In this document: positions 1-64,000 of the stretch, one piece after another | Layout: every line of letters begins with the position of its first letter | Numbering within the stretch: position 1 is the stretch's first letter | Assembly (NCBI GenBank): GCA_018901655.1 | Contig: JAHIEG010000004.1 | Location: forward strand, 4,267-68,266 | Direction of reading: 5' to 3' | Origin: Nanobdellota archaeon | GTDB taxonomy: Archaea; Aenigmatarchaeota; Aenigmatarchaeia; Aenigmatarchaeales; Aenigmatarchaeaceae | Length of the DNA: 64,000 nucleotides | Program-made: the position numbers and the translations under genes | Notes under the pieces: model-generated | What the model was told of the DNA's origin: nothing | Databases searched by the model: none | The model's input: only the letters and a program-made list of their open reading frames with translations

Positions 1-2
1 TA

Positions 3-1433
3 GCAAGAGCAATGAAAGCGTACTTAGGATTACCAGCTAAAGAATTAAAAATTGAAGATTCAAAGTTTACAATCAATGGCGAATCAGAAGTTAGACCAAT
101 CTTCTTAGCAGCAATTGTTGAAGGTGTTGAAATGACAGATGAATTAGTTAAATCATTAATGCAGATTCAAGAAAAACTTCATGGATCAGTTGGAAGAGAT
201 AGAAAAAAAGTTGCAATCGGAGTTCATGATTTAGATACAATACAGGGTTTAGCAATTGAATATCATGATGTAGATGATATTACATTTGTACCACTTCAAG
301 AAACTAGAGAGATGAATATTAAACAAATTTTGAATGAACATCCAAAAGGAAAAACTTATGCTCACTTACTAAATGATTCTTATCCAGTGTTTACTGACAA
401 AGAAGGTGTTTTAAGTTTTCCACCAATAATTAATTCTGATCGAACTAAAGTTACATCTAAAACTAAAAATTTATTTATCGACGTAACTGGAACAGATAGA
501 AAAGCTGTTGAACAATGTCTAAATATTATACTAACTAATATTGTAGAAAGAAAAGGAGTAATCAAAACAGTTAAAGTAAATAAAGAAAAGTTTCCAAAAC
601 TTAATCCGTCTTCAATCATTATAACAAAAGAAGAAATAAATAATTTATTAGGTTTAGAATTAGATGAAACACAAATTAAAAGTTATTTAGAAAAAATGTT
701 ATACACTGTTAAAGCAAAAGGTGGAAGGATAACAGTTTCTATTCCTCCTTACCGTTCTGATATTTTACATCCAGTTGATATAATAGAAGATGTTGCAATT
801 GGTTATGGTTATGATAAGTTTGTACCAACTGTTCCTAAATTAGCAACAATAGGTAATTTAAGTGAAAAAGAAGTGTTTACAAGAAAGGTTAGAGAAACCA
901 TGATTGGTTTTGGATTTAATGAATTTTTAAATTTTGTTTTAAGCTCTAAAGAAAATAATTTTGATAATATGTTAACCGGTGGAGAAGCAGTTGAATTAGT
1001 AAATCCTGTTTCATCTGAATATTCAGTTTGTAGAACTTGGATAACACCTTCATTAGTAAAAGTATTATCACACAATTTACATAATGAGTATCCTCAAAAA
1101 ATATTTGAAGTTGGTGATATAGTATTATTTGATAATTCAAAAGAAACTAAGACTAGAACAGTTAGATGTTTAGCTGGTGCAATTTCTCATGACAATGCTA
1201 ATTTGACAGAAATTAAATCCATAGTAGAAGGTGTATTAAATGAAATTGGAATTAAATTTGATATTAAATCAATAAATCATCCATCATTTATTCCAACTCG
1301 GTGTGGAGAGATATTTGTTAATACTAAGAGTATAGGATTCTTTGGAGAATTACATCCAAGAGTTTTAGAAAAGTGGGGTCTTGAAAGATCTGTAATTAGT
1401 TTTGAAATTAACTTAGAGGGATTATATGGATAG
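3..1433 (+). CDS. pheT: phenylalanyl-tRNA synthetase beta subunit (archaeal PheT), 5' partial: frame open to window edge
   Basis: Translation has the archaeal PheT B3/4 and catalytic-like C-terminal domains (…GVHDLD…, …[11 protein letters not shown]…, …FGELHP…). The frame is open upstream of the first ATG at 12. Confidence 0.8.
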
Positions 1434-1962
1434 TTTATTCCATTTCATATTTCCAATAATTGGAGCGCTTGCTGCTAAAGTTCACATTAAACATCCAATT
1501 AGAAATATTTTACTTGTTGCTGCACTTACGGTTCTAATTGATATTGATCATTTTATTGGACTAGAAAGAGCAACGTTTCACAATGTTTTTATAACAGTTC
1601 TTTTACCAATCGCGTTTATTGTGTGGGCATTTTCTCTTAAAAAGAATTTTTACATGAAAGCTTTTTCAATACTATTATTAATATTCCTTTCAAGCCATGT
1701 AATGTTAGACGTATTTACTGAACCAGGAGTTGCATTACTCTATCCATTTAGTTCTGAATATTATTCAATAGCATTTAATGTAGCAGTTCCTCTTACAAGT
1801 CAATTTGCAAGTGAAGGTTTAATCATATCATCAATTAGTATTGGGATATTATTATTTTTCATATTAGTTATACTCCCATGTTATTTCTTAGATGAGATAA
1901 TAGTTATTATGGAAAAGAAACATGAAAGTTTTTGGAAAGCTGTTAAAGATTTAAAGCATTAA
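1426..1962 (+). CDS. membrane-bound metal-dependent hydrolase-like protein (DUF457/YdjM-like), polytopic membrane
   Basis: Hydrophobic throughout with a conserved H…D…DIDH motif pattern. Start overlaps the pheT stop. Confidence 0.4.
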   Translation: MDSLFHFIFPIIGALAAKVHIKHPIRNILLVAALTVLIDIDHFIGLERATFHNVFITVLLPIAFIVWAFSLKKNFYMKAFSILLLIFLSSHVMLDVFTEPGVALLYPFSSEYYSIAFNVAVPLTSQFASEGLIISSISIGILLFFILVILPCYFLDEIIVIMEKKHESFWKAVKDLKH

Positions 1963-2752
1963 ACCATCCATCCAAATACTCTTTCAAACCAGTTTCCTTC
2001 TTTTTCTACAAACTCTGAACCAGAAATTTGTGCAGCCAATCTTCTAAACTCTTTAGATGATTTAGAACTTGGACTATTTTTTACAACTGGTATCTTACAC
2101 GCAATAGATCTTGGAATAGCAATATCTTCTGGAATAATAGAAATAATAGGTTTTTCTAACATGTGCTGAACATTTTCTATACTCATTTCATGTTTTAATC
2201 CTCTATATCGATTGATAACAATTCCTCGTACTGGTGTTCCAAATTGTTCAGCAATTTTAACAGTTTTTAATGCATCTGTTACTGCTGGAAGTTCTGGATT
2301 TGTTACAACTATAATTTCATCAGCAACGTTTATTGCAGCTAATGCTTCTTTACCAAGTCCTGCTGCTGCATCTATGATTATAATATCTGCTCTTCCTAAA
2401 AGATTAAGCATAACAGAATAAAGTTTTTCAATTCCAGTCTCTGCCATATCATCTGTCTTTAAAGAAGCTGGAATAATTTTTAATCCTGATTCGTGTTCAT
2501 ATATTGCTTCTGTTGCATCTACATCTCCTCTAAGTACGTCGTGTAAAGTTACTGGATAAAATGGTATTCCAAGATGTAGTGATAAATTTGGTGTTGTAAC
2601 ATTTGCATCTACTATTATTACTCTTTTTCCTTGTTTTATTAGAGACAATCCCAGGTTGGTTACAGTAGTGGTTTTTTCGGCCAAAAAAACAATATTTTAT
2701 TGGATTCCGACACCGCCCTTTCCCGAAATTATGCTTAGGACTCTAGTCATTT
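1959..2752 (-). pseudogene. minD: MinD/ParA-family cell-division ATPase with interrupted reading frame: a 30-nt insertion carrying an in-frame TAA sits inside the Walker A motif
   Basis: ATG at 2752 (overlapping the TGA of the upstream gene as ATGA) encodes MTRVLSIISGKGGVG, then IQ*NIVFLAE, then KTTTVTNLG… The rest of the protein is an intact MinD. The track ORF 1959..2684 starts at a TTG inside the insertion. Confidence 0.6.
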
Positions 2753-3887
2753 TTTTCTCCTCCACATAGCTGGTTTTGTTCTACTAAACTCAATTTTTTC
2801 GATTAGTTCTTTATTTCGAAATTTAGTTAAGTGTTTATACACAGCTGTATATGTCATATCTAATTGGAACATTAAGCTATAAATGGTTTTCGGTTTATCT
2901 AATTTATCATAAACTAACCACTGCCCTCTACCATCTTTTAATTTAAATTTCTGATAACTATTTAACAAATTATTTAAGCTATTTATTTTGTCTTTTGAAG
3001 TGAATCCAATTACATCTCTATATTTCACAAAATTGTCATATCCATGAATTCCTAGAACCAGCTGTATTGTTCTTCCGTTTTTACCAATTAGTATATTTTC
3101 TTGTCTTATAGAAGTAACCTCTATTCCGAGTTCTTCTATCAGTTGTCTGAGTTGGTTCATAAACTTGTAAAACGAATCCATATAATTCTCATTTTTAGAG
3201 AGTTTGAAAAGAATTTCCTTGCTACCAACCTTAACTGTAGACTCGTCGTCAAATAGTGCTCTAATAAAACTTTTCCTAACTTCCCTATTTCCACTTCTTA
3301 TCCATTTTGGGATCTCAAATTCTGTCGTAATCTTGTTTCCTACTATCGCCCCGGCCAAATTAAGTGTATCGCCTATTATTCTACTATAGCCTCTTGTTAT
3401 AACCTTATAGAAATGTTCATGGTAATGAGCGCATCTAAATATTTGTTTTATATATTTTAAAACTTCTTCTTGTAATTCATAACTACCATTAGTATACTCA
3501 AAACAGTGTGATTTACTATTGATATGACCATCACTTAAAGCGTGCCCGACTAATGATGCTAATTCTTTAGAAAGTTTTACTGGAAACTGGTCTAGTGTAA
3601 AAAAACAACCATTTTTATTATTTAATCTTATTTTTTTTAATATTATTCTTTAAAACTTTAATATCAATTTTGAGAACTTTACATACATCAAGCCATTTAT
3701 CAAATGTTATAAATCTATTTTCTTTAAGAATTTCTCCAAAAGAAGATTTGCATAAAACTTTTGTCTGAATTTCAAACTGTCTTAAAGAACCATATTTCTC
3801 ACAAATTCTATATTTAACAAGATTTCTAAACCCCTGTGTTAATTCTAAATAATAATTAAGACCTATCAAATTTTCTAGTTTTATCAT
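2749..3887 (-). pseudogene. N-terminal XRE-like HTH fused to a double-motif LAGLIDADG domain; two reading frames joined only by a +1 shift in an A8 run (plus-strand T8 at 3631..3638)
   Basis: Frame 1 (3887..3615) gives an HTH (…LRQFEIQTKVLCKSSFGEILKENRFITFDKWL…). Frame 2 (3649..2749) gives …LASLVGHALSDGHI… (LAGLIDADG motif 1) and …IRALFDDESTV… (motif 2). Paralogous to the intact gene at 49009..50220. Confidence 0.55.
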
Positions 3888-4002
3888 TAATTATCTGTAA
3901 ACAAAGTTGGGTATAAATGTTCTTTTACTCAGAAAGTAGAGAAATCACAGTAATAACTCTTGTCATAGTAAATTATGGTATAACAAAGAATAAAAAGCTT
4001 AT

Positions 4003-4311
4003 TTACGCGAGTTTCTCTAATGCTTCTTCCCAACGTCTCCTTACATCTGGTGTAAGAATTGGCATATTGTCTCTTGGTCTCCTTGGCATACAAGATTTGG
4101 TTCTATCTATACCAAGAATTTCGTCCATAAGACCTGGATCTAATACTATTTCACGCAATTCTATCAAATAATCTATATATTTTTCAACCCCGCCCATATG
4201 TTCTCTAGGAATATTTTTATACTCTTGACAGAATTCGCTAGATGTAATTTCGCGTTTTTCATATTTTTCATAAAGTTCTTTAACTTTATTGAGAGAAGGA
4301 TATTTGTCCAT
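4003..4311 (-). CDS. hypothetical protein
   Basis: 102-aa ORF with coding-like composition and no recognisable motif. Confidence 0.35.
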   Translation of the reverse strand: MDKYPSLNKVKELYEKYEKREITSSEFCQEYKNIPREHMGGVEKYIDYLIELREIVLDPGLMDEILGIDRTKSCMPRRPRDNMPILTPDVRRRWEEALEKLA

Positions 4312-4343
4312 AATACTAATTAGTAGAAAAACTATTTATAATA

Positions 4344-4616
4344 CTACTCCAATTTCCCTTCTTGAATATATTCGTCTATTATTTCAGTTAACATGCATAC
4401 TGGAATTCTAAGACTCTGATGCAAATCTGCTATATCAGATGTTCCCTTCATTTGAAAATACATCGCAACTTCTTTCTTTGCGTCTTCATAAACTATCTCT
4501 CTTTCAATAACTTCTCCTTCAATAATCTTGCCATCCTCAATAATCATTGTTTTAACCATAATACTAATTTGAAGAAAAGGGTATTTATATCCAGCCCATC
4601 CACATTGAAATTCCAA
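4344..4616 (-). CDS. hypothetical protein (true start possibly the internal MVKTMIIEDG…)
   Basis: ORF only. Confidence 0.3.
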   Translation of the reverse strand: MEFQCGWAGYKYPFLQISIMVKTMIIEDGKIIEGEVIEREIVYEDAKKEVAMYFQMKGTSDIADLHQSLRIPVCMLTEIIDEYIQEGKLE

Positions 4617-5661
4617 GTGCGAACATTAGTAAAGCGATTAAAAGATGAGTGTACTTCCAAACGTTCTTTCTAACCTTACTCGTCTTTTCAATACTCGAAA
4701 CTCCAAAATATATCATAAATACAAGTCCGATCATTGGTAAAATAAATATCAAATTATAAACCAATAAAAGTGGTAAAGCTGTTGTCCAAACCATTTCAGA
4801 TAATATCCCTCCAGCTACAAAGTATGGACCAATTGTACAAGGAGTTAAAAAGAGTGAAACGATTAAACCTGTTACAAATGCTCCAGGCACTGATGCTGTT
4901 TTTGATATTATTGCTCTCATCTTTGGTCTCCAACCTAAAGGCACTTCTGCTAAAGGCTTATCTGGAGTAAAGAAATCTTTCAAATTAATCAGACCTAATA
5001 AGATTGCAAAGCTTGCTAAAACTTTATAGAGAATTGATGAATTAAAACTTGCTAAACCACTTAATGATTTAAATCCTAAAACTATAAGTGATCCAAAAAT
5101 AAAATACACAGAAAATACTGCTAATGCAAAAGCAAGTCCTGCCCAAAGTATCTTTTTCTTTTTATCTGGATTTCTAATCATTATTGCTGTAAGTAACATT
5201 GTAAGAACTGCTAATTCACAAGGACTGACTGCATCTGCTGCAGCAAGTGCCATTAACTTTCCTAAATGCATTTCTTCAGGCTCGTTTATACATGTTGGTG
5301 TTTGACATCCAAATTCAATTGCTTTTTCTATCTCAACATCAAGTCCGTTTATACAAGGAATATCTCCTACACAAGTATAATCTGATATAAAGACTCTAGG
5401 AACTGAACCCCATTCGTTAGTTGGAACTCCATAATCAGTTAGCATATGTTTAAACAATTCTTGTTCAACTGATGCATCGTGTTTTATTAAAGTTAAATTA
5501 GTATATTTGACAGCCCAATCTTCTAAATATGGTTCTAAATTAACACAGTGAGGACACCCTTCTAGTCCAAAGTAATGTAATTCATGAACCTCTGCTAGCG
5601 CAGGTGTAACTAGTAAAATGAAAATCAAAATTGGAATTAAGATTTTATTCATACTGTTCAT
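4585..5661 (-). CDS. secreted thioredoxin-fold domain (CPHC) fused to a CcdA/DsbD-type transmembrane thiol-disulfide electron transporter
   Basis: N-terminal signal peptide and a CPHC redox motif, followed by a polytopic domain with the two conserved Cys of CcdA (…SPCELAV…, …TPCTIGP…). Confidence 0.7.
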   Translation of the reverse strand: MNSMNKILIPILIFILLVTPALAEVHELHYFGLEGCPHCVNLEPYLEDWAVKYTNLTLIKHDASVEQELFKHMLTDYGVPTNEWGSVPRVFISDYTCVGDIPCINGLDVEIEKAIEFGCQTPTCINEPEEMHLGKLMALAAADAVSPCELAVLTMLLTAIMIRNPDKKKKILWAGLAFALAVFSVYFIFGSLIVLGFKSLSGLASFNSSILYKVLASFAILLGLINLKDFFTPDKPLAEVPLGWRPKMRAIISKTASVPGAFVTGLIVSLFLTPCTIGPYFVAGGILSEMVWTTALPLLLVYNLIFILPMIGLVFMIYFGVSSIEKTSKVRKNVWKYTHLLIALLMFALGISMWMGWI

Positions 5662-5736
5662 AGAATTATTTAACGGTGTTACATTTAAAATATGTGGATT
5701 CTGAGGAATGTTACTAAAAGGTGTGGTGGACTTAAA

Positions 5737-5934
5737 CTATTTTTTCCAAATTCTTATTTGCACCATTACTGCACAAACCAATGATATGATCAAAAAGTAC
5801 CAAGGATTGATACTATTAACCCAATTCATTAAAGTAGGCCAGATTGTTATTGCAAATAATACAAAAGCTACAACAGCAATTTTTACTAAAGCTAAATCAA
5901 GTAGTTTTAACTTTTTCATTTGTTTTTCAAACAT
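5737..5934 (-). CDS. small membrane protein (2 TM), hypothetical
   Basis: 65-aa hydrophobic ORF, ending near the tRNA 3' end. Weak. Confidence 0.25.
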   Translation of the reverse strand: MFEKQMKKLKLLDLALVKIAVVAFVLFAITIWPTLMNWVNSINPWYFLIISLVCAVMVQIRIWKK

Positions 5935-5954
5935 GTTTTCACCTCTAATTATAA

Positions 5955-6032
5955 TGGTGCCCTCGACGGGATTCGAACCCGCGACTTTCTGATTAGAAGT
6001 CAGACACTCTATCCAAGCTGAGTTACGGGGGC
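5955..6032 (-). tRNA. tRNA-Arg (anticodon UCU), CCA encoded
   Basis: Reverse complement folds as a cloverleaf: acceptor GCCCCCG/CGAGGGC (one C·A mismatch at 5:68), D-arm ACTC…GAGT, anticodon stem TCTGA/TCAGA with loop CTTCTAA, T-arm GCGGG-TTCGAAT-CCCGT, 3' ACCA. Confidence 0.85.
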
Positions 6033-6081
6033 ATAATAAATATAGTAATTTAATAGAATTTAAAAGAATAAAAGGATGGGT

Positions 6082-6753
6082 CTATTGACCCTGCTGTCCA
6101 GAACTATTACCTTCAAATCCGTTTCCTTCTGTGTTCTGTTCTTGGTTCTGGGTTTCTCCCTGATTTTGCTCTTGATTCATTTCTTGTGCACAGTCGCATG
6201 TTTCTCCTTCTAAACAATCCCCTTGACATGTTTCTACTCCTGTACAACCTCCATCACATTCTTGAAGTCTTTCTCTTATTCTTTCTCTAATCTGTGATGT
6301 TGATTCTATTGCTTGATCTATTCCTGCTCGAGCTTCTTCAGGCACTCTCGATCTAAGTCTTTGTAAAACCTGTGTTTGTGTCTGTGCTGCTTCTTGAACT
6401 TTTGCTCCAAGTTCTGTTGTTGTTTCAGTAACTTCTTCTATATTTTCAATATACTCTTGAACTTTTTCCATTCTATATTGATATCTTTCAACCAATTGAT
6501 TCGTATATTGATATTCTCCAAGTTCATCTAATTCTTCAACTTCAGCCATTCTTCTAAGAGCATAAGCATATTGTAGTTTTGCTTTAGCTTCTTGTCTAAA
6601 TGTAAATGCAAGTGCTAAACCTTCTCCCATTTTCTTAAATCCATAAGACCAATGAGTTGGAAGTGCTCCTACATCTACTCCGAAGCTATTTGCTGCAACT
6701 ACAGGTGTTGCAAATACTAAGATTCCCATAATTATTGCTAATATTTTTTTCAT
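6082..6753 (-). CDS. secreted coiled-coil protein with a Cys-rich, Gln/Glu-rich C-terminus; hypothetical
   Basis: Signal peptide MKKILAIIMGILVFATPVVA, heptad-like central region, C-terminal CDGGCTGVETCQGDCLEGETCDC. Confidence 0.5.
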   Translation of the reverse strand: MKKILAIIMGILVFATPVVAANSFGVDVGALPTHWSYGFKKMGEGLALAFTFRQEAKAKLQYAYALRRMAEVEELDELGEYQYTNQLVERYQYRMEKVQEYIENIEEVTETTTELGAKVQEAAQTQTQVLQRLRSRVPEEARAGIDQAIESTSQIRERIRERLQECDGGCTGVETCQGDCLEGETCDCAQEMNQEQNQGETQNQEQNTEGNGFEGNSSGQQGQ

Positions 6754-6833
6754 ATAATCACTAAGTATATATTTGGGAACATCATATAAATGTATATGTG
6801 GAGAGACTGTTCGATATTGGGTGAATTAGAGTT

Positions 6834-7190
6834 ATGATAAACTTAGAACCAAAAATCACAAGAAAACGATTAATCGTAGAAGGAAGGTATACGATAAAAA
6901 TCGACGAAGAAATTATCAAAAACTTCTTAATCAAGTTAACTGAAAATTTAAAAATGAAAAAAATAATAGAACCTATTATATTTACTCCAAATGAACTTAA
7001 ACACCCAATACACCATGGAATAGCTGGTTTTATTGGTTGGGCAGAATCTGGAGGATCGGTTTATACTTGGGACAAATTTAATTTTTTTACTGTTGATATA
7101 TATACTTGTAAAGGATTCTCAGTAGAAGATGCTATAGAATTTATTAAAGATTATTTTAAAACAAGTGAGTTGGAATATCAAGAAATCTAA
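6834..7190 (+). CDS. speH: pyruvoyl-dependent decarboxylase proenzyme, SpeH family (S-adenosylmethionine or arginine decarboxylase)
   Basis: …AESGGSVYTWDKF…VDIYTCKGF… aligns to the SpeH ES(H) self-cleavage and DLFTCG motifs. Size (118 aa) fits. Confidence 0.6.
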   Translation: MINLEPKITRKRLIVEGRYTIKIDEEIIKNFLIKLTENLKMKKIIEPIIFTPNELKHPIHHGIAGFIGWAESGGSVYTWDKFNFFTVDIYTCKGFSVEDAIEFIKDYFKTSELEYQEI

Positions 7191-7201
7191 ATGGTAATAC
7201 T

Positions 7202-9808
7202 ATGACAGATTTTAAAAAGATTGAAGCAAAATGGCAAAAGAAATGGATAGAGTCAAAAATATTTGAAACCAAAGATAAAGGTAAAAAAATGTATATTCTT
7301 GAAATGTACCCCTATCCTTCTGGCTATGGTCTTCACATGGGTCATGCAAGAAACTATTCTATTGGTGATTCCTTTGCACGATTTAGAAGAATGCAAGGAT
7401 TTAATGTAATTTATCCAATGGGGTGGGATTCGTTTGGACTACCAGCTGAAAACGATGCAATTGAAAAGGGTATTCATCCAAATGAAAATATAAAGAAAAA
7501 CATTATTGTAATGAAAGAGCAAGCAAAAAGATTAAGTTTAAGCTATGATTGGTCAAAAGAATTAAACACCGCAGATCCAAATTATTATAAATGGACACAG
7601 TGGTTATTTTTAAAATTACTTGAATCTGGTTTAGCATATAGAAAATATGCACTAGGCAACTGGTGTCCTGGATGTCAAACAACTTTAGCTAATGAAGATG
7701 TTAAATCCGGAAAATGCTGGAGATGTGATTCTGAAGTTATTCAAAAAGATATTCAACAGTGGTTCTTTAAAATTACAAACTATGCTGATCGTTTATTAAA
7801 CGATATAGACAATGTAGACTGGTCTGAACGATTAAAAACAACCCAAAAAAATTGGATTGGTAAAAGTAATGGAGTAGATTTAATATTCCCTATTAAAGAT
7901 TCTAAAAAAGAAATTAAAACCTTTACAACAAGACCTGATACATATTTTGGAATTACATTTTTAGCAATGGCGCCTGAACATGAAATGGTTAACGAACTAA
8001 TTGAAAATAGTTCAAATAAAAAAGAGATTGAAAATTTTATTAAAGAAACTAGAAAATTAAGTGAACTTGAAAGAACTGCTTTACTAAAGGAAAAAAAAGG
8101 TGTGTTTACTGAAAAATATGCTATTAATCCAATTACGAAGGAAGAGATTCCAATATGGCTAGGAAATTATGTTGTATCAAGTTATGGAACTGGTGTAGTT
8201 ATTGCTGTTCCTGCTCACGATCAAAGAGATTTTGAGTTTGCAAAGCAAAATAAATTAAAAATAAAGATGGTTATCCAACCTAAAGACAGCGAACTGGATG
8301 CAAATAAAATAAAAGAGGCTTTTGTCGATGAAGGTGTAATGGCTAACTCTCCAGGATTTAATGGAACATATTCTAAAAACGCGAGTAAAGAAATTACTGA
8401 TTATCTTGTTAAAATGAAATGGGCTGAAAAAACAGTTAATTATAAATTAAGAGATTGGAATATTTCAAGACAAAGATATTGGGGTGCACCAATTCCAATT
8501 ATTTACTGTGATAAGTGTGGAATTGTTCCTGTTCCAGAAAAAGAATTACCTGTTGAATTACCACTTAATGTTGAATTTGGAAAGAAAGGAAGTACGCCTC
8601 TGGCTACAGATGAAAAGTTTATTAACACCAAGTGTCCAGTCTGTAAAGGTTCAGCAAAAAGAGAAACCGATACAATGACTACGTTTGTAGATTCTGCTTG
8701 GTATTATCTTAGATATTGTTCTCCTAATGATAAAGAAATATTTAATAAAAAGCTAGTTAACTATTGGATGCCAGTTGATCAATATATTGGTGGTATTGAA
8801 CATGCTGTTGGACACCTATTGTATTCTAGGTTTATTACAAAATTTTTAAAAGATAAAAAATATTTAGATTTTGATGAGCCATTTATGAAATTATTAAACC
8901 ATGGTATGGTGAATCTTGGTGGAAGTAAAATGAGTAAATCAAAGGGAAACGTAGTTGATCCACTAATTACAATTGAAAAGTATGGTGCCGATGCATTAAG
9001 AACATATTTATTATTTATGGCCAATCCGAGCAAAGAGGTTGAATGGTCTGAATCTGAATTAGTTTCAGTTTCTAAATTCATTGAAAAAACATATACTATG
9101 CTTGATCAAATGAAAGAAGCTAAAGGAAATAAATATATAGATAGTGTAGCACAAACTAAAATACAAAAAGTTACAAAACACCTTGAAGATCTTGAACAGA
9201 ACTATGCTGTAATTGAATTAATGGATTTCGCAAATAAATTAAATCGATATCCATCTGAATATGCTTACAAAATATTTTTGAAACTATTATCACCATTTGC
9301 TCCAGCAGTAGCAGAAGAAGTTTGGGAGAAATTAGGAGAAAAGAATTTTATCTCAATTACAAAATGGCCAACTGTTGATGTTAAAAAAATAAATCCAAAA
9401 GTAGAAGCTGGTGAAGAATATATTTATGATGTAATGAATGATATTAAAGAAATAATTAAATTGTCAAAAGTTAATCCAAATAAGATTAGCATCTTTGTAA
9501 CCCCGTCTTGGAAATATGATGTCTACAATATGATTGTAGAAGGTAAAAATCTTAGAGACATAATGAAAGATGAAAAAATAAATAAGCATGGTAAGCAAGC
9601 TACAAATTATATTATGAAATTAAATAAAAAAATTCCTTTAGATGATATGATAATGACAACAACAGTTGAAACAACTGCATTAAAAGAACATAAAAAAGAA
9701 TTTGAAGAAATCTTCAACTGTAAGATTGAAATTATTTCTGCTGAAAAATCAGACGCTCCTAAAGCAAAAATTGCTGAACCAAAGAAACCTGGAATACTAA
9801 TTGAATAG
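7202..9808 (+). CDS. leuS: leucyl-tRNA synthetase (archaeal type)
   Basis: HMGH (HIGH) motif, KMSKS motif, and the CP1 editing region. 868 aa. Confidence 0.95.
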   Translation: MTDFKKIEAKWQKKWIESKIFETKDKGKKMYILEMYPYPSGYGLHMGHARNYSIGDSFARFRRMQGFNVIYPMGWDSFGLPAENDAIEKGIHPNENIKKNIIVMKEQAKRLSLSYDWSKELNTADPNYYKWTQWLFLKLLESGLAYRKYALGNWCPGCQTTLANEDVKSGKCWRCDSEVIQKDIQQWFFKITNYADRLLNDIDNVDWSERLKTTQKNWIGKSNGVDLIFPIKDSKKEIKTFTTRPDTYFGITFLAMAPEHEMVNELIENSSNKKEIENFIKETRKLSELERTALLKEKKGVFTEKYAINPITKEEIPIWLGNYVVSSYGTGVVIAVPAHDQRDFEFAKQNKLKIKMVIQPKDSELDANKIKEAFVDEGVMANSPGFNGTYSKNASKEITDYLVKMKWAEKTVNYKLRDWNISRQRYWGAPIPIIYCDKCGIVPVPEKELPVELPLNVEFGKKGSTPLATDEKFINTKCPVCKGSAKRETDTMTTFVDSAWYYLRYCSPNDKEIFNKKLVNYWMPVDQYIGGIEHAVGHLLYSRFITKFLKDKKYLDFDEPFMKLLNHGMVNLGGSKMSKSKGNVVDPLITIEKYGADALRTYLLFMANPSKEVEWSESELVSVSKFIEKTYTMLDQMKEAKGNKYIDSVAQTKIQKVTKHLEDLEQNYAVIELMDFANKLNRYPSEYAYKIFLKLLSPFAPAVAEEVWEKLGEKNFISITKWPTVDVKKINPKVEAGEEYIYDVMNDIKEIIKLSKVNPNKISIFVTPSWKYDVYNMIVEGKNLRDIMKDEKINKHGKQATNYIMKLNKKIPLDDMIMTTTVETTALKEHKKEFEEIFNCKIEIISAEKSDAPKAKIAEPKKPGILIE

Positions 9809-9875
9809 CTATTCACCGTCACCAAAGTAAATAACATATATAAGGTCTAGAAGCAAAATAATAACTGGTGATAAA

Positions 9876-10034
9876 ATGAATATGACAGAATCTATTGGAA
9901 CAATGCTTGCTGTTCTTGGTTTGTTTATAGTTCTTGCTAGCATACAAACTTTTCAAAAAGATTTTAGTAATGTACCTTTCTGGTTAGGTGTCATATTTAC
10001 AGTAGCAGGTGCTGGAATTGCCAAATCAAAATAA
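9876..10034 (+). CDS. small membrane protein (52 aa, 2 TM), hypothetical; below ORF-track cutoff
   Basis: MNMTESIGTMLAVLGLFIVLASIQTF…WLGVIFTVAGAGIAKSK. Hydrophobic, read directly from the sequence. Confidence 0.25.
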   Translation: MNMTESIGTMLAVLGLFIVLASIQTFQKDFSNVPFWLGVIFTVAGAGIAKSK

Positions 10035-10287
10035 AGTTTCGGGAGAAGCTTTCTATAGATCAAGACATAATAATTGTTTAAATCGAAGAACAATCTATTA
10101 TGCTATATTCTCTGCTATTACTGGGATTATAGCTGGATGGTCTCTAACACTGTTTAAAAGCGATATATTTTTTGCTATAGGTATGACTCTACTAATAACA
10201 TCTGTAATTTGGATGACAATTATCAATGATAAAATATCTATTTTAGAAAATGAAATATTTTTAATTGAAAAACAGTTTGCTGATTGA
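10009..10287 (+). CDS. membrane protein, hypothetical
   Basis: ORF with two TM segments. Start uncertain. Confidence 0.3.
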   Translation: MLELPNQNKVSGEAFYRSRHNNCLNRRTIYYAIFSAITGIIAGWSLTLFKSDIFFAIGMTLLITSVIWMTIINDKISILENEIFLIEKQFAD

Positions 10288-10292
10288 ATAGA

Positions 10293-10312
10293 CTTAAATC
10301 CTTTTCTGTCTA
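10293..10312 (+). promoter_or_regulatory. TATA-box promoter (CTTAAATCC) + conserved TTTTCTGTCTA element, 23 nt upstream of ATG 10322 (leaderless)
   Basis: The same composite motif recurs at 14588 and 18840. Spacing to the ATG is constant. Confidence 0.5.
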
Positions 10313-10321
10313 AGTCTATTT

Positions 10322-10789
10322 ATGGAATATGAAATATGGATCGATTTAGTAAGATATAAAGAATATACTGGTAATATTGATATTGATTTAACAAAATTTA
10401 TTTTTGGGACTGGAGAAGGTGCTGATGAATATAATTATCATCCTTCTGATAAATGGGACGACAGACTAACAACTATAGGTTTTGAACACGGATCCAATCC
10501 GTGGGCCGAAATATTAGCTAAAAATTATACTAAAGAAGAAATGAAAAAATATGAAATAGAAGAACCAGAGTGCTCAAGAATTGGTTGGAAATTTACATTA
10601 GATTCTGATGATAAAGCAAAAGAAATGGCTAATTTTCTAATTAAAAAATCTAAAGAATTTATGTTAACTGATATAGAAGAATGGTCTGGTAAGCCTAGAT
10701 CAAAAGAAGAAAAAAATATACCAGGTGCAATATATAAGATTGGCAAAGATGGTATTGAAAAATTAAAAATTACTGAATTAGAAGATTAA
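10322..10789 (+). CDS. hypothetical acidic protein
   Basis: 155-aa ORF preceded by the conserved promoter. No family assignment. Confidence 0.45.
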   Translation: MEYEIWIDLVRYKEYTGNIDIDLTKFIFGTGEGADEYNYHPSDKWDDRLTTIGFEHGSNPWAEILAKNYTKEEMKKYEIEEPECSRIGWKFTLDSDDKAKEMANFLIKKSKEFMLTDIEEWSGKPRSKEEKNIPGAIYKIGKDGIEKLKITELED

Positions 10790-11532
10790 TATTCTTCAGA
10801 CGAATCCCACATTTCATCAAACTTAACTTTATAATCTGTATTACAATTCAAAAACCAAAGACCCTTACCTTCTTTATCAACTGTAATACCATGACGTTCA
10901 TCCATAACCATTATGTAAGGCCAGGCTTTCCCCAATCTAAATGCGATTCCTATTTTCTTAAGTCCATCCATTCGATCAGAATCAATTTCATTAGAAATTA
11001 TTTTAATCTTAACTCCTCTTTTTACTGCTCTTCTTAATGCATCTAAAATTAAAATATTATCAAAAAACCTTTGAGTTGTAATCAATAGTTCTTCTTTTGA
11101 TACATCAATTAAAAACGAGGCTCTATCTTCAAAATTCTTTTCATACTGTTCATACATTTTTTCTCCAAACCATACAACGTCTGTTCTAACAATTCCTTTA
11201 TACAGTTCTTCAAGTTTATCAAACATTCCACGCTTGTCAATGTATTTTTTTGTAACATAACTAAATAATCTTGGAAACGGATTAGCTGATCTTGCTAACC
11301 AAAATACTTTATTTTTACCAGCTATACTTTCAACAACTCCTTTTTGTTGAAGAGAATAAAGATACTTATATGCATTTGTAACTGACATGTCTAATTCATT
11401 TGCAATCGTTACTGCTGTAAATTTTGCCATATCTCGATTTTCTAAATTAAGCATGGCTCTAATCATTTTAACTTCTACGTCATCAAACTCGCCAGTTTGT
11501 TTTAATATATCACAGAATTCTTGTTTACTCAT
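10786..11532 (-). CDS. HTH transcriptional regulator, TrmB-like (N-terminal wHTH + C-terminal effector domain)
   Basis: N-terminal …FTAVTIANELDMSVTNAYKYLYSLQQKGVV… wHTH. Overall length and architecture are TrmB-like. Confidence 0.45.
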   Translation of the reverse strand: MSKQEFCDILKQTGEFDDVEVKMIRAMLNLENRDMAKFTAVTIANELDMSVTNAYKYLYSLQQKGVVESIAGKNKVFWLARSANPFPRLFSYVTKKYIDKRGMFDKLEELYKGIVRTDVVWFGEKMYEQYEKNFEDRASFLIDVSKEELLITTQRFFDNILILDALRRAVKRGVKIKIISNEIDSDRMDGLKKIGIAFRLGKAWPYIMVMDERHGITVDKEGKGLWFLNCNTDYKVKFDEMWDSSEEY

Positions 11533-11574
11533 AAATTATAAATTGTCTTATAATCTTTATAATGTTATCGGTTA

Positions 11575-11922
11575 TTATATACTAGCATATAATTCGTCCT
11601 TATTTACATGATAAGTGGTTTCTCCACCAATTTCCTCAAAAGTAAGATACCCCTTTTCTAAACAAGATGCGATATATTCGGCTGGATGTTTTTTTGAACC
11701 TATTAATGTTTTAACTAATTTATCAGGTTGTTTTTCTTTTCCTATAAACGCAGCAATTACTTCATATGCTTCTTTTTCTTCAATTCCTTCTGGATAAAAA
11801 AGTTCAAATCTTCTTACAATAAGCTTTTCAATATCAGGTCCATCGCTTCTAGTCAGTTTAGCATCAAACATTCCATCTTTTTTAGTTACTTTAATATTAA
11901 ACATTTTTTCCTCAAAAGCCAT
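11575..11922 (-). CDS. hypothetical protein (start chosen at MAFEEK…; track ORF extends to 11958)
   Basis: ORF only. Confidence 0.4.
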   Translation of the reverse strand: MAFEEKMFNIKVTKKDGMFDAKLTRSDGPDIEKLIVRRFELFYPEGIEEKEAYEVIAAFIGKEKQPDKLVKTLIGSKKHPAEYIASCLEKGYLTFEEIGGETTYHVNKDELYASI

Positions 11923-11946
11923 AACAAGTATGTTAACCAATAAACA

Positions 11947-11953
11947 TTTAAAT
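11947..11953 (+). promoter_or_regulatory. TATA box (TTTAAAT), 23 nt upstream of the FKBP gene ATG
   Basis: Same spacing as the other leaderless promoters in the window. Confidence 0.4.
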
Positions 11954-11975
11954 ATCACATAACCAAATAAACACC

Positions 11976-12677
11976 ATGGAAAAGAATGATTTCGTTAGAA
12001 TAAAGTACGATGCAAAAATTAAAGAAGGAAGTATAGAATTTGATAAATCAGAAGATATGCCTTTAGTTGTAGGGGCAAATTGGGTAATGAAACCAATTGA
12101 TGATGCTTTACTTAGTATGAAAGTTTCTGAAAAAAAGACAATAGAAATATTACCAGAACAAGGATATGGCCCAAGAGATGTTAAAATGATTAAAACTATT
12201 CCTTTAGCTGAATTTAAAAAACATGGTCAAAAACCAGTTCCAGGAATGATAATGAATATGGACAATAAGGCTGGTAAAATACTTTCTGTTACAGGTGGAA
12301 GGGTTAAAGTTGATCTTAATCATCCTCTAGCTGGAAAAACTCTAATATTTAATTTAGAAATTACTGAAAAAATTGAAGGTCCTGAAAACAAGATAAGAAT
12401 GATTATTGAATGGTTTATAAAACCAAGAACAGGGCCAGATGTACAACTATTAAAAGATATTAAAATTACAATAGTTGGTAAAGAAGTTGAATTAGATTTG
12501 CCACCTTTAGTGTCTCTAAATTCAATGTATAAGAAAAAGATTTCCGAAGATGTAACAAACTTACTTGATATGGAATCTGTAAAATATGTTGAAATTTTTA
12601 AAAAGCCAACTGCTTTAGATAAAAAGAAAATTGAAGAACTAAACGCAAAATTACCAGTAACCGAAATTAATAACTAA
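11976..12677 (+). CDS. FKBP-type peptidyl-prolyl cis-trans isomerase (archaeal long FKBP/SlyD-like with IF domain)
   Basis: FKBP core motifs (…PLVVGANWVMKPIDDAL…, …EQGYGPRD…, …HPLAGKTLIFNLEI…). Confidence 0.85.
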   Translation: MEKNDFVRIKYDAKIKEGSIEFDKSEDMPLVVGANWVMKPIDDALLSMKVSEKKTIEILPEQGYGPRDVKMIKTIPLAEFKKHGQKPVPGMIMNMDNKAGKILSVTGGRVKVDLNHPLAGKTLIFNLEITEKIEGPENKIRMIIEWFIKPRTGPDVQLLKDIKITIVGKEVELDLPPLVSLNSMYKKKISEDVTNLLDMESVKYVEIFKKPTALDKKKIEELNAKLPVTEINN

Positions 12678-13351
12678 AATTCTCCAGCAATTTCTTGTTT
12701 TAATCTTTTGAAGAAATCGGACATATATTCTAATCTTTCTTTTGCAACTTGTTTTCCTTTTTCAGTATAAAGTTTATTTGAAATAAATTTAAATTTAGTT
12801 TCATATTCCATTTGCGGTGAATGTTTATGAGGATCTTTAATTCTTCCTGTTATTTTTCCTTCAACAAAATTTTCCTTAACATATTCTTCAACACTTTGTT
12901 CCGTATACATTATTTGTCCATACTGACCGTTTGAAGTAAATGATCTAGCAAGCCCTATTGCCCCAAGCACATCAATTTTATCTGCATCAAATAATATTTT
13001 AGCTTCTATTGTTTCAGCTTTAATTTCACCCCTATATCGATGTGCTGAAATACAATGTGATATTTTATCGATGTCCTCATTTGAATAATTAAAATTTAAT
13101 AAAATCTCACCAGCCATTTTCGCACCAATGGTCGCATGATCAGTATTACCAGAATTGTCAGAATCCTCCTTTATTCTTCCAATATCGTGTAATAACACTG
13201 CAGGTTTTAAAATACCTAAATCAACATCTTGCTCATGTGAGGCTAAATATAATGATATATTGTATACTCTATTGGTATGGTCCATATCATGAGTTTTACA
13301 AACAAGTATATCAGCTACAATTTCTCTTATTTTTTCAATATTATGATCCAT
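12674..13351 (-). CDS. HD-domain phosphohydrolase
   Basis: H…HD…LLHDIG…D motifs. Start placed at MDHNIEK… because the palindromic TATA GGATTTAAATCC (13373..13384) lies 24 nt upstream of it. The track's N-terminal extension to 13411 would include the promoter. Confidence 0.7.
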   Translation of the reverse strand: MDHNIEKIREIVADILVCKTHDMDHTNRVYNISLYLASHEQDVDLGILKPAVLLHDIGRIKEDSDNSGNTDHATIGAKMAGEILLNFNYSNEDIDKISHCISAHRYRGEIKAETIEAKILFDADKIDVLGAIGLARSFTSNGQYGQIMYTEQSVEEYVKENFVEGKITGRIKDPHKHSPQMEYETKFKFISNKLYTEKGKQVAKERLEYMSDFFKRLKQEIAGEF

Positions 13352-13478
13352 ATTAATCATATAGAACAAAAAGGATTTAAATCCAACATTATATTCTAAA
13401 ATATAATGCATTTGTTAAGCAGAGAAAACCTTAAATACGTTCTCACACAGAATATAAACCATAAGTTAGGGTGATTGA

Positions 13479-14555
13479 ATGATAAAAAATGATTTAAGTT
13501 TCGCAGATGCAAAAGTAGTAGATGAAGATTTAAGAAAACTTCTAGAAGCACGACAAGCTCACATAAAAGTTATTGGAGTAGGCGGTGCTGGAAATAATAC
13601 AATTTCTAGAATGATGCAAGTAGGTGTTGAAGGAATAGAAATAATCGCAGTTAATACTGATGCACAAGATTTACTTTATACTGACGCAGATAATAAAGTT
13701 TTAATTGGTAAAGAATTAACAAAGGGACTTGGCGCTGGAGCAAATCCTAAAGTTGGAGAAGAAGGTGCTAAAGAAAATAGACAAGAACTAAAAGAAGCAA
13801 TAAAAGGAGCTGATTTAGTTTTTATAACATGTGGATTAGGTGGAGGAACCGGTACAGGTGCAGCACATGTAATTGCTGAAGTGGCTAAAAAAGAAGGAGC
13901 ACTTGTTATTGGAATTGTAACTTTACCTTTCACGATGGAAGGTCAAGGACGACTTGACAATGCATTATATGGATTAGGACAATTGGAAAAAATAGCTGAT
14001 ACATTAATTGTTGTTCCAAATGACAAATTATTAGATCTGGTTCCTGACATATCAATTGTAACTGCATTTAAGGTTTCTGATGAAATTCTTGTAAACGCTG
14101 TAAAAGGTATAACAGAATTAATTACAAAGCCAGGATTGGTTAATTTAGATTTCGCAGATGTTAGAACTGTAATGGGTAAAGGTGGATTATCTATGATTGG
14201 TATTGGGGAATCTGATACTGAAAATAGAGCACTCGAAGCCGTACAAAAAGCTTTAAACAATCCATTACTAGATGTTGAAATTCAAGGAGCAACTGGAGCA
14301 TTAATAAATGTTCTTGGTGGATCTGAAATGAGTATAAAAGAATGTCAACAAATTGTTGAATCGGTTTCTAGCAAATTAGCAGATGGAGCAAAAATAATCT
14401 GGGGTGCTCAAATTGAAAAGGATCTTGGAGATAAAGTCAAAGCAATGATTATTGTTACTGGCGTTGTTTCTGGTGATCCTGGAAAAATTGGGTTTTCAAA
14501 ACAAAAACAGAGTGAGATTGAACAGATACTTGGAATTGACTTTGTTGGCGAATAA
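13479..14555 (+). CDS. ftsZ: cell division GTPase FtsZ
   Basis: GVGGAGNN and GLGGGTGTGAA tubulin signature. SD GGTGA lies 5 nt upstream. Confidence 0.95.
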   Translation: MIKNDLSFADAKVVDEDLRKLLEARQAHIKVIGVGGAGNNTISRMMQVGVEGIEIIAVNTDAQDLLYTDADNKVLIGKELTKGLGAGANPKVGEEGAKENRQELKEAIKGADLVFITCGLGGGTGTGAAHVIAEVAKKEGALVIGIVTLPFTMEGQGRLDNALYGLGQLEKIADTLIVVPNDKLLDLVPDISIVTAFKVSDEILVNAVKGITELITKPGLVNLDFADVRTVMGKGGLSMIGIGESDTENRALEAVQKALNNPLLDVEIQGATGALINVLGGSEMSIKECQQIVESVSSKLADGAKIIWGAQIEKDLGDKVKAMIIVTGVVSGDPGKIGFSKQKQSEIEQILGIDFVGE

Positions 14556-14587
14556 AAATCATATTATGTTGGAGTAAGAATAAACAT

Positions 14588-14608
14588 TTAAATACTTCTC
14601 TGTCTAAT
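14588..14608 (+). promoter_or_regulatory. TATA box + CTTCTCTGTCTAA element upstream of secE
   Basis: TTTAAATAC followed by TCTGTCTAA, nearly identical to 10301..10313. Confidence 0.45.
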
Positions 14609-14633
14609 AGAAATTAGTTTCTAAGTGATTATT

Positions 14634-15038
14634 ATGGAAGAAATGGGAAAACCAGATGAAGAACCAAAAGAAGCTCCAGAAGAGCAAGTTCAGCCTATAG
14701 AAGTTAAAGAAGAGCCTAAGCCTGAGGTAAAAGAAGGAACAATGAATAAGAGGAGCTGGTTTAAGAAAAAAAAGAAAGAAAAAGAGAAAAGAGAAACAAC
14801 AATTATCCAAGAAACAGCTAAAAAGCAAAGAAAGCCGTTTTTTAAATTTAAGAAAAGACAACCTGGAGAACCTGGTAAAATAAAGAAAACAATATCTCAA
14901 TGGAAACGTACTTTAGAAGTAGCTAGAAAACCAGGGAAAGAAGAATATTTGGCTTCTGCAAAAATAACAGGTATAGGAATAGCTTTATTAGGTTTCATTG
15001 GTTTTATTATATTCATGCTTTTCCAATTGGTGAAATGA
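14634..15038 (+). CDS. secE: preprotein translocase subunit SecE/Sec61-gamma with a Lys/Glu-rich N-terminal extension
   Basis: C-terminal …KPGKEEYLASAKITGIGIALLGFIGFIIFMLFQLV matches the SecE TM/amphipathic region. Position between ftsZ and spt5 matches the conserved archaeal gene order. The track starts at GTG 14625. Confidence 0.7.
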   Translation: MEEMGKPDEEPKEAPEEQVQPIEVKEEPKPEVKEGTMNKRSWFKKKKKEKEKRETTIIQETAKKQRKPFFKFKKRQPGEPGKIKKTISQWKRTLEVARKPGKEEYLASAKITGIGIALLGFIGFIIFMLFQLVK

Positions 15039-15039
15039 A

Positions 15040-15492
15040 ATGATTTACATATTAAGAACAACATCTGGTCGAGAAAATGCTGTAATAGGTGCATTAGAAA
15101 CAAGACTAAGTACAGGAACGAGCGGAATTAAAGCATTATTACATCCTGGTGAGCTAAAAGGCTATTTATTCGTAGAAGGAGAATTACACGATATTGAAGA
15201 AACATTAAAAAATGTTCCACATATTAGAGGCATGATTAAAAAAGCATTACCTGTTTCAGAATTACAAAAGTTCCTTGAAACCAAAAAGATTGAAATGGAA
15301 GTAAGTAGAGGAGATATTGTAGAAGTAGTAGGTGGTCCATTTAAAAATGAAAAAGGTAAAATTACAAGAGTTGATGATTCGAGAGAAGAAGTTACAATTG
15401 AACTTTTAGAAGCTGCAATACCAATTCCAATTACAGTAGGTATGGCTTCAATAAGAGTATTAGAAAAAGCAGATGGTGAAAAGAGTGAGTAA
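15040..15492 (+). CDS. spt5: transcription elongation factor Spt5 (NusG homologue): NGN + KOW
   Basis: KOW motif GDIVEVVGGPFKNEKGKITRVD. Conserved position before rpl11. Confidence 0.85.
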   Translation: MIYILRTTSGRENAVIGALETRLSTGTSGIKALLHPGELKGYLFVEGELHDIEETLKNVPHIRGMIKKALPVSELQKFLETKKIEMEVSRGDIVEVVGGPFKNEKGKITRVDDSREEVTIELLEAAIPIPITVGMASIRVLEKADGEKSE

Positions 15493-16000
15493 AACAACAA
15501 TTAAATTATTAATAAGTGGTGGAAAAGCAAGCGCAGGTCCTCCATTAGGTCCAGCTCTAGCACCTCTAAAAATGAATATTCAAGAAATAGTAAAAGCTAT
15601 TAATGATAAGACAAAGGATTTTGCAGGAATTGATGTTCCAGTTAGTGTAGTAGTAGATACTACTGATAAGAGTTACAAAATTGTAGTTGGATCTCCACCT
15701 ACATCATCTCTGATTAAAAAGGAACTTGGTCTTCAAAAATTATCAAAAGCAGCTTTTGGAACCTATACCCCAAAAGAAGGAGAACAGGTTGTTCCTTTTA
15801 TAGGTGATTTAACAATGGATCAAATTATAAAAATTGCAAAGGCAAAAGGTGATAATTTACTAACTCATAAATTCAAATCAGGTGTGAAACAAATTGCTTC
15901 TTCTTGTGTAAGCAATGGTTGTACTATTGAAGGAAAACATCCTAAAGAAATTGTTCAAGAAATTGAAGAAGGAGTTTGGGATGAAAAAATAAATGGTTAG
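15473..16000 (+). CDS. rpl11: 50S ribosomal protein L11 (uL11)
   Basis: …GGKASAGPPLGPALAPL… signature. Confidence 0.9.
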   Translation: MVKRVSKTTIKLLISGGKASAGPPLGPALAPLKMNIQEIVKAINDKTKDFAGIDVPVSVVVDTTDKSYKIVVGSPPTSSLIKKELGLQKLSKAAFGTYTPKEGEQVVPFIGDLTMDQIIKIAKAKGDNLLTHKFKSGVKQIASSCVSNGCTIEGKHPKEIVQEIEEGVWDEKING

Positions 16001-16003
16001 ATT

Positions 16004-16537
16004 ATGTCTAACATTGAAGTTGAAATAAGAAGTTTTATTACAAAAGAACAATTTGAAAATCTATTAGAATTCTTTAAAACCAATGCAACTTTAGATAAAA
16101 CAGATTATCAAGAAACATATTATTTTGATTGTGAACAAGATCTTCGAATTCAGAAAAATAATTCTGGATGTAAAGTTTGGTTAAAAGAAGGTAAAATTCA
16201 TGATGATCATAGAAAAGAAATTGAAATTAGATTAGAAGGTAAAGATTTTGAAAAACTAGAAGATTTGTTTAAATCTCTAGGACACGGAGTACAAGTTAAA
16301 TGGTTTAGAGAACGAAATCAATTTGATTGGAATGGAATTAAAGTCTGTTTAGATTATACTAAAGGATATGGCTACATAATTGAATTAGAAAAGATGGCTT
16401 CTGAAGATAATAAGCAAGAAATTTTGTTAGAACTTAAACAGCGATTAAAAGAACTAAACGTCCTAGAAACACCTAAGGAAGAATTCAAAACCAAATTTGA
16501 TTACTATACTAATAATTGGAAATCCCTAACTATGTAA
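16004..16537 (+). CDS. CYTH-domain (triphosphate tunnel metalloenzyme/CyaB-like) protein
   Basis: N-terminal EVEIR (ExExK-type) motif, about 175 aa, alternating charged beta-strand pattern typical of CYTH. Inserted between rpl11 and rpl1. Confidence 0.55.
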   Translation: MSNIEVEIRSFITKEQFENLLEFFKTNATLDKTDYQETYYFDCEQDLRIQKNNSGCKVWLKEGKIHDDHRKEIEIRLEGKDFEKLEDLFKSLGHGVQVKWFRERNQFDWNGIKVCLDYTKGYGYIIELEKMASEDNKQEILLELKQRLKELNVLETPKEEFKTKFDYYTNNWKSLTM

Positions 16538-16600
16538 ACTTTAAATACCTTTAATTTGTAATAATAATAACTGTTTCGACAGTACGCAGAGTGCGATAAC

Positions 16601-17227
16601 ATGAATCTAAAAGAAGCAATAAAAGAAGCAAGAAACACAGAACGTAAGTTTAAACAAACTTTTGATATTATAATTAATCTTAAAAATATTGATCTAAAAA
16701 GACCAGAAAATAGAATTAAGACCGATGTTAATTTACCAAAAGGATTAGGAAAACCATCTAAAATTGGTTTAATAGTTGATGCATTAGCTTCTGAAACAGT
16801 TGGTTTGGAAAATGTAATAGTAATTAAAAGGGACGAGTTAATAAAACTAGATAAAAAGAAAATTAAAAAATTATGTTCTGAAGTAAAAATGTTCTTAGCA
16901 GAAGCACCACTTATGCCTCTAGTTGGTAAACACATGGGTCAGGTATTAGCACCAAAAGGAATGATGCCAAAACCAATTCCAACTACATTAAAGGATCTAA
17001 AAGGACCAATTGCTAAGTTCACAAATGATGTTAAAATTAATGTTACAAAATCACCAACAGCACAAGCACCACTTGGTACAGTTGATATGTCTGATGAAGA
17101 TATTGAAATAAATGCTAAAGCTGTTATCAATGCTGTTTCAGCTGCTCTGCCAAGGGGTAAAGAACAAATAAAATCATTGTTGATTAAAACAACTATGGGT
17201 AAGCCTGTGAGGGTGAGCAAATGGTAG
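16601..17227 (+). CDS. rpl1: 50S ribosomal protein L1 (uL1)
   Basis: uL1 family similarity throughout. GC-richer structured leader immediately upstream (16570..16600). Confidence 0.9.
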   Translation: MNLKEAIKEARNTERKFKQTFDIIINLKNIDLKRPENRIKTDVNLPKGLGKPSKIGLIVDALASETVGLENVIVIKRDELIKLDKKKIKKLCSEVKMFLAEAPLMPLVGKHMGQVLAPKGMMPKPIPTTLKDLKGPIAKFTNDVKINVTKSPTAQAPLGTVDMSDEDIEINAKAVINAVSAALPRGKEQIKSLLIKTTMGKPVRVSKW

Positions 17228-18120
17228 GACGTGAATCTGTAAGTCAGGCTAAGATTGAACAAACATTAGATTTAACTAAAAACATTAATGAAAAAAAAAT
17301 AATCGCAATATTTGATGTTACTGGAATGCCTGCAGCTGCTTTACAAAAAATAAAGTACGAGCTTTATGGAACTGCTGACCTGAAATCTGTAAAAAAAAGT
17401 ATGTTGCTAAAAGCAGTTGATGCCTCTGAAAAAAACAGTCTTAAAGAATATGTAGTTGGTCAACCAGGAATAATATTTACTACAATGAATCCATTCAAAC
17501 TTTACAAAGTAATACAAAAAAGTAAAACAAATGTAACTGCAAAAGCTGGAGATATTGCACCAAATGATATTGAAGTTAAGGCAGGACCGACAGAATTAAT
17601 GCCTGGGCCAGCGATATCTACATTATCAAAAGCTGGTCTTCAGTCAAAAGTTGAAGGTGGAAAAATAGCAGTATTGAAAGATAAGGTTGTTGCAAAAGCT
17701 GGAGATAAAATAACAGCAGAACTAGCATCTGTATTAAGTATGTTAAAGATTGAACCAATGGAAGTTGGTCTTAATCTTAAAGCTGTATATGAAGATGGAG
17801 TTATTTACACGAGTGACATATTGTCAATAGATGAAGAGCAGGTACTAAATGATATGGTTTCAGGATATCATCGTGCAATTAATCTATCAATTGAAAGTGG
17901 ATTCATAACAAAAGAAGCAGTACCAATAATGATTACAAAAGCTTTCAATGAAGCAAGAAGTTTAGCACTTGAAGCTGGAATTGTAAGTAAAGATATTATT
18001 GGAGAAATACTTGCAAAAGCTGTTGCTGAAATGAAATCAGTTGAAGACAAAGTTGGTCCAATTAAAGTTGAAGAAACTAAAGAAGAAGTAGTTTCAGAAA
18101 ATACAGAGGTGAAAGAATAA
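17221..18120 (+). CDS. rpl10: 50S ribosomal protein L10/P0 (uL10)
   Basis: P0 family. Acidic C-terminal tail. Confidence 0.9.
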   Translation: MVGRESVSQAKIEQTLDLTKNINEKKIIAIFDVTGMPAAALQKIKYELYGTADLKSVKKSMLLKAVDASEKNSLKEYVVGQPGIIFTTMNPFKLYKVIQKSKTNVTAKAGDIAPNDIEVKAGPTELMPGPAISTLSKAGLQSKVEGGKIAVLKDKVVAKAGDKITAELASVLSMLKIEPMEVGLNLKAVYEDGVIYTSDILSIDEEQVLNDMVSGYHRAINLSIESGFITKEAVPIMITKAFNEARSLALEAGIVSKDIIGEILAKAVAEMKSVEDKVGPIKVEETKEEVVSENTEVKE

Positions 18121-18323
18121 TGGATGGCCCAAGAAAAAAAATAGACGGTAGTCGAGACAAGAGTAAAAAGGAAGAAAGGTATGTTGAGCCAGGACGTGTA
18201 AAAAGAGGATATGGGGAGGCTTTTTATACTGAAAATATAAGAACAGATGACTTATACAAAAAAGCAGATGGTGCTAGTCATACTAAAGAAGAAAATCTTA
18301 AAAAAGGTGAAAAAGATGAATGA
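18120..18323 (+). CDS. small basic hypothetical protein (67 aa)
   Basis: ORF only. Lies between rpl10 and rpl12. Confidence 0.3.
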   Translation: MDGPRKKIDGSRDKSKKEERYVEPGRVKRGYGEAFYTENIRTDDLYKKADGASHTKEENLKKGEKDE

Positions 18324-18483
18324 ATCAATAGTAAAAGGACAAGAAATTATGAAAGATTGTAAAGAAGCAATTTTTGAAATATTCAAAGATGATGATGTAC
18401 CAAAGGAGAATCTAATAGCGTGTATTAATTCTCTATTTATTTGGAGTACAAAGGAGATTTATTTTAAATCAAAAGATAGGTGA
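18316..18483 (+). CDS. small hypothetical protein (start at MNESIV…)
   Basis: ORF only. Confidence 0.3.
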   Translation: MNESIVKGQEIMKDCKEAIFEIFKDDDVPKENLIACINSLFIWSTKEIYFKSKDR

Positions 18484-18489
18484 TAAAAC

Positions 18490-18783
18490 ATGAATTACGT
18501 ATATGGAGCTTTATTACTTCACTCAGCTGGAAAACCAATTGAAGAAGCAGCATTAAAAGCAGTAATCGGTGCAACAGGAGAAGCAGCAAACGAAGCACAG
18601 ATTAAAGCTTTAGTATCAGCTTTAGATGGTGTAAATATTGAAGAAGCAATCGCAAAAGCAGCAATGCCAGTAGCAGTTGCAGGACCAGCAGTTGAAGCAA
18701 AAGCAGAAAAGAAAGAAAAAGCAGAAGATTCAGAAAAGAAAGCAGAATCAGCAGCTGAAGGATTAGGTGCACTGTTTGGATAA
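18490..18783 (+). CDS. rpl12: 50S ribosomal stalk protein L12/P1 (aL12)
   Basis: N-terminal dimerisation helix, Ala/Glu-rich hinge, C-terminal …EGLGALFG. Confidence 0.85.
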
Positions 18784-18839
18784 GGAATTTTATTGTTCCT
18801 ATGAATCCAAATGTGTAGTCTAGGCACTATTTCTAAGGG

Positions 18840-18859
18840 TTTAAATCCTTTTCGGTCTA
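18840..18859 (+). promoter_or_regulatory. TATA box (TTTAAATCC) + TTTTCGGTCTA element, 24 nt upstream of ATG 18870
   Basis: 19/20 identical to 10293..10312. Confidence 0.5.
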
Positions 18860-18869
18860 TATTATATTT

Positions 18870-19235
18870 ATGGAAGGTCTCGGTAAAAATGCAAGAGGTA
18901 GTTTAAGAGCTGCAGAAGTATTGGTAGAATATGCTAAAAATTTGAGTGAAAATGATCTTTTCGATTATAACGATCGTGATTATAGTACTAGATTAAACAA
19001 TGCTAAAAAATATCTTAATAAAGATGATATAGAAAGTCTACACCTATCATTAGCCGTGTCTAATGAGATAATAGATGAAATTAATATTCTTAAAGAAATG
19101 GATTCGCTTTTAGAAGAAGCAAACAACATAGAAGACAAAATAGAAAGGCTCAAACAAATAGGGGTAAGCCCAACCATATATTCGAAATATACTGATAAAA
19201 TTTTAGAAAAACTTGGAAAGAAGCTAAAAGAATAA
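18870..19235 (+). CDS. hypothetical protein
   Basis: 121-aa ORF with the conserved promoter. Confidence 0.45.
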   Translation: MEGLGKNARGSLRAAEVLVEYAKNLSENDLFDYNDRDYSTRLNNAKKYLNKDDIESLHLSLAVSNEIIDEINILKEMDSLLEEANNIEDKIERLKQIGVSPTIYSKYTDKILEKLGKKLKE

Positions 19236-19257
19236 TTTTATTTACCTTTAATTCTAT

Positions 19258-21684
19258 ATGATTCATATGGATAAAAAAGATTTAATGAAACAATTGCAAG
19301 CAGATTGGGAGAAGTATTGGAAAATAGACTTCCTTATCGAAAAAGGTTTTAAACGATATCAATGTAAAAAATGTAATAAATTCTTTTGGTCAATCAAAAA
19401 AGACGATACTTGTAATGATAACACGTGCAAAGAAAAAGAGTTTCTTAAAAGAAAAATGATGAATAAAAGTTATGATTATTTTGAAGCTTGGGATGCGATT
19501 AAAAAATTCTTTGAATCTAAAGGACATCATGTTTTAGAAAGATATCCAACTGTTTGTAGATGGTTCCCACTATATTTTACAATAGCTGGAATAGTTGACT
19601 TTTACAGAATGGACAAAGACAAGTTTGTATTTGAATTTCCAAAGAGCCCAGTTATACTTTTACAACCATCAATGAGATTTAATGATATAGATGAAGTAGG
19701 ACGAAGTGGAGCACACTGGACATGTCATGGACATATTGAACAAGCAGGAACTTCTTATTGGAAGGAAGAGGCAATTAAATTAGATTTTGAATTATTAACA
19801 AATGTGTTTGGAATACCAGTAGAAGAACTAAACTTTATAGAAGATGCTTGGATGGGGCCTGGCGCTTTTGGCTATTCTTTAGAATATTTTGTTCCTGGAA
19901 TTGAACTTGGTAATTGTGTATTTACTGAGTTTAAAGGAACTCCTGATAAATATGAAAGATTAGAAAAACCTGTTATAGATATGGGTGCTGGAATTGAACG
20001 TTTCTGTTGGGTTTCTCAACAAACTCCTACTTCTTATGAAGCTGTAATGGGACCTGTTATAGAAAATATGAAAAACGGAGTTAAACTTAATGACGATTCT
20101 GTTAGAGCAATTTATTCAATAGCCGATCATGCTAGAACTATTTGTTTTGCAATTACAGATGGTGCAGTTCCTTCAAATGTTGGTGGTGGATATAATCTTA
20201 GGATTCTATTAAGACGAGCTTTTGGATTTATTGAAAAGTTTAACTTTGAATTTGATTTTAAGTGGGCTTGTAGAGAAACTGCAAATTTCTTTAGTCCAAT
20301 TAATCCTGAACTAAAAAAGAATATTAAAAATATTGAACGAGTAATTGATATTGAACATACTAAATACAAAGATAGTAAAAGTAGAATGAAATCTATTTTA
20401 GGAAACATAAAAAGTGTATCTGAAGATAAAATGATTGAACTTTATGATTCACATGGAATTACTCCTGAAATGATTAAAGAAATTATTCCTAATTTAAAGG
20501 TCCCAGAAGATTTCTATATGAAAATAACTGAAAAACACGAAATGGCAAAACCAGAAGTAATTGAAAAGCCAAAATACGATTTACCAAAAACAGATACTAC
20601 TATGGTTTACAAAAAGATTTACGAATTTGATGCTAAGGTTTTGAAAGTTGATGAAGAAAAAGTTGTTCTTGATAAAACTGCATTCTACCCAACGGGCGGT
20701 GGACAAGAGTTTGACAAGGGAACAATTAGTGGTCATAAAGTTTACAATGTAATCAATTCAAACGGCGTTGCAGTTCATTATGTTGAAAAACCTAAGTTCA
20801 AAAAAGGCGACACTGTTGAATGTAAAGTAGATGAAAATGCAAGGGCACAAATTATAAAACATCATTCTGCTACACATTTAATTAATTTAAGTTGTCAGAA
20901 AGTTTTAGGTCCTCACATTTGGCAAGAAGGATCAAAGAAAGATTTAGATAAGGCACACCTAGACATTTCACATTATGATACTATAAGTGAAAAAGAAATG
21001 AAAGCTATTGAAAAAACTGCAAATGATTTCATAAAGCAAAAAATAGAAATCAGAAAAGAAGTTATGTCAAGAATGGAAGCTGAACAAAAATATGGATTTA
21101 GAATTTATCAAGGAGCACCAGTTCCTTTACCAGAATTAACAATAATTTCTATTGATGATTTAGAGCATGAAGCATGTGGTGGTTTACATTTAGACAATAC
21201 TTCTGAAATTGAAGAAGTTCATATCTTCAGGGTTGGAAAAGTACAAGATGGATTTTATAGAATAGAATTTGTTGCTGGAACTAAATTAATTAAAGAAACA
21301 AAAGAGAAGTGGAAAAAATTAAGACAAAAGGAAGAAGATGAATTAAAAAAGAAAAAAGAAAGAATTGAAAACAAGAAAAAGAAATTAAAAACAATTAAAG
21401 CAAAAATACTTTATGGAATTTATTATGTTAACACTGATGATATTAAGGAATTAGAAGTTCATGGACAAGCATCTATTAAACAAGATGAAAGTAAATGGAC
21501 TATACTTGTAGGTAATGGTTGTGTATATGGAATTAAAGGTAAAGATTCAGATTATGATATTGAAAGTATTGTAAAAACAATTGGTGAAAAACTAGGTGGT
21601 CGTGCTGGTGGACAAGGAAATGAATTTAGAGGCGGTGGACCATTAAAAGATAAAGGAAAAGAAATTGTTGAGGAGATGAAATGA
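19258..21684 (+). CDS. alaS: alanyl-tRNA synthetase (archaeal type)
   Basis: N-terminal Cys cluster …RYQCKKCNKFFWS…, editing-domain HxxxH/CGG (…HSATHL…, …EACGGLH…), C-terminal DHHA1-like GGRAGGQG. Confidence 0.95.
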   Translation: MIHMDKKDLMKQLQADWEKYWKIDFLIEKGFKRYQCKKCNKFFWSIKKDDTCNDNTCKEKEFLKRKMMNKSYDYFEAWDAIKKFFESKGHHVLERYPTVCRWFPLYFTIAGIVDFYRMDKDKFVFEFPKSPVILLQPSMRFNDIDEVGRSGAHWTCHGHIEQAGTSYWKEEAIKLDFELLTNVFGIPVEELNFIEDAWMGPGAFGYSLEYFVPGIELGNCVFTEFKGTPDKYERLEKPVIDMGAGIERFCWVSQQTPTSYEAVMGPVIENMKNGVKLNDDSVRAIYSIADHARTICFAITDGAVPSNVGGGYNLRILLRRAFGFIEKFNFEFDFKWACRETANFFSPINPELKKNIKNIERVIDIEHTKYKDSKSRMKSILGNIKSVSEDKMIELYDSHGITPEMIKEIIPNLKVPEDFYMKITEKHEMAKPEVIEKPKYDLPKTDTTMVYKKIYEFDAKVLKVDEEKVVLDKTAFYPTGGGQEFDKGTISGHKVYNVINSNGVAVHYVEKPKFKKGDTVECKVDENARAQIIKHHSATHLINLSCQKVLGPHIWQEGSKKDLDKAHLDISHYDTISEKEMKAIEKTANDFIKQKIEIRKEVMSRMEAEQKYGFRIYQGAPVPLPELTIISIDDLEHEACGGLHLDNTSEIEEVHIFRVGKVQDGFYRIEFVAGTKLIKETKEKWKKLRQKEEDELKKKKERIENKKKKLKTIKAKILYGIYYVNTDDIKELEVHGQASIKQDESKWTILVGNGCVYGIKGKDSDYDIESIVKTIGEKLGGRAGGQGNEFRGGGPLKDKGKEIVEEMK

Positions 21685-22493
21685 GAATAGAAAAAGTTTA
21701 TAATAGGGGAATTAAAAAAATTAATGAGGATGAATATCTTATTAAGAATAATCTTTTTGCTGTTTTCGATGGTGCTTCTAGTTTAGTTAAGTTTGAAGAT
21801 AAACACGGAAAAACTGGTGGTAAAATAGCCTCAAATACTGCCAAAAAAATCTTTATTAAAAATAACTTACCATTAAAACAACTTGCTATTGAAGCTAACA
21901 ATAATATTATGGGGAAAATGATTAAATATAAAATTGATATATCTGATACACGAAATTATTGGACAACATGTCTTGCAGGGATTAGAATTAAAAAAGATAA
22001 GATAGAATGTGTTCAAATTGGTGATTCTGCCATTTTAATAATTTATAAAAATGGAAAATACAAACTACCTCTTGGTTATCATGATCATGATAGAGAAACT
22101 ATGATAAAATGGAAGGAACTAGCTGACAATAAATGTAAAAATATCTTTAAGAAATTAAAGAGTCAGATAGATAAGGTAAGACGGCAAACAAATATTACAT
22201 ATGGTGCACTGAATGGCGATAAAAGAGCAATTAAATTTATTAAAACTAAAACCATTTCAAATAAGAATATTAAATCAATAGTTTTATTCACAGATGGTCT
22301 ATTGGTTCCAAACGAAAACCCAAAAAACATTGGAAAGTTTGATAAATTTATTGAAATTATAAATAAAGAAGGAATTAAAAGTCTGCTCAAATATGTTCGT
22401 AAAATAGAAAAGGATGATCCTAACTGTTGGAAATACCCAAGATTTAAACAACATGATGATGCAACGGCTATAATGATTTCTTTTGGTGATTAA
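21681..22493 (+). CDS. PP2C-like Ser/Thr protein phosphatase domain protein
   Basis: …FAVFDGASS…, …IGDSAILII…, …FTDGLL… are spaced like PP2C metal-binding motifs. Confidence 0.5.
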   Translation: MRIEKVYNRGIKKINEDEYLIKNNLFAVFDGASSLVKFEDKHGKTGGKIASNTAKKIFIKNNLPLKQLAIEANNNIMGKMIKYKIDISDTRNYWTTCLAGIRIKKDKIECVQIGDSAILIIYKNGKYKLPLGYHDHDRETMIKWKELADNKCKNIFKKLKSQIDKVRRQTNITYGALNGDKRAIKFIKTKTISNKNIKSIVLFTDGLLVPNENPKNIGKFDKFIEIINKEGIKSLLKYVRKIEKDDPNCWKYPRFKQHDDATAIMISFGD

Positions 22494-22494
22494 A

Positions 22495-23124
22495 ATGAAA
22501 ATAATAGTTTTTGGTGACAGTGTAGCTTATGGAGCATGGGATTTAGAAGGTGGGTGGGTACAAAGATTAAGAAAATTTTTAGACAAAAAGGTTTTAGATT
22601 CAAATTATGATTTTTTTTGCTTATTATACAATTGTGGAATATCTGGTGATACTACCGAAGATCTATTAAGAAGATTTGAATTTGAAACAAATATAAGAGG
22701 CGCTGGTCTTATAGTCTTTGAAATTGGTATAAACGATTCTGTTCACCTATTAAAAGAAAATAAAAATTGGGTCGACATTAAAATTTTTGAAAATAATCTA
22801 AAAAAGTTAATTAAAATATCTCAAAATTTTACAAGTAAAATTATATTTGTTTCTTTGACACCAGTAGACGAGTCAAAAGTAACACCAATACCTTGGGACA
22901 AAGATAAATATTATACAAATGAAAACATAAAGAAATATAATGATATAATAAAAAACACGTGTAAAGAAAATAACATATATTTTATCGAAACATTTGATAG
23001 CTTTATGAAAAATGATTACAAAAAGCTATTAGAAGACGGATTACATCCAAATACAAAAGGTCACGAAATGATATTTAACACTGTCAAAGATTTTTTAATA
23101 AAAAATAAAATAATTAGTGGGTAG
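22495..23124 (+). CDS. SGNH/GDSL hydrolase
   Basis: N-terminal …IIVFGDSVAYG… (GDS block) and C-terminal …DGLHPN… (DxxH block). Confidence 0.75.
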   Translation: MKIIVFGDSVAYGAWDLEGGWVQRLRKFLDKKVLDSNYDFFCLLYNCGISGDTTEDLLRRFEFETNIRGAGLIVFEIGINDSVHLLKENKNWVDIKIFENNLKKLIKISQNFTSKIIFVSLTPVDESKVTPIPWDKDKYYTNENIKKYNDIIKNTCKENNIYFIETFDSFMKNDYKKLLEDGLHPNTKGHEMIFNTVKDFLIKNKIISG

Positions 23125-23282
23125 TATGACTAAGGGAAAACAAAGTAGAAAAGATTAAAAGCGCATGCAAAATCTTCTATTCCTAAATCTAAATGATATA
23201 AAATCCAGACTGGATAAGAGCTATAGCATCAGTAGTTGCAATTATTTTAACAATACTTGGTTTCTTATATTTTAGATAATAC

Positions 23283-23621
23283 TCATTTTTTGATTGTCAT
23301 TATTAGATATGGTCTTGATCTACTAATAATTCCTGGCGAATGTCCATCATCACCACCAAATTCTCTTTCAGTTCTACCTTCTTTAGTTTCAAATTCTAAT
23401 TCATTTGCCTTTAATTTTTTATTAATTTCCTGTAGTTTTTTTATATATGCTGGAAGTATTTTACTAAAATTTTCAAGTGTCTTATTAATAGATTCCTCCT
23501 TCCCCATAGATGATGAGATAGTATATGATAAGTCTAAAGAATGTCCCATATGACTAATGTCATCAAAAACAGATGATTTTGAATCACTGTCACTGTATTT
23601 TATTTTAACTGTTCCTACCAT
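23283..23621 (-). CDS. hypothetical protein
   Basis: ORF with TATA (rc of 23642..23650) 23 nt upstream. Confidence 0.4.
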   Translation of the reverse strand: MVGTVKIKYSDSDSKSSVFDDISHMGHSLDLSYTISSSMGKEESINKTLENFSKILPAYIKKLQEINKKLKANELEFETKEGRTEREFGGDDGHSPGIISRSRPYLIMTIKK

Positions 23622-23645
23622 AATAATTATTGTACAGAAAAGGAT

Positions 23646-24104
23646 TTAAATGGATAAACACTCTTCAATTTCTTCAAAATAAAGTCCACATATTTCGTCT
23701 AAAAGCTCTGAACCATCTTGTTCTCCGTTTAGATAAACTTCTTGTCTTCCTCTAATAAGTATCATTGGCATTTCCTTTGTAAAAAACTTATCTTCAACTA
23801 AAGAATATTCATTTGGATATTGAGGAATGTAAATTCTTTCAAGCATCATTTTTTGATTAAGTGTATTAATCATATTATTTAAAATATCAATTGTATCACT
23901 CTGATCATCATAATAAACTCGGACAACAACCATGTTTTGTTTAAAAAAATACGCTTCATCTGATTCTGCTAACGGTTCATCAAATATTAGTTTTTGTGAA
24001 ACCTCTGGTGGAACAGCAGATGATAATGCAATTGCCAGCGTGCTTCCTCCAAACATTAACAAAATAAAAAGTGCAATCAACTGTTTTTTCTTTTCTTTTT
24101 TCAT
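23646..24104 (-). CDS. secreted/membrane-anchored hypothetical protein
   Basis: N-terminal signal/anchor MKKEKKKQLIALFILLMFGGSTLAIALS. Confidence 0.45.
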   Translation of the reverse strand: MKKEKKKQLIALFILLMFGGSTLAIALSSAVPPEVSQKLIFDEPLAESDEAYFFKQNMVVVRVYYDDQSDTIDILNNMINTLNQKMMLERIYIPQYPNEYSLVEDKFFTKEMPMILIRGRQEVYLNGEQDGSELLDEICGLYFEEIEECLSI

Positions 24105-24105
24105 A

Positions 24106-24429
24106 TTATCCCTTTGTAAACAAATTACAATGACAATGACCTTGATCGTTTATCTCATCCATAGACCAAATACATGGACATACTTTTGGATCGTCTTCTT
24201 CATCATTACCAGCTACTATTCTACAAGGACAATAAAACTTTCCATTAGTTTCCTTTTTTCTTATAAGCCCTTCAATAATAATATCAGCGCGTTCAGTGTT
24301 TAGTGTTATTTTTTGAAATTTTGCATATTCAACATAAATGTTAAACATTCTCTTTTTTAGTTCGTCTTTTTCAAGCCCTTCACTAAATGCCTGTTCAATC
24401 TGTTCTTGTACTTCGAATCTATCCATCAT
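24106..24429 (-). CDS. ferredoxin:thioredoxin reductase catalytic-subunit-like protein (ferredoxin:disulfide reductase family)
   Basis: CPC…CPC…HC-C pattern (…CPCRIV…, …CPCIW…, …HCHC…) is diagnostic of the FTR-C [4Fe-4S]/disulfide centre. Confidence 0.65.
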   Translation of the reverse strand: MMDRFEVQEQIEQAFSEGLEKDELKKRMFNIYVEYAKFQKITLNTERADIIIEGLIRKKETNGKFYCPCRIVAGNDEEDDPKVCPCIWSMDEINDQGHCHCNLFTKG

Positions 24430-24483
24430 ATCGCCTCTAAGTATAAACTATATAACCCTTGTACTTTAAACTATTAAATAGTT

Positions 24484-24774
24484 ATGGTAGGTGATAAAAT
24501 GAAGAAAGAATTTAGTATAGAAGAGGCAAAGGAAATTGGTGAAAAGCTTGGAGTAAAATGGGATACGTTTGACGTTGATCAATTTAGACGAGGTATGAAT
24601 GTCGAACTAGAACATGGAACAGTTGATACAAATACAAATGTAACAAATGACGATGCTTTAATGACGGGAAAAATAACTCTAGCACATCTTAATGAAATAA
24701 GAGACTATTATGATCGTTTAGAAGAAATGGAAAAAACTGCTGAAGCTTTTTGGGAAAGCAAATCTACTGAATAA
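24484..24774 (+). CDS. hypothetical protein
   Basis: ORF only. Confidence 0.4.
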   Translation: MVGDKMKKEFSIEEAKEIGEKLGVKWDTFDVDQFRRGMNVELEHGTVDTNTNVTNDDALMTGKITLAHLNEIRDYYDRLEEMEKTAEAFWESKSTE

Positions 24775-25627
24775 TTTTTTCAGCCTCAGTTTGTAATTGT
24801 TTTATTATTCTAATAGATATTCCTGTCTTTTGACTTAATATGGTTGGATCAATTTTCACCATTTCGTTTATCAAAACGATTCCTACTGTTGCCAATTTAC
24901 CCTGCGTGTTTGTATCTAATGTATGTAAAGCTGTTATTGGATATAAATTATTTTGAACCATTAATTCTCTTAAAGAGTTTCCTCTAGGATAATTCCAACT
25001 TAATAATCTAATACCTTTTGCTTCTGCATATTTAATTACGTCTTTTGAAAACATTGTATTAGTTGCCAACCAAGATTGATCAAACTTTGGACCAAGACCT
25101 TTCTTTGAAGCATCCTGAATATCTAAAAATCTTGCATAAGTATAAAGAACATCTTTTACCCCTGTATAAATTCCAGGTGAAGCGTGATATTTACATTCAA
25201 TTACATAATTTTTCATATCTGGTGTATCTATTCCTTTTGGAACTTTAATTGATTTAGAAGCAATAACATCAATCTCATGTGTTATTCCAGATCCGCCTTT
25301 TAGTATAGAATTTATTTTTGTTTTATATCCATGAGACTTCAAAACACTTGCAACAAGTTGCTCAAATGAAAACCCACTTGGACCCAATCTTAATAGAGAA
25401 CCCTTAAGATCATAACGCATTGCAACCGTTGGCATATCTCTTCTCAATAAGTGTAATGTAATATTAAGAACTTCCTGAGTTGACATCCCACCTGTTACTT
25501 TCTGCTCAACTTTTTTAGCAATCTGATCAGCTAATTGTTTAGACGCCCCTGCTCTACGACAAGTTCGTCTTATCTTATTTATATTAAACTTAACTATTTT
25601 TCCAGTTGACTTAGTTATCCAAACCAT
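24764..25627 (-). CDS. ATP-cone domain + Mrr-like restriction-endonuclease-fold (PD-(D/E)xK) domain protein
   Basis: N-terminal …KIVKFNINKIRRTCRRAG… ATP-cone. C-terminal …HEIDVIAS…VIECKYH… D/ExK motif. Confidence 0.6.
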   Translation of the reverse strand: MVWITKSTGKIVKFNINKIRRTCRRAGASKQLADQIAKKVEQKVTGGMSTQEVLNITLHLLRRDMPTVAMRYDLKGSLLRLGPSGFSFEQLVASVLKSHGYKTKINSILKGGSGITHEIDVIASKSIKVPKGIDTPDMKNYVIECKYHASPGIYTGVKDVLYTYARFLDIQDASKKGLGPKFDQSWLATNTMFSKDVIKYAEAKGIRLLSWNYPRGNSLRELMVQNNLYPITALHTLDTNTQGKLATVGIVLINEMVKIDPTILSQKTGISIRIIKQLQTEAEKIIQ

Positions 25628-25645
25628 AAAAACTATTTATGCTTT

Positions 25646-26089
25646 ATGGTATATAATAGTTATATGGGAATAACGGTTGATATACAGATTGCAAGAAATC
25701 TTTATAGAATGAGAAAAGATTCTGGCGAAGATACTGCCAAAAGATATTTAGAAGATGGTAAGAAAAATCATCCAGATTTACTAGATTTTGACCAGTATAT
25801 GATATTTCTCGAAAATTATAATGCGTTAGAAAAAATATTTGATTTTAACTATACTCCTAGGAAAACTTTCTTTGGCGACAATAAAAATAAGCTTAAAATA
25901 TTAACAGAAAAATTAGTTGCTAAAAATGTTCAAATATCTGGATTGCCTATGGAACTTATTATATCTTGTGACAAACTGGCATTTGAAAAAGCTTTAGGAA
26001 TTGATCCATTATACACAACCGTTTCAGGAAGAGAAGAAGCTCGAGAACTACAAATACAACAAGCAAAGGATGCTATTGATCATCGTTAA
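25646..26089 (+). CDS. hypothetical protein
   Basis: ORF only. Confidence 0.4.
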   Translation: MVYNSYMGITVDIQIARNLYRMRKDSGEDTAKRYLEDGKKNHPDLLDFDQYMIFLENYNALEKIFDFNYTPRKTFFGDNKNKLKILTEKLVAKNVQISGLPMELIISCDKLAFEKALGIDPLYTTVSGREEARELQIQQAKDAIDHR

Positions 26090-26126
26090 TTTTATATAAG
26101 ATTACATAAAAATATGTAAGGGCGCT

Positions 26127-26969
26127 TTGACAATAAAAATTAAACTATGTGGACTAAATCTTTCTTCAGGTATCATGAATGCTTCCGGACCACTGTGTAC
26201 ATCTCTTAATGAACTAAAAAGACTTGGTAAATCTTCTTCTGGAGCCATCGTTTTAAAATCGGCAACAATTAAACCAAGATTAGGGAACCCTGAACCCAAA
26301 ATATTTGAATTTGAAAAAAGCTTAATACAATCAATGGGATTACCAAATCCTGGATATAAAAAATTCTTAACATACATTAAAGAATTAAAGCAATACAATA
26401 AACCAATAATAGCAAGTGTTGCTGGATTTTCTATTGATGAATATTTAGAAATGTGCATAGCATATGAAAACGCTGGCGTGGATATGATTGAATTAAACCT
26501 TTCTTGCCCAAATGTAAATAAAAAATTATTATGCTATGACCCAGAAACAACCGAATTATTAATAGAAAAATTGAAAGAAAAAATTAATATACCAATTTCA
26601 GTTAAACTTGGTCCATATGTTGATATGTATCTTATGAAAGAAATGAGTAAAGCATTGAAAAAAGCAGACTGTTTAGTTCTAATAAATTCAATACCTGGTG
26701 CAACTAGAATAGATATTGAAAGTGGGAAACCAAAGATTGGAGCTAATTATGGTGGATTAAGTGGTGAATCAATAAAAGCGATTGCTCTTGGAAATGTTAA
26801 AAATTTCTATGAATTAACTAAAAAGGATATAATCGGTGCTGGTGGTATTTTCACCGGTAATGATGTTTTGGAATTTATGAAAGCTGGTGCAAAAGCTGTA
26901 CAGGTTGGAACAGCATATTTATGGGAAGGTCCAAAAATTTTTGATAGATTAAATAAAGAATTATGGTAG
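26127..26969 (+). CDS. pyrD: dihydroorotate dehydrogenase-like flavoenzyme (PyrD class 1 family)
   Basis: …NASGP…, …IASVAGFS…, …LNLSCPNV…, …GGI.TG.D…VQVGTA… TIM-barrel FMN motifs. Confidence 0.8.
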   Translation: MTIKIKLCGLNLSSGIMNASGPLCTSLNELKRLGKSSSGAIVLKSATIKPRLGNPEPKIFEFEKSLIQSMGLPNPGYKKFLTYIKELKQYNKPIIASVAGFSIDEYLEMCIAYENAGVDMIELNLSCPNVNKKLLCYDPETTELLIEKLKEKINIPISVKLGPYVDMYLMKEMSKALKKADCLVLINSIPGATRIDIESGKPKIGANYGGLSGESIKAIALGNVKNFYELTKKDIIGAGGIFTGNDVLEFMKAGAKAVQVGTAYLWEGPKIFDRLNKELW

Positions 26970-27039
26970 CCCCACGAGGATTCGAACCTCGGTCTATTGC
27001 TCCAGAGGCAATCATACTTGGCCACTATACTATGGGGCT
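26964..27039 (-). tRNA. tRNA-Gln (anticodon CUG), CCA encoded; 3' end overlaps the pyrD stop codon on the opposite strand
   Basis: Reverse complement AGCCCCA-TA-GTAT…(D loop with GG)…-ATTGC-CTCTGGA-GCAAT-…-CGAGG-TTCGAAT-CCTCG-TGGGGCT-A-CCA. Confidence 0.8.
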
Positions 27040-27073
27040 ATAAGAAAAACTAATATTTTAACATTTAAGAAGA

Positions 27074-27196
27074 TTACTTATCTTTAAAAAATTTACACTC
27101 AATATTTAAACGAACATCTGGTATTCGAAAACCATAACATTGTCCTTTCTTACCATTCATGTTTTCAATAAGTTTACAGTCTTTACATTTAGGCAT
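27074..27196 (-). CDS. small Zn-ribbon-like protein (40 aa, CxxC…C…C); below ORF-track cutoff
   Basis: MPKCKDCKLIENMNGKKGQCYGFRIPDVRLNIECKFFKDK, read from the sequence. Confidence 0.3.
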   Translation of the reverse strand: MPKCKDCKLIENMNGKKGQCYGFRIPDVRLNIECKFFKDK

Positions 27197-27245
27197 AATT
27201 ATATTTGGGTCGATAAGCATATAAACGTATAATCATTAAAAGATA

Positions 27246-27662
27246 GTGATTAACATGCCAGTATTATCAATACAATTAAAAGAAATAGTAGCAAATAAAA
27301 AGTCAGACGCAGGTGGCAATGTAGAAATTAATAACAAAGTTGGAGAATCTGACGTAAAGGAAAGAAATATGCCTAATCTTGGGCAGAAAGGACTAGCAAT
27401 TGAATTTAGATATCTAACAGAATATAAAAAAGAAGAAGAAATTGTTGCAGAAATAAAAATGACTGGAGAAGTATTGTACATTGGAGAAGACTGTAAATTA
27501 ATTCTAGATACATGGAAAAAAGATGGTGTTTTACCAGAAGATCAACATGTTCAAATAGTTAATACAATCTTTAGAAGATGCGCAATAAAAGCTTTAGTAT
27601 TAGCAGAAGATTTACAACTACCACCACCAATTGGCTTACCATTTGCTAAGAAAAACGAATAA
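27246..27662 (+). CDS. hypothetical protein
   Basis: ORF only. Confidence 0.4.
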   Translation: MINMPVLSIQLKEIVANKKSDAGGNVEINNKVGESDVKERNMPNLGQKGLAIEFRYLTEYKKEEEIVAEIKMTGEVLYIGEDCKLILDTWKKDGVLPEDQHVQIVNTIFRRCAIKALVLAEDLQLPPPIGLPFAKKNE

Positions 27663-27703
27663 GAATAACTAGCTTTTTAAGTTGGGTTGTCATATTCTAA
27701 GTA

Positions 27704-29278
27704 ATGGAAAGGTTAATTTTAATTGGTGGGCAAGCTGGATTCGGCGCTAAAAGAACTTCTGAAATAATTGGAAAAATATTTACACAAATGGGTTATTATG
27801 TTTTCAATTATAGAGACTATCCTTCCCTAATTAGGGGTGGACACAATTTTAATGTTTTAAAAATTTCTAATAAACCTGTTTATTCGCACGATGAAAAATA
27901 TGATGTAATTATTGCATTTGATCAGAATACGATCAATAAACATAAAAAAAATCTTGAAACAAATGGTTACATTATTGGCGACAAAACTTTAAAATCAAAT
28001 AAAATACTTCATGTTGATACTCAAAAAATAATTAAAGACTACCACAAAGCAGTTTATGCTAACAACGTCTTAATTGGTGCATTAATGAAATCATTTGGTC
28101 TTAGTCTTAAAGAAACATATTCGTTTTTTGATAAAACTTTTAAAAATTCTAAAGAATTAAAAGAAATAATTAAATTTGGTTACGATAATACAAAAATTAA
28201 AAACAAAATATTCGCTGGTAGTAAAAATAAAAAATATTTCTTAACCGGAAACGATGCAATCTCTACTGGAGCAATAGCAACAGGACTAGATATTTACATG
28301 GCATATCCAATGACTCCGGCAACTGCTGTTTTACACAATCTTGCTGAAAAACAAAAACAACACAATATACTTTCAATTCAGATAGAAGATGAAATAGCTG
28401 TAGCTAATGCTGCAATTGGTGCAAGTTATACTGGAGCAAATGTTATGATTGGAACTTCTGGTGGTGGATTTGCTCTAATGGCAGAAACCATGAGTTTACA
28501 AGGAATAACAGAACTTCCTTTAACAATTTATTTATCACAAAGAACAGGGCCCGGAGAAGGTTTACCAACTTACACGGAACAATCTGATTTAAAATTTGCA
28601 TTAAATGCTGGAAATGGAGAATTCCCAAGAATAATTATAGCACCAGGAGATGCAAATGAATGCTCTTATAGAACAGCAGAAGCAATTTATCTTTCAAACA
28701 AATTTAAAATCTTATCAATATTACTTGGAGATAAACATATTTCCGAAAGCAATTATACTCATGATAAAATTTCAAATATAATTAAAACAATCGAGCGCAG
28801 GAAAAATATTCCAGGACTTGGTAAAAGTGTATTAACAAATAGTTATGAACATGATAAGTTTGGACACACAATTGAAGATGCAAAAATTACTAAATTAATG
28901 AAAGAAGAAAGAATGAAAAAACTTAAACTCGCAGAAAAAGAAATCAGCAAACTAAACCCTGTTTCAGTTTATGGAAAAGGAAATAAAACAATCGTTGGGT
29001 GGGGATCAACTAAAGGTGCAATGGTAGATGCAATAAAGGAAATGAAAGGTTATAAATTTTTACAAATATCTTATATCTCTCCATTCCCGATAAAAAAGGT
29101 TGAAAGTGTTTTAAAAAAATCTAAGAAAATAATTCTTATAGAAAACAATCAAACTGGTCAGTTAGGTGATATAATTAGAGAACAAACCGGTATTGAAATT
29201 AAAAACAAATTATTAAAATATGATGGTAGACCATTCACAAAAAATGAAATAATTAAAGGTGTTAAAAAATGGAAATAA
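27704..29278 (+). CDS. korA: 2-oxoacid:ferredoxin oxidoreductase, alpha subunit (two-subunit OFOR)
   Basis: Domain I/II/III of the alpha/gamma-fused OFOR subunit. Immediately followed by the TPP-binding beta subunit. Confidence 0.85.
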   Translation: MERLILIGGQAGFGAKRTSEIIGKIFTQMGYYVFNYRDYPSLIRGGHNFNVLKISNKPVYSHDEKYDVIIAFDQNTINKHKKNLETNGYIIGDKTLKSNKILHVDTQKIIKDYHKAVYANNVLIGALMKSFGLSLKETYSFFDKTFKNSKELKEIIKFGYDNTKIKNKIFAGSKNKKYFLTGNDAISTGAIATGLDIYMAYPMTPATAVLHNLAEKQKQHNILSIQIEDEIAVANAAIGASYTGANVMIGTSGGGFALMAETMSLQGITELPLTIYLSQRTGPGEGLPTYTEQSDLKFALNAGNGEFPRIIIAPGDANECSYRTAEAIYLSNKFKILSILLGDKHISESNYTHDKISNIIKTIERRKNIPGLGKSVLTNSYEHDKFGHTIEDAKITKLMKEERMKKLKLAEKEISKLNPVSVYGKGNKTIVGWGSTKGAMVDAIKEMKGYKFLQISYISPFPIKKVESVLKKSKKIILIENNQTGQLGDIIREQTGIEIKNKLLKYDGRPFTKNEIIKGVKKWK

Positions 29279-30120
29279 AAAACTTTGATACAAAAAAAAC
29301 CAATACTTGGTGTCCAGGATGTTTTAATTTTGCTATTCTTAATTCTATGAAGGAAACCCTAACAAACTTAGTTAATCAAAAGAAAATTAAAAAAGAAAAT
29401 ATTGTTTCTGTTTGTGGAGTAAGTTGCGCAGGAAAAATATTTGACTACATTAATGTAAACGGTTTCTTAAGTTTACATGGAAGAGTAATTGCTTCTGCAA
29501 TTGGGATTAATATCGGTAATCCTAATTTAAAAATAATTGGATTTTCAGGTGATGGTGAAACATATTCTGAAGGTTTAAATCATCTAGCACAAGCAGCAAG
29601 AAAAAATATTGATATGACTATGATAGTACATGATAATCAAGCATTTGCATTAACAACAGGACAACAAACCCCAACAACAGAAATAGGATACAGAGGGAAA
29701 TCTAATCCTAGTGGTACGTTTGACAAACCATTAAATCCAATAAGTTTTGCTCTAATATGTGGTGCTACATTTGTAGCAAGAACAACAGCAACTAACCCAA
29801 AACATATGAACAAGGTTTTTGAAGAAGCAATTAAACATAAAGGTTTTGCGTTTGTAGAAGTTTTACAACCATGTATAACGTTTCATAATAATATGGACTA
29901 CTTTAGAAAAAACATTTATGAAATAAAATTAAATGACTTTGACGGAGCAATGAAGCTTGCACTTGAATGGGATTACAATTTAAATGGAGCTAAAATACCA
30001 ATTGGTATATTTTACAAAGAGAGTAGAAAAACTTTTGTTGAACAATTACCAAACAAAGGTCCTTTCTATAATATTAAAAGAAGTACAAAAATTAATAATC
30101 TGATTAACGAGTTTAAATAA
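29269..30120 (+). CDS. korB: 2-oxoacid:ferredoxin oxidoreductase, beta subunit (TPP-binding)
   Basis: TPP motif …FSGDGETYSEGLNHL… and conserved Cys (…CPGC…). Confidence 0.85.
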   Translation: MEIKNFDTKKTNTWCPGCFNFAILNSMKETLTNLVNQKKIKKENIVSVCGVSCAGKIFDYINVNGFLSLHGRVIASAIGINIGNPNLKIIGFSGDGETYSEGLNHLAQAARKNIDMTMIVHDNQAFALTTGQQTPTTEIGYRGKSNPSGTFDKPLNPISFALICGATFVARTTATNPKHMNKVFEEAIKHKGFAFVEVLQPCITFHNNMDYFRKNIYEIKLNDFDGAMKLALEWDYNLNGAKIPIGIFYKESRKTFVEQLPNKGPFYNIKRSTKINNLINEFK

Positions 30121-30141
30121 ATTAGTTTTCTAATTTTTAAT

Positions 30142-30720
30142 ATGCGAATAGGAATAGACGTTGATCAGGTTTTACTTGATATTCTACCACCACTGTTAGA
30201 ATATCATAATGAAAGATATGGAACAAATAGTAGTGTTTCTGAACTAGCATCACGTAATTTGGCGCAAGTATGGAATTGTGATCAAAAGGAAACATTAAAA
30301 AGAATTCACGATTTTTATAATACAAAATATTTCAATAAAGTCGTCCCTATTACAGGAGCAGTTAAATCTGCTCAACAATTAGCTAAAAATTATGAATTAT
30401 ATACTGTAACTTCTAGAACAATAAAACATGCAGACAAAACAGTTAAACAAATCGAAAAACATTTCCCCAATATTTTTGATATGATACTATTTGATAATGA
30501 ATATAATAATGACACCATTGATATTCGTAAAAAGATTGAAGTTTGCCAAGATTATAATCTTAAAATTCTAGTTGATGATCATGCTAAAAACCTTAGAGAT
30601 ATTCCTTCTAATATGACTGGTATTTTATTTGATAGGCCCTGGAATCAAAAAGAAACTCCTAAGGATGTAATTCGTGCTTATGATTGGAAAGGTGTTATCG
30701 AACTAATAGAAAAAATATAA
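30142..30720 (+). CDS. HAD-superfamily 5'(3')-deoxyribonucleotidase-like phosphatase
   Basis: N-terminal …IGIDVDQVL… (DxD HAD motif I) and C-terminal …VDDH… motif. Confidence 0.6.
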   Translation: MRIGIDVDQVLLDILPPLLEYHNERYGTNSSVSELASRNLAQVWNCDQKETLKRIHDFYNTKYFNKVVPITGAVKSAQQLAKNYELYTVTSRTIKHADKTVKQIEKHFPNIFDMILFDNEYNNDTIDIRKKIEVCQDYNLKILVDDHAKNLRDIPSNMTGILFDRPWNQKETPKDVIRAYDWKGVIELIEKI

Positions 30721-30991
30721 TCGTTTATTCTTAGTGATCTTCACGCGCTATTGACTTTTCTCCTGAACTCTCACATTTTAGGGTGGGTCATTTTTTGTTT
30801 TGTCTAAAATCTTATATTCTATAAGATATACTTTATATAATATATATAGAAATATACCCATTAAGACATATACCATACGTCATAACTATTTAATCATATG
30901 TTATGAAATATATCTTTTATAACATATATTCTATAACACGCTTTTTACAACCATTACATTTTTACTATTTCATAGGCACTAATAACTACTA

Positions 30992-31330
30992 TTATTTTAC
31001 ATGACTATGAAAGTCTTGCACAGTTTTTGTCATAAACCCTAAAAATCGATCAGGCGAAAGATAATAATGGGTTTTATACTTCTTTTTACCACCGTCTTCA
31101 TAAACTCTTTTCTCCTGTATCAACTGTACTTTCTTAAGTGGATTAACAACGAAATAAAACGTACGTTTAGGCTTCTGGTACTCAGTAAACCCTATATCAA
31201 GTGCTTTACACAGCTCTTGATAGTCCATAGATTGTTCGGTTTTAAGGATCTCTATAACTTTTTGAGCCATATCTCTAATATGCTTATTACGTCCAGATTT
31301 TCCATACAACCAAGTTAATAAATCATTCAT
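30992..31330 (-). CDS. hypothetical protein (islet gene)
   Basis: ORF. Upstream region carries two CAAGTGTC repeats. Confidence 0.4.
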   Translation of the reverse strand: MNDLLTWLYGKSGRNKHIRDMAQKVIEILKTEQSMDYQELCKALDIGFTEYQKPKRTFYFVVNPLKKVQLIQEKRVYEDGGKKKYKTHYYLSPDRFLGFMTKTVQDFHSHVK

Positions 31331-31508
31331 TTTATCACCAAATATATTAGATTAACATCAAGTGTCCTTACTATAAAATTAGACCAAACTTGTATTTATA
31401 GATATGTCTATGGAACACATATCTGTGCAAATTAGCTTGATTATACGATATTGAAGATACTTAACTATTAGATATTAACAACAAGTGTCTTAATATTTTT
31501 CTAAAAAA

Positions 31509-31877
31509 TTATTTTGAAGTTTTAATAATTTTATTGATCTTGGCTGAAACTGCTTCCCTACTCGGTACTCTAACTTTATCAAATTTTCTTTGTAATCCTT
31601 CAAAATCGTGTGCAATATCAGTACCCAAATCTGTTAATTTTACTATCTTTATCCTGCCTTTTTTATCAAAACTTACTAAACCAAGATTCTTAAAATTGTC
31701 TAATACTTTAACTGTATGAGAATATGTACAATCAACAGATTTTGCAACTTGTGTTGCATATCTTACAGAATCTTTTTTTAAAGAAATAAGCATTTTAACT
31801 GGCTTTGAATGCAAAAATAATACATCAAGTTGATTTTGGTCTTCTTTTTTTATTACCATACTATTAGCCCCTAACAC
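31509..31877 (-). CDS. winged-helix transcriptional regulator (MarR/ArsR-like)
   Basis: …YATQVAKSVDCTYSHTVKVLDNFKNLGLVSFDKKGRIKIVKLTDLG… HTH + wing. Confidence 0.55.
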   Translation of the reverse strand: MLGANSMVIKKEDQNQLDVLFLHSKPVKMLISLKKDSVRYATQVAKSVDCTYSHTVKVLDNFKNLGLVSFDKKGRIKIVKLTDLGTDIAHDFEGLQRKFDKVRVPSREAVSAKINKIIKTSK

Positions 31878-31888
31878 TAATTTGTTTT

Positions 31889-31906
31889 AACACTTATTTA
31901 AGTGTT
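31889..31906. promoter_or_regulatory. perfect 8+8 inverted repeat AACACTTA-TT-TAAGTGTT overlapping the promoter of the wHTH gene (candidate auto-operator)
   Basis: Seen directly. Half-site AAGTGT also occurs at 31358..31367 and 31481..31490 (ATTAACA-N-CAAGTGTC direct repeats). Confidence 0.45.
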
Positions 31907-32064
31907 TTCTATATACACAATTATAACTAATATAACATATATGTTTTAATATATTTATAGTTTTATATGTTATAGTATATGTGCTTTTTATTATAATGTT
32001 TATAATAGATACTTTATAATATATATTATTTAGGATATCCTTTTAAAGTTGATAGATTAAACTC

Positions 32065-32868
32065 TCACATTTGGTATTTTGAAAAATATGTTATAATACT
32101 GTTCCAAATTTTTCTTGCATCGTCAATATTTGTCGACTTAAATGTGCCTTCACCCATAATGACCAGATAGACAATATATCTCCACCTTGGTTCAATCAGT
32201 TCTATTTTTGTTCTTCTACCACATTTGATTTTCTTTATTATATTAATTTTTTCCAAAACTCCTAAAGAAGAATACAGGTCTAACTTATTCGAAAGTTTGT
32301 AACCTTCATTTTCTATAAAATCTGAAACTGTTTCATACTTACCGACTGTCAATAAACTTAGAAAGTGGTACAGGGTTGAAGGGAATGTACTCCTTTCCTT
32401 TATCCAGTATTTATTGAACATATCATCTAAAATTTCAAAAAATATTTCCTCTTTACTATACTTACGTTCTAGAAAACCATTTAATTTGTTCATATGTTCA
32501 AATGGTAAAAATAAATCAAATATAATATTTCCATATATTACATTCGTTGCTGAATATCTCCCAGATGCCCTTTTAATTATTAAAATATTTCTCCAATTGT
32601 CTTTAGGATATATTTTTTGTAATAGTTGGTTTCTAAACGTTGCTTGGGATAGCATGTTCCTAACATATGTTGGATCCTTTTGTTTGTTACCCAAATCATC
32701 TATCCACTTTATTTCTAACATAATATTATTATATAAAAGAAAGTCTGGTTTAAACTTCCCTATAACCTGAACACTTGTTTTATAATTTATTTTGTTGATT
32801 TTTAGATATTTTTCAACCTCCATTTCTAATGCTCTGTAAGGTTTTTCTTTTATAGTATTCATAAACAT
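32065..32868 (-). CDS. PD-(D/E)xK nuclease-fold (DUF559/Vsr-like) N-terminal domain + C-terminal winged helix; hypothetical
   Basis: …KFKPDFLLYNNIMLEIKW… (D…ExK), then a C-terminal HTH-like segment. Confidence 0.45.
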   Translation of the reverse strand: MFMNTIKEKPYRALEMEVEKYLKINKINYKTSVQVIGKFKPDFLLYNNIMLEIKWIDDLGNKQKDPTYVRNMLSQATFRNQLLQKIYPKDNWRNILIIKRASGRYSATNVIYGNIIFDLFLPFEHMNKLNGFLERKYSKEEIFFEILDDMFNKYWIKERSTFPSTLYHFLSLLTVGKYETVSDFIENEGYKLSNKLDLYSSLGVLEKINIIKKIKCGRRTKIELIEPRWRYIVYLVIMGEGTFKSTNIDDARKIWNSIITYFSKYQM

Positions 32869-32963
32869 ATTATGATGTATATGTTTAAATGTTTAATTTT
32901 ATGATATATGTTGTACAAATGTGAAGGTTAAAAGTTTTTCATTATAATTATAATTGTGAGAAT

Positions 32964-33327
32964 ATGATAAATTGGAAAGATTGCCCCTACAGGGGTAAGG
33001 GGTTTTCAGATGAAAATGTATGTATAATAGATCCAGAACACTTTACAATAGATGATTTAAAATTCGATAAAATAGAAGCTGATACATTAAAAAAAAAGGT
33101 CTGGAATAGAAAAATCTTGGAGAATCTATCGAAATAATATCAAACGTATCTACAATGAGTGCCCCCATTTATCTAAAAGTGCTATATATAATAAAGAAGA
33201 AAGAATAGCTTGGTTTTTAGATAGTATAAAAATATATGAAAATGTTCAAAAGGTCATCCCAAATGAGAGCATCGTAGAATTAGGTATGAGGTGCCCGTGT
33301 CTATATCCAAATAAATATCAGGAATAG
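32964..33327 (+). pseudogene. Cys-containing small ORF broken by a +1 frameshift in an A8 run (33090..33097)
   Basis: Frame A is MINWKDCPYRGKGFSDENVC…DTLKKK. Frame C continues …SGIEKSWRIYRNNIKRIYNECPHLSK…RCPCLYPNKYQE*. Removing one A fuses them (about 120 aa). Confidence 0.35.
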
Positions 33328-33339
33328 TATATTCTTACT

Positions 33340-33543
33340 ATGGATTTACCATTAGCTCCTATTGAAAAAATGCTAAAAAGAACTCATATGAGAGTTTCTG
33401 ATGACGCAATCAAAGAATTTACAAAACTTTTAGAAGAAACAATAGCAGATATAGCAGCTGAAGCAGCAACCAGCGCAAAATCCCATAAAAGAAAGACGAT
33501 ACAAAGATCTGATATTCTTGACGCTAAACGGAAACTACTCTAA
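33340..33543 (+). CDS. archaeal histone (HMf family, histone fold)
   Basis: 67 aa: …LPLAPIEKMLKRTHMRVSDDAIKEF…AEAATSAKSHKRKTIQRSDILDA…. Confidence 0.9.
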   Translation: MDLPLAPIEKMLKRTHMRVSDDAIKEFTKLLEETIADIAAEAATSAKSHKRKTIQRSDILDAKRKLL

Positions 33544-33614
33544 GGGGTAAACAATTTATAAAGATTGGGTTACATTATAATATTACATTGTTACGACATG
33601 TACTGGTGGAATGA

Positions 33615-34592
33615 ATGGATGCTGACATAATAATAAAAAAAATAATAGAAAATACTGGAAAGTGTTTTGAAGAAGTTAATAGAACAATTCTAAATAAACA
33701 ACAAGAATTATCAAATTTAGTTTCTAAAGATGGTGCTGCATATATCGTTGCAAAAGAAATGGGATTGGATCTCTTTGAAAAAACTCAGAGAAGATTAGAA
33801 ATTAAAAATGTTGTTTCGGGAATTAAAAACCTCAATCTAAATGCAAGAATATTTCGAATTTTCCCACCTAAAGAATTTGAATATAAAGGAAAGAAATGTA
33901 AGGTTGCTAATGTTATACTTTCTGATGAAAGTGGAACAATAAGGATGTCTTTATGGGATACTCAATTAGATTTACTAGAAAAAAATAAACTAAAGGTTGG
34001 TCAGGCAGTTGAAATTTTTGGTGCATATACTAGAGACAATAGCGGTATTCCAGAAATTAGGCTTAGTAGACGTGGTGGAATAAATATTCTAGAAGATTCT
34101 GATATTCCGTTTGGAACAAAAGAAGAAATGGTTAGAACGGACATTTGTAATATACAAGAAGGTAAAAAATATGAAGTTCGTGCTGCTTTAGTTCAAATAT
34201 TTAATACTGGGCTTATATATGAAATGTGTCCAACCTGTAAAAAACGTGTTAAAAAGGAAGGAAGTGAATTTGTCTGTGAAACAGATGGGAAGGTTAAACC
34301 AGAATATCTAATTGTATTAAACGGTGTAATCGATGATGGTACTGGAAATGTTAGAACTGTATTGTTTAGAGATGATGCGGTTAAAGTTCTTGGAGTAGAT
34401 TTAGAAAAAATAATTGAAATTGGGCCTAGCCTGTTAAGTGAAGTAAAAACACTTGGTAAAGAATTTATATTTGAAGGATCTCTTAAAAAAAATAAAATGT
34501 TCAATAAAAGTGAATTCGTAATAAGTGGAATTAAAGACGTAAATGTAAAAGAAGAAGCTAATACGATAATAAACAGTCTTAGTAAAAAATAA
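33615..34592 (+). CDS. rpa: replication protein A (RPA/SSB) with OB folds and a Zn ribbon
   Basis: OB-fold blocks and a CPTCKKRV…CETDGK zinc ribbon. Lies next to radA. Confidence 0.75.
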   Translation: MDADIIIKKIIENTGKCFEEVNRTILNKQQELSNLVSKDGAAYIVAKEMGLDLFEKTQRRLEIKNVVSGIKNLNLNARIFRIFPPKEFEYKGKKCKVANVILSDESGTIRMSLWDTQLDLLEKNKLKVGQAVEIFGAYTRDNSGIPEIRLSRRGGINILEDSDIPFGTKEEMVRTDICNIQEGKKYEVRAALVQIFNTGLIYEMCPTCKKRVKKEGSEFVCETDGKVKPEYLIVLNGVIDDGTGNVRTVLFRDDAVKVLGVDLEKIIEIGPSLLSEVKTLGKEFIFEGSLKKNKMFNKSEFVISGIKDVNVKEEANTIINSLSKK

Positions 34593-34644
34593 TATTGTTA
34601 ACTTGGTTTAACTATTAAAATCACATAAAAATGAGGTGAAAAAA

Positions 34645-35742
34645 ATGGGGAGAAAAAAAAGAGAAGAAATTATAGAAACGGATGAAACAAACGAAGAAGT
34701 ATCAGAAGAACCGTTTGAAGAGTCAGATGAACCTGTTGAAATAGAAGAAGCTATAATAAACGAATCTATTCTTCTAAAAAGTTCAGGTACAAAAATTAAA
34801 GACATTAGTGAAATTCCAGGTGTTGGCGGCGCAATTGCAAAAAAAATAAAAGACGCTGGATTTGTTGATATGATGTCATTGGCAGCAGCATCGCCTGCTG
34901 AGCTAGCAAATGCAGCTACTGTTGGAGAAGCAACTGCAATAAAAATAATTGCAGCAGCTAGAGAAACTTTAGATATTGGATATGAAACAGCAGACAAGAT
35001 TATGATAAAAAGAGCTGCAATGGAAAAAATAACAACTGGTTCTAAAAACTTAGATGATCTTCTAGGTGGTGGAATTGAAACAATGGGAATAACAGAAGCA
35101 TATGGTCAATTTGCATCTGGTAAATCTCAATTAGCATTTCAACTCGCAGTCAATGTACAACTACCAAAGGAAAAAGGTGGATTAGAAGCTAAGTGTTTAT
35201 TTATCGACACTGAAGGAACATTTAGACCAGAAAGAATATCACAAATGGCAATAGGACTTGGATTAGATCCAGATAAAGTTTTGAAAAACATTGTCGTTGC
35301 AAGAGCTTACAACTCTAGTCATCAAATAATTCTAGCTGAAAAAGCAGGAGAAATTATTAGAGAAAATAATATCAAACTAATGATAGTTGATTCTATAACA
35401 GCAACATTTAGAGGAGATTTTACTGGAAGAGGAACATTAGCAGCAAGGCAACAATCATTGAATAGACACTTACACACCTTACAAAGATTAGCTGATGTAT
35501 ACAACATTGCAATCTATTATACAAATCAGGTAATGTCAAATCCAGGAATATTGTTTGGTGATCCAACAAGACCAATAGGTGGACACATTATTGGACACTT
35601 TGCAGACACAAGATTGTATTTGAGAAAGTCTAAAGATCAGATCAGAATTGCTAAATGTAAAGATTCACCAAATCTACCTGAGGCGGAAGCAGTATTTTTA
35701 GTTACACCAGAAGGTCTTACTGATCCTAAAGATAAAAAGTAG
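34645..35742 (+). CDS. radA: DNA repair and recombination protein RadA with an acidic N-terminal extension
   Basis: HhH (…IPGVGGAIAKKIKDAGF…), Walker A GQFASGKSQ, Walker B …LMIVDSITA…. SD GAGGTGA lies 5 nt upstream of ATG 34645. The track starts at GTG 34636. Confidence 0.9.
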   Translation: MGRKKREEIIETDETNEEVSEEPFEESDEPVEIEEAIINESILLKSSGTKIKDISEIPGVGGAIAKKIKDAGFVDMMSLAAASPAELANAATVGEATAIKIIAAARETLDIGYETADKIMIKRAAMEKITTGSKNLDDLLGGGIETMGITEAYGQFASGKSQLAFQLAVNVQLPKEKGGLEAKCLFIDTEGTFRPERISQMAIGLGLDPDKVLKNIVVARAYNSSHQIILAEKAGEIIRENNIKLMIVDSITATFRGDFTGRGTLAARQQSLNRHLHTLQRLADVYNIAIYYTNQVMSNPGILFGDPTRPIGGHIIGHFADTRLYLRKSKDQIRIAKCKDSPNLPEAEAVFLVTPEGLTDPKDKK

Positions 35743-35775
35743 CTAAAGCTAGTTTGAAAACTAAAAATAATTAGT

Positions 35776-36036
35776 TTAAACTATATCTTTTTCAGCAATG
35801 ATTACAAAGTCGCCAACAGATCTTACTGCTGAAAATGGTATTAGTAATCTTCCTTTATCGTCTTCAGATAATTGTAATTCTGATGCTTGTTTTGTTGGTT
35901 CTGCTAAAACAATATTCATAAGTTCTCCTGATTCTGTAATGAAAACTATATCACCGACTACTCCAAACTTTCTTCCAGATTCTTCTGATACAATAACTTT
36001 ACCAATCATCTGTTTTGCTCTTGCTTTTGTCTCCAT
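35776..36036 (-). CDS. PRC-barrel domain protein
   Basis: …GKVIVSEESGRKFGVVGDIVF…, a typical PRC-barrel. Confidence 0.6.
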   Translation of the reverse strand: METKARAKQMIGKVIVSEESGRKFGVVGDIVFITESGELMNIVLAEPTKQASELQLSEDDKGRLLIPFSAVRSVGDFVIIAEKDIV

Positions 36037-36088
36037 AAGTTCACCTCTTAATAATAATTTAATAACAGCTTTACTATATAAATTTATG

Positions 36089-36649
36089 TTATTTGTTTAA
36101 CTTCTTTACCATTTTTATGATTTTAACTTCAAGCTGCTTTTTAGTACCATTATTATCAATTTTGTATTTAGCTTGTCTAATTAGTCTTTCAAGTCCTCTA
36201 TGTTTTTCCGATATATCCCTATTTTTAATATATTCTTTAGTCTCGTCTTTACCAAATCTTCCTCTTTCTAATTCTCTTTTTAACCTTGTTTTAAAATTAC
36301 ACTTAATTGTAATAACAGAAACCTTATGATCTAGTAAATCTTCTAAAACTTGTAATTGGTCTATGTCTCTAAAACCCTCAACAATTATTAATTTCTTTCT
36401 AGATCTAACGATTTTTTCAAATACTTTTTGAACTAAAACAGCTTCTCGTCCGTACTGATGAAACCAATGAGCAACTGCTGCATCTGCTGTAGGAGAATAT
36501 TTTAATCCTTGTCTTTCAATCTCCTCTCTAATTATATCCCCAGAATGGATAGTTTTTGCTCCAAGTTTTTTCTTAACAAAATCAACTGCATAAGTTTTAC
36601 CAGATCCTGGAAGACCTACAATTAAAATAATTCTTTTGCCTTTTGTCAT
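36089..36649 (-). CDS. P-loop nucleotide/nucleoside kinase family protein (adenylate-kinase-like fold)
   Basis: …IILIVGLPGSGKTY… Walker A, about 186 aa. Confidence 0.55.
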   Translation of the reverse strand: MTKGKRIILIVGLPGSGKTYAVDFVKKKLGAKTIHSGDIIREEIERQGLKYSPTADAAVAHWFHQYGREAVLVQKVFEKIVRSRKKLIIVEGFRDIDQLQVLEDLLDHKVSVITIKCNFKTRLKRELERGRFGKDETKEYIKNRDISEKHRGLERLIRQAKYKIDNNGTKKQLEVKIIKMVKKLNK

Positions 36650-36684
36650 AATAGAATTAGACAGGTGTCATTAATAATATTATT

Positions 36685-37032
36685 TTATTCTGGAAAGCCT
36701 TCATAAAATTTTCTTGAACTATCTGGTTTCATTTTCTGTGCTACCATTAAAAACCCATATGTCTCTGCTGCTGGTGATGCAGCATCAATTCTTCTTCCAA
36801 CCATAATTTCTATTGCTGACCACATATCATTTATTCCATCAAAATATAATGCAGCTTCTACCCTTTGCTCTCTTGTTAAATTATCCAAATCAACTTCAAC
36901 AGATGTATCTTTTGAATATGTTTCGAGTAACATTGATACATATCCATCAATTGTTTTTGGATCATTTATTTCTTCAACCATATTATTATTTACTACCCAA
37001 AGGTATTTAAATAGATAACTATGCTTCAACAA
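36685..37032 (-). CDS. hypothetical protein
   Basis: ORF only. Confidence 0.35.
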   Translation of the reverse strand: MLKHSYLFKYLWVVNNNMVEEINDPKTIDGYVSMLLETYSKDTSVEVDLDNLTREQRVEAALYFDGINDMWSAIEIMVGRRIDAASPAAETYGFLMVAQKMKPDSSRKFYEGFPE

Positions 37033-38107
37033 ACATTGTTTTTACTTTAGGTGTTAAAGAATACATAAATGTCTTTCCTCTTGATTCTCTTTGAACAAAC
37101 CCGTCTAACATTAGTCGATGAAGAATATTATTAGTTGATCTAATTGCGTGTCCTTTTGTCTTATAGGACTTAAAATCAAGCTTTTCTATAATCAGAGACG
37201 GTGTAACCCAATTTTCATTAGATAAAAGTTCAACTATTTTTCTCTGTTTGTATGGAAGACTCTTAATTTGATCCATTGATGGTGGTTTAGGTGAAAAATA
37301 AACAACTGGTTCATCAACTCTCACATTTTGCGGTGTGAATTCCCTTAATCCATCAACATCTGATGCATCTATTACTTTTTTATCAACTCGACTAATTAAT
37401 TTATCACAGTGTTTTAAAACTTCTCTTGGAAATCCACCTGTTCGATGATAAATCTTATCAATTGCATCTTCTGTAAACGGAATCGTGCCTGAACCTCCTA
37501 CAGATTCAATTCTCTTTCTTATCAAATCTCGAGTATCGTCTCTTGTAAGTGATGTTAAGGTTATTCTATTAGTTATTCTTTGATCTAAGGTTTCAAGTTT
37601 CTCTTTTAACATTTCTTCAAGAACTGGTAATCCAGCCATTGTTAGACTAACATTATCTATTTGATCAACTGTTACTCTTAACCATTCTAAAACATCTTTA
37701 TTAGTTTCGTGTGCTTCATCAAGTAAAAATACCAAATGGTTGCCTTTTAGCTTATTATTTATATATTTTGGTAAATTATGTAGATTTGGTTTCTTTTTTA
37801 ATATTTTTTCCCAAAACGTTAATGGAAAAGCATCTAATGCTATGTCTACAAACATATCTGGATTTTGAGGCGGCTTACTTACATAGAACACATTTTCTCT
37901 AATATTATATTCAAGCCACTTTAACATAGAAGTCTTTCCAGAACCTGTATTTCCAGTCAAAAGAGCTACTTTATGCTTATTTTCTATATGATTCATCATA
38001 GCTTTTACTTGTTCCTCATACCCAGTAAATAACTTAGGATCTATTGTAAGTACAAAAGGATTCGATTTCCAATTCCATTTAGTTAAATTGTCTTGCATCT
38101 TAATCAA
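37019..38107 (-). CDS. AAA+ ATPase with C-terminal winged helix, Orc1/Cdc6-like (possible second initiator paralogue or Arch_ATPase family)
   Basis: Walker A GNTGSGKTS, Walker B LVFLLDEAHE, C-terminal wHTH …RKIVELLSNENWVTPSLIIEKL…. Its start abuts the repeat array. Confidence 0.55.
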   Translation of the reverse strand: MIKMQDNLTKWNWKSNPFVLTIDPKLFTGYEEQVKAMMNHIENKHKVALLTGNTGSGKTSMLKWLEYNIRENVFYVSKPPQNPDMFVDIALDAFPLTFWEKILKKKPNLHNLPKYINNKLKGNHLVFLLDEAHETNKDVLEWLRVTVDQIDNVSLTMAGLPVLEEMLKEKLETLDQRITNRITLTSLTRDDTRDLIRKRIESVGGSGTIPFTEDAIDKIYHRTGGFPREVLKHCDKLISRVDKKVIDASDVDGLREFTPQNVRVDEPVVYFSPKPPSMDQIKSLPYKQRKIVELLSNENWVTPSLIIEKLDFKSYKTKGHAIRSTNNILHRLMLDGFVQRESRGKTFMYSLTPKVKTMFVEA

Positions 38108-38142
38108 TTATATATTTATTTTCAGATATTTAAAGCTTTTTA

Positions 38143-38420
38143 GTTCACGTGAAGTTCATGTGAACATTTCGTGAAGGTTTCACGTGAAGTTGCTTTGTTT
38201 TTGTTAAAAAATCATATAATTTTGATTAAAAATGAAATGTGTGTTTTCGGCGTGAAGTTCATGTGAAGTTCACGTTACCTTCACGTGAAGGTCTAAATGT
38301 TCACGTGAACATTTATCAGAATGTTGAAATTACAATGCCCAATAAGTCGGTTTTGAGAGATATTCACGTGAAGTTCACGCGTGAAGATGTGAAGGTTTCG
38401 TGAAGAACAAAGTGAAGGTT
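38143..38420. repeat. array of about 12 copies of the palindromic motif (T)TCACGTGAAG(G/T)T in direct and inverted orientation (ORB-like), with an A/T-rich stretch; candidate replication origin or initiator binding platform
   Basis: Seen directly: GTTCACGTGAAGTTCATGTGAAC, TTTCACGTGAAG, a perfect 20-nt palindrome AAATGTTCACGTGAACATTT (38297..38316), ATTCACGTGAAGTTCACGCGTGAAG, and others. A/T-rich 38193..38245. Confidence 0.6.
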
Positions 38421-38491
38421 TAATGAATAAATGCAATTAAAATACCTTAAAAATAGTCTCTCATGATACTATAGATTAACCATATGTTTAT

Positions 38492-39229
38492 CTATAATAC
38501 ATCTTCAAACCCGTGTTCAATAGTAGATATACGCACTTTTATAGTTGGCAACAGCTTCTTAGCAGTCTGGCCAAGCTTTCGCATTATCTCCACGCTTGGA
38601 CTCTTCATATCTCCATAACTAGGATCAAGTGTATTTGCTGGTCTAAATTGTTGTAAACTATACATCTCAAATCCGCCAGATTTAACAATATCACACATTT
38701 GAACCATGTCCTCTTCAGAATCATTAATCCCTGGAACTATGGTTGTTCTAGCTTCTTTAGAAACATCACTTGATTTTAAAATAACCATTGATCTCTGTAC
38801 ATTTTTTACGATCTCAGAAAAATTAGATGTACCAATAGCTAATCCATACTTATCATATGGCGCTTTAACATCAATTGCAACAAAGTCTAACATTCCTATC
38901 ACTTTTTCAAGAACGTTTGGAAATGATGCGTTTGTATCTAATTTTAACTTCTTTACTCCTTTTAATTTTATAATCAATTCAACCGTATCGGCCTGCATTA
39001 AAGGTTCTCCACCTGTTATAACTACGCCTTCTATTAAAAAATTATTATTAATCTCTTCTACTATCTCATCTACTTCTGCTTTTTTACAAACCATTGGATC
39101 GTTTAATACTACCTCTCTATTATGACAAAATGGACATCTAAAATCACAACCACAGAGATATATTACAGCACTTATCTTACCTGGATAATCTATTGTAGAA
39201 TTATCAACTATTCCTGCAAGGTCTAGCAT
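38492..39229 (-). CDS. nrdG: anaerobic ribonucleotide reductase activating protein (radical SAM, NrdG-like)
   Basis: CxxxCxxC (…CGCDFRCPFC…), …GGEPL…, about 245 aa. Last gene of the nrdD operon. Confidence 0.75.
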   Translation of the reverse strand: MLDLAGIVDNSTIDYPGKISAVIYLCGCDFRCPFCHNREVVLNDPMVCKKAEVDEIVEEINNNFLIEGVVITGGEPLMQADTVELIIKLKGVKKLKLDTNASFPNVLEKVIGMLDFVAIDVKAPYDKYGLAIGTSNFSEIVKNVQRSMVILKSSDVSKEARTTIVPGINDSEEDMVQMCDIVKSGGFEMYSLQQFRPANTLDPSYGDMKSPSVEIMRKLGQTAKKLLPTIKVRISTIEHGFEDVL

Positions 39230-39230
39230 A

Positions 39231-39590
39231 TTATCTACCTAATGCTTTTAGAAGTTCTTCTTTAGTAGGAATCTGACTAATAAATCTAGGAACACCATCT
39301 ATTATTATCGAAGGTGTTGAAGCTATTTGATAAGTTAATGCTTCTAATGATATGTCTTCTCCAACAACTGCAGCTGGACTATTTTCTGGAGTTATCTGTT
39401 CAACATAATTAACTATTGTATATTTTTCTCCCTCAAGTACAATTGATCCTGGGCTTAAGTCTGTTCCATCTACTAACTTCTCTACAAATTGCTTTCCTTC
39501 TATCCAACCTAATTCTTTACAAACTTCTCTTACTACTTTTCTTGCAGCTGGACATTTTGGACACATAACTGATGTATATAATATTAACAT
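39231..39590 (-). CDS. thioredoxin/glutaredoxin-like redoxin (CPKC active site)
   Basis: …YTSVMCPKCPAARKV… near the N-terminus, thioredoxin-fold length. Confidence 0.7.
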   Translation of the reverse strand: MLILYTSVMCPKCPAARKVVREVCKELGWIEGKQFVEKLVDGTDLSPGSIVLEGEKYTIVNYVEQITPENSPAAVVGEDISLEALTYQIASTPSIIIDGVPRFISQIPTKEELLKALGR

Positions 39591-39594
39591 TTTA

Positions 39595-39792
39595 TCACTT
39601 TATTGTTACTGCTATCGGTTCTGATACTTCTTTCTTATCTTCTGGTTCAGCATGAACTCCATATCTTCTTCTATCTTTTAATTCTTGAAGTTTGGCAGCA
39701 TTCCAACCACTTACATTTTGATAGTATCCTGTTATTCTAGACCATACTTGCACATTTTTACTTTTACACTTTGAACATTCACATTCTATCAT
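39595..39792 (-). CDS. nrdD: class III RNR glycyl-radical domain encoded as a stand-alone 65-aa ORF (NrdD C-terminal fragment: half Zn-ribbon + RxxGY glycyl radical motif)
   Basis: MIECECSKC…WSRITGYYQNVSGWNAAKLQELKDRRRY matches the NrdD C-terminus (…RVxGY…WN.GK..E…R). Own SD GAGGTGA 5 nt upstream. All three frames are closed between it and nrdD-large. Confidence 0.7.
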   Translation of the reverse strand: MIECECSKCKSKNVQVWSRITGYYQNVSGWNAAKLQELKDRRRYGVHAEPEDKKEVSEPIAVTIK

Positions 39793-39806
39793 ATTTTCAC
39801 CTCATT

Positions 39807-42800
39807 TTAAGCCCCACCTACAAAACCACAATCATCACACACTGCCAAGTCTTTTGTAAACGCAAAGTATTGTATTGCTGTTTTTGTTGCAATGTTTTTA
39901 GTTAATTGGGTTATTGCATCTGGGTCTGGATTAGCATCAGCAAGCCATATATGACTCATTGCTCCTCCATCTGTTAAAGGATGAAAGGATCCTTCTATTT
40001 GTAATCTTTTGAATAGTGGCACATTTGCATCTGGCCTTACGTGAAATGAATTGGTATAATATATTGATTTTGTATCTGAATTTCCTTGATAAATTACTTT
40101 ATTTGGATATCGTCTTTTATCTATCATTGCTAAACGACCACCCGTTGATTCAGCTGGAGTTCTTGCCAAAGCAAAATTTAATCCTGTTTCTTCTCTAAGT
40201 GCTGCTATCTTAGTTTTTAAATATTTCATTATTTTTAATCCAAACATCCAAGCTGACTGACTTTCATGTAATTCAGAACCTGTATAATATTTTACCATTT
40301 CATTAAATCCAATATGACCAATTGTATAACTCTGTTTTAAAGGTTCTAAGTATCTATCACCTTTTTCATTTACTATTTGACTCATGAAAGGTAACATTCC
40401 ATTTTGTAAATTCTTTTCTATTAAATCTTTTCTAAGAATCATAATTCTTTTAATCAATTCTAATCTCTCATCAATTATTTCATATATTCTGCTTTCTTCT
40501 TTATCAGACTCATATGCAATTTGTGGTAAGTTTAAAGTTACTACTTGTAATGATCCTCCTCTGACAGTTCCGTTTAACATGTCATCTGCATCTGATGATT
40601 TATCTAATGGCATAAGATAGGCACAACAGTTCGATGAAAATATTCCATCTGATGTTAAAAAATTATGATACTTTTCAACATTAATTAAATCATATACGTA
40701 TCGGCTTTTTACTTCTTCTATTTTCTTTACTTCAAATAAGTGTAAATCGCTTCTTATGAATTTTGAATATAATTCATCGTTCATTTCGAGTCTTTTTTCT
40801 GTTACTCTTTTACCAATTTGACACCTGTTCCAATGTCCTGTTTTTAAATTTTCTCTTTTAATATCAAATGGATTAACTGGGACCCTTTCATAAGAATCAA
40901 ATGATTTACCTAATATTGTAGGAACGTTATCAGAAAATGGCACTGATTCCAGAAATGAGCTCTTTCTTAAATTACTTGTTAATCTTAACGAATGAGAATT
41001 TTCTCCATGATATTTATCAAATGGAACCCCTATTCTCAAACCAAGTACAAAAATATCATCAATTAAGTCTCTATTACACAAATGTAAATCTATCTTATCT
41101 GAATTTGAACCGTCTCCTCTAAACATTCCAAGCATGAAATCCTTTATAATATACCAAGGAGAAGTCATGAGTATTTTTGGTACTCTTTTGGTTTTAGCAT
41201 CATAATTTGTTCCAATATTATCAAATAGTTCAACAAGTTCTTTGCTATAAACATAAACTGTGTTTGTATTATTCTTTTCTGAAATATCAAACTTAGCTTC
41301 TAAACCAAATTTTTCCTTAAGTATTTTAGCTGTATCGTCAATGTATTCTTTTTCTTTAATATTGAATGAGAATGATATCTTGTTATATCTTGTTTTCTTA
41401 TTTGCTATGTGCATATATCCTTCACTTGCAAAATATCCAAGAAGTCTTGCAAATTTAGCATCTATTTCTATTTTTTTATTATTAAAATCAACAAATCGAT
41501 CAAATTCAAACTCAAGTGGTAAATTCTTAGCACCAATTAAATAGTCTCCTTTCTTGACATCTTCCATTCTTATTTCACTTATCTTATTATTCCTCACAAC
41601 TGGTATTTTGTGTTTTTCTGTTCCTGAAAAAGTCCTATTTCCATCAAGAATTAATTTGAAAATCTTTTCTTTTGTTTCGTGTTTCATTACTTTTTCTATT
41701 TTTGTTTTCTTTATTTCAAGCGTATTTGTATCGAATGATATTGCATAATCATTACATTTTGATAGCTTAACTTTTCCTTCAATGCCGCTTCCTTTCTCGA
41801 CTATAGATTTTTTCATTATAGATTCAACATATTCTCCTATTTCGATATTTATGAGTCTATCATCTCTTAAAATCAATATCTTCTCTTCACCTGGTATTGA
41901 TTGATAACATGAAAATTCAGGCATATATGGCTGTTTAATTATGTAATATGGTGTTCCAAACTTTGCTGCAAGACTAGAAACTTTATACGTCTCTTCATTG
42001 TATCTTCCAGCTGCTAAATCTTTTGGATCCATTTGTACTTCAAACTTAGGAAAGTTAAATGGTTTTCCTTGCCAATCTCCTTTATCAAACACGTCTAAAA
42101 ATGCATTAAATAGTTTTCTTGTCTCATCTTCATAGTCTCCATAAGTTCCTGTTGCTCCACTTTTTCTTAATCCAATTATTGGAATGTCTTTTAACATATT
42201 TGGAACATGCATATCTAAATCGATTGAAGAAAATACAACCTGTCCTCCTCGCGCAACATACATTTGACTATTATGCAAAGCTATACCACTGATTGAAATA
42301 AAGTTCTGTGTTTCTTCTATCTCTAAATCATAAACATAAATTTCTTTATCTAATTTTTTAATACTTGTTATTTTTTCCAAGAATAGGTCATGGTTTAGAG
42401 GATTACAAGGAATGTTAGAAACATTCGTCATTGTTCCATTAAATGGTGCTAACATATAATCTGGCGTCTGTGGTACTCCTTTATTTTTTATTATATTTTC
42501 CAGTTTCAATGCCTTTTCATTCACAAATCCTATCTGATCCAAAAATTTCTTTGCAGAACTAATATCACATATATATAATAAATTAGAATCTTCATTTGCT
42601 TTTGTCTTTACTCCTTTGATAATAATCTCTTCTCCAGCTTTTCTAAATATCTTAGATTTAAATACAAGACCAAATCTTAAAAATGCAAATCTTAACTGTT
42701 CTAAAAGCTTTTTACTCGATGTTGTCATACCTACCATTCTTGAATCTGAAACATAACCGTCACTATTTACATAAGACTTTAAAAATTGTGACAATTTTTC

Positions 42801-44759
42801 TTTAGGTAAAGCTAATAGCCATGATGGTATTTTCTTATCTATAGCGTGTTCCCCCAGACCAAGAATGTCTCTAAATAACAAAGCCGCCAGCTTACCACCA
42901 AATCTTAAATTATACTCCTCTGCTTCATATGGATCAACTGACCCAAACACATGTTTTACACAAAATATGGCATCTTTTTTTATTAATTCGTTGTGGTCTA
43001 TACCAAGTCCTATTCCCATATTTTCATCAGAGGAATTAGTATAGCCTTCTGCAACATAGTATCCTATAAGTCTCAACAGTTCATCTGAAATACTTAATTT
43101 CAATGGCAAATAATATTTCTTTTTTGAAAATGTAGAAGATGTAACAAGTATATTTGATAAGACGCTTTTAGGCACATTATGTTTATCTACAATCTCTGTT
43201 AATTTTTTAAAACTTATTGTTCTTTTGCCTTCTAAAGCCTGTTTAACAAACCAACTATCTCCGATTTCTTTAGATGCTGAACCTAAAAAATCTATTAGTG
43301 GTTTGATGTTTGTAATTCTTAGCTTATGATAATCTCTTTTCTTTAATTCTTCATAAATATCTATAAATTCCTTGTCTATAGAAAAATCAATGTTTTTTAT
43401 TCCAACTATAAAATCATCATGCTTTAACTTAGACGTTTTTACTGGAACGATTTTTTCGCCATTAAATGTAAAAACAGAATGATGCCCCGTTAAACTAATC
43501 TTTTTGCCAAAGTTTGTTCTTATTTCATATAAATCAGATGCTTTATGTCTAGACACTCCTGTTATCTGCATCTGTTTAATGGTTCCGTTTTCATCAAAAC
43601 TAAGTGTTTTATATTTCCTATTTTTTGTTTTGACAATTTCGCTTTTACTGTATCTGTGAACATCATTACTATTATCCACTATATTATCAACAAAATCTTT
43701 TATCTTAAAAATTCTAAATTCGTTTTCTTCGTCTATTACTGGTATCTCTTCTTCTCCATCAATGCTCATTTCATAAATAAACATTTGAGCTAGTTGTTTC
43801 ATCTGCTTTTCAGATAATCCAGAAACAGCTGGTGCCATAAAAGTATTAAAGAATGAAAACCCCTGTCCTCCTGCACAATTAGTCTGTGATGCTGCTAAAA
43901 TTTTTGCAGCGTGTAAAAAAGCAACTTCTGCGTTTTTTGCTGGACCAGCTATTGATGTATGCCTTCCTGTTCCATCTGGTTTAAAACCGTGTTTTAGGAA
44001 AAATCTAACATCATGACTAAAACAAAATGGTCGACTAAAGAAATAATCCATATCGTGAATATGAATGCTTCCATTCATGTGTGCATTTGCCATTTCTTTA
44101 GGAAGGATTTTAGTTAATGTGTATTCTTTACTTACTCGGTCAGCCATTATTTTATGAATTGTTTCTGGATTATACTGTAGGTTTGCATTTTCTTTTGATC
44201 CTCTATTTATTATTTGAGTTACATCATAAACTGGCATTCCAATTCTTGTATATAGTGCTCTTTCTTTTTCATAACCACTTTCTAAAAGTTTAACATTTAC
44301 TATTTCTCTTATTAGTGGTGCAGAAACATGTTCAATATTCATTGCTTTAATAAATTTTTCTGTCTCAAATGCAATCCGATCTGCATCTATAGGATTAAGT
44401 TCTGTTTCTCTAACAATTGATTCTGCGATTTTAACTCTATCAAATCTTTCAAAGGTCTGCATAGAAGTGCTTACATATATTTCTCCTGCTTTGAATCTTC
44501 TTGATGCAGGCGAATCATATTTTTGTAATAAAGCATAAATTAAAGGTCTAATATCTGACATCTTTACTCTTGAATCAGCGTAGTTATCAATTTCATTTGA
44601 TATTTTTCTTGCTATCTCTTCAGAAGTTCCTGCTCTTAGACATGATGAAAATGTTCTATCTTTAGAATAACGTTCAGTTTTTGCTAACCAGAATAGTACG
44701 TTACCCTTATCTTTGGTATAAAAATCTTCAATTACTTTAGGAGATATCTTACTAGACAT
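39807..44759 (-). CDS. nrdD: anaerobic (class III) ribonucleoside-triphosphate reductase, large part, containing two inteins; ends inside the Zn-ribbon (…CDDCGFVGGA*)
   Basis: Exteins (aa 1-331, 831-950, 1378-1650) carry NrdD motifs (N-terminal ATP-cone-like region, …NCAGGQGFSFF…). Two insertions have intein Hint/LAGLIDADG blocks. Confidence 0.9.
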   Translation of the reverse strand: MSSKISPKVIEDFYTKDKGNVLFWLAKTERYSKDRTFSSCLRAGTSEEIARKISNEIDNYADSRVKMSDIRPLIYALLQKYDSPASRRFKAGEIYVSTSMQTFERFDRVKIAESIVRETELNPIDADRIAFETEKFIKAMNIEHVSAPLIREIVNVKLLESGYEKERALYTRIGMPVYDVTQIINRGSKENANLQYNPETIHKIMADRVSKEYTLTKILPKEMANAHMNGSIHIHDMDYFFSRPFCFSHDVRFFLKHGFKPDGTGRHTSIAGPAKNAEVAFLHAAKILAASQTNCAGGQGFSFFNTFMAPAVSGLSEKQMKQLAQMFIYEMSIDGEEEIPVIDEENEFRIFKIKDFVDNIVDNSNDVHRYSKSEIVKTKNRKYKTLSFDENGTIKQMQITGVSRHKASDLYEIRTNFGKKISLTGHHSVFTFNGEKIVPVKTSKLKHDDFIVGIKNIDFSIDKEFIDIYEELKKRDYHKLRITNIKPLIDFLGSASKEIGDSWFVKQALEGKRTISFKKLTEIVDKHNVPKSVLSNILVTSSTFSKKKYYLPLKLSISDELLRLIGYYVAEGYTNSSDENMGIGLGIDHNELIKKDAIFCVKHVFGSVDPYEAEEYNLRFGGKLAALLFRDILGLGEHAIDKKIPSWLLALPKEKLSQFLKSYVNSDGYVSDSRMVGMTTSSKKLLEQLRFAFLRFGLVFKSKIFRKAGEEIIIKGVKTKANEDSNLLYICDISSAKKFLDQIGFVNEKALKLENIIKNKGVPQTPDYMLAPFNGTMTNVSNIPCNPLNHDLFLEKITSIKKLDKEIYVYDLEIEETQNFISISGIALHNSQMYVARGGQVVFSSIDLDMHVPNMLKDIPIIGLRKSGATGTYGDYEDETRKLFNAFLDVFDKGDWQGKPFNFPKFEVQMDPKDLAAGRYNEETYKVSSLAAKFGTPYYIIKQPYMPEFSCYQSIPGEEKILILRDDRLINIEIGEYVESIMKKSIVEKGSGIEGKVKLSKCNDYAISFDTNTLEIKKTKIEKVMKHETKEKIFKLILDGNRTFSGTEKHKIPVVRNNKISEIRMEDVKKGDYLIGAKNLPLEFEFDRFVDFNNKKIEIDAKFARLLGYFASEGYMHIANKKTRYNKISFSFNIKEKEYIDDTAKILKEKFGLEAKFDISEKNNTNTVYVYSKELVELFDNIGTNYDAKTKRVPKILMTSPWYIIKDFMLGMFRGDGSNSDKIDLHLCNRDLIDDIFVLGLRIGVPFDKYHGENSHSLRLTSNLRKSSFLESVPFSDNVPTILGKSFDSYERVPVNPFDIKRENLKTGHWNRCQIGKRVTEKRLEMNDELYSKFIRSDLHLFEVKKIEEVKSRYVYDLINVEKYHNFLTSDGIFSSNCCAYLMPLDKSSDADDMLNGTVRGGSLQVVTLNLPQIAYESDKEESRIYEIIDERLELIKRIMILRKDLIEKNLQNGMLPFMSQIVNEKGDRYLEPLKQSYTIGHIGFNEMVKYYTGSELHESQSAWMFGLKIMKYLKTKIAALREETGLNFALARTPAESTGGRLAMIDKRRYPNKVIYQGNSDTKSIYYTNSFHVRPDANVPLFKRLQIEGSFHPLTDGGAMSHIWLADANPDPDAITQLTKNIATKTAIQYFAFTKDLAVCDDCGFVGGA
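40629..41909 (-). mobile_element. intein 2 in NrdD (about 427 aa) with LAGLIDADG homing-endonuclease domain
   Basis: Begins CYQSIPGEEKILI, LAGLIDADG motifs …FARLLGYFASEGY… and …FMLGMFRGDGS…, ends …VYDLINVEKYHNFLTSDGIFSSN followed by C. Confidence 0.8.
42270..43766 (-). mobile_element. intein 1 in NrdD (about 499 aa) with LAGLIDADG homing-endonuclease domain
   Basis: Begins SIDGEEEIPV (block A-like), LAGLIDADG-type motifs …LLRLIGYYVAEGY… and …LKSYVNSDGYV…, ends …VYDLEIEETQNFISISGIALHN followed by S. Confidence 0.8.
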
Positions 44760-44948
44760 TTCTACGCCTCTTTTTTGTTTTTCGGAACTGATTGTATCAG
44801 GTATTGATACAGTAACTAATTGGTTAACTAGATTAAGTAAAAGATATTTCTCATTAAGCTATTTAAAGTCTTCTATGCTCTAGAACAGAAATTACCCATT
44901 AGTAATGAATGTATTTAATTGAATGTAAATTTATACAAAAAGGTTAAT

Positions 44949-45353
44949 TTAAACACCTAATGGTAAAAGTATACTGTCACTGATAAAAGGTTCTCGCTTA
45001 GCTATTGAACCATCTGAAAGTTTAATGCCTCTTACATAATCACATACATTATAATACTCGGCATATACCGGATGAGTTGATTTTTTTTGAATACATTGAC
45101 CTTCACATTTTCTTTGTTCATCGGTAGCTAATGTCTTAACTTTGTTAAGATTTGCATCCCTACCTAAATAAGACTCCTTTTCACTATAAAATTTTTTATC
45201 AAGATATCCTCTTTGTTTTATTTTATTTTCATATTCTTTAGAACAAATAATACATTCTATGAAAACGCTTGGATCATGAGGACCAAATACAGATATAGAA
45301 TCTTCATCGTCATCATCAAAATCTCCATTATAATCCAACCCGTGTAATAACAT
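44949..45353 (-). CDS. hypothetical Cys-containing protein
   Basis: ORF with TATA 23 nt upstream (rc of 45376..45382). Confidence 0.4.
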   Translation of the reverse strand: MLLHGLDYNGDFDDDDEDSISVFGPHDPSVFIECIICSKEYENKIKQRGYLDKKFYSEKESYLGRDANLNKVKTLATDEQRKCEGQCIQKKSTHPVYAEYYNVCDYVRGIKLSDGSIAKREPFISDSILLPLGV

Positions 45354-45436
45354 AAATATATTACTATAGAAAAGGATTTAAACCACTACTAACTTGGGTA
45401 ACTAAGTCTCAAAACGAACCTATTACAACTCTAAAT

Positions 45437-45790
45437 ATGGATAACTCTCTAATACTTAAGATTTCTATTACAATTGCTATAATTGGTATCATTGGGCTCT
45501 ATGCCTTTACTTCTATATCTGTCAATCAGATGGAAGTTTCTAAAATCGTGGATTTTATGGGAGAACGAGTTACTGTTGAAGGAACAGTTGATAAGTATTA
45601 TACTAGTAAAGATGGTCATGTGTTTTTTGACATATATGATTTTTCTGGATCAGTTGATGTAGTTGCTTTTCGTAACTCTAACATAGAAGAAGCTTATACA
45701 ATTAAAGATGGCGATAAGATTAAAGTTACTGGAAAAGTTCAAGAGTATAAAGGTGGTTTAGAAATTATTGTTTCTAAGATTGATTCTTAG
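45437..45790 (+). CDS. membrane-anchored OB-fold (tRNA_anti-like) nucleic-acid-binding domain protein
   Basis: N-terminal TM segment, then …GERVTVEGTV…GDKIKVTGKVQEYKGGLEI… OB-fold pattern. Confidence 0.5.
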   Translation: MDNSLILKISITIAIIGIIGLYAFTSISVNQMEVSKIVDFMGERVTVEGTVDKYYTSKDGHVFFDIYDFSGSVDVVAFRNSNIEEAYTIKDGDKIKVTGKVQEYKGGLEIIVSKIDS

Positions 45791-45806
45791 TGGATTATCA
45801 TTAAAG

Positions 45807-46136
45807 TCATCTATGTATATTCTTCCTCATCTTGTGTTTATCTAAGGCCTTTTTAACAACATTACTAACAATTTCATGTCTACTCATATCTACATATATT
45901 GGATTTAATTTACAAAATTTAAGCCTAACGCCAACAGATTCTATCAAATCTGTAATTTGTATATAATCTAAAAGGTACTCTTCTACTATTCTATTAACCG
46001 TATTCGCATTTAATTTTCGATTATATTCTGCTTCAATCATTCTTTGTATTCCGCGTATATGAAGCTGCCCGTGTCTTTGTAGAACTTCAAGTATTAATAA
46101 CATGTTTTCTTTAGTTTTTTGTTGTATTTGTCTCAT
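45807..46136 (-). CDS. hypothetical protein, possible winged-helix
   Basis: ORF only. Confidence 0.35.
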   Translation of the reverse strand: MRQIQQKTKENMLLILEVLQRHGQLHIRGIQRMIEAEYNRKLNANTVNRIVEEYLLDYIQITDLIESVGVRLKFCKLNPIYVDMSRHEIVSNVVKKALDKHKMRKNIHR

Positions 46137-46271
46137 AATGTAACACGTGATATATATAGCATTTTATAATTTATATCCTTATCAATACTGGTCTTTTAGT
46201 TGTTAATATTAGAAACTAAGCTCTTTTAAGCCTTTATTCAAACCCCATTTTACTACTATATTTTACTGTTC

Positions 46272-46889
46272 TCACAATTGTGTTGGTATAACAGGGTTAT
46301 GACACAGTTTGTCATAAAACTCATCATCATATTTCTCTTCATATTTATCATAATAGTCAGAAAGCAATTTGGCTATACCTTTTACTGCTGAAACACTTTT
46401 ATGATTTATATTAAACTGTTGTTTTTCACCAATTTCTCTAACAAATTCTTTATAGTCCAACAAAGACACAATACAAATATTATTTTTATTCCATCTAATT
46501 CCTCTTGCAAGCACTTCATTGCTCCCAACCTTAATTGGGAATATTATAGATGTTGTAACATTATTTGTTTCTAGAGAAAGATAGTTTTTATTAGAATCCA
46601 ATCCTTTCAAATACTGGTCTTTTACTGAATCTATATCGATATCAGCTACTTTGCCATTTAAATATTTATGAATTAAGACATTTCCAGAAAACGGATAAGT
46701 TGCTAAAAAGCCAACATTTCTTATTTCACTATCATTTTGATCTAATGTTCCAAAAATAAAATTTCTTGAATTAGTTGAATAAATTTCAGTTCTTATTTCT
46801 TCTATATTAGCCTCTTTTGAATCAAATTCATATAATTCATTTATAATTTTTTCTGACGCTTCTGGATTATAATGAAATTCTTTTATCAT
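46272..46889 (-). CDS. hypothetical protein
   Basis: ORF with TATA 23 nt upstream (rc of 46912..46918). Confidence 0.4.
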   Translation of the reverse strand: MIKEFHYNPEASEKIINELYEFDSKEANIEEIRTEIYSTNSRNFIFGTLDQNDSEIRNVGFLATYPFSGNVLIHKYLNGKVADIDIDSVKDQYLKGLDSNKNYLSLETNNVTTSIIFPIKVGSNEVLARGIRWNKNNICIVSLLDYKEFVREIGEKQQFNINHKSVSAVKGIAKLLSDYYDKYEEKYDDEFYDKLCHNPVIPTQL

Positions 46890-46940
46890 AATAAAATTAG
46901 AATAGTAAAGGATTTAAGTCTTATTTATCTAATTCTTCAT

Positions 46941-47348
46941 ATGATTGGCACTGTTGATTTTCAAAGAGATGTAACAGTTTATTTAACTCCAGAAGAAATT
47001 TCTAAAATATCATCTGAGGTAATTGAAGGTGTACTGATTAGAATAAGCAACAAGAAACAACAAGGACAAGTATTTGTTTCTGTAAACGATGAACGAAAAA
47101 GTGAAAATGGTTATGGTGTTGGCATTGTAGACAGACTATGGGAAGAATGTCCAATTGCTGAGCTGTTTGTTGGAGACTATGCATACCAAAGACTTAAGGA
47201 ACGTGGAGGATATGGAACCCGATACGGTCAGATTGGTAGTAAAATAGACATAAACGATTTATCTAAAATCGGCAGATTGGAAGCCAGTGGGGTAAAACAA
47301 CTTGAATGGTATGTAGAAAATAAGGATAAACTTTCAGATAAATTTTAA
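46941..47348 (+). CDS. hypothetical protein (start at MIGTVD…)
   Basis: ORF only. Confidence 0.35.
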   Translation: MIGTVDFQRDVTVYLTPEEISKISSEVIEGVLIRISNKKQQGQVFVSVNDERKSENGYGVGIVDRLWEECPIAELFVGDYAYQRLKERGGYGTRYGQIGSKIDINDLSKIGRLEASGVKQLEWYVENKDKLSDKF

Positions 47349-47351
47349 TAA

Positions 47352-49034
47352 TTATCTTAACTTAACAGCAACTCCTTTCTTAAAATCTTTAATTTCTTTT
47401 TTGTTTAACAACGCCATTCCTGTTATAATTGGTTTACTATCTGAAACTATCAATACTTCTTCTCCTGGATAAATATCATCTGTTCGTTCAACAAACTTAG
47501 TAAATAATGATCTTCCACTTTTTACATGCTCAAGTATCTCTGATGGTACTTCAACTGTTTTCATCTTAATATATTTTGATCCTTCTAAGGTTGGTATAAA
47601 GAATCCATCATGTGGTCTTATTGTTCCAAGTAATTTTTTGTTTTTCCAAACTCTTCTAATCCGTCCTGTCTTTCTTGAAACTTCTGTGCTAAAACTTGTT
47701 TTAAACTTTGAACTAAATTGATATTCAATTGTTTTATTTACAATATCACTATTACTTGCTTTACCAATTGGTTCAACCTGATCTGGAACTATTGATTGTC
47801 CAAATGGATAAACTCCTTTTAATTCGATTGGTACTTTTCCAAACGGTTTCTTAACAAAATATTTTTTAGATTTAACTCCTTTAACCATTTTCTTAGCTCT
47901 TAGAACTTCTGGTCTATATTTCGATTCTTCGCCACACCATCGCAATGCGGATTTCTTCGAGATTGGTTCGTTCCCCAACAAATATTTTCTATATTTTTTG
48001 AGAACAAATTGTAACGCCTCAAGCAATGCCGGATGTGCTCTTGCTCTTTGTTGTACTAACTCCCACAAACTATTATCTCTGATTGCTTGGCGTATGGATC
48101 TTAATTCCGCGAATGTAACATAAAGATTGTGTCTTGCCAATTCTTTTACTTTTGCTGAATTTTCTAATTCTATTAATTCTTTAACCGTGTATTTTGTGCA
48201 TATCGGACATGAACATGGCAACTCTATTAATTCTTCTAATCTATGCGTTCCGTAATTTGTCATATATCTATTATCATATGCGTATAATGCGTAGGCAGCT
48301 GAATCAAAAATATCAGAACCTATGGCAACAGCCAAACTCATAAAACTAGGCAGACCCAAGCCAAATGCGTGGAGCGGCTTATTTGAAGGTATGTTCATTT
48401 TCGCTGTTATAATCTGCTGGCATACTGTTTTAAAATCATATCTTATCATCTTCGGCACAATCGAACCAATAGCATATGCATCAAAATCTAATTTGCCAAC
48501 GGATTTTGCACATTTTTTAACAAGATCAAGGTGTTCTCCGCCTTGTATCGGAGCCATCCATGATATTTTTGAATTCTCTGTTAATAATTTGCATTCTTTC
48601 GCTCTTTTAATTGTTTCGAGCACTGTTTTTTTCGCGTCATCATATTTTAAATCTCCAGATGTAACATCTAAAAAGGTTCCAATGTCTGGTTTTATTTTCT
48701 CTTGAAATTCAATTATCTCTTTATTTGTTAAATTAATAGACGACCCGAACATTGTTTGATATGCCCCACTGTCTGTCATTATCATACCGTCAAAATTCAA
48801 GAAATCATGAAGTCCTCGTTTCGAAATATCTTCCATTAACCTTGATCTTTTAATCAGATACGCATTTGTAATTATTAGTTTCGCCCCAAATTCTTTTTTT
48901 AATTCGGCTGGCGTTATTATCATTTTCCCAGGATTTATTACTACAGCCAGTTCTGGGAGCACTATGTTCCGATCACCCAAAGTTAGTTTAGATATTCGAC
49001 CTGAACAATCACGAGAGAGAAGTTCTAACATCAT
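47352..49034 (-). CDS. tgtA: archaeosine tRNA-guanine transglycosylase (ArcTGT) with C-terminal PUA domain
   Basis: TGT catalytic barrel, Zn site …CSCPICTKY…, C-terminal PUA-like segment. 560 aa. Confidence 0.9.
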   Translation of the reverse strand: MMLELLSRDCSGRISKLTLGDRNIVLPELAVVINPGKMIITPAELKKEFGAKLIITNAYLIKRSRLMEDISKRGLHDFLNFDGMIMTDSGAYQTMFGSSINLTNKEIIEFQEKIKPDIGTFLDVTSGDLKYDDAKKTVLETIKRAKECKLLTENSKISWMAPIQGGEHLDLVKKCAKSVGKLDFDAYAIGSIVPKMIRYDFKTVCQQIITAKMNIPSNKPLHAFGLGLPSFMSLAVAIGSDIFDSAAYALYAYDNRYMTNYGTHRLEELIELPCSCPICTKYTVKELIELENSAKVKELARHNLYVTFAELRSIRQAIRDNSLWELVQQRARAHPALLEALQFVLKKYRKYLLGNEPISKKSALRWCGEESKYRPEVLRAKKMVKGVKSKKYFVKKPFGKVPIELKGVYPFGQSIVPDQVEPIGKASNSDIVNKTIEYQFSSKFKTSFSTEVSRKTGRIRRVWKNKKLLGTIRPHDGFFIPTLEGSKYIKMKTVEVPSEILEHVKSGRSLFTKFVERTDDIYPGEEVLIVSDSKPIITGMALLNKKEIKDFKKGVAVKLR

Positions 49035-50220
49035 TTAACCTCCATACAGATTTTTTATTACTTCCAATCCTTTCTATTGTGCCCATTCTTTGTAGATTAT
49101 TAAGATGTTTCCGCATAGTTATTTGTGACCTATCAAATCTTATCGAAAGATCTTTACTTTTAAGAACATCTTTGTTATCAAACTCCTTTAATATTATCTG
49201 TTGAATTTCTCCTTTTTTATATTGTTTATTAAACTTACGAGAAACTAGTGCCACTATCCTTTCTTTTTTGAGCATATGAATGAAACTTACCTTTTCTTTA
49301 AATGTCTTGATTTGATATTGTCCCGTAATTCCGAAACCTAGACATATCCTATCTCTTTCTTTTCTAGATCTCATTTTTCTAACCGCATCGGGACTTACAC
49401 CCAAACCTATCAACATTTTTCTTGTATGTTCCAGAAACTCATTCAGATTTTCTGCTATTTGTGTCTTTTTATCAAAACATATTCTTATGTTATTATGTTT
49501 GTAACATACTGTTCCTTCATCATCAAATAACGCCTGTAAGAATGCTGACTTAATTTCATTTGATCCGTTCAGAATCCAATCTGGTATAAAATATTGTTTC
49601 TCTGTCTTCTTACCATCTGGTGCTCCGCATAAAATTAATAATTTACCGATAACATTCGAAAATGTTATCATAGTTTTTACTTTATTTGTAACGGTTATAA
49701 CTTCTGTTCCAGTGTTTAGATTTTTTCCGAAGACTTTGACGACATCTTTCCTAACACTTTCAACCAACTCCTTTCTTGTATTTGAATATTGAAACTGATT
49801 TGCTCTTTTACTGATATGTCCATCGCCCATCGCATGAGCAACAAGTCTAGCCAAAGCAGCTGATGATACTACTGGCAATTTAACAGGAATCAGTTGATGA
49901 TGCTTACCGCGCATATATTTTATATTTTTCTCAATATCAGAATATGGTATTTCTGATAGCTTTGATATGTTTCTAATCATATGCGAACTAGCTAAAGCCT
50001 CTTCTCTTATTCCTTTTCTGTTTCGAAAGCCATTTTTTATTTCTATCACATGAGAATCGTGCATATTAAATATCTTGGCCAGTTTTTTCCACTCTCCTCC
50101 AGCGTTATATCTTGCTCTGTCAAATAGTTTTTTTCTGAATTCGTCGTTGATGCCGATAAAAATACTGTTTGGTAAATTATCTAATGATATTAAATTCGTG
50201 CGATCCGTCATATAAATCAC
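49009..50220 (-). CDS. free-standing HTH + double-LAGLIDADG + C-terminal winged-helix protein (intact paralogue of 2749..3887)
   Basis: N-terminal …GEWKKLAKIFNMHDSHVIEIKNGFR… HTH, …LARLVAHAMGDGHIS… (motif 1), …LQALFDDEGTV… (motif 2), C-terminal …HLNNLQRMGTIERIGSNKKSVWRL…. Confidence 0.65.
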   Translation of the reverse strand: MIYMTDRTNLISLDNLPNSIFIGINDEFRKKLFDRARYNAGGEWKKLAKIFNMHDSHVIEIKNGFRNRKGIREEALASSHMIRNISKLSEIPYSDIEKNIKYMRGKHHQLIPVKLPVVSSAALARLVAHAMGDGHISKRANQFQYSNTRKELVESVRKDVVKVFGKNLNTGTEVITVTNKVKTMITFSNVIGKLLILCGAPDGKKTEKQYFIPDWILNGSNEIKSAFLQALFDDEGTVCYKHNNIRICFDKKTQIAENLNEFLEHTRKMLIGLGVSPDAVRKMRSRKERDRICLGFGITGQYQIKTFKEKVSFIHMLKKERIVALVSRKFNKQYKKGEIQQIILKEFDNKDVLKSKDLSIRFDRSQITMRKHLNNLQRMGTIERIGSNKKSVWRLNDVRTSLS

Positions 50221-50542
50221 TTATAGTAATAAGGTTGATTTTATTTAAATGCTAAGCTATCTCTATAGATAGAGTTATGGTCTGTATAGATTCTACTGTA
50301 TCATGTATGAATGAATCTGGGTTTATCATTGTTCTCACTTGAACTGTTCAACGTTTACTCACGCTGATTAGAAGTGCAACTCGGTTGCTTAATATAAATT
50401 TAAAATGGTAGTTAATTACAAGATTTACAAGCTTTATAATATAGAAAAATATAATTATTATCAGTGTTCAGGAGGATAATCCAGGTATTGGGGAATTAAG
50501 TCTTATGACTTGAAACTCAGCTTTGTTTCGGCAAAGTGATAT

Positions 50543-50758
50543 TTGGGCCTTAAACTGAACACCATGTTTAAGAGATATGTTATCATGATAAACAAACTTT
50601 CAAAAAAACAATTTTGGTTTTTGCACTTTTTAGTATTTTTATCCTTGTTAGCATTATGGGGATATATCGAAACCAGTAATAAGTATTTAATTTTATTATC
50701 AGCATTATCTTTCTACGGTGCTTTATGCGAGGCATTTAAAGCGTTGTTAAGAAAATAA
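50543..50758 (+). CDS. small membrane protein (2 TM), hypothetical
   Basis: 71-aa hydrophobic ORF. Confidence 0.35.
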   Translation: MGLKLNTMFKRYVIMINKLSKKQFWFLHFLVFLSLLALWGYIETSNKYLILLSALSFYGALCEAFKALLRK

Positions 50759-50821
50759 AAATTTAGAGCGTTAGTTATTTTAGTTAGTTTTATACCTAAC
50801 ATAATAAGCAGATTTATAAAT

Positions 50822-50831
50822 GGGGGGGGGG
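50822..50831. repeat. G10 homopolymer tract immediately upstream (about 10 nt) of the lipoprotein gene start
   Basis: Seen directly: TGGGGGGGGGGAATTATAATTATG. Extreme outlier in an approximately 30% GC sequence. Confidence 0.9.
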
Positions 50832-50841
50832 AATTATAATT

Positions 50842-51717
50842 ATGAAAAAGGTAATGCTAATCGCTTTGTTAACGATAGCAATAATTTCTGTTAGTGGTTG
50901 TATTCAAGGAGATACTGATACGAAAACAGGAGGGGCACCTGCAATAGCGATTACCTATAATATGTATGGTGAAATTTTGAGTTATTCTATTCAAGGAAAT
51001 ACAATAGATCTTACAGTCCAAGCTTCTATAATAGATTATGAATTAGAAGATAAGACAGTTGATATAACAGCAGAAATTGGTGGAACCATAGCGACAAATA
51101 AAATAGAGAATAATAAAAATTTGGCGTTGTACTTTGTGAAGGGTAAAGAAGAGGATGCGTGGGTACTTTCTGAAATTATAGAGGATTTAGCAAAATATAA
51201 AGAACGTGGATTGACTTATCATAAAAATGATCTGAAAATAAACCAGCTTACAAATGTTGAAACCTATGAAAACGCAACTGCACAACAAATAATATCATCA
51301 GTCATTAATAATATTGGAGAAGAAACAGAATTGGCAATTGAACTCCAGAATTATCAAGACAATGATATTACATACAGAATACTTAATGCTGATATAAGAA
51401 GCGAATTTGCTAATGATGTTGTTGAAGCATGTCAAATAAGTTTTGATGATACTGAAAATATAATAGTAGGAAGAGAAAGCAGTTTGATTCCATACACAAC
51501 AGAAATACTTAGATTCAATGTTTTATGTGATGATACAGTTGAAAAAGAAAACACACGAGAATCTTGTGATATTAATGGAGAAAACTGTCAAACAATAACT
51601 ACTCCAAATAAATTTATTCTGTGGGGCCAAATTGAATTTACAGACGAACTTGGTTTATTGAATAAACATATTATACCAGAACAAAGGGTTCTTAAACAAC
51701 ATATAGATATAGAATAA
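50842..51717 (+). CDS. putative lipoprotein/surface protein (signal peptide + lipobox-like VSGC)
   Basis: MKKVMLIALLTIAIISVSGC…, remainder hydrophilic. Confidence 0.55.
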   Translation: MKKVMLIALLTIAIISVSGCIQGDTDTKTGGAPAIAITYNMYGEILSYSIQGNTIDLTVQASIIDYELEDKTVDITAEIGGTIATNKIENNKNLALYFVKGKEEDAWVLSEIIEDLAKYKERGLTYHKNDLKINQLTNVETYENATAQQIISSVINNIGEETELAIELQNYQDNDITYRILNADIRSEFANDVVEACQISFDDTENIIVGRESSLIPYTTEILRFNVLCDDTVEKENTRESCDINGENCQTITTPNKFILWGQIEFTDELGLLNKHIIPEQRVLKQHIDIE

Positions 51718-51918
51718 GTGATTTATTTCTCCAACATTTTTCTAATCCTCTCTCCAATTTCAGGAGCATACTTATAGAAAGCAGGCCTGAAATGTGGCAT
51801 TATTGTAGGAGTTCTGATAGTATGTTTTCCTATAGTAAATTTACAGATTCTCCCATTTGCATCTCTATCAATTAGTTCTAACATAACAATTTATACGAAC
51901 AGGAGATTATAATAAGTT

Positions 51919-52461
51919 ATGTCTGAAGTATATCCTCCGTCAGAAGACTCATATCTAATAGCTAAACATATTCCGCGGGATTTGAAAGGTAAAAAGGTTT
52001 TAGACATAGGAACTGGTTCTGGATTACTTGCTATTACAGCTGCTATTAATGGCGGTGAAGTTCTTGCTATTGATGTTAATGAATTTGCTCTAAAAGCTAC
52101 TCAAAGAAGTGCTGATCAATTTGGAGTTAAGGTTGAAACAAGAATTAGTGATTTATTTGTTAATGTAAAAGGAAAATTTGATTTAATTTTATTTAATCCG
52201 CCATATGTTCCAACTGATGAGAATGATAAATACCTTTCTACAGAAATGCAACTTGCAACTACTTCTGGAAGCGATGGGACTGATTTAATTAATCATTTCC
52301 TAAAAGAATTCAAATCTCACTTAAACACTAGTGGTAAAGTTCTGATGATTATATCATCTACAAATAAAATTAAGGACAATTTAGAAAATAAAGGATGGAA
52401 AGAAGTTGATAACGCCGCATTCTTTTTTGAAAGAATTTATTTAATGGAATGTTTTAAATAG
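51919..52461 (+). CDS. HemK/Mtq2-family methyltransferase (NPPY motif; probable release-factor glutamine N5-methyltransferase)
   Basis: SAM motif …VLDIGTGSGLLAI… and …LILFNPPYVP…. Confidence 0.7.
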   Translation: MSEVYPPSEDSYLIAKHIPRDLKGKKVLDIGTGSGLLAITAAINGGEVLAIDVNEFALKATQRSADQFGVKVETRISDLFVNVKGKFDLILFNPPYVPTDENDKYLSTEMQLATTSGSDGTDLINHFLKEFKSHLNTSGKVLMIISSTNKIKDNLENKGWKEVDNAAFFFERIYLMECFK

Positions 52462-52608
52462 TTTTCTATACTACTATTATTATGCCTAAAAGAAAAAGAA
52501 CAGAACGAGACGCAATTGAAATACTAGTTGAAGAAGGTCGTTATCGACCATCATATCAAAACGACATAATGCTTGAAGTAGAAATAAATAAAATCAGAAA
52601 TAAATATT

Positions 52609-52854
52609 CTAAAGACTAAAATACCAAACAACTGAAACTACAATATGTAACACTCCTGTTAAAATTGTTAACCATGCTAAAGGCTTATGGTTCTGACAAA
52701 GTTTTTTATTCTTATCACATTCTTTACCTTTACATTTATGAAAATTTTCACATCTACTTGCCCATGGCATAGAATAACAAGTAGCGAAATTTAGTACAAA
52801 AAACAGTCCGCCAATTATTCCTGTCATCCACACTAGTTCAACAGATATAATCAT
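52609..52854 (-). CDS. small membrane protein, hypothetical
   Basis: Hydrophobic ORF with several Cys. Confidence 0.4.
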   Translation of the reverse strand: MIISVELVWMTGIIGGLFFVLNFATCYSMPWASRCENFHKCKGKECDKNKKLCQNHKPLAWLTILTGVLHIVVSVVWYFSL

Positions 52855-53180
52855 TTCTTTCTACCTTTCTTAGTTCCTAATATTGATAATAATGCATAAC
52901 CGATCATAATATCACTTAACATTATTGCATTGTCTGCCATTGTTCCCACGACACTATATTGTAAATGAGCAATGACTCCACCTAGGCCAATCAGTGTGTT
53001 TAACCAAAATCCATATATTCTTGTCTTATCACTTAGATACAAAGCTGTTATTACAAATGCATCAAACAACGCAAGTGGTAAAAGCCATGTTATATCTGGA
53101 TGAACTTTTAGATGTAGCAATACTGCTGACATTGGTAGTAAGAACAATGCTAGTACCAATGAAATCTGAGTTTTGTTCAT
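52851..53180 (-). CDS. membrane protein (3 TM), hypothetical
   Basis: Hydrophobic ORF co-oriented with 52609..52854. Confidence 0.45.
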   Translation of the reverse strand: MNKTQISLVLALFLLPMSAVLLHLKVHPDITWLLPLALFDAFVITALYLSDKTRIYGFWLNTLIGLGGVIAHLQYSVVGTMADNAIMLSDIMIGYALLSILGTKKGRKK

Positions 53181-53207
53181 AATGTATTTATATATCTTGT
53201 ATATAAA

Positions 53208-54482
53208 ATGCTTTCTATGACTGAAAAAACATTATACTTAAACTCTGGTAAGTGTAGTCATGCTAAATGTGTATTTTGTGGATGGGGTACATATGAGTAT
53301 CCAAAATTAAGTTTTAATGAGTTAAAAGAATGGTTTGACACGAGGGTGGATGAAGTTGAAACTCTTAAAATATTTAATTCTGGTTCTTTTTTAGATAATA
53401 ATCAGGTTGATCCGAAGTTTAGAAAATGGTTAATCAAAAGATGTGAAGAACTTGAAATTAAAAACTTAGTTATTGAGTCAAGGCCAGAGTTTGTTACTCA
53501 AGAAAGTTTAAACGAAATGAAATCAAATAAAGTCCATATTACGGTTGCAATTGGTTTAGAAGTTGCTGATAATGAAGTTCTTAAAAATGTTAATAAGGGG
53601 TTTACAGTTGAAGATTATTTAAACGCAGCTAAAATTCTTAAGAAAAATAATTTTGGATTAAGAAGTTATGTTTTAGTAAATATTCCTTTTGAAACAGATG
53701 AGAGTTTAGAAAAAAGTATTAAAATTGCTAAAGAAAATTCTGATTCAGTTGTTATTATAAATTGGTTCCCACATGGATATTCTCCAGCATTTAATCTGTG
53801 GCTCGAAGGAAAACATAAACCACTTGATAAAACCGAGTTTGAAGAAAAGACTAAAACCTTTACTAATGTTGAAAAAGACTTTGATAACTTTGTGTTTAAA
53901 CCACTTTGGCCAAAAAATAAACAACGATGGATTAATGGTGCAACTGAAAAAGAATTAAAACATCCTTATTATGAAATCTGGCAAGACTTTATTGTACGAT
54001 TCTATAAAAATAAAAGAAAAAATGTTTTATTCGTTCCTTGTGCATTTAGAAAACCATATACTAGATCAAAATTACATAAAGCAATTAGAAGAGCACTTTT
54101 TAAAATTCCAAATTCACGAGAACTTCACTTAATTGTCATAAGTTCACCTGGAGTTATTCCATATGAGTTTGCTGACAAATATCCATTCAATAAATATGAT
54201 TGGAAAGAATGGGAAGAAACGCCTGAGATAAAACAAATGTATATTGAAGTAAATCAGAAACGTATTGAAAACTATTTACAAACTCACAAATATGAAAAAT
54301 ATTTTTGTTATCTAAGACCTGATTCTGAAAGTTACAAAGCACTACATAATGCATGTGATATGCTTGGAATAAAAATTATTGATTGTATTTCAGACGAAAC
54401 ATTTGAGAAAATTAAAGATGAAAAGAATGCTTTATCTCTTGATGAACCGCTTGAAGATTTGAAAAAGAATTTAGTTTTCTAA
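53208..54482 (+). CDS. radical-SAM-like protein with non-canonical CX4CX2C cluster motif (Elp3/TIGR01210-like N-terminal domain) + uncharacterised C-terminal domain
   Basis: …NSGKCSHAKCVFCGWG… near the N-terminus. No GNAT domain. C-terminal 170 aa unassigned. Confidence 0.45.
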   Translation: MLSMTEKTLYLNSGKCSHAKCVFCGWGTYEYPKLSFNELKEWFDTRVDEVETLKIFNSGSFLDNNQVDPKFRKWLIKRCEELEIKNLVIESRPEFVTQESLNEMKSNKVHITVAIGLEVADNEVLKNVNKGFTVEDYLNAAKILKKNNFGLRSYVLVNIPFETDESLEKSIKIAKENSDSVVIINWFPHGYSPAFNLWLEGKHKPLDKTEFEEKTKTFTNVEKDFDNFVFKPLWPKNKQRWINGATEKELKHPYYEIWQDFIVRFYKNKRKNVLFVPCAFRKPYTRSKLHKAIRRALFKIPNSRELHLIVISSPGVIPYEFADKYPFNKYDWKEWEETPEIKQMYIEVNQKRIENYLQTHKYEKYFCYLRPDSESYKALHNACDMLGIKIIDCISDETFEKIKDEKNALSLDEPLEDLKKNLVF

Positions 54483-55552
54483 ATTAGCCATTTGTTTTTG
54501 AAAATTAGTTTCCTGTCAAGATAAATCCTTCCGCCTTTGCTCATGTCCTTGACTATATCCCAATGAAGCGCGCTTTTATTCGGAGCACCGCACTCCTTAT
54601 ATGCCATACCAAACGCGAAATGCGTTGTATTAAGAATTTTTTCATCAAATAATAAGTTCTTTGTAAACTTAGTTACCTTTGGGTTCATACCAAGTCCGAT
54701 CTCTCCAAGATATCTTGAACCTGCATCTATATCTAACATCTTGTTTAAGAACTTCTCATTTTTAGAAGCGGTAGCTTTAATACACTTACCGTTTTTAAAT
54801 TCACAATAAATATTATTTACTTCTACACCGTTTTTGATTGCTGGAAAGTCAAACGTAATATAACCATTAACTGAATTTTTAACAGGTGCACCAAATACTT
54901 CTCCACCTGGCATGTTTTCATGTCCTGAATCTAATACAAAGCTTTTTGGAAATATTTTCATTTTCAAATCTGTTCCTACTCCAATAAAATGTAATTCTTT
55001 ACCTGTATTTAATTTATTTTTAATCACTGTCCAACGTTTTGAAAGTTTTTTATAATCAATAAAACAAGCGTTATACAAAAAGTCTTCATACTCTTCTATA
55101 CTCATCTCTGCATCTTGTGCTAAAGCTTGAGTTGGAAAATCTAAAGTCACTCTGTGTATCTTTGGTTTTGCATTAACTACATAATCTGATATCTTATTTG
55201 TTACCTTACTACGAATTGCTATTCTATTTGGATCAACATTTGAAAACTCTCTTGTATTCATATCAGCTCCGATTCCAATGTATTTTTGTGTTTGTTTAAG
55301 CTCATTAAAATAAAGTTTTGGAAATTTCTTTAACTGTTCAACTGACGCGTTTTTATAATAAAAATATGAAAGTCCCGGTATACCAAGATTAACTACTGGA
55401 TATGCTCCTTTTTTTAGAATTAATTTATACACTTCTTTAACCAATTCTTGAGCTGGAGTTGAAGATGAAATAATAACCCTTTCTCCTTTTTTTACAAAGA
55501 CAGAATAGTCAACGATTACTTTTGCTAACTTTGTTATTTTTGTATCAACCAT
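54479..55552 (-). CDS. aminopeptidase, M29 (AmpS/aminopeptidase T) family
   Basis: N-terminus …LAKVIVDYSVFVKKGERVIISSSTPAQELVKEVYKLILKKGAYP… matches M29. Confidence 0.6.
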   Translation of the reverse strand: MVDTKITKLAKVIVDYSVFVKKGERVIISSSTPAQELVKEVYKLILKKGAYPVVNLGIPGLSYFYYKNASVEQLKKFPKLYFNELKQTQKYIGIGADMNTREFSNVDPNRIAIRSKVTNKISDYVVNAKPKIHRVTLDFPTQALAQDAEMSIEEYEDFLYNACFIDYKKLSKRWTVIKNKLNTGKELHFIGVGTDLKMKIFPKSFVLDSGHENMPGGEVFGAPVKNSVNGYITFDFPAIKNGVEVNNIYCEFKNGKCIKATASKNEKFLNKMLDIDAGSRYLGEIGLGMNPKVTKFTKNLLFDEKILNTTHFAFGMAYKECGAPNKSALHWDIVKDMSKGGRIYLDRKLIFKNKWLI

Positions 55553-55556
55553 ATAA

Positions 55557-56204
55557 TCACTTAATCGCCTTAGTTAAATTAACTATTCCTTTCCTCTTTA
55601 ATAAATACATATCCTCAAATCGTATTCCGAAGTTAGTAGAATGGATTCCTGGTTCTAATGTAAAAATATCACCAACTTTAAATCTATGTTTGGATTTTGG
55701 AGTTATCTTTGGACTTTGATGTATTCTCTTTCCAACTCCATGTCCTAAAGCATATGGAAATCTTATCTTTGTTTTAGACTTAATAAAGGCTCTAGCAACT
55801 TTGTCTACTTCTTTACATTTAACACCTGGTCTAACTTGATTCTCTGCTAAACTTTTTGCATTTTTAATTATCTTCATTAATTTCTTTTGACGCGAAGTTG
55901 GTTTAATACAAATTGTTCTTGTAACATCTGATCTTGAATTTCCTATAACTATTCCCATGTCAACAATAACCAACTCTGTTTTCTTAACTCTCCGATATGT
56001 TGGTTTAGGATGAACTCTTGATGAGTTTTTACCAGAAGAAACTATTGTTGGAAATGCTAAACCCTTAGCTCCTAATTTCATTGCATATTTTTTTATTTCA
56101 GTTGCTATTTGTTTTTCCGTTAACTCGTTAGAAATTAATTTACGCGCGAGTTTAAAACAAGATTTTGTAATCTTAATGCTTCTATCTAAGTCTTTCATAA
56201 ACAA
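55557..56204 (-). CDS. M24-family metallopeptidase (pita-bread fold; short MetAP/Xaa-Pro aminopeptidase-like)
   Basis: …FPTIVSSGKNSSRVHPKP…, …VIVDMGIV…, …HGVGKRIHQSP…, …FTLEPGIH…GIRFEDMYLL…. Confidence 0.55.
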   Translation of the reverse strand: MFMKDLDRSIKITKSCFKLARKLISNELTEKQIATEIKKYAMKLGAKGLAFPTIVSSGKNSSRVHPKPTYRRVKKTELVIVDMGIVIGNSRSDVTRTICIKPTSRQKKLMKIIKNAKSLAENQVRPGVKCKEVDKVARAFIKSKTKIRFPYALGHGVGKRIHQSPKITPKSKHRFKVGDIFTLEPGIHSTNFGIRFEDMYLLKRKGIVNLTKAIK

Positions 56205-56228
56205 TAGTGGGAAAGAGAAAATAAAAAG

Positions 56229-57434
56229 CTACTCTAGGTCTTCTAGAGTAATTACTTTAAGTCCTCTAGGAATTCTCATTCGTTCCATTGAAGTACCAAC
56301 TACGGTTTTAATTCCATTTCTTGCCGAAAGATCAGCAATCTTTTGGTCAACTGGTCCATCTAAAACCAAAGTCTCTGCTTTTGATTCTCTAATTGTATTG
56401 TAAATCTCTTTGATTGGTACTTTTCCAATTGCTTCCAATTTCTTTCCAAAATAATATGCTCCCTTAGAACCTGAAAGTTGATTCATTGCTTCTTTGAAAA
56501 CTTGTTTTTGATCTGTCTCAACCCTCATCTTTCTTCGAACATATGGTTTTGATTCATAAGTTTTATTTTCTGTTCGTTCAAATGATTTATTTTCATCTCG
56601 ATCAAAAGACTTTTTTTCAAACTTATCTTCTTTACCATATGGTTGTTTTTCTCTAAGTGCTTTGAATAGTTCTTTCTTAGACAGATCTTCTACTTCTTTA
56701 CCTTCAGGTGCTCTTGCTACGAAATCTACTGAACCAACTGCTGCTAGTTCTTTCAAAATCATATCACCACCTCGATCTCCATCTAAAAACACTGTTGTTT
56801 CTTTTATTTTAGAAAGAGATGCTACAATTGGTGGTACTGAAGTTCCTTGAACAGCAATAGCATTTCTAATTCCATTTTTTAATAGTTTTAAAACATCTGC
56901 TCTTCCTTCAACTACTATTATTGAATCAGAGTCTCCTACATCTGGCCCAGCTGGTAGTCCTTGAAATTCGACGATTTCTCCACTTCGAACTGCGCTTTTA
57001 ATTTGTTCAGAAAGTTCATCAATTTCTGCATCTCCGTCTCCCATTGTTTCTAAAAGTTGCTGAGCTCGATCAACTACATATTTTCTTTTACCAATTCTAG
57101 AATCATCTATTTTTTCAACTTGTAGTTTTGTATTACAAGGTCCTATTCTTTCAATCGTCTCCATCGTTGCAGCCAATAAGGCTGTTTCAGAAGAGTCCAG
57201 TGAAGATGGAATTGTAATTACTCCACTTGTTTTACCCTTCTCTGTTCTTAGATTAACATCAATTCTTCCTACTCTTCCAGTTTTTTGAAGTTCTCTTAAA
57301 TCCATATCTGCTCCAAGTAAACCTTCAGTTTGACCAAATACTGCTCCAATTACATCTGGCTTTTCTACTGTACCATCAGCTTGAAAATTAATATAAATGA
57401 TATACTTTGACGCTGACTGCGCTAATTTTCCCAT
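56229..57434 (-). CDS. dnaG: archaeal DnaG-type primase (Toprim)
   Basis: …IIVVEGRADVLKL… and …FLDGDRGGDMI… Toprim motifs. 401 aa. Confidence 0.85.
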   Translation of the reverse strand: MGKLAQSASKYIIYINFQADGTVEKPDVIGAVFGQTEGLLGADMDLRELQKTGRVGRIDVNLRTEKGKTSGVITIPSSLDSSETALLAATMETIERIGPCNTKLQVEKIDDSRIGKRKYVVDRAQQLLETMGDGDAEIDELSEQIKSAVRSGEIVEFQGLPAGPDVGDSDSIIVVEGRADVLKLLKNGIRNAIAVQGTSVPPIVASLSKIKETTVFLDGDRGGDMILKELAAVGSVDFVARAPEGKEVEDLSKKELFKALREKQPYGKEDKFEKKSFDRDENKSFERTENKTYESKPYVRRKMRVETDQKQVFKEAMNQLSGSKGAYYFGKKLEAIGKVPIKEIYNTIRESKAETLVLDGPVDQKIADLSARNGIKTVVGTSMERMRIPRGLKVITLEDLE

Positions 57435-57592
57435 TTAATCACCTTGTTTATTAGTTAATTGAAAGAAATAGTTCGTACCTATGTACTACATACTATATGT
57501 GGCCTCAACGCCGGAATCATGATAGTTATTCTTTCAATCCTATTTAGTAGTGGTTTTTGAAGGTATTTAAGCTTTTTATTCTAAACTAGATT

Positions 57593-57904
57593 ATGGCTAT
57601 AGAAGATATACCAAAAGAAATTGTTGTTTTAGCATACTTTGATGCAAATGGTTCTCGCAAAATAAGTACTAAAAATATAAAAGAAGATCTGGGTCGATCT
57701 TATGTCAATGCATTTGGAAGACTGTCTTATAAATTTGGATGTGAAATTAATGCTGTTGGTAAGGCATTTAGGAGTCGTGGATACATATATTCTATAAATG
57801 ATAAAGGAAGGGCAGATCTTGAATCATGGATAGAAAGTCATAAAGACATTGCAAGTGAATTGAATGGAATTTATATTGCAAAATTTATTGAAACAAACAT
57901 ATAA
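57593..57904 (+). CDS. small winged-helix-like hypothetical protein (paralogue of 57937..58230)
   Basis: …IYSINDKGRADLESWIESHKD… parallels …IYSITNEGIHNLNKWEEEHKED… in the neighbouring gene. Confidence 0.35.
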   Translation: MAIEDIPKEIVVLAYFDANGSRKISTKNIKEDLGRSYVNAFGRLSYKFGCEINAVGKAFRSRGYIYSINDKGRADLESWIESHKDIASELNGIYIAKFIETNI

Positions 57905-57936
57905 TACTAATTTAAAATTCCCAACCAATAATATTT

Positions 57937-58230
57937 ATGAATAACCCACTTGATAAATATATGACTAGCATAGTGCTTTTAGAATATCTAACAATGAAAA
58001 AAGAAGCCTGTAATAAACACATTAGCACCGTGCTTGGTAAAAAATATAGCAGGATAATTTATAAATTAAAAAATTCAAATGAAATAACTGGTTATCCTGA
58101 ATTTGGTGGTGGACCTAAAATATATTCAATAACAAATGAGGGGATACATAATTTGAATAAGTGGGAAGAAGAACATAAAGAAGATTCTATATTTCTAAAA
58201 TCTTTACTTTCGAAGATTTCCCACGAATAA
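57937..58230 (+). CDS. small winged-helix-like hypothetical protein (tandem paralogue)
   Basis: See the previous entry. Confidence 0.35.
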   Translation: MNNPLDKYMTSIVLLEYLTMKKEACNKHISTVLGKKYSRIIYKLKNSNEITGYPEFGGGPKIYSITNEGIHNLNKWEEEHKEDSIFLKSLLSKISHE

Positions 58231-58390
58231 TCTTACAAAACCCATAGCGCTTTTTCATTTCTTTAATCAATTCAAGATTAGCTTTATTATCTTTAGCTGG
58301 ACTTTTGAGAGATATTTCCCAAACCGCACCTTCTTTGATTTTGAACTCATTAGAATTTGTTTTAATCTTAGCCTTGATTATCATATCCAC
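58187..58390 (-). CDS. DUF167/YggU-family small protein
   Basis: …KIKEGAVWEISLKSPAKDNKANLELIKEMKK…KIIRGKSSKVKILEI matches the UPF0235 pattern (…G.AN..L…G..sr.K.v). Confidence 0.5.
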   Translation of the reverse strand: MDMIIKAKIKTNSNEFKIKEGAVWEISLKSPAKDNKANLELIKEMKKRYGFCKIIRGKSSKVKILEI

Positions 58391-58410
58391 ATTTAAGCTT
58401 TCCGGTATAT

Positions 58411-58737
58411 ATGTTTATTATGAAAGATTTTATGTATTTTGGAAATTATAATCTAGATAATTTAGAAGAAAGAGGTTATATACCGATTGGTAAGCCTGGA
58501 CTAATAACCGGTGAGATATTGCTGGTGGAAGAGCATGAAGATTTGATGAGAACAGCAATTAAACAATCTAATGGTGATGATTTTGAGTGTGATGGTGTTT
58601 CTATCTATGTTAGACACGATACAAGGGATAATATTAATGACCGGGCTAACCATGTAAAAATTGCATTTATTGAGCACTATAAGGATATTCAAAAGATACC
58701 GATACTAACAATTGTACAGCCACTAAAGAAAATATAA
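58411..58737 (+). CDS. hypothetical protein
   Basis: ORF only. Confidence 0.35.
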   Translation: MFIMKDFMYFGNYNLDNLEERGYIPIGKPGLITGEILLVEEHEDLMRTAIKQSNGDDFECDGVSIYVRHDTRDNINDRANHVKIAFIEHYKDIQKIPILTIVQPLKKI

Positions 58738-58738
58738 A

Positions 58739-59284
58739 TTATAATTCAGCAGCTTCTTCTCTACATTCTGGACACGCCCATCTAGAATTAACACTCATTA
58801 AATCATCTGAATAGTTTCCACACAAATCACAATCACCGTCAGTGTTTTCTTCAAAGCTAGCTGGTGCTTCCATTAATAATCTTTCTCTAAGAATCTCAAT
58901 AGCTGCAGGGCATATTCTTGCCACTTCTCTATCAGAAATTATTCCTACCAACTTTCCTCCTTCTACAACTGGTAATCTTTCAAAACCATATTTGCTCATT
59001 TTCCTTGCCGCGTCTCCAAGATCCTCTTCTCCAGTAGCCATTACAAGATTTTTACTCATTATTTCACTCAATTTAATATCCTTACCTGTTAACCCTTTAG
59101 AAACTATTTTATTTACCATATCTTCTCTAGTTACAATTCCTACAATCTTACTTCCTTCACATATAACTAAACAGCCTACGTCTTTCTTTCTCATTGTATC
59201 TGCTCCTTCAACTACCGTTTGATCTGGTCTAGCTGTAACTACCTCGGTTACCATTGCGTCTTTGACTAAGATGTCTGTTACCAT
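58739..59284 (-). CDS. CBS-domain pair protein with C-terminal Zn ribbon
   Basis: Two CBS repeats (…VTARPDQTVVEGADTMRKKDVGCLVI…, …VMATGEEDLGDAARKMSKYGFERLPVV…) and C-terminal CDLCG…CPEC. Confidence 0.75.
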   Translation of the reverse strand: MVTDILVKDAMVTEVVTARPDQTVVEGADTMRKKDVGCLVICEGSKIVGIVTREDMVNKIVSKGLTGKDIKLSEIMSKNLVMATGEEDLGDAARKMSKYGFERLPVVEGGKLVGIISDREVARICPAAIEILRERLLMEAPASFEENTDGDCDLCGNYSDDLMSVNSRWACPECREEAAEL

Positions 59285-59323
59285 ATTTAGTATAAACCTT
59301 GTTAAGAATTTAAAGATTTGTAT

Positions 59324-59668
59324 CTACCCAACAATAGATTCTAAACATAAAATTGTTTCGTCTAATACTGCGTTCATCATATCTACTTCATCTTTACATA
59401 TTTGTTTACCTGTAAGTGAAGACGGACGATAATTAATAGCTGTATCGATCTTATCTGATAGCTCTTTATCATCAATTTTAATAAAATACTTCATAAGTTC
59501 AAGATTACTAGAAACAACACTAAACCAATTACCACGATATTTATATTTACAGGCTTCTTCTCGATCCATTGTTCTAATATCTTGTTCTGGTTGTTCATCT
59601 GTATAGTCGTGTCTCTGATGACGAAGTAAAACCCAATATTTTCCTATCAATTCATTGCTCATAATCAT
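59324..59668 (-). CDS. hypothetical protein
   Basis: ORF only. Confidence 0.35.
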   Translation of the reverse strand: MIMSNELIGKYWVLLRHQRHDYTDEQPEQDIRTMDREEACKYKYRGNWFSVVSSNLELMKYFIKIDDKELSDKIDTAINYRPSSLTGKQICKDEVDMMNAVLDETILCLESIVG

Positions 59669-59740
59669 AGTTACTATTCAATAGTTATAAATACAACATC
59701 TAATATTGTTTTATATTCTATCTACGTCAATAAGTATAGT

Positions 59741-60457
59741 ATGGAAGATGATATTGCTAAAGAATCATTGTCTAAGAAGATAGCTGGTGAAATTGTTCTA
59801 AGTGAAGAACCTGGAAAAACAATACAAAAGTGGAGAAATATATTCAAAATACCTCAAAGGACTTTAGCTAATGAACTTGGTATGATGCCTTCTGTTATAT
59901 CTGATTATGAAAATGGTAGACGACAAAGCCCAGGAATTAAGATTATCAGAAAAATTGTAACTTCTATGATTAATTTAGATGAAAAGGCTGGTGGTAAAGT
60001 GATTAGAGAGTTTTCAAACATGCCTTCAAATAACAACGTTAATGACGCTCTAATAGATAGTAAGGAATTTAGTAAGGGTATTATTATTAAAGATTTTTGT
60101 AAGAAAATCAAGGCAGAGTTGGTAGTAAGACGGGATATGGAAAACGACAAGATTTATGGTTATAGTATAATCGACGCTCTAAAAGCTATAGTAGAATTAT
60201 CGCCAAGTGAGATGGTTAGACTTCATGGATTAACTAGCAAGAAAGCTCTAATATTTTCAGGTGCTAATACTGGACGAAGTTCTATGATCGCTCTAAAAAT
60301 AGGTAATGTTAGACCTGGTCTAGTCGTTCTTCAGACAAAAGAAAAAGATATCGACGTTCTTGCAAGACGGATCGCTCATATTGAAGGTATTCCGGTAGCT
60401 GTTCTTGATATTAAAACTTCTGAACTCAAATCAGCTATTAAGAAGGTATTTAAATGA
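59741..60457 (+). CDS. XRE-type HTH transcriptional regulator with C-terminal domain (archaeal COG1395-like)
   Basis: …QKWRNIFKIPQRTLANELGMMPSVISDYENGRR… HTH. Confidence 0.55.
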   Translation: MEDDIAKESLSKKIAGEIVLSEEPGKTIQKWRNIFKIPQRTLANELGMMPSVISDYENGRRQSPGIKIIRKIVTSMINLDEKAGGKVIREFSNMPSNNNVNDALIDSKEFSKGIIIKDFCKKIKAELVVRRDMENDKIYGYSIIDALKAIVELSPSEMVRLHGLTSKKALIFSGANTGRSSMIALKIGNVRPGLVVLQTKEKDIDVLARRIAHIEGIPVAVLDIKTSELKSAIKKVFK

Positions 60458-60639
60458 GTCCTTTTGTAAAAGGTTCAAAAGAAGGTCAAAAATTTATTAA
60501 TGATGTTATTAAAATTACAGAAAAATTATCTAAAAGGGACGAATATTCTCTAGAAAAAGGTACGTGTTGTTGTCCACAAAAAAATTATTATTTTAATATC
60601 TGATTAAGACCCACACCCCATCGTTTCCTAACGAACTGC

Positions 60640-60900
60640 TCTATATAATAATATATATAAACATTATTATATTATAATAACAGTGTTATATTTTTCATTT
60701 AAAATCGTTGTTATTTTTCTCTAGTTTTAGAAATGTTCCAAAGGAAACAGTGGTGGTAGCGACGATATTACCCCGTTATACCCCTATATTGCATATAAAA
60801 ATGAAGGAACGTGAAGTTCCATAGGCAGCAAAGGGGTAACGTGAAGATAGGTATAAATATGTTCACGGGACAAATCTACATAAGAAGTAGAGGTTATAAC
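60640..60900. promoter_or_regulatory. A/T-rich stretch + three CGTGAAG/CGTGAAC elements + GGAAACAGTGG ORB-like element immediately upstream of orc1/cdc6: candidate origin of replication
   Basis: Seen: A/T-rich 60640..60720; GAACGTGAAGTTCCA (60806..60820), TAACGTGAAGATAGG (60838..60852), ATGTTCACGGGAC (60859..60871, inverted); GTTCCAAAGGAAACAGTGGTGG (60734..60755). Confidence 0.5.
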
Positions 60901-62088
60901 ATGACACTAGAGAATATATTTGACAAATACATGAACAATAATAATATATTCACCAATAGGTCTGTGCTGTCAATTTCATTCACCCCAGAATCTATTCCCC
61001 ACCGGGAGGCACAGATGAACGAACTTGGTCGGATCCTTGCCCCGTCACTTAGGGGCGAGAAACCAAGTAATGTTTTTGTTTATGGTCGAACTGGAACAGG
61101 TAAATCTGTTGTTACTAGACTTGTAGGAGCAGAACTCGAAAAAAGATCAAAAGAGAATGGACATTCTGTAAAAGTAGTTTATTTGAATTGTAAGATGAAA
61201 ACAGCTGATACGGAATATAGATTACTGGCTAGCTTATCTAATGAATTTGGAGTTCATGTTCCGTTTACTGGACTTCCAACAGACCAAGTTTATAAAATTT
61301 TCTTTAATTGTATTGATTCAGTTAAACAAAATGTGATTATAATTATCGATGAAATAGATGCTCTTATTCAGAAAAATGGAGATGAAATTCTTTATAATTT
61401 AACAAGAATTAATCAGGATCTAAAAAATTCCACCCTTTCGATTATAGGAATTACTAATGATTTAGGATTTATTAATAATTTAGATCCAAGAATTAAGTCA
61501 TCTCTTGGTGAAGAAGAGCTTATTTTTCCACCATATGACGCTGTCCAACTTCAAGATATTCTTAGAAATAGAGCAGAACAAGCATTTGTTGTAAAATCAT
61601 TAGATGTGGGGGTTATTGAAAAATGTGCTGCTTTAGCAGCTCAAGAACACGGAGATGCACGAAGGGCTTTAGACCTGTTAAGAGTATCTGGAGAACTAGC
61701 TGAACGAACAGGTTCAATAGTAGTAAACATATCTCATGTTGATCAGGCAGAGGATAAAATAGATATTGATCGAACAGTTGAATTAATGAGAGCACAACCA
61801 AAACAATCTCAGGCTGTTTTGTGGTCAATTGTTAAAAACGATAAAAAAAACAATATAGAAACTGGAGATATAATTGATGTTTATCATGAGGTTTGTAGAG
61901 AGAACTGTCTTAAACCTTTAACACAAAGAAGGGTTTCTGATTTAATATCAGAATTAGACATGTTTCAGGTAATTAATACTAAAGTTATTTCAAAAGGGAG
62001 ATATGGAAGAACAAGAGTTGTTTCTCTAAACGTCTCTGATAATATTCATACAAAATTAACAAATATGTTACAACAGAATTTCTTGTGA
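60901..62088 (+). CDS. cdc6: Orc1/Cdc6 replication initiator
   Basis: Walker A GRTGTGKS, Walker B IIIIDEID, C-terminal wHTH. Start placed at ATG 60901 (MTLENIFDKYM…). The track's GTG start at 60811 lies inside the repeat region. Confidence 0.9.
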   Translation: MTLENIFDKYMNNNNIFTNRSVLSISFTPESIPHREAQMNELGRILAPSLRGEKPSNVFVYGRTGTGKSVVTRLVGAELEKRSKENGHSVKVVYLNCKMKTADTEYRLLASLSNEFGVHVPFTGLPTDQVYKIFFNCIDSVKQNVIIIIDEIDALIQKNGDEILYNLTRINQDLKNSTLSIIGITNDLGFINNLDPRIKSSLGEEELIFPPYDAVQLQDILRNRAEQAFVVKSLDVGVIEKCAALAAQEHGDARRALDLLRVSGELAERTGSIVVNISHVDQAEDKIDIDRTVELMRAQPKQSQAVLWSIVKNDKKNNIETGDIIDVYHEVCRENCLKPLTQRRVSDLISELDMFQVINTKVISKGRYGRTRVVSLNVSDNIHTKLTNMLQQNFL

Positions 62089-62092
62089 TTTT

Positions 62093-63040
62093 ATGGAAAT
62101 AGTAAAAGATTTAATGAAAATGGGAATATTGGTGGATCAGGAAGCTATTGATGCACTGAATAATCTTAAAGATACTGAACTTACTGTGGTTGTTGAAAAA
62201 ACAAAAATAGAAAGACCACTTGTATTAACTCCTGAGTTGGTTTCAATGTATTTGAAATCTACTAAATATGAAATTATTAAACAATTTGAGAGCAAGGAAG
62301 CTTATACAATTCAGGACATAGTTGAACAGTTAAATAAAAGATATGATTTTATTCAAGGCCTGTTAATGAGAAAAGTAGAACTGTCAAACATAGTTTCAAT
62401 AAATAAGTGTGAAAGTGGAAAACTTACTGTAATAGGACTGGTTAAGAAAAAAGAAGATAGTGGAACAAATGATATTCTTGAATTAGAAGACAAGACCGGA
62501 ACACTAAAAGCAGTTATTTCAAAAGATCTTGGTAAAGATATTAAAATTGATGATGTAATCGCGGTTTATGGAAACTATAATAATAAACTTTTGTTTGGAG
62601 AAACATTAAGATATCCAGATGTTCCACTTAGAAAAGCAGGGTGTTCTGAGAAAGAAACAAGGGTTAGTTTTATAATAAACTATGATTTTCAAAAACAAAT
62701 GGATATTGACTCAGAATATATCATAATTAGTAATTGTGATGGTTTAGACGGGGTTAAACAAAGATACCCAAGATCAAAAGTGTTTGTTATTGGAACAGAT
62801 ATTAGGTCTCCTTGTTTAATCAATATTGATGGCGTTGTGTTTATGATAATTTTAGATATTGATCCACTAAAAGCGCTAAAGAGAAGATATGTTTCGATTG
62901 ATAAAACAGATTTTTTGGTAAATACAGTACCAGATATAATTTTAACAAATAGGGAAATTGAAACGAACTATAAATCAATAAGTGTTATTAGTAAATCTGT
63001 TGAAATAAATTTAAAAACTAGAGAAATTAATATAATTTAA
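62093..63040 (+). CDS. DNA polymerase II small subunit (DP1)-like protein: N-terminal helical domain + OB fold, but short (315 aa) with no recognisable phosphoesterase motifs
   Basis: N-terminus MEIVKDLMKMGILVDQEAIDAL… and OB block …GKLTVIGLVKKKEDSGTNDILELEDKTGTLKAVIS… resemble DP1. No GDxxD/GNHD/GNHE motifs. Confidence 0.45.
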   Translation: MEIVKDLMKMGILVDQEAIDALNNLKDTELTVVVEKTKIERPLVLTPELVSMYLKSTKYEIIKQFESKEAYTIQDIVEQLNKRYDFIQGLLMRKVELSNIVSINKCESGKLTVIGLVKKKEDSGTNDILELEDKTGTLKAVISKDLGKDIKIDDVIAVYGNYNNKLLFGETLRYPDVPLRKAGCSEKETRVSFIINYDFQKQMDIDSEYIIISNCDGLDGVKQRYPRSKVFVIGTDIRSPCLINIDGVVFMIILDIDPLKALKRRYVSIDKTDFLVNTVPDIILTNREIETNYKSISVISKSVEINLKTREINII

Positions 63041-63345
63041 TAGTTCCATGGTAGCCTTTCTTTGAATTTACTTATATCTTCAGTTGATCCTTTTATTTCA
63101 TATTCAAAACCAGGAAGTACACTATCTTCTGATTTTCCAATTACTTCTACAGGAAAGTGCCGATTCACATATCCTATACTATATTTTTTTATCCAAGAAC
63201 CTTTTGGGATTTTAATTGTTTCTGTTATATAATCTACCTCATGTGTATTTTCATCATAACTTATATTTACCTCTACGTTTGTGTTAGAATCAACTTCTGT
63301 TGTGATAACATTTGAATCTTCAATCATGTAGATTTTATTATTCAA
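63037..63345 (-). CDS. hypothetical protein
   Basis: ORF only. Confidence 0.35.
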   Translation of the reverse strand: MNNKIYMIEDSNVITTEVDSNTNVEVNISYDENTHEVDYITETIKIPKGSWIKKYSIGYVNRHFPVEVIGKSEDSVLPGFEYEIKGSTEDISKFKERLPWNY

Positions 63346-63453
63346 TAAAAAGATATATAAATGTAATTAGCCCTTCGTCAATCGATGTATTTAACATTAG
63401 TAATACCTTTAACTCTTTAAATAATTTCAGGTGTAATATGATACAGTGATTAT

Positions 63454-64000
63454 ATGAAGTTACAGATTCTCGATTGCGATCATATTCTTGTAAACGGAAA
63501 TCCAGTAATAAGACTATTTTGTAAAGATGAAAAGGGCGAGTCTTTTTGTGTATTCAAAGAAGGATTTTTACCATACTTTTATTTACACGTTTCAAAAGAA
63601 TTCTCAAATGAAGATGTAAAATATGAGATTGAAAAACAAGGATTAAAATTTGAAGAAGAAGAAAAATTTACTCCAGTAGGTTATCAGGAAAAAGAGAAGA
63701 AAGTACTAAAGATAATTGGAAGAGATCCTGCTAAGATGTCAGAAATTAGAGAGTGGGTAAGTAAATTTGGAACATTGTATGAAGCAGATGTTTTATTCAA
63801 ATATAGATTTATGGTTGATCATGGTTTGAGAGGAATGGGTTGGATAGAAGTTGAAGGAAATCCAGTAAGAACAAATACAGTTAAGTGTAAATCGATTGAT
63901 GCAAAAACAATTACCCCGATTGAAGTTTTACAAAATGCGCCGTTAAGATATATGGCGTTTGATCTTGAAGCAATTGCTGCAGATCGTGGATTGCCAATTT
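63454..64000 (+). CDS. polB: family B DNA polymerase, N-terminal part (3' partial at window edge)
   Basis: N-terminal domain and Exo I motif …YMAFDLE…. Frame open to position 64000. Confidence 0.9.
   Translation, partial: MKLQILDCDHILVNGNPVIRLFCKDEKGESFCVFKEGFLPYFYLHVSKEFSNEDVKYEIEKQGLKFEEEEKFTPVGYQEKEKKVLKIIGRDPAKMSEIREWVSKFGTLYEADVLFKYRFMVDHGLRGMGWIEVEGNPVRTNTVKCKSIDAKTITPIEVLQNAPLRYMAFDLEAIAADRGLPI

Follow-up and report, generated by a model that had tools for sequence, protein, structure and literature searches.

Does a dense array of short palindromic repeats lying beside an AAA+ gene act as an origin of replication in an Aenigmatarchaeota genome, or does it serve another role close to the origin? 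The array had been described as a putative replication origin in a first-pass annotation of the 64-kb stretch of DNA analysed here (the window), and the question was followed in this window and in related loci. The control of replication initiation is essentially unstudied in DPANN archaea, the organisms are uncultured, and searches of a literature collection gave no account of an Aenigmatarchaeota origin or of the AAA+/winged-helix (AAA+/wH) family concerned. The locus pairs an uncharacterised AAA+/wH protein with an array of great size and precise phasing, the pair being conserved, and a clear canonical oriC, as judged by its sequence, is now available for this phylum.

The repeat array and its linkage to the AAA+ gene

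The region between 38144 and 38416 contains 20 GTGAA/TTCAC half-sites, whereas the window as a whole has 1.8 per kb, counting both strands, and only ~0.6 half-sites are expected from this background per 330 bp. The dense array of motifs in both orientations that had been reported is therefore genuine and far above chance. The half-sites are grouped as three clusters with AT-rich gaps between them (Table 1), and five perfect TTCACGTGAA palindromes start at 38144, 38179, 38280, 38300 and 38363. All five copies of CACGTGAAG found in the 64 kb lie within the array (expected 0.14), and this count was reached in none of 100 shuffles. Similarly, CGTGAAG occurs 12 times in the window against 2.2 expected, with nine copies in the array, two in the orc1 promoter and one elsewhere. 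The motif is mostly confined to these two places and is not scattered over the window in the manner of a general transcription-factor site.

Other parts of the first-pass annotation stood with corrections. A perfect palindrome is present, but its length is 22 nt (TAAATGTTCACGTGAACATTTA, 38294–38315) and not 20 nt. The A/T-rich spacer was confirmed, with 77% AT at 38190–38251 against a window mean of 69%, though this reaches only the 97th percentile among 60-bp windows. The element was judged non-coding, as had been stated, but it encloses a 54-aa ORF (38239–38403); Rfam gave no known RNA in the array region. The array lies directly upstream of the AAA+ gene (37019–38098, minus strand), which is transcribed away from it as described, but the arrangement is not one of divergent genes, as nrdG beyond the array is on the same strand. 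A few bp separate cluster A from the putative BRE/TATA that precedes the AAA+ gene. A TATAACAnTGTTATA palindrome was considered as a component of the array and rejected, being found at oriC and at other intergenic sites.

Table 1. Positions in the window of the array, the genes linked to it and the candidate oriC.
Feature	Position	Strand or orientation	Remarks
Complete repeat array	38142–38430		~14–15 degenerate 11-bp units (TTCACGTGAAn), 20 half-sites
Cluster A, promoter-proximal	38144–38189		6 half-sites, 2 perfect palindromes
AT-rich gap without sites	38190–38251		77% AT
Cluster B	38252–38310		7 half-sites; overlaps the 22-nt palindrome 38294–38315
Second gap without sites	38311–38362		69% AT; holds the TCTCAAAA element
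Cluster C	38363–38417		7 half-sites, mainly GTGAAG direct repeats spaced 11–12 bp
Putative TATA box CTTTAAATAT of AAA+ gene	38126–38135	−	28–37 bp before ATG; predicted from sequence
AAA+ (ExeA/AAA_22-type, Cdc6/MuB-like fold) with C-terminal winged helix, presumed array binder	37019–38098	−	359 aa
Conserved neighbourhood downstream of AAA+ gene	33615–36649		Kinase-like, PRC-barrel, RadA and RPA-like genes
Kinase-like P-loop protein	36089–36649	−	Conserved neighbourhood of AAA+ gene
PRC-barrel protein	35776–36036	−	Two genes downstream of AAA+ gene, conserved
RadA	34636–35742	+	Syntenic with AAA+ gene
RPA-like protein	33615–34592	+	Syntenic with AAA+ gene
Canonical orc1/cdc6	60901–62088	+	395 aa; Cdc6_C, Cdc6_lid and AAA domains
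Canonical oriC candidate	60611–60841		ORB-L (inverted), ORB-R1 and ORB-R2 with an AT-rich stretch between ORB-L and ORB-R1, directly upstream of orc1
ORB-L	60611–60637	inverted	From alignment to relatives
AT-rich stretch of oriC	60638–60733		96 bp, 84% AT
ORB-R1	60734–60760		From alignment to relatives
ORB-R2, orc1-proximal	60815–60841		From alignment to relatives
Array-type sites in oriC/orc1 promoter	60810–60866		CGTGAAG at 60810 and 60840, TTCAC at 60862

The array was found to be conserved together with the gene. Within each ~13-kb locus, half-sites were most densely packed in a stretch at most 1.3 kb upstream of the AAA+/wH homologue in 76 of 78 relatives, and this stretch held 7–38 half-sites, against a background of 1–5 per kb. 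The relatives with an array span genomes of 25–53% GC and protein identities of ~40–81%. The AAA+ gene side is syntenic across them and the far side of the array is variable, and therefore the array travels with the gene. The AAA+/wH gene is chromosomal, single copy per locus and conserved in its synteny, and a search of 80 loci gave no Orc1 in the 6 kb to either side of it. A 115-aa ORF (36685–37032) gave no tblastn match in any relative locus. An NrdR-type regulation of nrd genes by the array was also considered and rejected; nrdDG adjoins the array in a minority of loci only.

The half-sites are helically phased at ~10.5–11 bp. Spacings across the arrays peak at 11, 21–22, 30–33 and 41–43 bp for sites in the same orientation, and at 5/16/26–27/36–37 bp and 6/17/28 bp for sites in opposite orientation. 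In many arrays the half-sites converge on a central palindrome. Gaps of at least 35 bp without sites split the arrays in 69 of 70 relatives, with no consistent inversion of site orientation across them; their AT content has a median at the 98th percentile relative to whole loci, but this is non-specific because intergenic DNA is generally AT-rich. In close relatives, two palindromes fall between the TATA box and the ATG, 24–31 bp from the latter. Furthermore, in line with the putative TATA box, TTTAAATA was found in 38 of 73 regions upstream of AAA+ genes against three controls, and CTCACAAA, which is related to TCTCAAAA and recurs in the arrays of relatives, in 36 of 73 against eight controls.

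The AAA+/winged-helix protein

The Walker A and B motifs and the C-terminal winged helix-turn-helix ascribed to the adjacent gene product were recovered, the former as motifs and the latter in a structural model, but the description of this neighbour as Orc1/Cdc6-like did not hold at the level of the family models. The protein matched none of Cdc6_C (PF09079), Cdc6_lid (PF22703) and TIGR02928, whereas the true orc1 (60901–62088), 22 kb off, matches PF09079 (1.7e-25) and PF22703 (6e-24). An hhalign comparison of the AAA+/wH family with the Orc1 of the window gave a probability of 6.7% (E 0.005). The protein passes PF13401 (AAA_22) with 46.9 bits against a cut-off of 27, and it matches TIGR03015 at E 1.9e-25 with 89.8 bits, below the curated cut-off of 324.5. 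These matches place it, at the level of sequence, among relatives of the ExeA-like/XrtA-associated ATPases and outside the TIGR03015 equivalog; it stands outside the canonical Orc1/Cdc6 proteins, and its sequence is ExeA/AAA_22-like. The next shell of relatives contains TPR/Zn-ribbon AAA_22 proteins and peptidoglycan-binding ExeA proteins.

The AF2 model of the protein (pLDDT 86.8) contains the C-terminal winged helix, tethered via a ~30-residue linker that is partly of low confidence; a separate single-sequence AF2 model of the C-terminal domain reached a pLDDT of 52 and was set aside. The best Foldseek matches of the full model were archaeal Orc/Cdc6 proteins (E 1e-11 to 1e-9), and the modelled fold belongs with the Cdc6/ORC/MuB/TnsC group. 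It has three helices between beta2 and beta3, which are compatible with the initiator-specific insert and non-diagnostic for it. Distant homologues have a winged helix of MarR/TrmB/BlaI-like appearance. Across 24 homologues no change occurs in Walker A (GNTGSGKT), in Walker B (LLDEAHE) or in several arginines of the AAA+ module (R174, R178 and R225), which are candidates for an arginine finger or a sensor 2 residue. Almost no variation is seen in the recognition helix, (H/N)A(I/V)RSxNNIL, in the wing or in the array motif. In a subgroup whose recognition helix opens with Asn in place of His, the top upstream 6-mers were still CGTGAA and GTGAAG, and no co-variation of protein and motif was found among the homologues, both being invariant.

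By sequence profile, MuB, TnsC/TniB and ExeA-like AAA_22 proteins come closest to the AAA+/wH protein, with matches to MuB (8xvb, E 2e-5), TIGR03015 and a PHROG transposition protein. Proteins of this group form ATP-dependent filaments on DNA, but they bind non-specifically and do not have a C-terminal winged helix, and unlike in those systems no transposase was found near the AAA+/wH gene. An origin in a mobile element was rejected, as the phage collection held no homologue, the PHROG matches were MuB-like only, and plasmids gave seven weak AAA-domain matches, all on bacterial plasmids.

The oriC candidate upstream of orc1 and the strand composition

The region upstream of orc1 has, by its sequence, the features of a textbook archaeal oriC (Table 1). 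Its AT-rich stretch ranks second among the 60-bp windows of the 64 kb (99.98th percentile), and TTCCANNGGAAA has its single exact match of the window at 60736. The first-pass annotation had seen an echo of ORB/mini-ORB elements in the dyad of the array. With the ORB core TTCC...GAA taken as reference (PMC1904270), the array units TTCAC/GTGAA were found without this core, and the real ORBs are those upstream of orc1, placed on either side of DNA far richer in AT; relatives keep this arrangement. An ORB-like regular expression gave no match in the arrays and four elsewhere across 80 loci; it was strict and missed even the ORBs of the window, which were identified later by aligning relatives. An HTH_3 protein is encoded beside oriC.

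Extended CGTGAAG sites cluster at one other place in the window, and this is the orc1 promoter/oriC. They are mostly single half-sites there, placed on both sides of ORB-R2 and on both sides of the orc1 TATA box (60850–60861), so that the array motif physically interleaves with the TATA box and the Orc1 site. The order ORB, GTGAAG, TATA is kept in all close orc1 loci examined (Aenigmatarchaeota loci L081–L090, L093, L155 and L161–L170) and is largely missing from the orc1 loci of more distant DPANN, where the 150 bp upstream are in most cases devoid of half-sites. In addition, the AAA+/wH gene and orc1 diverge in the window and do so as well in four further contigs, at a distance there of 11–14 kb; two of these contigs seem to come from near-identical genomes.

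A GC-skew inflection at the array had been expected for an origin, and it was looked for in the window and in relatives. The raw cumulative GC skew peaks at 35–36 kb and tracks gene strand, and the skew was therefore decomposed by regression into a coding term and a segment term. The decomposed GC3 was −0.119 left of the array and −0.020 right of it, the sign staying negative, and the decomposed AT3 was +0.011 and −0.073, respectively; the shift in the window is ~0.09 in an origin-like direction near 36–38 kb. No switch at the array was seen on pooling 42 AAA+ loci of relatives, by a method of low power whose positive control was weak (26 pooled orc1 loci, with a switch in AT3 only). Genes facing the array are at least as numerous as those facing away. 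The array is thus without a clean skew inflection or divergent gene orientation. Of the original proposal of a replication origin, the link to replication was retained because of the radA/rpa synteny, the Cdc6/ORC-like fold and the array-type sites within the oriC/orc1 promoter; the assignment as origin was not supported, since the neighbouring protein fails the Orc1/Cdc6 models, the motif has no ORB core, the textbook oriC is elsewhere and no clean skew switch was seen at the array.

Possible roles of the array

Because a textbook oriC is located 22 kb away, the array appears to be an origin-linked control element, with the main origin elsewhere. The reading that we tentatively prefer, giving it not quite an even chance, is that the array serves the adjacent AAA+/wH protein as its cognate platform for oligomerisation and autoregulation and is coupled to oriC/orc1 control, rather than being a canonical origin. 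We infer the identity of the binder, its oligomerisation and the regulatory outcome. The AAA+/wH protein is presumed to be the binder from linkage and co-conservation only, and GTGAA could be read by another factor, such as the HTH_3 protein. Winged-helix dimers would nucleate at the perfect TTCACGTGAA palindromes, and ATP-bound AAA+ modules would then spread cooperatively over the half-sites into a large nucleoprotein complex, all protomers of which would lie on one helix face because the half-sites are phased at ~10.5–11 bp. This complex would abut or cover the BRE/TATA or the transcription start of its own gene, resulting in autoregulation. The protein may also sit on the array-type sites by the orc1-proximal ORB and the orc1 TATA box, 11–23 kb away, and its occupancy at oriC would couple it to orc1 expression or origin firing. 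As an origin-proximal element the array would be duplicated early and could, more speculatively, serve as a datA-like sink. With respect to this platform reading, it was noticed that 20–38 half-sites far exceed the need of autoregulation, and that the proximal cluster of the window lies upstream of the TATA box and off the start site, which leaves room for outcomes other than repression. The mostly single half-sites at orc1, the missing co-variation of protein and motif and the origin-like skew shift near 36–38 kb likewise count against it.

It is unlikely, in our judgement, that the array is a second bona fide origin (oriC2) fired by the adjacent AAA+/wH protein as a non-Orc initiator, which would oligomerise on the phased repeats, melt the AT-rich gap and recruit MCM, as in iteron or Orc1/ORB cassettes. 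The array does share the cassette layout of archaeal origins and iteron replicons, with repeats, AT-rich gaps, an initiator-like gene and promoter palindromes, and the Cdc6/ORC-like fold, the convergence of half-sites on a central palindrome in many arrays, the replication genes in the neighbourhood and the small shift of GC3 and AT3 at 36–38 kb would all suit an origin. The complete canonical oriC, which lies 22 kb away, or 11–14 kb in four contigs, in a conserved linkage, argues otherwise, and we know of no characterised archaeon with two origins only 11–23 kb apart. Furthermore, ORBs are missing from every array examined, the protein fails the Orc1/Cdc6 models and has no phage homologues and only seven weak AAA-domain matches in bacterial plasmids, GC3 does not flip its sign in the window nor does the skew switch in the 42 pooled loci, genes often face the array, and its AT-rich gap stands at the 97th percentile against the 99.98th of the oriC stretch. 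An origin-proximal centromere-like or chromosome-organising site, at which the AAA+/wH protein or another factor would assemble a large complex for segregation, origin-domain looping or SMC-type loading in the manner of parS/ParB or parC/ParR, appears to us improbable. The conserved position 11–23 kb from oriC would fit such a site, and the phased 11-bp repeats flanking the promoter of the adjacent gene resemble parC of plasmid R1, which is built in the same way. The PRC-barrel gene conserved two genes downstream belongs to a family linked to archaeal cell division, the array-type sites at oriC could permit bridging, and the 10-bp core of the array matches that of bacterial parS, TGTTTCACGTGAAACA, at every position. 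This last likeness goes no further than a 10-mer centred on CACGTG and may be fortuitous; ParA, ParB, SegA or SegB-type genes were not found among the annotated genes of the window or beside the array, the AAA+/wH protein is unrelated to ParB, and AAA+ centromere-binding proteins have, to our knowledge, not been described.

The least probable of these readings makes the array an operator, ordinary except for its size, of a local transcription factor that controls only its own operon of AAA+, kinase-like and PRC-barrel genes, with the half-sites at orc1 being incidental. Sites lying against or over the gene's TATA box or start site, the MarR/TrmB/BlaI-like winged helix of distant homologues and the fit of palindromic sites to dimeric transcription factors agree with it, but the orc1-proximal sites are positionally conserved between ORB and TATA in all close loci examined, and 20–38 phased sites over 300–1100 bp together with a conserved AAA+ motor would be superfluous for a simple repressor. 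A wider proposal can be framed, that Aenigmatarchaeota have a hitherto unrecognised non-Orc initiator or licensing factor (an ExeA/MuB-type AAA+ module with a winged helix) that assembles on an iteron array, parS-like and phased at 11 bp, to fire a second origin or to gate oriC beside the Orc1 sites; we regard it as rather doubtful. Should the AAA+/wH protein prove to be a regulator or co-initiator at oriC, archaea would have in it a counterpart, from another AAA+ lineage, of DnaA/datA- or CtrA-type control; should it fire the array, it would represent a new class of archaeal initiator.

The array bears partial likeness to several known systems. DnaA boxes, as in the low-affinity arrays of oriC, the dnaA promoter and datA, combine ~11-bp phasing with autoregulation and origin-linked titration; an AAA+ protein with ~11-bp-phased sites is common to both, and the protein family and the domain of life differ. 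Orc1-2 of Saccharolobus recognises a short motif scattered across many promoters, whereas the sites here are concentrated in one giant array and at oriC. This Orc1-2 is a non-initiator Orc1 paralogue and a global DNA-damage regulator, and offers a precedent for the platform reading, sharing with the present case an initiator-type AAA+/wH protein working as an ATP-switched, sequence-specific regulator, here presumed, but it is a true member of the Orc1 family (PMC9738581). The Orc1/Cdc6–ORB origins of Sulfolobus, Pyrococcus and Methanothermobacter likewise have an AAA+/wH gene beside the presumed sites and AT-rich DNA, the predicted fold here being nearest Cdc6/ORC, and Methanothermobacter Cdc6-1 binds cooperatively to multiple short repeats (PMC1904270). 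They differ in that the array has palindromic TTCAC|GTGAA units with 11-bp phasing and without the TTCC core, the family models failed on its neighbour, and a true Orc1/ORB origin coexists 11–23 kb away. In Pyrococcus, a second ORB cluster lies inside dp1 near oriC, and its initiation activity is not known (PMC1904270). Both that cluster and the array are conserved extra clusters of initiator-type sites some kb from oriC, but the former consists of ORBs bound by Cdc6/Orc1 and the latter has another motif and another presumed binder. Iteron origins with Rep, parC/ParR and parS/ParB have phased direct repeats and a promoter inverted repeat in common with the array (PMC7022226), which with its AT-rich segment matches the iteron type in geometry only; Rep, ParA, ParB or ParR homologues were not found among the 45 window proteins searched against Pfam. 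With parS/ParB it shares the 10-bp core and the origin-proximal position, while the flanks of the 16-bp TGTTTCACGTGAAACA differ, as in ATGTTCACGTGAACAT. Different from these iteron and centromere systems, the array is a chromosomal element that is conserved across the phylum.

Repeat array upstream of the AAA+/wH gene

The window is 30% GC chromosomal DNA of a DPANN archaeon that is listed at NCBI as a Nanoarchaeota archaeon but has its relatives in Aenigmatarchaeota, and it encodes tRNA synthetases, FtsZ, ribosomal protein L10 and pyruvate:ferredoxin oxidoreductase (POR). The array is flanked on the left by a gene for a 359-aa AAA+ protein with a winged helix (AAA+/wH protein) transcribed away from it, past which lie a kinase-like P-loop gene, a PRC-barrel gene and convergent radA and RPA-like genes. 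On the right, the minus strand carries nrdG, a thioredoxin gene and nrdD with an intein. The array contains five perfect TTCACGTGAA palindromes, a perfect 22-nt palindrome and 20 GTGAA/TTCAC half-sites in three clusters, against a window-wide background of 1.8 per kb. All five copies of CACGTGAAG in the 64 kb (0.14 expected) fall in the array, and CGTGAAG occurs 12 times in the window (2.2 expected), nine times in the array, twice just upstream of orc1 at 60.8 kb and once elsewhere. Between the clusters lie gaps free of sites, of 62 bp (77% AT) and 52 bp (69% AT), and no known RNA was found at the array by Rfam. The observed and expected counts, the gaps and the Rfam result together confirmed the dense palindromic array with an A/T-rich spacer described in the first-pass annotation, and the motif was found to be confined, not scattered, within the 64-kb window.

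Coordinates of the features in the window
Feature	Position	Remark
PRC-barrel gene	35776-36036	minus strand, 86 aa, conserved
ORF antisense to PRC-barrel gene	35798-36100	plus strand, 100 aa
AAA+/wH gene	37019-38098	minus strand
Array	38142-38430
TTCACGTGAA palindromes	38144, 38179, 38280, 38300, 38363	perfect
Half-site cluster A	38144-38189
Half-site cluster B	38252-38310
22-nt palindrome	38294-38315
Second site-free gap	38311-38362
Half-site cluster C	38363-38417
nrdD split	39595-39809
Region of 403-aa ORF	47352-50220
HTH_3 protein gene	59741-60457	238 aa
oriC	60611-60900
ORB-L	60611-60637	inverted
(T)ATAACAnTGTTAT(A)	60677-60689	in AT-rich stretch
ORB-R1	60734-60760
CGTGAAG	60810	directly left of ORB-R2
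ORB-R2	60815-60841
CGTGAAG	60840	between ORB-R2 and TATA box
TTCAC	60862	directly past orc1 TATA box
orc1	60901-62088
OB-fold protein gene	62093-63040	~300 aa

A scan of species-representative genomes gave 80 loci with AAA+/wH homologues of 39-70% identity. The densest 500-bp half-site window of the ~13-kb locus was located at most 1.3 kb upstream of the gene in 76 of the 78 analysable loci, such windows containing 7-38 half-sites in genomes of 25-53% GC, and 8-mers derived from TTCACGTGAA were found in up to 62 of 73 upstream regions. The half-site spacing was sharply periodic, with peaks at 11, 21-22, 30-33 and 41-43 bp for the same orientation and at 5/16/26-27/36-37 bp and 6/17/28 bp for opposite orientations, and therefore the sites all lie on the same face of the helix. 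Half-site runs converge on a central palindrome in many arrays, and close relatives have two palindromes 24-31 bp ahead of the ATG, 3' of a TTTAAATA box. On the gene side, synteny holds in most loci (kinase-like, PRC-barrel, radA, rpa), and the opposite side is variable; thus, the array travels with the gene.

A short element, (T)CTCACAAA, is repeated in the relatives' arrays (36 of 73 upstream regions versus 8 controls), and the related TCTCAAAA occurs in the second site-free gap; this type of element may be either a half-site in degenerate form or a site in its own right. In two loci (L001 and L002) an extra ORF ~700 bp upstream separates the array from the AAA+ gene and shifts it to -1040..-719. 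The L002 contig carries the label of an Aminicenantia bacterium and is probably mis-binned, because its upstream region and that of L001, an Aenigmatarchaeota contig, are identical.

The neighbouring AAA+/wH protein

Walker A and Walker B are both intact in the AAA+/wH protein, and several arginines of its AAA+ module are invariant. It did not match the Orc1/Cdc6 models Cdc6_C, Cdc6_lid and TIGR02928; the best sequence matches were AAA_22 and the ExeA-like TIGR03015 (E 2e-25, under the cut-off), followed by MuB in PDB (E 2e-5) and a phage transposition-protein PHROG. An exhaustive profile search returned 102 representatives at E-values up to 1e-30, of which many are full-length proteins combining AAA+ with a winged helix, and an outer shell of TPR/zinc-ribbon AAA_22 and ExeA proteins. 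The confident AF2 model (pLDDT 86.8) had archaeal Orc/Cdc6 structures as its top Foldseek ranks, and hhalign with the window's own Orc1 gave a probability of 6.7%. These results together suggested that the protein belongs, by predicted structure, with the DNA-assembling AAA+ proteins of the initiator/MuB/TnsC group, has an Orc-like domain order and, judged by its sequence, falls outside the Orc1/Cdc6 family. The earlier designation of the gene as Orc1/Cdc6-like holds for the Walker motifs and the predicted fold, and not for family membership. The recognition helix (H/N)A(I/V)RSxNNIL is almost invariant among homologues, as is the array motif. A search of the phage collection gave no homologue, and plasmids gave only seven weak AAA-domain matches, on bacterial plasmids.

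Canonical oriC and its array-type sites

With its start placed according to 395-aa homologues, orc1 encodes a bona fide Orc1/Cdc6 (Cdc6_C 2e-25, Cdc6_lid 6e-24). The three ORB-type elements upstream keep most of the TTCC...GAA core (PMC1904270), which is exact only in ORB-R1, and surround a 96-bp stretch of 84% AT that ranks second by AT among the 60-bp windows of the 64 kb. This layout was found again upstream of orc1 in Aenigmatarchaeota contigs, and the region is a textbook archaeal oriC. The palindrome (T)ATAACAnTGTTAT(A) occurs in the oriC AT-rich stretch of most DPANN orc1 loci (L086-L127). It was also seen in ~12 AAA+ loci (e.g. L010 at 5416 and L026 at 5474), where it marks the distal array edge in one clade, and further copies lie at some other intergenic sites. 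The HTH_3 gene upstream and the OB-fold gene downstream of orc1 are shared with relatives (L161-L170), PolB coming next after the latter in a 741-kb contig; orc1 and its flanking genes make up a replication island that is conserved.

The AAA+ gene and orc1 are divergent, and the array and oriC face each other. The two genes are 22.8 kb apart in the window, 14.3 kb in a 740,627-bp contig and equally in a 34-kb contig, probably of the same species, and 13.2, 14.1 and 11.4 kb in three NCBI contigs; several more contigs of 32-93 kb appear, judged by contigs of equal length, to carry both genes. Close orc1 loci keep the order ORB, (A/T)(A/C)(C/T)GTGAAG, TATA, in many cases after array-type 11-bp units such as GTGAAGTTCATGTGAAGTTCC. 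In more distant DPANN orc1 loci the ORBs are retained, but the 150 bp upstream of orc1 are free of half-sites in most of them. The oriC is the sole non-array cluster of extended CGTGAAG sites in the window, and the remaining half-site pairs look like chance.

Possible roles of the array and other features

The evidence best fits the array being a platform on which the adjacent AAA+/wH protein, as its cognate binder, would assemble and oligomerise in an ATP-dependent manner; the protein would autoregulate at its own promoter and also sit at the array-type sites next to the Orc1 box and the TATA box of oriC. The array would then be an origin-linked control element, and possibly a datA-like sink that is duplicated early. 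Saccharolobus Orc1-2 provides a precedent for such an initiator-like AAA+/wH regulator (PMC9738581), and the second, non-initiating ORB cluster near the Pyrococcus oriC for such sites (PMC1904270). A plain local operator is the least likely of the readings considered here, array-type sites being present at oriC as well.

The first-pass annotation took the array for a putative replication origin whose dyad loosely resembled ORB/mini-ORB elements. No ORB was found in any array, of the window or of the relatives' loci. The raw GC skew tracked the gene strand without an extremum at the array. When the coding-strand term was separated, residual GC3 was -0.119±0.029 left and -0.020±0.026 right of the array, without a sign flip, and AT3 went from +0.011 to -0.073, a modest shift in an origin-like direction. 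The 42 pooled relatives showed neither a switch at the array (GC3 -0.030±0.017, AT3 +0.011±0.012) nor divergence of gene orientation from it; the method is weak, because the control at orc1 loci gave an AT3 switch only. To our knowledge, no archaea have been described with two origins held 11-23 kb apart. A second origin fired by a non-Orc initiator is regarded as unlikely. Less likely still is a centromere-like site close to the origin: the 10-bp core TTCACGTGAA is the same as the bacterial parS core (TGTTTCACGTGAAACA) and the array (38144-38372) is origin-proximal, as parS sites are, but ParA/ParB were not found in the window and the identity may thus be a coincidence.

In the literature that was available for searching, nothing turned up on the AAA+/wH family, the motif in archaea or any Aenigmatarchaeota origin. 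Systems that pair a sequence-specific AAA+ protein with phased sites arrayed near an origin are familiar in kind; the protein lineage, the motif, the array scale and the interleaving with Orc1 sites are new.

Among the other genes, the ORF opposite the PRC-barrel gene is its low-complexity antisense shadow. The main nrdD ORF has two intein/LAGLIDADG insertions and ends in ...CDDCGFVGGA and a stop. The glycyl-radical C-terminus (RITGYY) is encoded 15 nt further downstream by a separate ORF of 65 aa, which has a Shine-Dalgarno-like GAGGTGA of its own; either nrdD is truly split or the assembly is in error here. The 403-aa ORF, which gave LAGLIDADG and DeoR-type HTH matches, shares its strand with the archaeosine tRNA-guanine transglycosylase gene, overlaps the start of this gene and may be an intein or homing endonuclease tied to it.

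Follow-up and report, generated by a model that had tools for sequence, protein, structure and literature searches.

By analyzing a 64-kb stretch of DNA from a Nanoarchaeota (DPANN) archaeon, in the following called the window, we found an operon that probably encodes a functional 'genes-in-pieces' class III ribonucleotide reductase (RNR), a reading to which we assign a probability of roughly 0.78, activity being presumed from the genes. Its catalytic chain, NrdD, ends between the two knuckles of the zinc ribbon, and the glycyl-radical loop lies on a separate 65-aa protein. A conserved two-chain enzyme is favored over an artefact, a pseudogene or recoding because the junction is shared, the split is inherited in the related locus L011, purifying selection acts on the genes, the small open reading frame (ORF) has its own Shine-Dalgarno (SD) motif and ATG, and the same break recurs in a Micrarchaeota locus (L050).

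Operon structure and the large chain

The operon consists of nrdD-large, the 65-aa small ORF, a thioredoxin-like gene and nrdG, in this order and all on the minus strand, with intergenic gaps of 14, 4 and 1 nt. Its features, with the basis of each identification, are as follows.

39807..44759, minus strand: nrdD-large, 1650-aa precursor with ATP-cone, catalytic barrel, two inteins and first Zn knuckle (ORF list, TIGR02487, PF13597, PF03477)
42270..43766, minus strand: intein 1, LAGLIDADG, residues 332-830, 499 aa (alignment to L096, Pfam)
40629..41900, minus strand: intein 2, LAGLIDADG, residues 954-1377, 424 aa (alignment to L096, Pfam)
39828..39839, minus strand: first Zn-ribbon knuckle, Cys1641-x-x-Cys1644 (CDDC), 6 residues before the large-ORF end (sequence)
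39793..39806, minus strand: 14-nt spacer AATGAGGTGAAAAT between large and small ORF (sequence)
39797..39803, minus strand: SD motif GAGGTGA, 4 nt before the small-ORF ATG
39595..39792, minus strand: small glycyl-radical subunit, 65 aa (TIGR02487, PF13597)
39766..39777, minus strand: second Zn knuckle, Cys6-x-x-Cys9 of the small ORF
39727..39729, minus strand: Gly22 in the radical loop SRITG22YY of the small ORF
39231..39590, minus strand: redoxin, thioredoxin-like, CPKC, 119 aa (PF13192 and TIGR00411, two stretches)
38492..39229, minus strand: NrdG, radical-SAM activase, 245 aa (TIGR02495 NrdG2, PF04055, PF13353)

The large ORF matches TIGR02487 with 436 bits (cut-off 326) over profile positions 1-537 of 581, and PF13597 with 435 bits (cut-off 26), where coverage extends up to position 517 of 562. 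It ends in ...FTKDLAVCDDCGFVGGA-TAA, the stop codon occupying 39807..39809, and its CDDC knuckle aligns to CLDCGYE at residues ~685-690 of the Prevotella copri (P. copri) NrdD structure 8P23. Instead of a complete C-terminal Zn(Cys)4 ribbon, the catalytic chain thus holds Cys1641 and Cys1644 only, and the RxxGY loop with the radical glycine is absent from its C-terminus, being encoded solely by the separate ORF at 39595..39792. Neither another copy of the radical loop nor a second, fused nrdD was found within the 64-kb window, which belongs to a metagenome-assembled genome (MAG), so that a fused copy may still exist elsewhere in the genome.

A preliminary description of the locus, made from the sequence alone, had proposed that nrdD is interrupted by two LAGLIDADG inteins, and both lines of evidence employed here support this. 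Pfam identified two stretches each of Intein_splicing (PF14890) and LAGLIDADG_3 (PF14528) in the large ORF, and global alignment to the fused, intein-free relative L096, from which the boundaries were set, left the two intein blocks unaligned. Intein 1 runs from Ser1 (SIDGEEE...) to ...ALHN with Ser at +1 (SQMYVARGGQ), and intein 2 from Ser1 (SIPGEEK...) to ...FSSN with Cys at +1, i.e. the ends are S1..HN/S and S1..SN/C; TGHH and TEKH blocks are present as well. The two inteins are only ~24-28% identical to each other. Intein 2 sits in a conserved host motif, the catalytic finger loop, between ..SCYQ and CCAYL.., so that the spliced loop reads ..FSCYQCCAYL.. and contains QCCA, one of the finger-loop cysteine motifs (MGCR / MCCR / QCCR-A). 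The QCCR/A version is the motif of the NrdD3 subclass (PMC9669993). The mature chain is predicted to be 727 aa long.

The redoxin (CPKC) and NrdG had likewise been placed in this operon beforehand, and both were recovered by profile (PF13192/TIGR00411 and TIGR02495, respectively). The redoxin, which carries a ~40-aa internal insertion, is the putative reductant of an NrdD3-type enzyme, and the same gene lies 3' of the small ORF in the loci L009, L182 and L005. NrdG scores 166 bits against TIGR02495 (cut-off 131) and is located two genes downstream of nrdD-large, as befits the cognate activase.

The small glycyl-radical ORF

The small ORF, beginning MIECECSKCKSKNVQVWSRITGYYQNVSGWNAAKLQELKDRRRYG..., is homologous to the C-terminus of NrdD according to both TIGR02487 (positions 541-581 of 581, E 6e-13) and PF13597 (523-562 of 562; NRDD, its sole Pfam match), which removes the concern that it might be unrelated. 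Together with positions 1-537 covered by the large ORF, it thereby supplies the complementary part of one family profile, beyond what chance would produce. It aligns to residues 699-736 of 8P23, and continues beyond the radical loop with a helix and a variable acidic tail. The protein is accordingly a stand-alone homologue of a glycyl-radical enzyme (GRE) radical domain, yet not of the type found in pyruvate formate-lyase (PFL). Residues C6, C9, R19, G22, W30, K34, E37 and R41 are invariant across 19 detached homologues. The motif had previously been written as CxCxxC, of which the second, canonical CxxC (Cys6/Cys9) holds, while Cys4 is no part of it, as this residue is Gly or Tyr in two relatives and hence not conserved. 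An AlphaFold2 model of the small chain alone, built from a 25-sequence alignment and of low confidence (pLDDT 64), displays a beta-hairpin around Gly22 and a helix at 32-43; a Foldseek search of this low-confidence model against the PDB gave no match at E <= 0.001, so the predicted structure lends the two-chain reading no support.

Distribution of split and free-standing radical domains

A search of related genomes for the same split, as suggested in the preliminary description, identified it at the same site in L011 (83% amino acid identity). The large ORF of L011 ends ..CDDCGSVTGTK-TGA and is followed by the homologous AAATGAGGTGAAAT and by a small ORF encoding MAECTCSKCNSKN... In a neighbour-joining tree the clade of the window and L011 is sister to the fused L015/L096. 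Between the window and L011, dN/dS was 0.11 for the large ORF (220 codons) and 0.16 for the small ORF at a dS of ~1.0-1.45, and comparisons with L009, L182 and L183 gave 0.19-0.28, all of these values being approximate as dS is near saturation. Both pieces are under purifying selection, and the split is inherited in a small clade.

Within this clade the two pieces are found side by side only in the window and L011. In L009/L010 and L012/L013 the ORF directly upstream of the small gene is unlike NrdD, on contigs too short to reach the large gene. Spacers among the relatives range from 14 to 129 nt, some of them accommodating a 36-38-aa micro-ORF or other ORFs without family match, and the window has the most compact form. 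An SD motif (GAGGTGA / GGGGTGA / GAGGCGA / GAGGTAA) and an ATG nevertheless precede the small ORF in all six clade members. The split likely arose by insertion between the two Zn knuckles; the gap ORFs make a mobile element a possible, if unproven, origin.

The same organization is found in a Micrarchaeota NrdD (L050), which shares 39% identity with that of the window and is distant from it in the tree. There, the large ORF ends ..CENCNETYGLRI-TAG, followed by GGGGCGGGAAAAT-ATG, with an SD-like motif before the ATG, and a small ORF, MTEIAGKKIKCSKCGS..SRVTGYY. The break falls between the same two Cys pairs and the order of genes (large, small, thioredoxin-like, radical-SAM) matches that of the window. 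This split arose independently of the one in the window's clade. It is the only adjacent split among the 160 loci obtained by scanning GTDB and JGI metagenomes, nearly all of which carry a fused NrdD and none of which is a member of the window's own clade. A search of 5.8 billion proteins, with the C-terminal 119 aa of the large ORF as query, gave only eight candidates, none ending at the break. Scanning of viral_contigs with P0072 gave no match, and with the clade alignment mostly fused phage NrdD. Another candidate, P0008/L005, seemingly split before the first CxxC, was rejected, since its frame changes twice within ~50 nt, by 1 nt each time (frames 0 to 2 to 1), which marks it as a frameshifted or decaying NrdD rather than a clean split.

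Free-standing radical domains of the NrdD type also occur away from nrdD. Altiarchaeota genomes that carry a fused NrdD additionally encode free-standing proteins of 77-99 aa, one of which, in L053, directly follows a thioredoxin gene and has an NrdG-like gene nearby, and virus-like contigs harbor 52-62-aa forms with a single CxxC. Tentatively, the small ORF may be one member of a wider set of autonomous glycyl-radical proteins of the NrdD type that has so far gone unrecognised. This set would comprise obligate subunits in Nanoarchaeota and Micrarchaeota, extra copies in Altiarchaeota and copies on virus-like contigs, and its members would be activated by NrdG off the enzyme and exchanged into the reductase. 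Applied to the window, the small chain would then be an exchangeable cartridge whose oxygen-cleaved copies are swapped out, sparing the cell from remaking and re-splicing the 1650-aa two-intein precursor. Such a role, which refines the two-chain enzyme without excluding it, would fit these free-standing domains as well as the intrinsic mobility of the glycyl-radical domain (GRD), and GrcA/YfiD fills it for PFL. Against it, the window's large chain comes without a radical domain and hence cannot dispense with the small chain, which is thus no spare part, and after O2 cleavage at the radical Gly the N-terminal stub of the small chain would stay behind, bound to Zn. We therefore regard exchange as possible, and somewhat doubtful.

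The junction between the two reading frames

The break was expected to separate the two Cys pairs of the Zn ribbon, and this is where the PDB alignment places it: the end of the large ORF corresponds approximately to residue 690 of P. copri NrdD and Cys6 of the small ORF to residue 699, both inside the glycyl-radical domain (676-739). In the global alignment to the fused L096, large-ORF residues 1-331, 831-953 and 1378-1650 followed by small-ORF residues 2-46 are collinear with L096 residues 19-789, and the only extra residue at the junction is Met1 of the small ORF. The 17-nt gap reported beforehand equals the TAA stop plus the 14-nt spacer, and the GAGGTGA motif and the change of frame that had been noted with it are both seen in the sequence. 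In effect, the break is an insertion of ~20 nt with a stop, an SD motif and an ATG.

It had also been argued that a single indel cannot explain the break, all three frames holding a stop in the gap, and our frame check agrees. The same circumstance bears on recoding, by which ribosomes would still make a fused NrdD, whether they shift frame, hop the gap or read through the stop codon. The gap is short, coding-gap bypass is known from T4 gene 60, and read-through is conceivable in L050, where the pieces are in the same frame with a single TAG between them. In the window, no frame stays open from the last sense codon to the ATG. Because a TGA follows the large-ORF TAA in the frame of the small ORF, a single shift cannot connect the pieces, and the gap is not flanked by a matching pair of take-off and landing codons. 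Spacers that vary between 14 and 129 nt and always retain an SD motif and an ATG fit independent initiation. Recoding is, consequently, very improbable.

Assembly error was raised as a concern in the preliminary description. In favor of an artefact, or of a dispensable gene recently inactivated by mutation, are the MAG origin of the data, the nrdD of phage phiAS4, which is in three pieces, and the superficially similar P0008/L005, which proved to be an NrdD broken by two 1-nt frameshifts. Base for base, the same junction is present in two further assemblies, one by Logan from SRR6976411 and the other an ENA MEGAHIT contig, with 0 mismatches across 3198 nt, although the three assemblies sharing it may stem from the same or overlapping reads. 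Furthermore, the break has been inherited by L011 at a dS of ~1 with dN/dS of 0.11-0.16 on both sides, it is an insertion rather than an indel, and it occurs independently in L050. None of the four Zn ligands has been lost, and the radical Gly motif is likewise preserved, as are the Cys pair of the finger loop and the residues needed for intein splicing. An artefact or decaying pseudogene is thus highly unlikely. Lastly, split inteins exist in nature (DnaE) and the gene already hosts two inteins, yet religation of the chains by a split intein at the break is ruled out for practical purposes, as Met1 is the only unaligned residue there, leaving no room for intein halves, and Pfam shows the two internal inteins only.

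The proposed enzyme and comparison with known systems

In the two-chain enzyme that we propose, the four genes would probably be transcribed as one mRNA, on which ribosomes stop at the large-ORF TAA and re-initiate at the ATG behind its own GAGGTGA, yielding roughly matched amounts of the 65-aa protein. The 1650-aa precursor would splice out its two Ser1 LAGLIDADG inteins to give a 727-aa chain that comprises ATP-cone, barrel and QCCA finger loop but, of the zinc ribbon, the first CxxC only. The 65-aa chain would add the second CxxC, two Cys from each chain binding one Zn that clasps the two together, and its Gly22 loop would enter the barrel beside the finger-loop cysteine. NrdG would install the radical on Gly22, and the adjacent thioredoxin-like protein may donate electrons, a role that has been proposed in NrdD3 enzymes. 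That the chain should be broken in the surface loop joining the knuckles is plausible, given that in P. copri NrdD the GRD (676-739) is mobile, moves as a rigid body and contains a structural Zn site.

Canonical class III RNRs, i.e. NrdD plus NrdG (T4, E. coli, T. maritima, P. copri; PDB 1H79, 4U3E, 8P23), share with the window the profile, the ATP-cone, the barrel, the finger-loop cysteine(s), a Zn(Cys)4 ribbon followed by an RxxGY loop, and an adjacent radical-SAM activase. In those described, however, the ribbon and the radical glycine reside on the catalytic chain, whereas in the window that chain ends between the knuckles and the glycine is on the 65-aa protein. The methanogen-type NrdD3 subclass, which uses a thioredoxin/NrdH-like reductant, has in common the QCCA finger loop and a thioredoxin-like operon gene, the differences being that the window's protein is split and that its putative redoxin reductant carries the unusual insertion. 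Also archaeal and with two inteins is the NrdD of Methanocaldococcus jannaschii (MJ0832, InBase Mja RNR-1/-2), which, unlike the window's, is reportedly one continuous chain that includes a radical domain at its C-terminus.

A functional likeness to the small protein is seen in GrcA/YfiD (and T4 Y06I), the 'spare part' of PFL, likewise a small stand-alone radical-loop protein that has to dock into a large GRE barrel and depends on the cognate activase for activation. GrcA is a copy of the radical domain of PFL, lacks a Zn site and backs up an enzyme having its own domain, while the window's protein is of the NrdD type and contributes half a Zn site, and its partner can draw on no other radical domain. 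It is instead the Altiarchaeota paralogues that would back up a partner with a domain of its own.

Working split RNRs have precedents. The class II RNR NrdJa/NrdJb is also encoded by two consecutive ORFs with a short spacer, the C-terminal piece bearing a zinc-finger module, but it is of another class, has no glycyl radical and is broken outside the Zn site. NrdA-a/NrdA-b of Aeromonas phage Aeh1, split by the homing endonuclease MobE, and T4 topoisomerase gp39/gp60, split by MobA through a metal-binding site, assemble from pieces into active enzymes; these splits keep an endonuclease gene and have gained terminal extensions that mediate assembly, neither of which is found in the window with its 14-nt gap and Met1 only. 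For the assembly step alone, an analogy is offered by the Rad50 zinc hook and the CD4/CD8-Lck zinc clasp, unrelated proteins in which two chains are held together by one Zn to which each contributes a Cys pair.

Significance

To our knowledge, every described glycyl-radical enzyme carries its radical glycine on the catalytic chain. Literature searches found no prior description of a split or stand-alone NrdD radical domain, and a review from June 2026 knows autonomous glycyl-radical proteins only for formate lyases and treats it as an open question whether GREs other than PFL have one, all in agreement with the preliminary description, which was aware of no described stand-alone NrdD glycyl-radical subunit. 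For annotation, this implies that ORFs of 50-100 aa are easily missed and that a truncated large gene could pass for a pseudogene.

A detached NrdD radical domain of ~7 kDa would, if the chains assemble as proposed, turn the Zn ribbon into an inter-chain clasp. It would also constitute a minimal natural substrate for studying how an activase gains access to a glycine lying deep inside the assembled enzyme, which has been hard to do with fused enzymes, whose GRD is mobile. A class III RNR with a separate radical-bearing subunit resembles class I and so bears on models of RNR evolution. Should the tentative wider set of autonomous radical proteins prove real, class III RNR would be a two-component system, and the first 'spare part' system for a GRE besides PFL.

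A divided NrdD in a four-gene operon

NrdD is divided in the window between a large and a small ORF, which open a tight operon of four genes, each ORF having its own Shine-Dalgarno (SD) sequence and start codon:

39807..44759, minus strand: nrdD large ORF, 1650 aa, with the C-terminus ...AIQYFAFTKDLAVCDDCGFVGGA-TAA
Between the large-ORF TAA and the small-ORF ATG, minus strand: spacer of 14 nt, AATGAGGTGAAAAT
39792..39595, minus strand: small ORF, 65 aa, MIECECSKCKSKNVQVWSRITGYYQNVSGWNAAKLQELKDRRRYGVHAEPEDKKEVSEPIAVTIK
39231..39590, minus strand: thioredoxin-like gene (redoxin) with CPKC, 4 nt from the preceding gene
38492..39229, minus strand: NrdG (TIGR02495, 166 bits; cut-off 131), after a gap of 1 nt

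By employing the NrdD equivalog profile TIGR02487, we found that the large ORF scores 436 bits (cut-off 326) over positions 1-537 of 581, and that the small ORF covers positions 541-581 (E 6e-13). Coverage of Pfam PF13597 by the two ORFs is complementary as well, and Pfam further identified in the large ORF an ATP-cone and, in two copies each, intein splicing and LAGLIDADG domains. The stretch that separates the final sense codon of the large ORF from the small-ORF ATG contains a stop in each of the three frames. Together with the alignment blocks described below, these results bear out the preliminary description of the 1650-aa ORF as an NrdD with two inteins, of the 65-aa ORF as homologous to the NrdD C-terminus, of a gap closed in all three frames, and of a redoxin and NrdG downstream. 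The gap of 17 nt was right as a total, the figure being made up of the stop codon and the 14-nt spacer.

No second copy of NrdD or of its radical domain was found within the 64-kb window; another nrdD might exist elsewhere in the MAG. The window is ordinary archaeal chromosome, with e.g. PheRS-beta, LeuRS, AlaRS, POR, archaeosine TGT, Cdc6 and two tRNAs, and an identical small protein at NCBI is labelled as coming from a Nanoarchaeota MAG.

Two further observations concern neighboring genes. The redoxin (39231..39590, minus strand) is covered by an MJ0307-type profile in two segments, residues 2-29 and about 66-117, which points to an insertion of ~40 aa after the CPKC helix; a form of 119-125 aa is also found beside nrdD in three loci of relatives (L005, L009 and L182). 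Furthermore, a free-standing LAGLIDADG-domain protein of 403 aa with a GTG start (49009..50220, minus strand) overlaps by 26 nt the 5' end of the gene for archaeosine tRNA-guanine transglycosylase (47352..49034). It is a candidate homing endonuclease or regulator, or may belong to a broken gene that contained an intein.

Inteins and the break between the zinc knuckles

Intein boundaries were obtained by global alignment of the large and small ORFs to the fused, intein-free NrdD of L096 (789 codons). Large-ORF residues 1-331, 831-953 and 1378-1650, followed by small-ORF residues 2-46, align to L096 19-789 without loss, leaving two inteins:

Residues 332-830, nt 42270..43766, minus strand: intein 1, SIDGEEE...ALHN, then S
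Residues 954-1377, nt 40629..41900, minus strand: intein 2, SIPGEEK...FSSN, then C

Intein 2 interrupts the catalytic finger loop, which reads ..SCYQCCAYL.. after splicing. A QCCA motif marks the NrdD3 subclass (PMC9669993), and the redoxin gene in the operon is consistent with this assignment. The two ORFs retain all four Zn ligands and the radical Gly loop, and the cysteines of the finger loop and the residues required for intein splicing are likewise intact.

The sequence across the break is CDDCGFTFGS-IGDKCPSC in the fused relative and CDDCGFVGGA(stop, SD, M)IECECSKC in the window, the initiator Met being the sole residue added by the split. Residues 676-739 of P. copri NrdD constitute a glycyl-radical domain, a mobile rigid body with a structural Zn site followed by a buried Gly711 loop. 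Alignment to solved structures puts the C-terminus of the large ORF near residue 690 of this protein (CLDCGYE) and the small-ORF Cys6 on residue 699 (CPKCGS). The break therefore falls within the loop that joins the two zinc knuckles, i.e. between the two Cys pairs, as had been proposed. The CxCxxC earlier ascribed to the small ORF holds as regards the second CxxC (Cys6 and Cys9); Cys4 is not conserved, with Gly or Tyr in relatives, and the Zn ligands of the small ORF are therefore Cys6 and Cys9.

Inheritance of the split and alternative explanations

One alternative refines the main explanation, namely that the small chain may be an exchangeable radical cartridge. Another, that recoding joins the two ORFs into one NrdD, is unlikely in the window, since no single frameshift can connect the ORFs, a pair of take-off and landing codons is absent, and spacers in relatives range in length from 14 to 129 nt, yet SD and ATG are retained. 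An SD-like motif lies 4-7 nt upstream of the small-ORF ATG in all six clade members (the window and its nearest small-ORF relatives). Read-through is conceivable only for the Micrarchaeota locus L050, whose two pieces share a reading frame.

That the break is an artefact or marks a pseudogene is contradicted by replicate assemblies, by inheritance and by dN/dS values. Over 3198 nt around the junction, neither a Logan assembly of SRR6976411 nor an ENA MEGAHIT contig shows a mismatch. With the small ORF as query, 5.8 billion proteins yielded matches to short proteins only, and five of these (P0002-P0006, 66-83% identical) begin with M-x-E-C-x-C-S/P-K-C like the small ORF itself. Both pieces were seen in only two clade members, the window and L011, in which the large ORF ends ..YTKDLTICDDCGSVTGTK-TGA, followed by AAATGAGGTGAAAT exactly as in the window, a 38-aa micro-ORF, a second SD and MAECTCSKCNSKN... 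In a neighbor-joining tree of the last ~260 residues, these two pair (83% identity), with fused NrdDs (73-74% identity) as sister, i.e. L096 and L015, the latter from a Nanoarchaeota MAG. Between the window and L011, dN/dS was 0.11 for the large ORF (220 codons) and 0.16 for the small ORF, at a dS of about 1.0-1.45; the window small ORF gave 0.19-0.28 against three other small ORFs. Such low values indicate purifying selection on both pieces since the split. Judging from these sequences, the break is inherited and not unique to the window. Lastly, religation of the chains by a split intein is excluded, as the ORFs are collinear with fused L096.

Independent recurrence, rarity and origin

The search of related genomes for the same split, suggested in the preliminary description, uncovered it in L011 and, separately, in L050. 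Across the corresponding region the L050 NrdD has an identity of only 39%; it is distant in the tree and carries an intein. Its large piece ends ..CENCNETYGLRI-TAG, followed by GGGGCGGGAAAAT, ATG and MTEIAGKKIKCSKCGSENIGIWSRVTGYYQNVSGWN...., with genes for a thioredoxin-like protein and a radical-SAM activase downstream. Thus, in L050 the chain is broken between the Cys pairs and the genes are ordered as in the window, whereas the junction sequence differs; the split arose independently there. GTDB genomes and JGI metagenomes yielded 160 loci, nearly all of which have a continuous ...CxxC-x(10-12)-CxxC...SRITGYY, so the split is derived and rare.

The split probably originated by insertion between the knuckles. 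A micro-ORF of 36-38 aa (MYE....(I/L)(E/D)EY..) with its own SD occupies the gap in L011 (679..795), L183 (20..130) and L182 (1..39, partial); it has no family match. It is absent from the window, whose 14-nt gap is the most compact form. The micro-ORF may be left over from the element responsible for the split, or may encode a small additional subunit.

In L009/L010 and L012/L013, other ORFs, without family match, lie upstream of the small gene, which may have relocated away from nrdD in L009/L010 and L012. The ORF directly upstream is not NrdD-like in L009 (1..108) and L010 (3..170), where it ends ...ENGKCLDCGAPYKEILEEPLNEFPKDLSKKWRRKL and a stop, nor in L012 (1..258), where it ends ...GGWKYKGLVPAKYLKEVK and a stop. 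Downstream in L012 are S24-like, RHH and Alba genes, unrelated to RNR.

Free-standing NrdD-type radical proteins

Among 1.84 billion representative proteins, HMMER found 349 matches. The best 150 of these include at least 16 clusters, defined at 50% identity, of proteins of 48-75 aa with a Met start, a short leader, one CxxC and the radical loop at the end. An NrdD gene adjoined the small protein in none of the four contexts checked:

L174, 4850..5008: P0072, glutaredoxin adjacent; contig with many small ORFs, HNH and a DNA methylase
L177, 5001..5189: P0036, contig with PolB, Cas4-like and ERCC4 genes
L180, 114..260: P0063, short contig, neighboring ORFs without family match
P0087: short contig, neighboring ORFs without family match

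The first three proteins are of 48-62 aa, with a single CxxC and the NrdD radical loop, and the contexts of P0072 and P0036 look viral.

Altiarchaeota have stand-alone radical-domain proteins of 77-99 aa with their own CxxC...CSxxC, encoded apart from nrdD:

L061, 7836..8111 (Altiarchaeales ex4484_2)
L057, 1359..1634
L053, 3931..4185
L131, ~7848..8120
L134, 7839..8126

Genomes with such a protein also hold one or two fused full-length NrdDs, e.g. L031 (fused) with L061 in ex4484_2, and L032 (two fused, in tandem) with L057 in MAG234. The L053 gene directly follows a thioredoxin gene, 2 kb from an NrdG-like gene. These proteins look like spare-part candidates for class III RNR, i.e. for a glycyl-radical enzyme other than PFL.

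Two other configurations were observed. In the IMG/VR contigs L189 and L190 (~5700..6117), a small ORF encodes a Zn ribbon (..CLRCWHTWRSEKKYTYCPKCKSKN..), and an NrdD-type radical loop (..CEVYSRVVGYFRPVSQWNPGK..) comes next in a different frame; no NrdD barrel precedes them. This may be a frameshifted free-standing radical-domain gene. In L005 (1880..2000; also L006-L008), the NrdD frame changes twice by 1 nt within ~50 nt just ahead of the Zn ribbon (frames 0, 2, 1), which leads the gene caller to report an 81-aa 'stand-alone' C-terminus, P0008. The frame-changed state recurs in contigs of several samples and could reflect a pseudogene, systematic error or recoding.

Comparison with known systems and proposed mechanism

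Full-text literature searches returned no described NrdD with a separate radical subunit. Split class II RNRs are described, as are phage nrdD genes split by introns, inteins or unexplained fragmentation. Precedents are class II NrdJa/NrdJb and Aeh1 NrdA (split by MobE), both still functional, and T4 topoisomerase, in which the MobA split passes through the metal site. A spare part of the GrcA/YfiD type was rejected for the small ORF: GrcA/YfiD is PFL-type, whereas the small ORF is NrdD-type and its partner lacks a radical domain of its own.

While a canonical NrdD has its radical glycine and a full Zn ribbon on the catalytic chain, the large chain of the window lacks both, and half of the ribbon and the glycine would be supplied in trans by the small chain. 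The four genes would be transcribed as one mRNA, with initiation at the small ORF right after termination at the large one, and the precursor would splice twice to a 727-aa chain. One Zn, bound by Cys1641 and Cys1644 of the large chain and Cys6 and Cys9 of the small, would clasp the chains together. The Rad50 zinc hook and the CD4-Lck zinc clasp are analogues of such an inter-chain site. An AF2 model of the small chain alone was of low confidence and gave no significant fold match. The Gly22 hairpin of the small chain would enter the barrel, NrdG would make the radical on this chain, and the redoxin next door would donate electrons. In all, the system would operate as class III RNRs do, and the score of the large ORF exceeds the cut-off of the NrdD profile.

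Follow-up and report, generated by a model that had tools for sequence, protein, structure and literature searches.

The window, i.e., the whole 64-kb stretch of DNA analysed here, carries an orc1/cdc6 gene (60901-62088, plus strand, 395 aa), the product of which matched Pfam Cdc6_C (1.6e-25) and Cdc6_lid (6.7e-24) as well as the NCBIfam ORC1-type equivalog (9.7e-153, 508.7 bits against a cutoff of 501). It is followed by the gene for a DP1-like OB-fold protein (62093-63040, plus strand, 315 aa), whose match to the NCBIfam PolD small-subunit models was limited to residues 2-194 and far below the cutoff, and by a family-B DNA polymerase gene starting at 63454, identified by its PolB exonuclease domain. 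This order of cdc6, DP1-like gene, and polB, which had been pointed out in an earlier sequence-only reading of the window, is real and its synteny is conserved in relatives. On the other side, the intergenic region is flanked by an HTH_3 (XRE-type) gene (59741-60457, plus strand, 238 aa; Pfam HTH_3), which keeps its place beside the predicted origin described below in seven close relatives (L035-L040 and L048) and was not seen near cdc6 in distant genomes. A Cdc6 search of genome contigs returned only relatives that were at most 57% identical, and no match was found by exact-sequence lookup with the Cdc6 of the window.

The putative cdc6 TATA box (60852-60859, plus strand, TATAAATA) was read from the sequence on the basis of archaeal promoter architecture, and an A/T octamer occupies its position in all aligned relatives. 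A conserved 5' leader precedes cdc6, with a GAGGT Shine-Dalgarno sequence at 60890-60894. The second locus considered here lies ~22 kb away and comprises a repeat array upstream of a gene for an initiator-clade AAA+ ATPase with a C-terminal winged helix (37019-38098, minus strand, 359 aa; Pfam AAA_22). Non-coding RNAs were rejected as an explanation for either locus, as Rfam identified two tRNAs only in the window and none at these loci.

ORBs and the A/T-rich block upstream of orc1/cdc6

An ORB weight matrix was built from 19 ORBs of other genomes only (distant relatives) and scanned across 128 kb of strand (64-kb window, both strands), with 30 shuffles as background. The three best matches in the window were ORB2 (60736-60757, plus strand, TTCCAAAGGAAACAGTGGTGGT, 24.6 bits), ORB3 (60817-60838, plus strand, TTCCATAGGCAGCAAAGGGGTA, 20.9 bits), and ORB1 (60610-60636, minus strand, TTCGTTAGGAAACGATGGGGTGTGGG, 18.9 bits), compared to shuffle top scores with a mean of 12.5 and a maximum of 16.8. 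As a matrix derived from other genomes ranked these sites first to third, above every shuffle, we take the predicted origin to be carried by the ORBs. No ORB was detected at 38143-38430 in the same whole-window scan.

The element GGAAACAGTGG at 60743-60753, which had been noted before as reminiscent of an ORB core, is indeed present and forms part of a full classical ORB (ORB2), which also represents the sole exact match to TTCCANNGGAAAY in the window and is kept in relatives. The inverted partner ORB1 and the degenerate third copy ORB3, which is situated within the cdc6 promoter region, had both been missed. The G-string of ORB1 is directed away from the A/T-rich block; the site is kept in an alignment of six relatives and is found at an equal inverted position in distant archaea. 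Across the same number of aligned relatives, the ORB3 pattern TTCCATA-G-AG....GGGG is invariant.

ORB1 and ORB2 are inverted around an A/T-rich block (60637-60735), a putative duplex unwinding element (DUE) whose presence at ~60640-60730 had been recognised correctly by the sequence-only reading. Its segment 60644-60723 contains 87.5% A+T, which places it in the top 0.1% of all 80-bp windows. The conserved palindrome ATAACAGTGTTAT (60677-60689) lies in the middle of the block, and its columns are invariant in the alignment of relatives; the pattern ATAAC-N3-GTTAT had 2 matches in the window (0.18 expected) and occurred in 1-2 copies in each of 7 close relatives, at origins only. Inverted ORBs and A/T block are arranged likewise in relatives, the ORB-DUE-ORB layout being found at the orthologous locus in all seven close relatives mentioned above and in several distant ones, and the order ORB(inverted)-AT-ORB-(ORB)-cdc6 was also encountered on Woesearchaeota, Aenigmatarchaeota, Methanofastidiosa-like, and Methanocorpusculum contigs. 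Cumulative GC skew reached a local minimum at ~60 kb, which at a window length of 64 kb mostly reflects gene orientation.

In the region 60610-60900, we thus predict a canonical chromosomal origin of ORB-DUE-ORB layout (oriC1 type), which belongs to an Aenigmatarchaeota-like DPANN archaeon and is fused to the orc1/cdc6 promoter, and the earlier description of an origin-like region directly upstream of a canonical orc1/cdc6 gene holds. The recognition sequence of Orc1 is likely the ORB (TTCCAnnGGAAAy..GGGG) and not CGTGAAG, which the sequence-only reading had taken to define it; the ORBs are the top matches to the ORB matrix and CGTGAAG is absent from most distant cdc6-upstream origins. The origin itself would be textbook and useful mainly for annotation, where it fixes a predicted oriC and ORB consensus for an uncultivated DPANN lineage. 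A literature search on Aenigmatarchaeota origins returned nothing relevant.

CGTGAA boxes and the array at 38 kb

In the window, CGTGAAG was observed 12 times (2.19 expected; 0 of 100 shuffles reached 12) and CGTGAAS 18 times (3.44 expected). The hexamer CGTGAA/TTCACG had 27 matches, 16 of which fell at 38144-38399 and 3 at 60810-60867, leaving 8 scattered across the other ~63 kb, with an expectation of ~12 for the whole window. For three hexamers within 58 bp, the Poisson expectation computed from the window counts was ~0.007. The shuffles and the distribution of matches rule out a chance origin of the motif, so that its sharing between the cdc6 promoter and 38143-38420, as noted in the sequence-only reading, is non-random (~16 copies at 38143-38405 vs. 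3 at 60810-60867). That CGTGAAG might turn out to be a general promoter element was rejected based on the deficit of scattered hexamers and on the lack of further clusters in the window and in close relatives, in which hexamer clusters were likewise confined to the cdc6 promoter and the region upstream of the AAA+ gene.

The three elements previously listed at the cdc6 promoter (two direct, one inverted) were recovered. Box 1 (60806-60816, plus strand, GGAACGTGAAG, with CGTGAAG at 60810-60816) abuts the 5' end of ORB3, and its position is occupied in relatives by ACGTGAAC, TTCATGTGAAG, or TTCACGTG, 30-31 bp from box 2. Box 2 (60836-60846, plus strand, GTAACGTGAAG, with CGTGAAG at 60840-60846) abuts the G-string of ORB3 and ends 5 bp upstream of the cdc6 TATA box; its portion TAACGTGAA (60837-60845) is invariant in 6/6 aligned relatives, while the flanking spacer varies. 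Box 3 (60861-60867, minus strand, CGTGAAC, corresponding to GTTCACG on the plus strand) is a half-site in inverted orientation that falls between the TATA box and the predicted start of transcription, and its TTCACG is invariant in six relatives at exactly 26 bp centre-to-centre from box 2. Boxes 1 and 2 consequently bracket ORB3 at both ends, and the cdc6 TATA box is enclosed by boxes 2 and 3, which are inverted relative to each other. A hairpin terminator at 60806-60820 (GGAACGTGAAGTTCC on the plus strand, although the scan had called it on the minus strand) was rejected, the hairpin being unconserved in relatives.

The box positions around the degenerate ORB3 are kept in seven relatives (Cdc6 67-79% identical), and the spacers between the boxes differ in every species among relatives with 70-79% identical Cdc6. 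In L048 (Cdc6 67% identical), box 2 is kept and box 3 is degenerate (TTCATT). In genomes with Cdc6 at most 57% identical, 18 of the 19 cdc6-upstream regions were devoid of CGTGAAG within 700 bp, the remaining one (L011) having a single copy, and those distant regions that were inspected have ORBs. CGTGAAG as an ORB was rejected on account of this near-complete absence and because the boxes at 60806-60867 were not among the ORB-matrix matches. Enrichment, confinement to two loci, and the fixed 26-bp spacing amid varying spacers identify the boxes as a distinct selected element; as judged from sequence, they are a separate, lineage-specific class of site, distinct from ORBs.

The array (38143-38430) consists of 16 CGTGAA/TTCACG hexamers, 7 TTCAYGTGAA palindromes, and extra GTGAA half-sites. 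Its palindromic units are TTCACGTGAA (five exact copies) and TTCATGTGAA (two copies), partly with 11-bp phasing. There is a loose resemblance between TTCACGTGAA and the ORB dyad TTCCAgTGGAA, and a search for TTCCANNGGAAAY with at most one mismatch returned no match at this locus. Inverted clusters with arms at 38144-38175 and 38258-38289 (78% complementary) enclose a segment of 54 bp (38193-38246) with 83% A+T; the maximum in any 80-bp window of the locus was 80% A+T, which is unexceptional for the genome. Genes on both sides are encoded on the minus strand with no switch of gene orientation or GC skew at 38 kb, and the neighbours are core genes in conserved synteny, among which no signs of an integrated element were seen. 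The array recurs at the orthologous position upstream of the ATPase gene in four relatives (L041, L042, L043, and L049, with ATPase identities of 81, 75, 64, and 63%, respectively), and ATPase loci at 42-44% identity have residual TTCACG/CGTGAA sites beside BRE/TATA.

The AAA+ winged-helix ATPase

The ATPase gene is preceded by a TATA-like element (38126-38135, minus strand, CTTTAAATAT). In the AF2 model of its product (pLDDT 86.8), an initiator-clade AAA+ fold is followed by a lid and a C-terminal winged helix, and the top fold matches were Cdc6/Orc, MuB, and TnsC; the winged helix is of BlaI/MecI type in 36/37 homologues. By sequence, the protein is nearest to ExeA/MuB-type proteins. It had no match to Cdc6_C or Cdc6_lid (Pfam) or to the orc1/cdc6 model (NCBIfam), BLASTP against the Cdc6 of the window was not significant, and an hhalign comparison of the ATPase-family and Cdc6 profiles (probability 77%, E 2e-5) covered the AAA+ core only (residues 5-210). 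The ATPase is Orc/Cdc6-like by its modelled fold, not by sequence family. The sequence-only reading had assumed a second Orc1 paralogue; for the product of 37019-38098, which is without matches to the Cdc6 lid or winged-helix families, this is unsupported by sequence, and the likeness is at fold level only.

In Aenigmatarchaeota, the family is conserved at 58-81% identity. The Walker A and B motifs are invariant, as is a putative recognition helix (K-x-[HN]-A-x-R-S-x-N-N-I-L). Recognition helix and GTGAA core are both conserved to 40-44% identity, which leaves little variation by which to relate helix and motif. The ATPase is encoded on the chromosome by a single, conserved gene that keeps its synteny with nrdG and radA, in a neighbourhood devoted to DNA metabolism (nrdDG, radA, and rpa). 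Contigs of 727 kb and 740 kb from the clade contain the genes of both loci, and a metagenome search with the family yielded at least five loci. A defence-system origin was rejected, PADLOC giving weak generic AAA+ matches only, as was a phage origin: the PHROG match was to MuB-like transposition proteins, and a mobile-element context is absent. A literature search on COG3267 in archaea found nothing relevant.

Role of the boxes and comparison with known systems

To our knowledge, trans-acting factors that regulate archaeal origins or cdc6 expression are few, e.g., Orc1-2 and UBP in Sulfolobus and the ORB clusters of haloarchaea, and none is known from DPANN archaea. The explanation we favour, at a probability of roughly 0.6, is that of an ORB origin combined with CGTGAA boxes as operator-like sites for a protein other than Orc1/Cdc6, most likely the ATPase encoded adjacent to the array. 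By analogy with Pyrococcus oriC and Sulfolobus oriC1, Orc1/Cdc6 would bind ORB1 and ORB2 and load MCM between them. The ATPase (37019-38098) would be the most likely occupant of the boxes because the array is conserved in adjacency to its gene. Box occupancy could gate the access of TBP/TFB or RNA polymerase to the cdc6 promoter, and box-bound ATPase could compete or cooperate with Orc1/Cdc6 at ORB3, so that cdc6 expression or origin licensing might be coupled to the state of the ATPase (ATP or ADP form, and amount). The large array would autoregulate the ATPase gene and/or titrate or nucleate the ATPase. On this best reading, the boxes would control cdc6 transcription and/or ORB3 occupancy via the ATPase or, less likely, via another factor; elements, statistics, conservation, domain make-up, and fold were observed, and from these we infer the binders and the direction of regulation. 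Motif, Orc1-paralogue, and binder counts cover 64 kb of the genome. As the promoter boxes tie the origin to the array by the ATPase gene, a second factor may control the start of replication.

The less ordinary part of the system is the recurrence, as a very dense array before a conserved Orc-like ATPase gene, of a short motif whose positions are fixed relative to one ORB and the cdc6 TATA box. If the ATPase binds the boxes, it would represent a new initiator-clade family controlling replication initiation, with a simple, testable cis/trans pair. Some observations sit uneasily with this proposal. The HTH_3 gene co-occurs with the boxes equally well, and ~16 hexamers are far more than autoregulation needs. 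Boxes 2 and 3, being 26 bp apart (~2.5 turns), lie on opposite helix faces, an arrangement that does not suit a simple dimer-of-dimers repressor loop well.

Tentatively, the ATPase may be more than a regulator of one promoter, namely a dedicated replication factor, either as a second, non-Orc initiator at the TTCACGTGAA array or as a master regulator that nucleates there and directly gates the primary origin, with ORB3 and the cdc6 TATA box sandwiched by it; we regard this as possible yet clearly less probable than the favoured explanation, and if true, the control of origins in DPANN archaea would gain a new layer. An unlikely, related reading, which is a stronger version of our best explanation, treats the 38-kb array as a second, non-Orc replicator with the adjacent ATPase as its initiator and the cdc6-promoter boxes as cross-talk sites to the primary origin. 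Inverted repeat clusters around the 83% A+T segment beside an initiator-clade AAA+-winged-helix gene, a number of partly 11-bp-phased sites far exceeding what a promoter needs, and the strong conservation of the array are consistent with it, and in archaea different origins are known to be served by different initiators, the non-Orc WhiP among them (Sulfolobus oriC3-WhiP, haloarchaeal orc-oriC; PMC3607249, PMC4010727). However, the A/T segment is short and does not stand out, neither gene orientation nor GC skew switches at 38 kb (the local skew minimum is at ~60 kb instead), the nearest sequence relatives of the ATPase are ExeA/MuB-type proteins rather than initiators, and the core-gene neighbourhood has no features of an integrated element. 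Somewhat less probable still is binding of the boxes by a transcription factor that is unlinked or linked in another way, e.g., the 238-aa HTH_3 protein, in which case the array would be a further heavily regulated promoter of one regulon and the ATPase a target of it, not the binder. XRE-type HTH proteins typically bind palindromes as dimers, and the HTH_3 gene is found by the origin in every box-bearing relative and is absent near cdc6 where boxes are lacking, but its own promoter region (59669-59740) is without a box, the motif follows the AAA+ gene where HTH_3 and cdc6 are not nearby (L043, L045), and for a simple target the promoter of the AAA+ gene has an extreme density of sites. The HTH_3 protein is also a candidate binder for the DUE palindrome.

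It is very unlikely that CGTGAAG is itself the Orc1/Cdc6 recognition element, i.e., an ORB variant, in which case both loci would be Orc1-bound as two origins or as an origin plus a regulatory or titration site. Such a reading draws on the motif common to the cdc6-proximal region and the repeat array beside the AAA+ gene, on the TTC...GAA dyad character that TTCACGTGAA has on inspection in common with the ORB core TTCCAnTGGAA, and on the precedent of Haloarcula oriC2, where a separate, downstream ORB cluster negatively regulates the origin (PMC4010727). It has to contend with three conserved classical ORBs at the cdc6 locus and none at 38 kb, with a standard Cdc6_C winged helix in the Cdc6 of the window and the use of classical ORBs by relatives with similar Cdc6, with the lack of CGTGAAG at distant origins although Cdc6 is 50-57% identical there, and with the fact that the array tracks the AAA+-winged-helix ATPase gene down to 42% identity. 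Least probable is a role in segregation, with the TTCACGTGAA array acting near the origin as a centromere-like (parS-like) site of which the cdc6-proximal boxes would be outliers. TTCACGTGAA corresponds to the central 10 bp of what we take to be the 16-bp bacterial chromosomal parS consensus (tGTTTCACGTGAAACa), full-text string matches led to ParB/parS papers, and the array is 22 kb from the origin, comparable to bacterial parS clusters, which lie near the origin. Nevertheless, the flanks mismatch tGTTTCACGTGAAACa (10-12/16 positions on inspection), the ~70 ORFs scanned in the window included no gene of ParB, ParA, or Seg type, the sole ParA-family match (1959-2447) being an NUBPL/Mrp-type Fe-S P-loop fragment, and the precise box positions, conserved with respect to ORB3 and the TATA box, point to control of the promoter or origin instead.

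Compared to oriC1-type origins (Pyrococcus oriC; Sulfolobus oriC1, with ORB3-DUE-ORB2 by orc1-1/cdc6), the predicted origin is alike in its location directly upstream of orc1/cdc6, in its classical ORBs with TTCCAnnGGAAA dyad and G-string, in the inverted pair around an A/T-rich DUE, and in the further ORB towards the gene (PMC4010727, PMC12141716). It differs in that the promoter-proximal ORB is degenerate, with GGCAGC replacing GGAAAC, and tightly bracketed by a second, unrelated conserved motif, which is undescribed for those origins. Conserved non-ORB elements are also known as ucm, present at all three Sulfolobus origins and bound by UBP, an abundant 111-aa nucleoid protein with >300 sites (PMC12141716). 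The likeness consists in conserved non-ORB elements in or near origins and in a non-initiator binder modulating the origin (here a candidate binder), and the ATAAC-N3-GTTAT palindrome within the DUE is positionally analogous to ucm; the CGTGAA boxes, in contrast, lie outside the DUE in the cdc6 promoter, occur at two loci in 64 kb, and have an AAA+ ATPase as candidate binder. An initiator-type AAA+ and winged-helix protein acting at promoters, as proposed for the ATPase, has its counterpart in Sulfolobus Orc1-2, a non-initiator AAA+-ISM-wH transcription regulator that binds its own and other promoters at an ANTTTC motif with an activity depending on ATP state (PMC9738581). Unlike Orc1-2, the ATPase is not a true Orc1 paralogue, and its presumed sites are palindromic and massively reiterated. 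From MuB/TnsC/ExeA-type ATPases it is set apart by the absence of a transposase or transposon context and, in the case of MuB and TnsC, by a C-terminal winged helix of the sequence-specific type, which these two lack. The array could titrate or regulate an initiation factor as a site cluster away from the origin, in which it resembles the ORB cluster of Haloarcula oriC2 and datA, an origin-regulating site cluster of E. coli. With the replicator-initiator pairs named above, it has in common that a repeat array stands beside the gene of a presumed cognate DNA-binding ATPase and that both are conserved together, the differences being that this ATPase belongs neither to the Orc1/Cdc6 nor to the Cdt1/WhiP family and that the array is without an ORB common to the primary origin.

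The predicted replication origin adjoining cdc6

The region 60604-60900 is the intergenic stretch 5' of an open reading frame whose ATG lies at 60901. This frame (60901-62088) encodes a bona fide Orc1/Cdc6 protein, with Pfam matches to Cdc6_C and Cdc6_lid and 508.7 bits against the NCBIfam ORC1-type equivalog (cutoff 501); no second Orc1/Cdc6 was found in the window. The 3' side of cdc6 is occupied by a gene for a 315-aa OB-fold protein (62093-63040), of which only the N-terminal/OB-fold part was matched by models of the PolD small subunit (DP1) and for which no phosphoesterase-domain match was found, and then by a family-B polymerase gene from 63454. Between cdc6 and the PolB gene, a DP1-like protein of 300-330 aa was always encoded (window, related contigs L035-L040 and L048), and a pairing of PolB with a B-subunit-like protein, reminiscent of eukaryotic polymerases, is suggested for this DPANN clade. 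A gene for a 238-aa HTH_3 protein is located 5' of the origin, with a DnaG-like Toprim gene farther away. The remaining window was housekeeping chromosome (aminoacyl-tRNA synthetases, ftsZ, spt5, L11/L1/L10, PFOR, TGT). Searches for homologues assigned the organism to the Aenigmatarchaeota or their close vicinity. It also encodes a 1650-aa anaerobic ribonucleotide reductase, NrdD (39807-44759, minus strand), which has an ATP-cone and two intein splicing regions bearing LAGLIDADG domains, and a 287-aa protein (24764-25627, minus strand) in which an ATP-cone, an Mrr-type restriction-endonuclease-like domain and an AF1548-like C-terminal domain form an unusual nucleotide-sensing architecture. A 400-aa LAGLIDADG_3 ORF (49009-50211, minus strand) extends over the beginning of the gene for tRNA-guanine transglycosylase (47352-49034, minus strand); it could represent either the N-terminal part of TGT with an intein inside it or an inserted homing endonuclease.

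Classical origin recognition boxes (ORBs; TTCCAnnGGAAAy followed by a G-string) were present in all cdc6 upstream regions of distant relatives (Woesearchaeota, Aenigmatarchaeota, Methanofastidiosa-like, Methanocorpusculum; Cdc6 ≤57% identical). There, two inverted ORBs enclose an A/T-rich block, and a further direct copy often lies closer to the gene. A weight matrix was derived from 19 of these ORBs, with none from the window, and both window strands were scanned. The three top-ranked matches were ORB2 (60736-60757, plus strand, TTCCAAAGGAAACAGTGGTGGT, 24.6 bits), ORB3 (60817-60838, plus strand, TTCCATAGGCAGCAAAGGGGTA, 20.9 bits) and ORB1 (60614-60635, minus strand, TTCGTTAGGAAACGATGGGGTG, 18.9 bits), followed by a fourth at 12.4 bits; for 30 shuffles, the top score had a mean of 12.5 and a maximum of 16.8. 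ORB1 and ORB2 are mutually inverted with outward G-strings on either side of 60637-60735, and 60644-60723 is 87.5% A+T (top 0.1% of 80-bp windows). The three ORBs, the A/T block and the adjoining orc1/cdc6 support the sequence-only reading of 60604-60900 as an origin region, and its individual elements were all recovered, i.e., CGTGAAG at 60810-60816 and 60840-60846 (both plus strand), CGTGAAC at 60861-60867 (minus strand), an A/T-rich block at about 60640-60730, and GGAAACAGTGG at 60743-60753, which is part of ORB2. Judged by its sequence, 60.6-60.8 kb is a standard ORB-DUE-ORB replicator (DUE, A/T-rich duplex unwinding element) adjoining orc1/cdc6.

An ATAAC-N3-GTTAT palindrome (60677-60689) is located in the middle of the unwinding block, and is analogous in position to ucm, the UBP-binding motif of Sulfolobus. 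It was kept in 7/7 close relatives, exclusively at their origins (L035 3772; L036 5996 and 6080; L037 2825; L039 3787; L040 9796; L048 2236 and 2327), and the more distant contigs L003 and L005 carry the similar TAACAGTGTTA; the HTH_3 protein encoded nearby is a candidate binder. The conserved cdc6 5' leader (60872-60897, CTACATAAGAAGTAGAGGTT) aligns with the ORB-like TTTCCATAAGAAACTGAGGT of L048 (about 2470-2495); it may represent a fourth, decayed ORB that shares bases with the Shine-Dalgarno. Relatives lack the roughly 150 bp that separate the stop codon of the HTH_3 gene from ORB1 in the window (60458-60604). This stretch holds a 49-codon ORF and repeats, imperfectly, 19 nt from the 3' end of the HTH_3 gene (60406-60424 versus 60504-60522), possibly as the remnant of a duplication.

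The CGTGAA motif at the cdc6 promoter and the 38-kb array

CGTGAAG occurred 12 times in the window (2.19 expected; 12 was reached in 0/100 shuffles) and CGTGAAS 18 times (3.44 expected). The hexamer CGTGAA/TTCACG had 27 matches against an expectation of about 12 over the entire window; 16 of the 27 were in 38144-38399, three in 60810-60867 and eight elsewhere. Because of these counts and this distribution, the motif is real, common to both loci and essentially restricted to them, and the proposed motif link between the two loci holds.

Closer-relative contigs were found via the protein collection (L035, L036, L037/L038, L039 and L040, Cdc6 70-79%; L048, 67%), and all retain the synteny HTH_3/origin/cdc6/DP1-like/PolB. 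The order in L035-L040 was inverted ORB1, A/T block, ORB2, about 50 bp, box 1 (ACGTGAAS, TTCATGTGAAG or TTCACGTG), ORB3 (TTCCATAGGMAG....GGGG), box 2 (T(T)AACGTGAAS), 5 bp, TATA octamer, 2 bp, box 3 (TTCACG), about 35 bp containing the conserved leader and GAGGT, and ATG, so that the boxes bracket a degenerate ORB (ORB3) and the cdc6 TATA box. Going by archaeal promoter geometry, box 3 would fall downstream of the TATA box but short of the presumed transcription start. In a six-way alignment, TAACGTGAA of box 2 (60837-60845) and TTCACG of box 3 (60862-60867) were invariant, the 5-bp spacer and TATA flanks differed in every species, and centre-to-centre spacing was fixed (boxes 1-2, 30-31 bp; boxes 2-3, 26 bp). 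L048 retains ORB1-DUE-ORB2, ORB3, box 2 and the TATA box, with box 1 at most a displaced GTGAA and box 3 decayed, and at the cdc6 origins of the distant genomes boxes were not found, with ORBs still there. Since boxes 2 and 3 have invariant cores amid varying spacers and the boxes are absent from distant ORB-bearing genomes, they are a selected, lineage-specific element separate from the ORB. Hexamer clusters in close relatives were confined to the cdc6 promoter and the region 5' of the AAA+ gene, which argues against a common promoter element.

The array at 38143-38430 contains five exact copies of the palindrome TTCACGTGAA as full unit (38144-38372), two copies of TTCATGTGAA, and extra half-sites, partly 11-bp phased. 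It was kept in the orthologous nrdG-to-AAA+ intergenic region of L041 (81% protein identity) and L042 (75%; same MAG as L036), was denser still in L043 (63%), and included TTCACATGAA and TTCACatcTTCAC units in L049 (64%). Remnants were still seen at 42-44% ATPase identity, as two TTCACG immediately 5' of BRE/TATA in L045 and several TAACGTGAA-like sites within a 750-bp intergenic region in L044. A non-motif segment between two palindromes (38310-38362; gene strand, TATCTCTCAAAAC...AATTTCAACATTCTG) was conserved in three genomes (window, L041, L042), which suggests an additional binding site or signal. In L049, a free-standing LAGLIDADG_1 homing-endonuclease ORF (1742-2500) is inserted between array/promoter and ATPase gene, whose start codon immediately follows the stop of this ORF.

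The AAA+-winged-helix ATPase and the proposed circuit

The gene beside the array (37019-38098, minus strand) encodes an AAA_22 ATPase (Pfam), and is flanked by nrdG-trx-nrdD on one side and by adenylate-kinase-like and PRC-barrel genes, radA and rpa on the other. Its family (about 100 clusters at 50% identity, E 1e-30 or better) has invariant Walker A, Walker B and GGFPR segments, a BlaI/MecI-like C-terminal winged helix (wH) detected in 36/37 members, and a putative recognition helix, K-x-[HN]-A-x-R-S-x-N-N-I-L, conserved down to 40%-identity homologues. The closest sequences were ExeA/MuB-type ATPases (TIGR03015, 1.9e-25, below cutoff; family profile versus MuB, 3.8e-5; PHROG "DNA transposition protein", 1.3e-15). 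The second locus had been tied to an Orc1 paralogue; this identity found no support in the sequence, as the protein had no Cdc6 lid or wH family match, BLASTP against the window's Cdc6 was null, and hhalign gave 77% probability over the AAA+ core only.

In the proposed mechanism, Orc1/Cdc6 would bind ORB1-3 and fire the origin at 60.6-60.8 kb, and a second factor would recognise the CGTGAA/TTCACGTGAA motif. The best candidate for this factor is the AAA+-wH ATPase, because the array has remained linked to the ATPase promoter throughout the family. At the cdc6 promoter, a factor on boxes 2 and 3 would stand in the way of TBP/TFB or RNA polymerase, and on boxes 1 and 2 it would either compete or cooperate with Orc1 at ORB3. 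The large array would mediate autoregulation of the ATPase gene, possibly also acting as nucleation or titration platform.

That CGTGAAG is itself the initiator recognition sequence, as the sequence-only reading had it, is unlikely, since classical ORBs rank top at cdc6, the 38-kb array has no ORB-matrix match on either strand, and distant genomes keep ORBs without boxes. A second origin with a non-Orc initiator at 38 kb is attractive, given inverted clusters around an 83% A+T segment, an adjoining initiator-clade ATPase and the distinct initiators known for distinct archaeal origins (PMC3607249), but this segment is short and unexceptional, neither gene orientation nor GC skew switches there, and cumulative skew reaches its minimum close to 60 kb. 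The boxes might instead be bound by another transcription factor, e.g., the origin-flanking HTH_3 protein, whose gene co-occurs with them; however, the promoter of that gene lacks a box, and the motif accompanies the ATPase gene where no HTH_3 gene is near. A centromere-like site is a further reading, as TTCACGTGAA matches exactly the middle 10 bp of the parS consensus of bacterial chromosomes, but this likeness is probably coincidence because the flanking bases differ from parS and the window revealed no ParB gene.

The origin itself is ordinary, a further example of the known type, with ORB-DUE-ORB by orc1/cdc6 as in Pyrococcus and Sulfolobus oriC1 (PMC4010727, PMC12141716). The conserved CGTGAA circuit linking the cdc6 promoter/ORB3 to an array before an uncharacterised Orc-like ATPase gene is a putative new variant, and is worth a simple biochemical test. 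A precedent for the proposed role of the AAA+-wH ATPase is Sulfolobus Orc1-2, an AAA+-ISM-wH regulator with ATP-dependent binding of its own and other promoters (PMC9738581).
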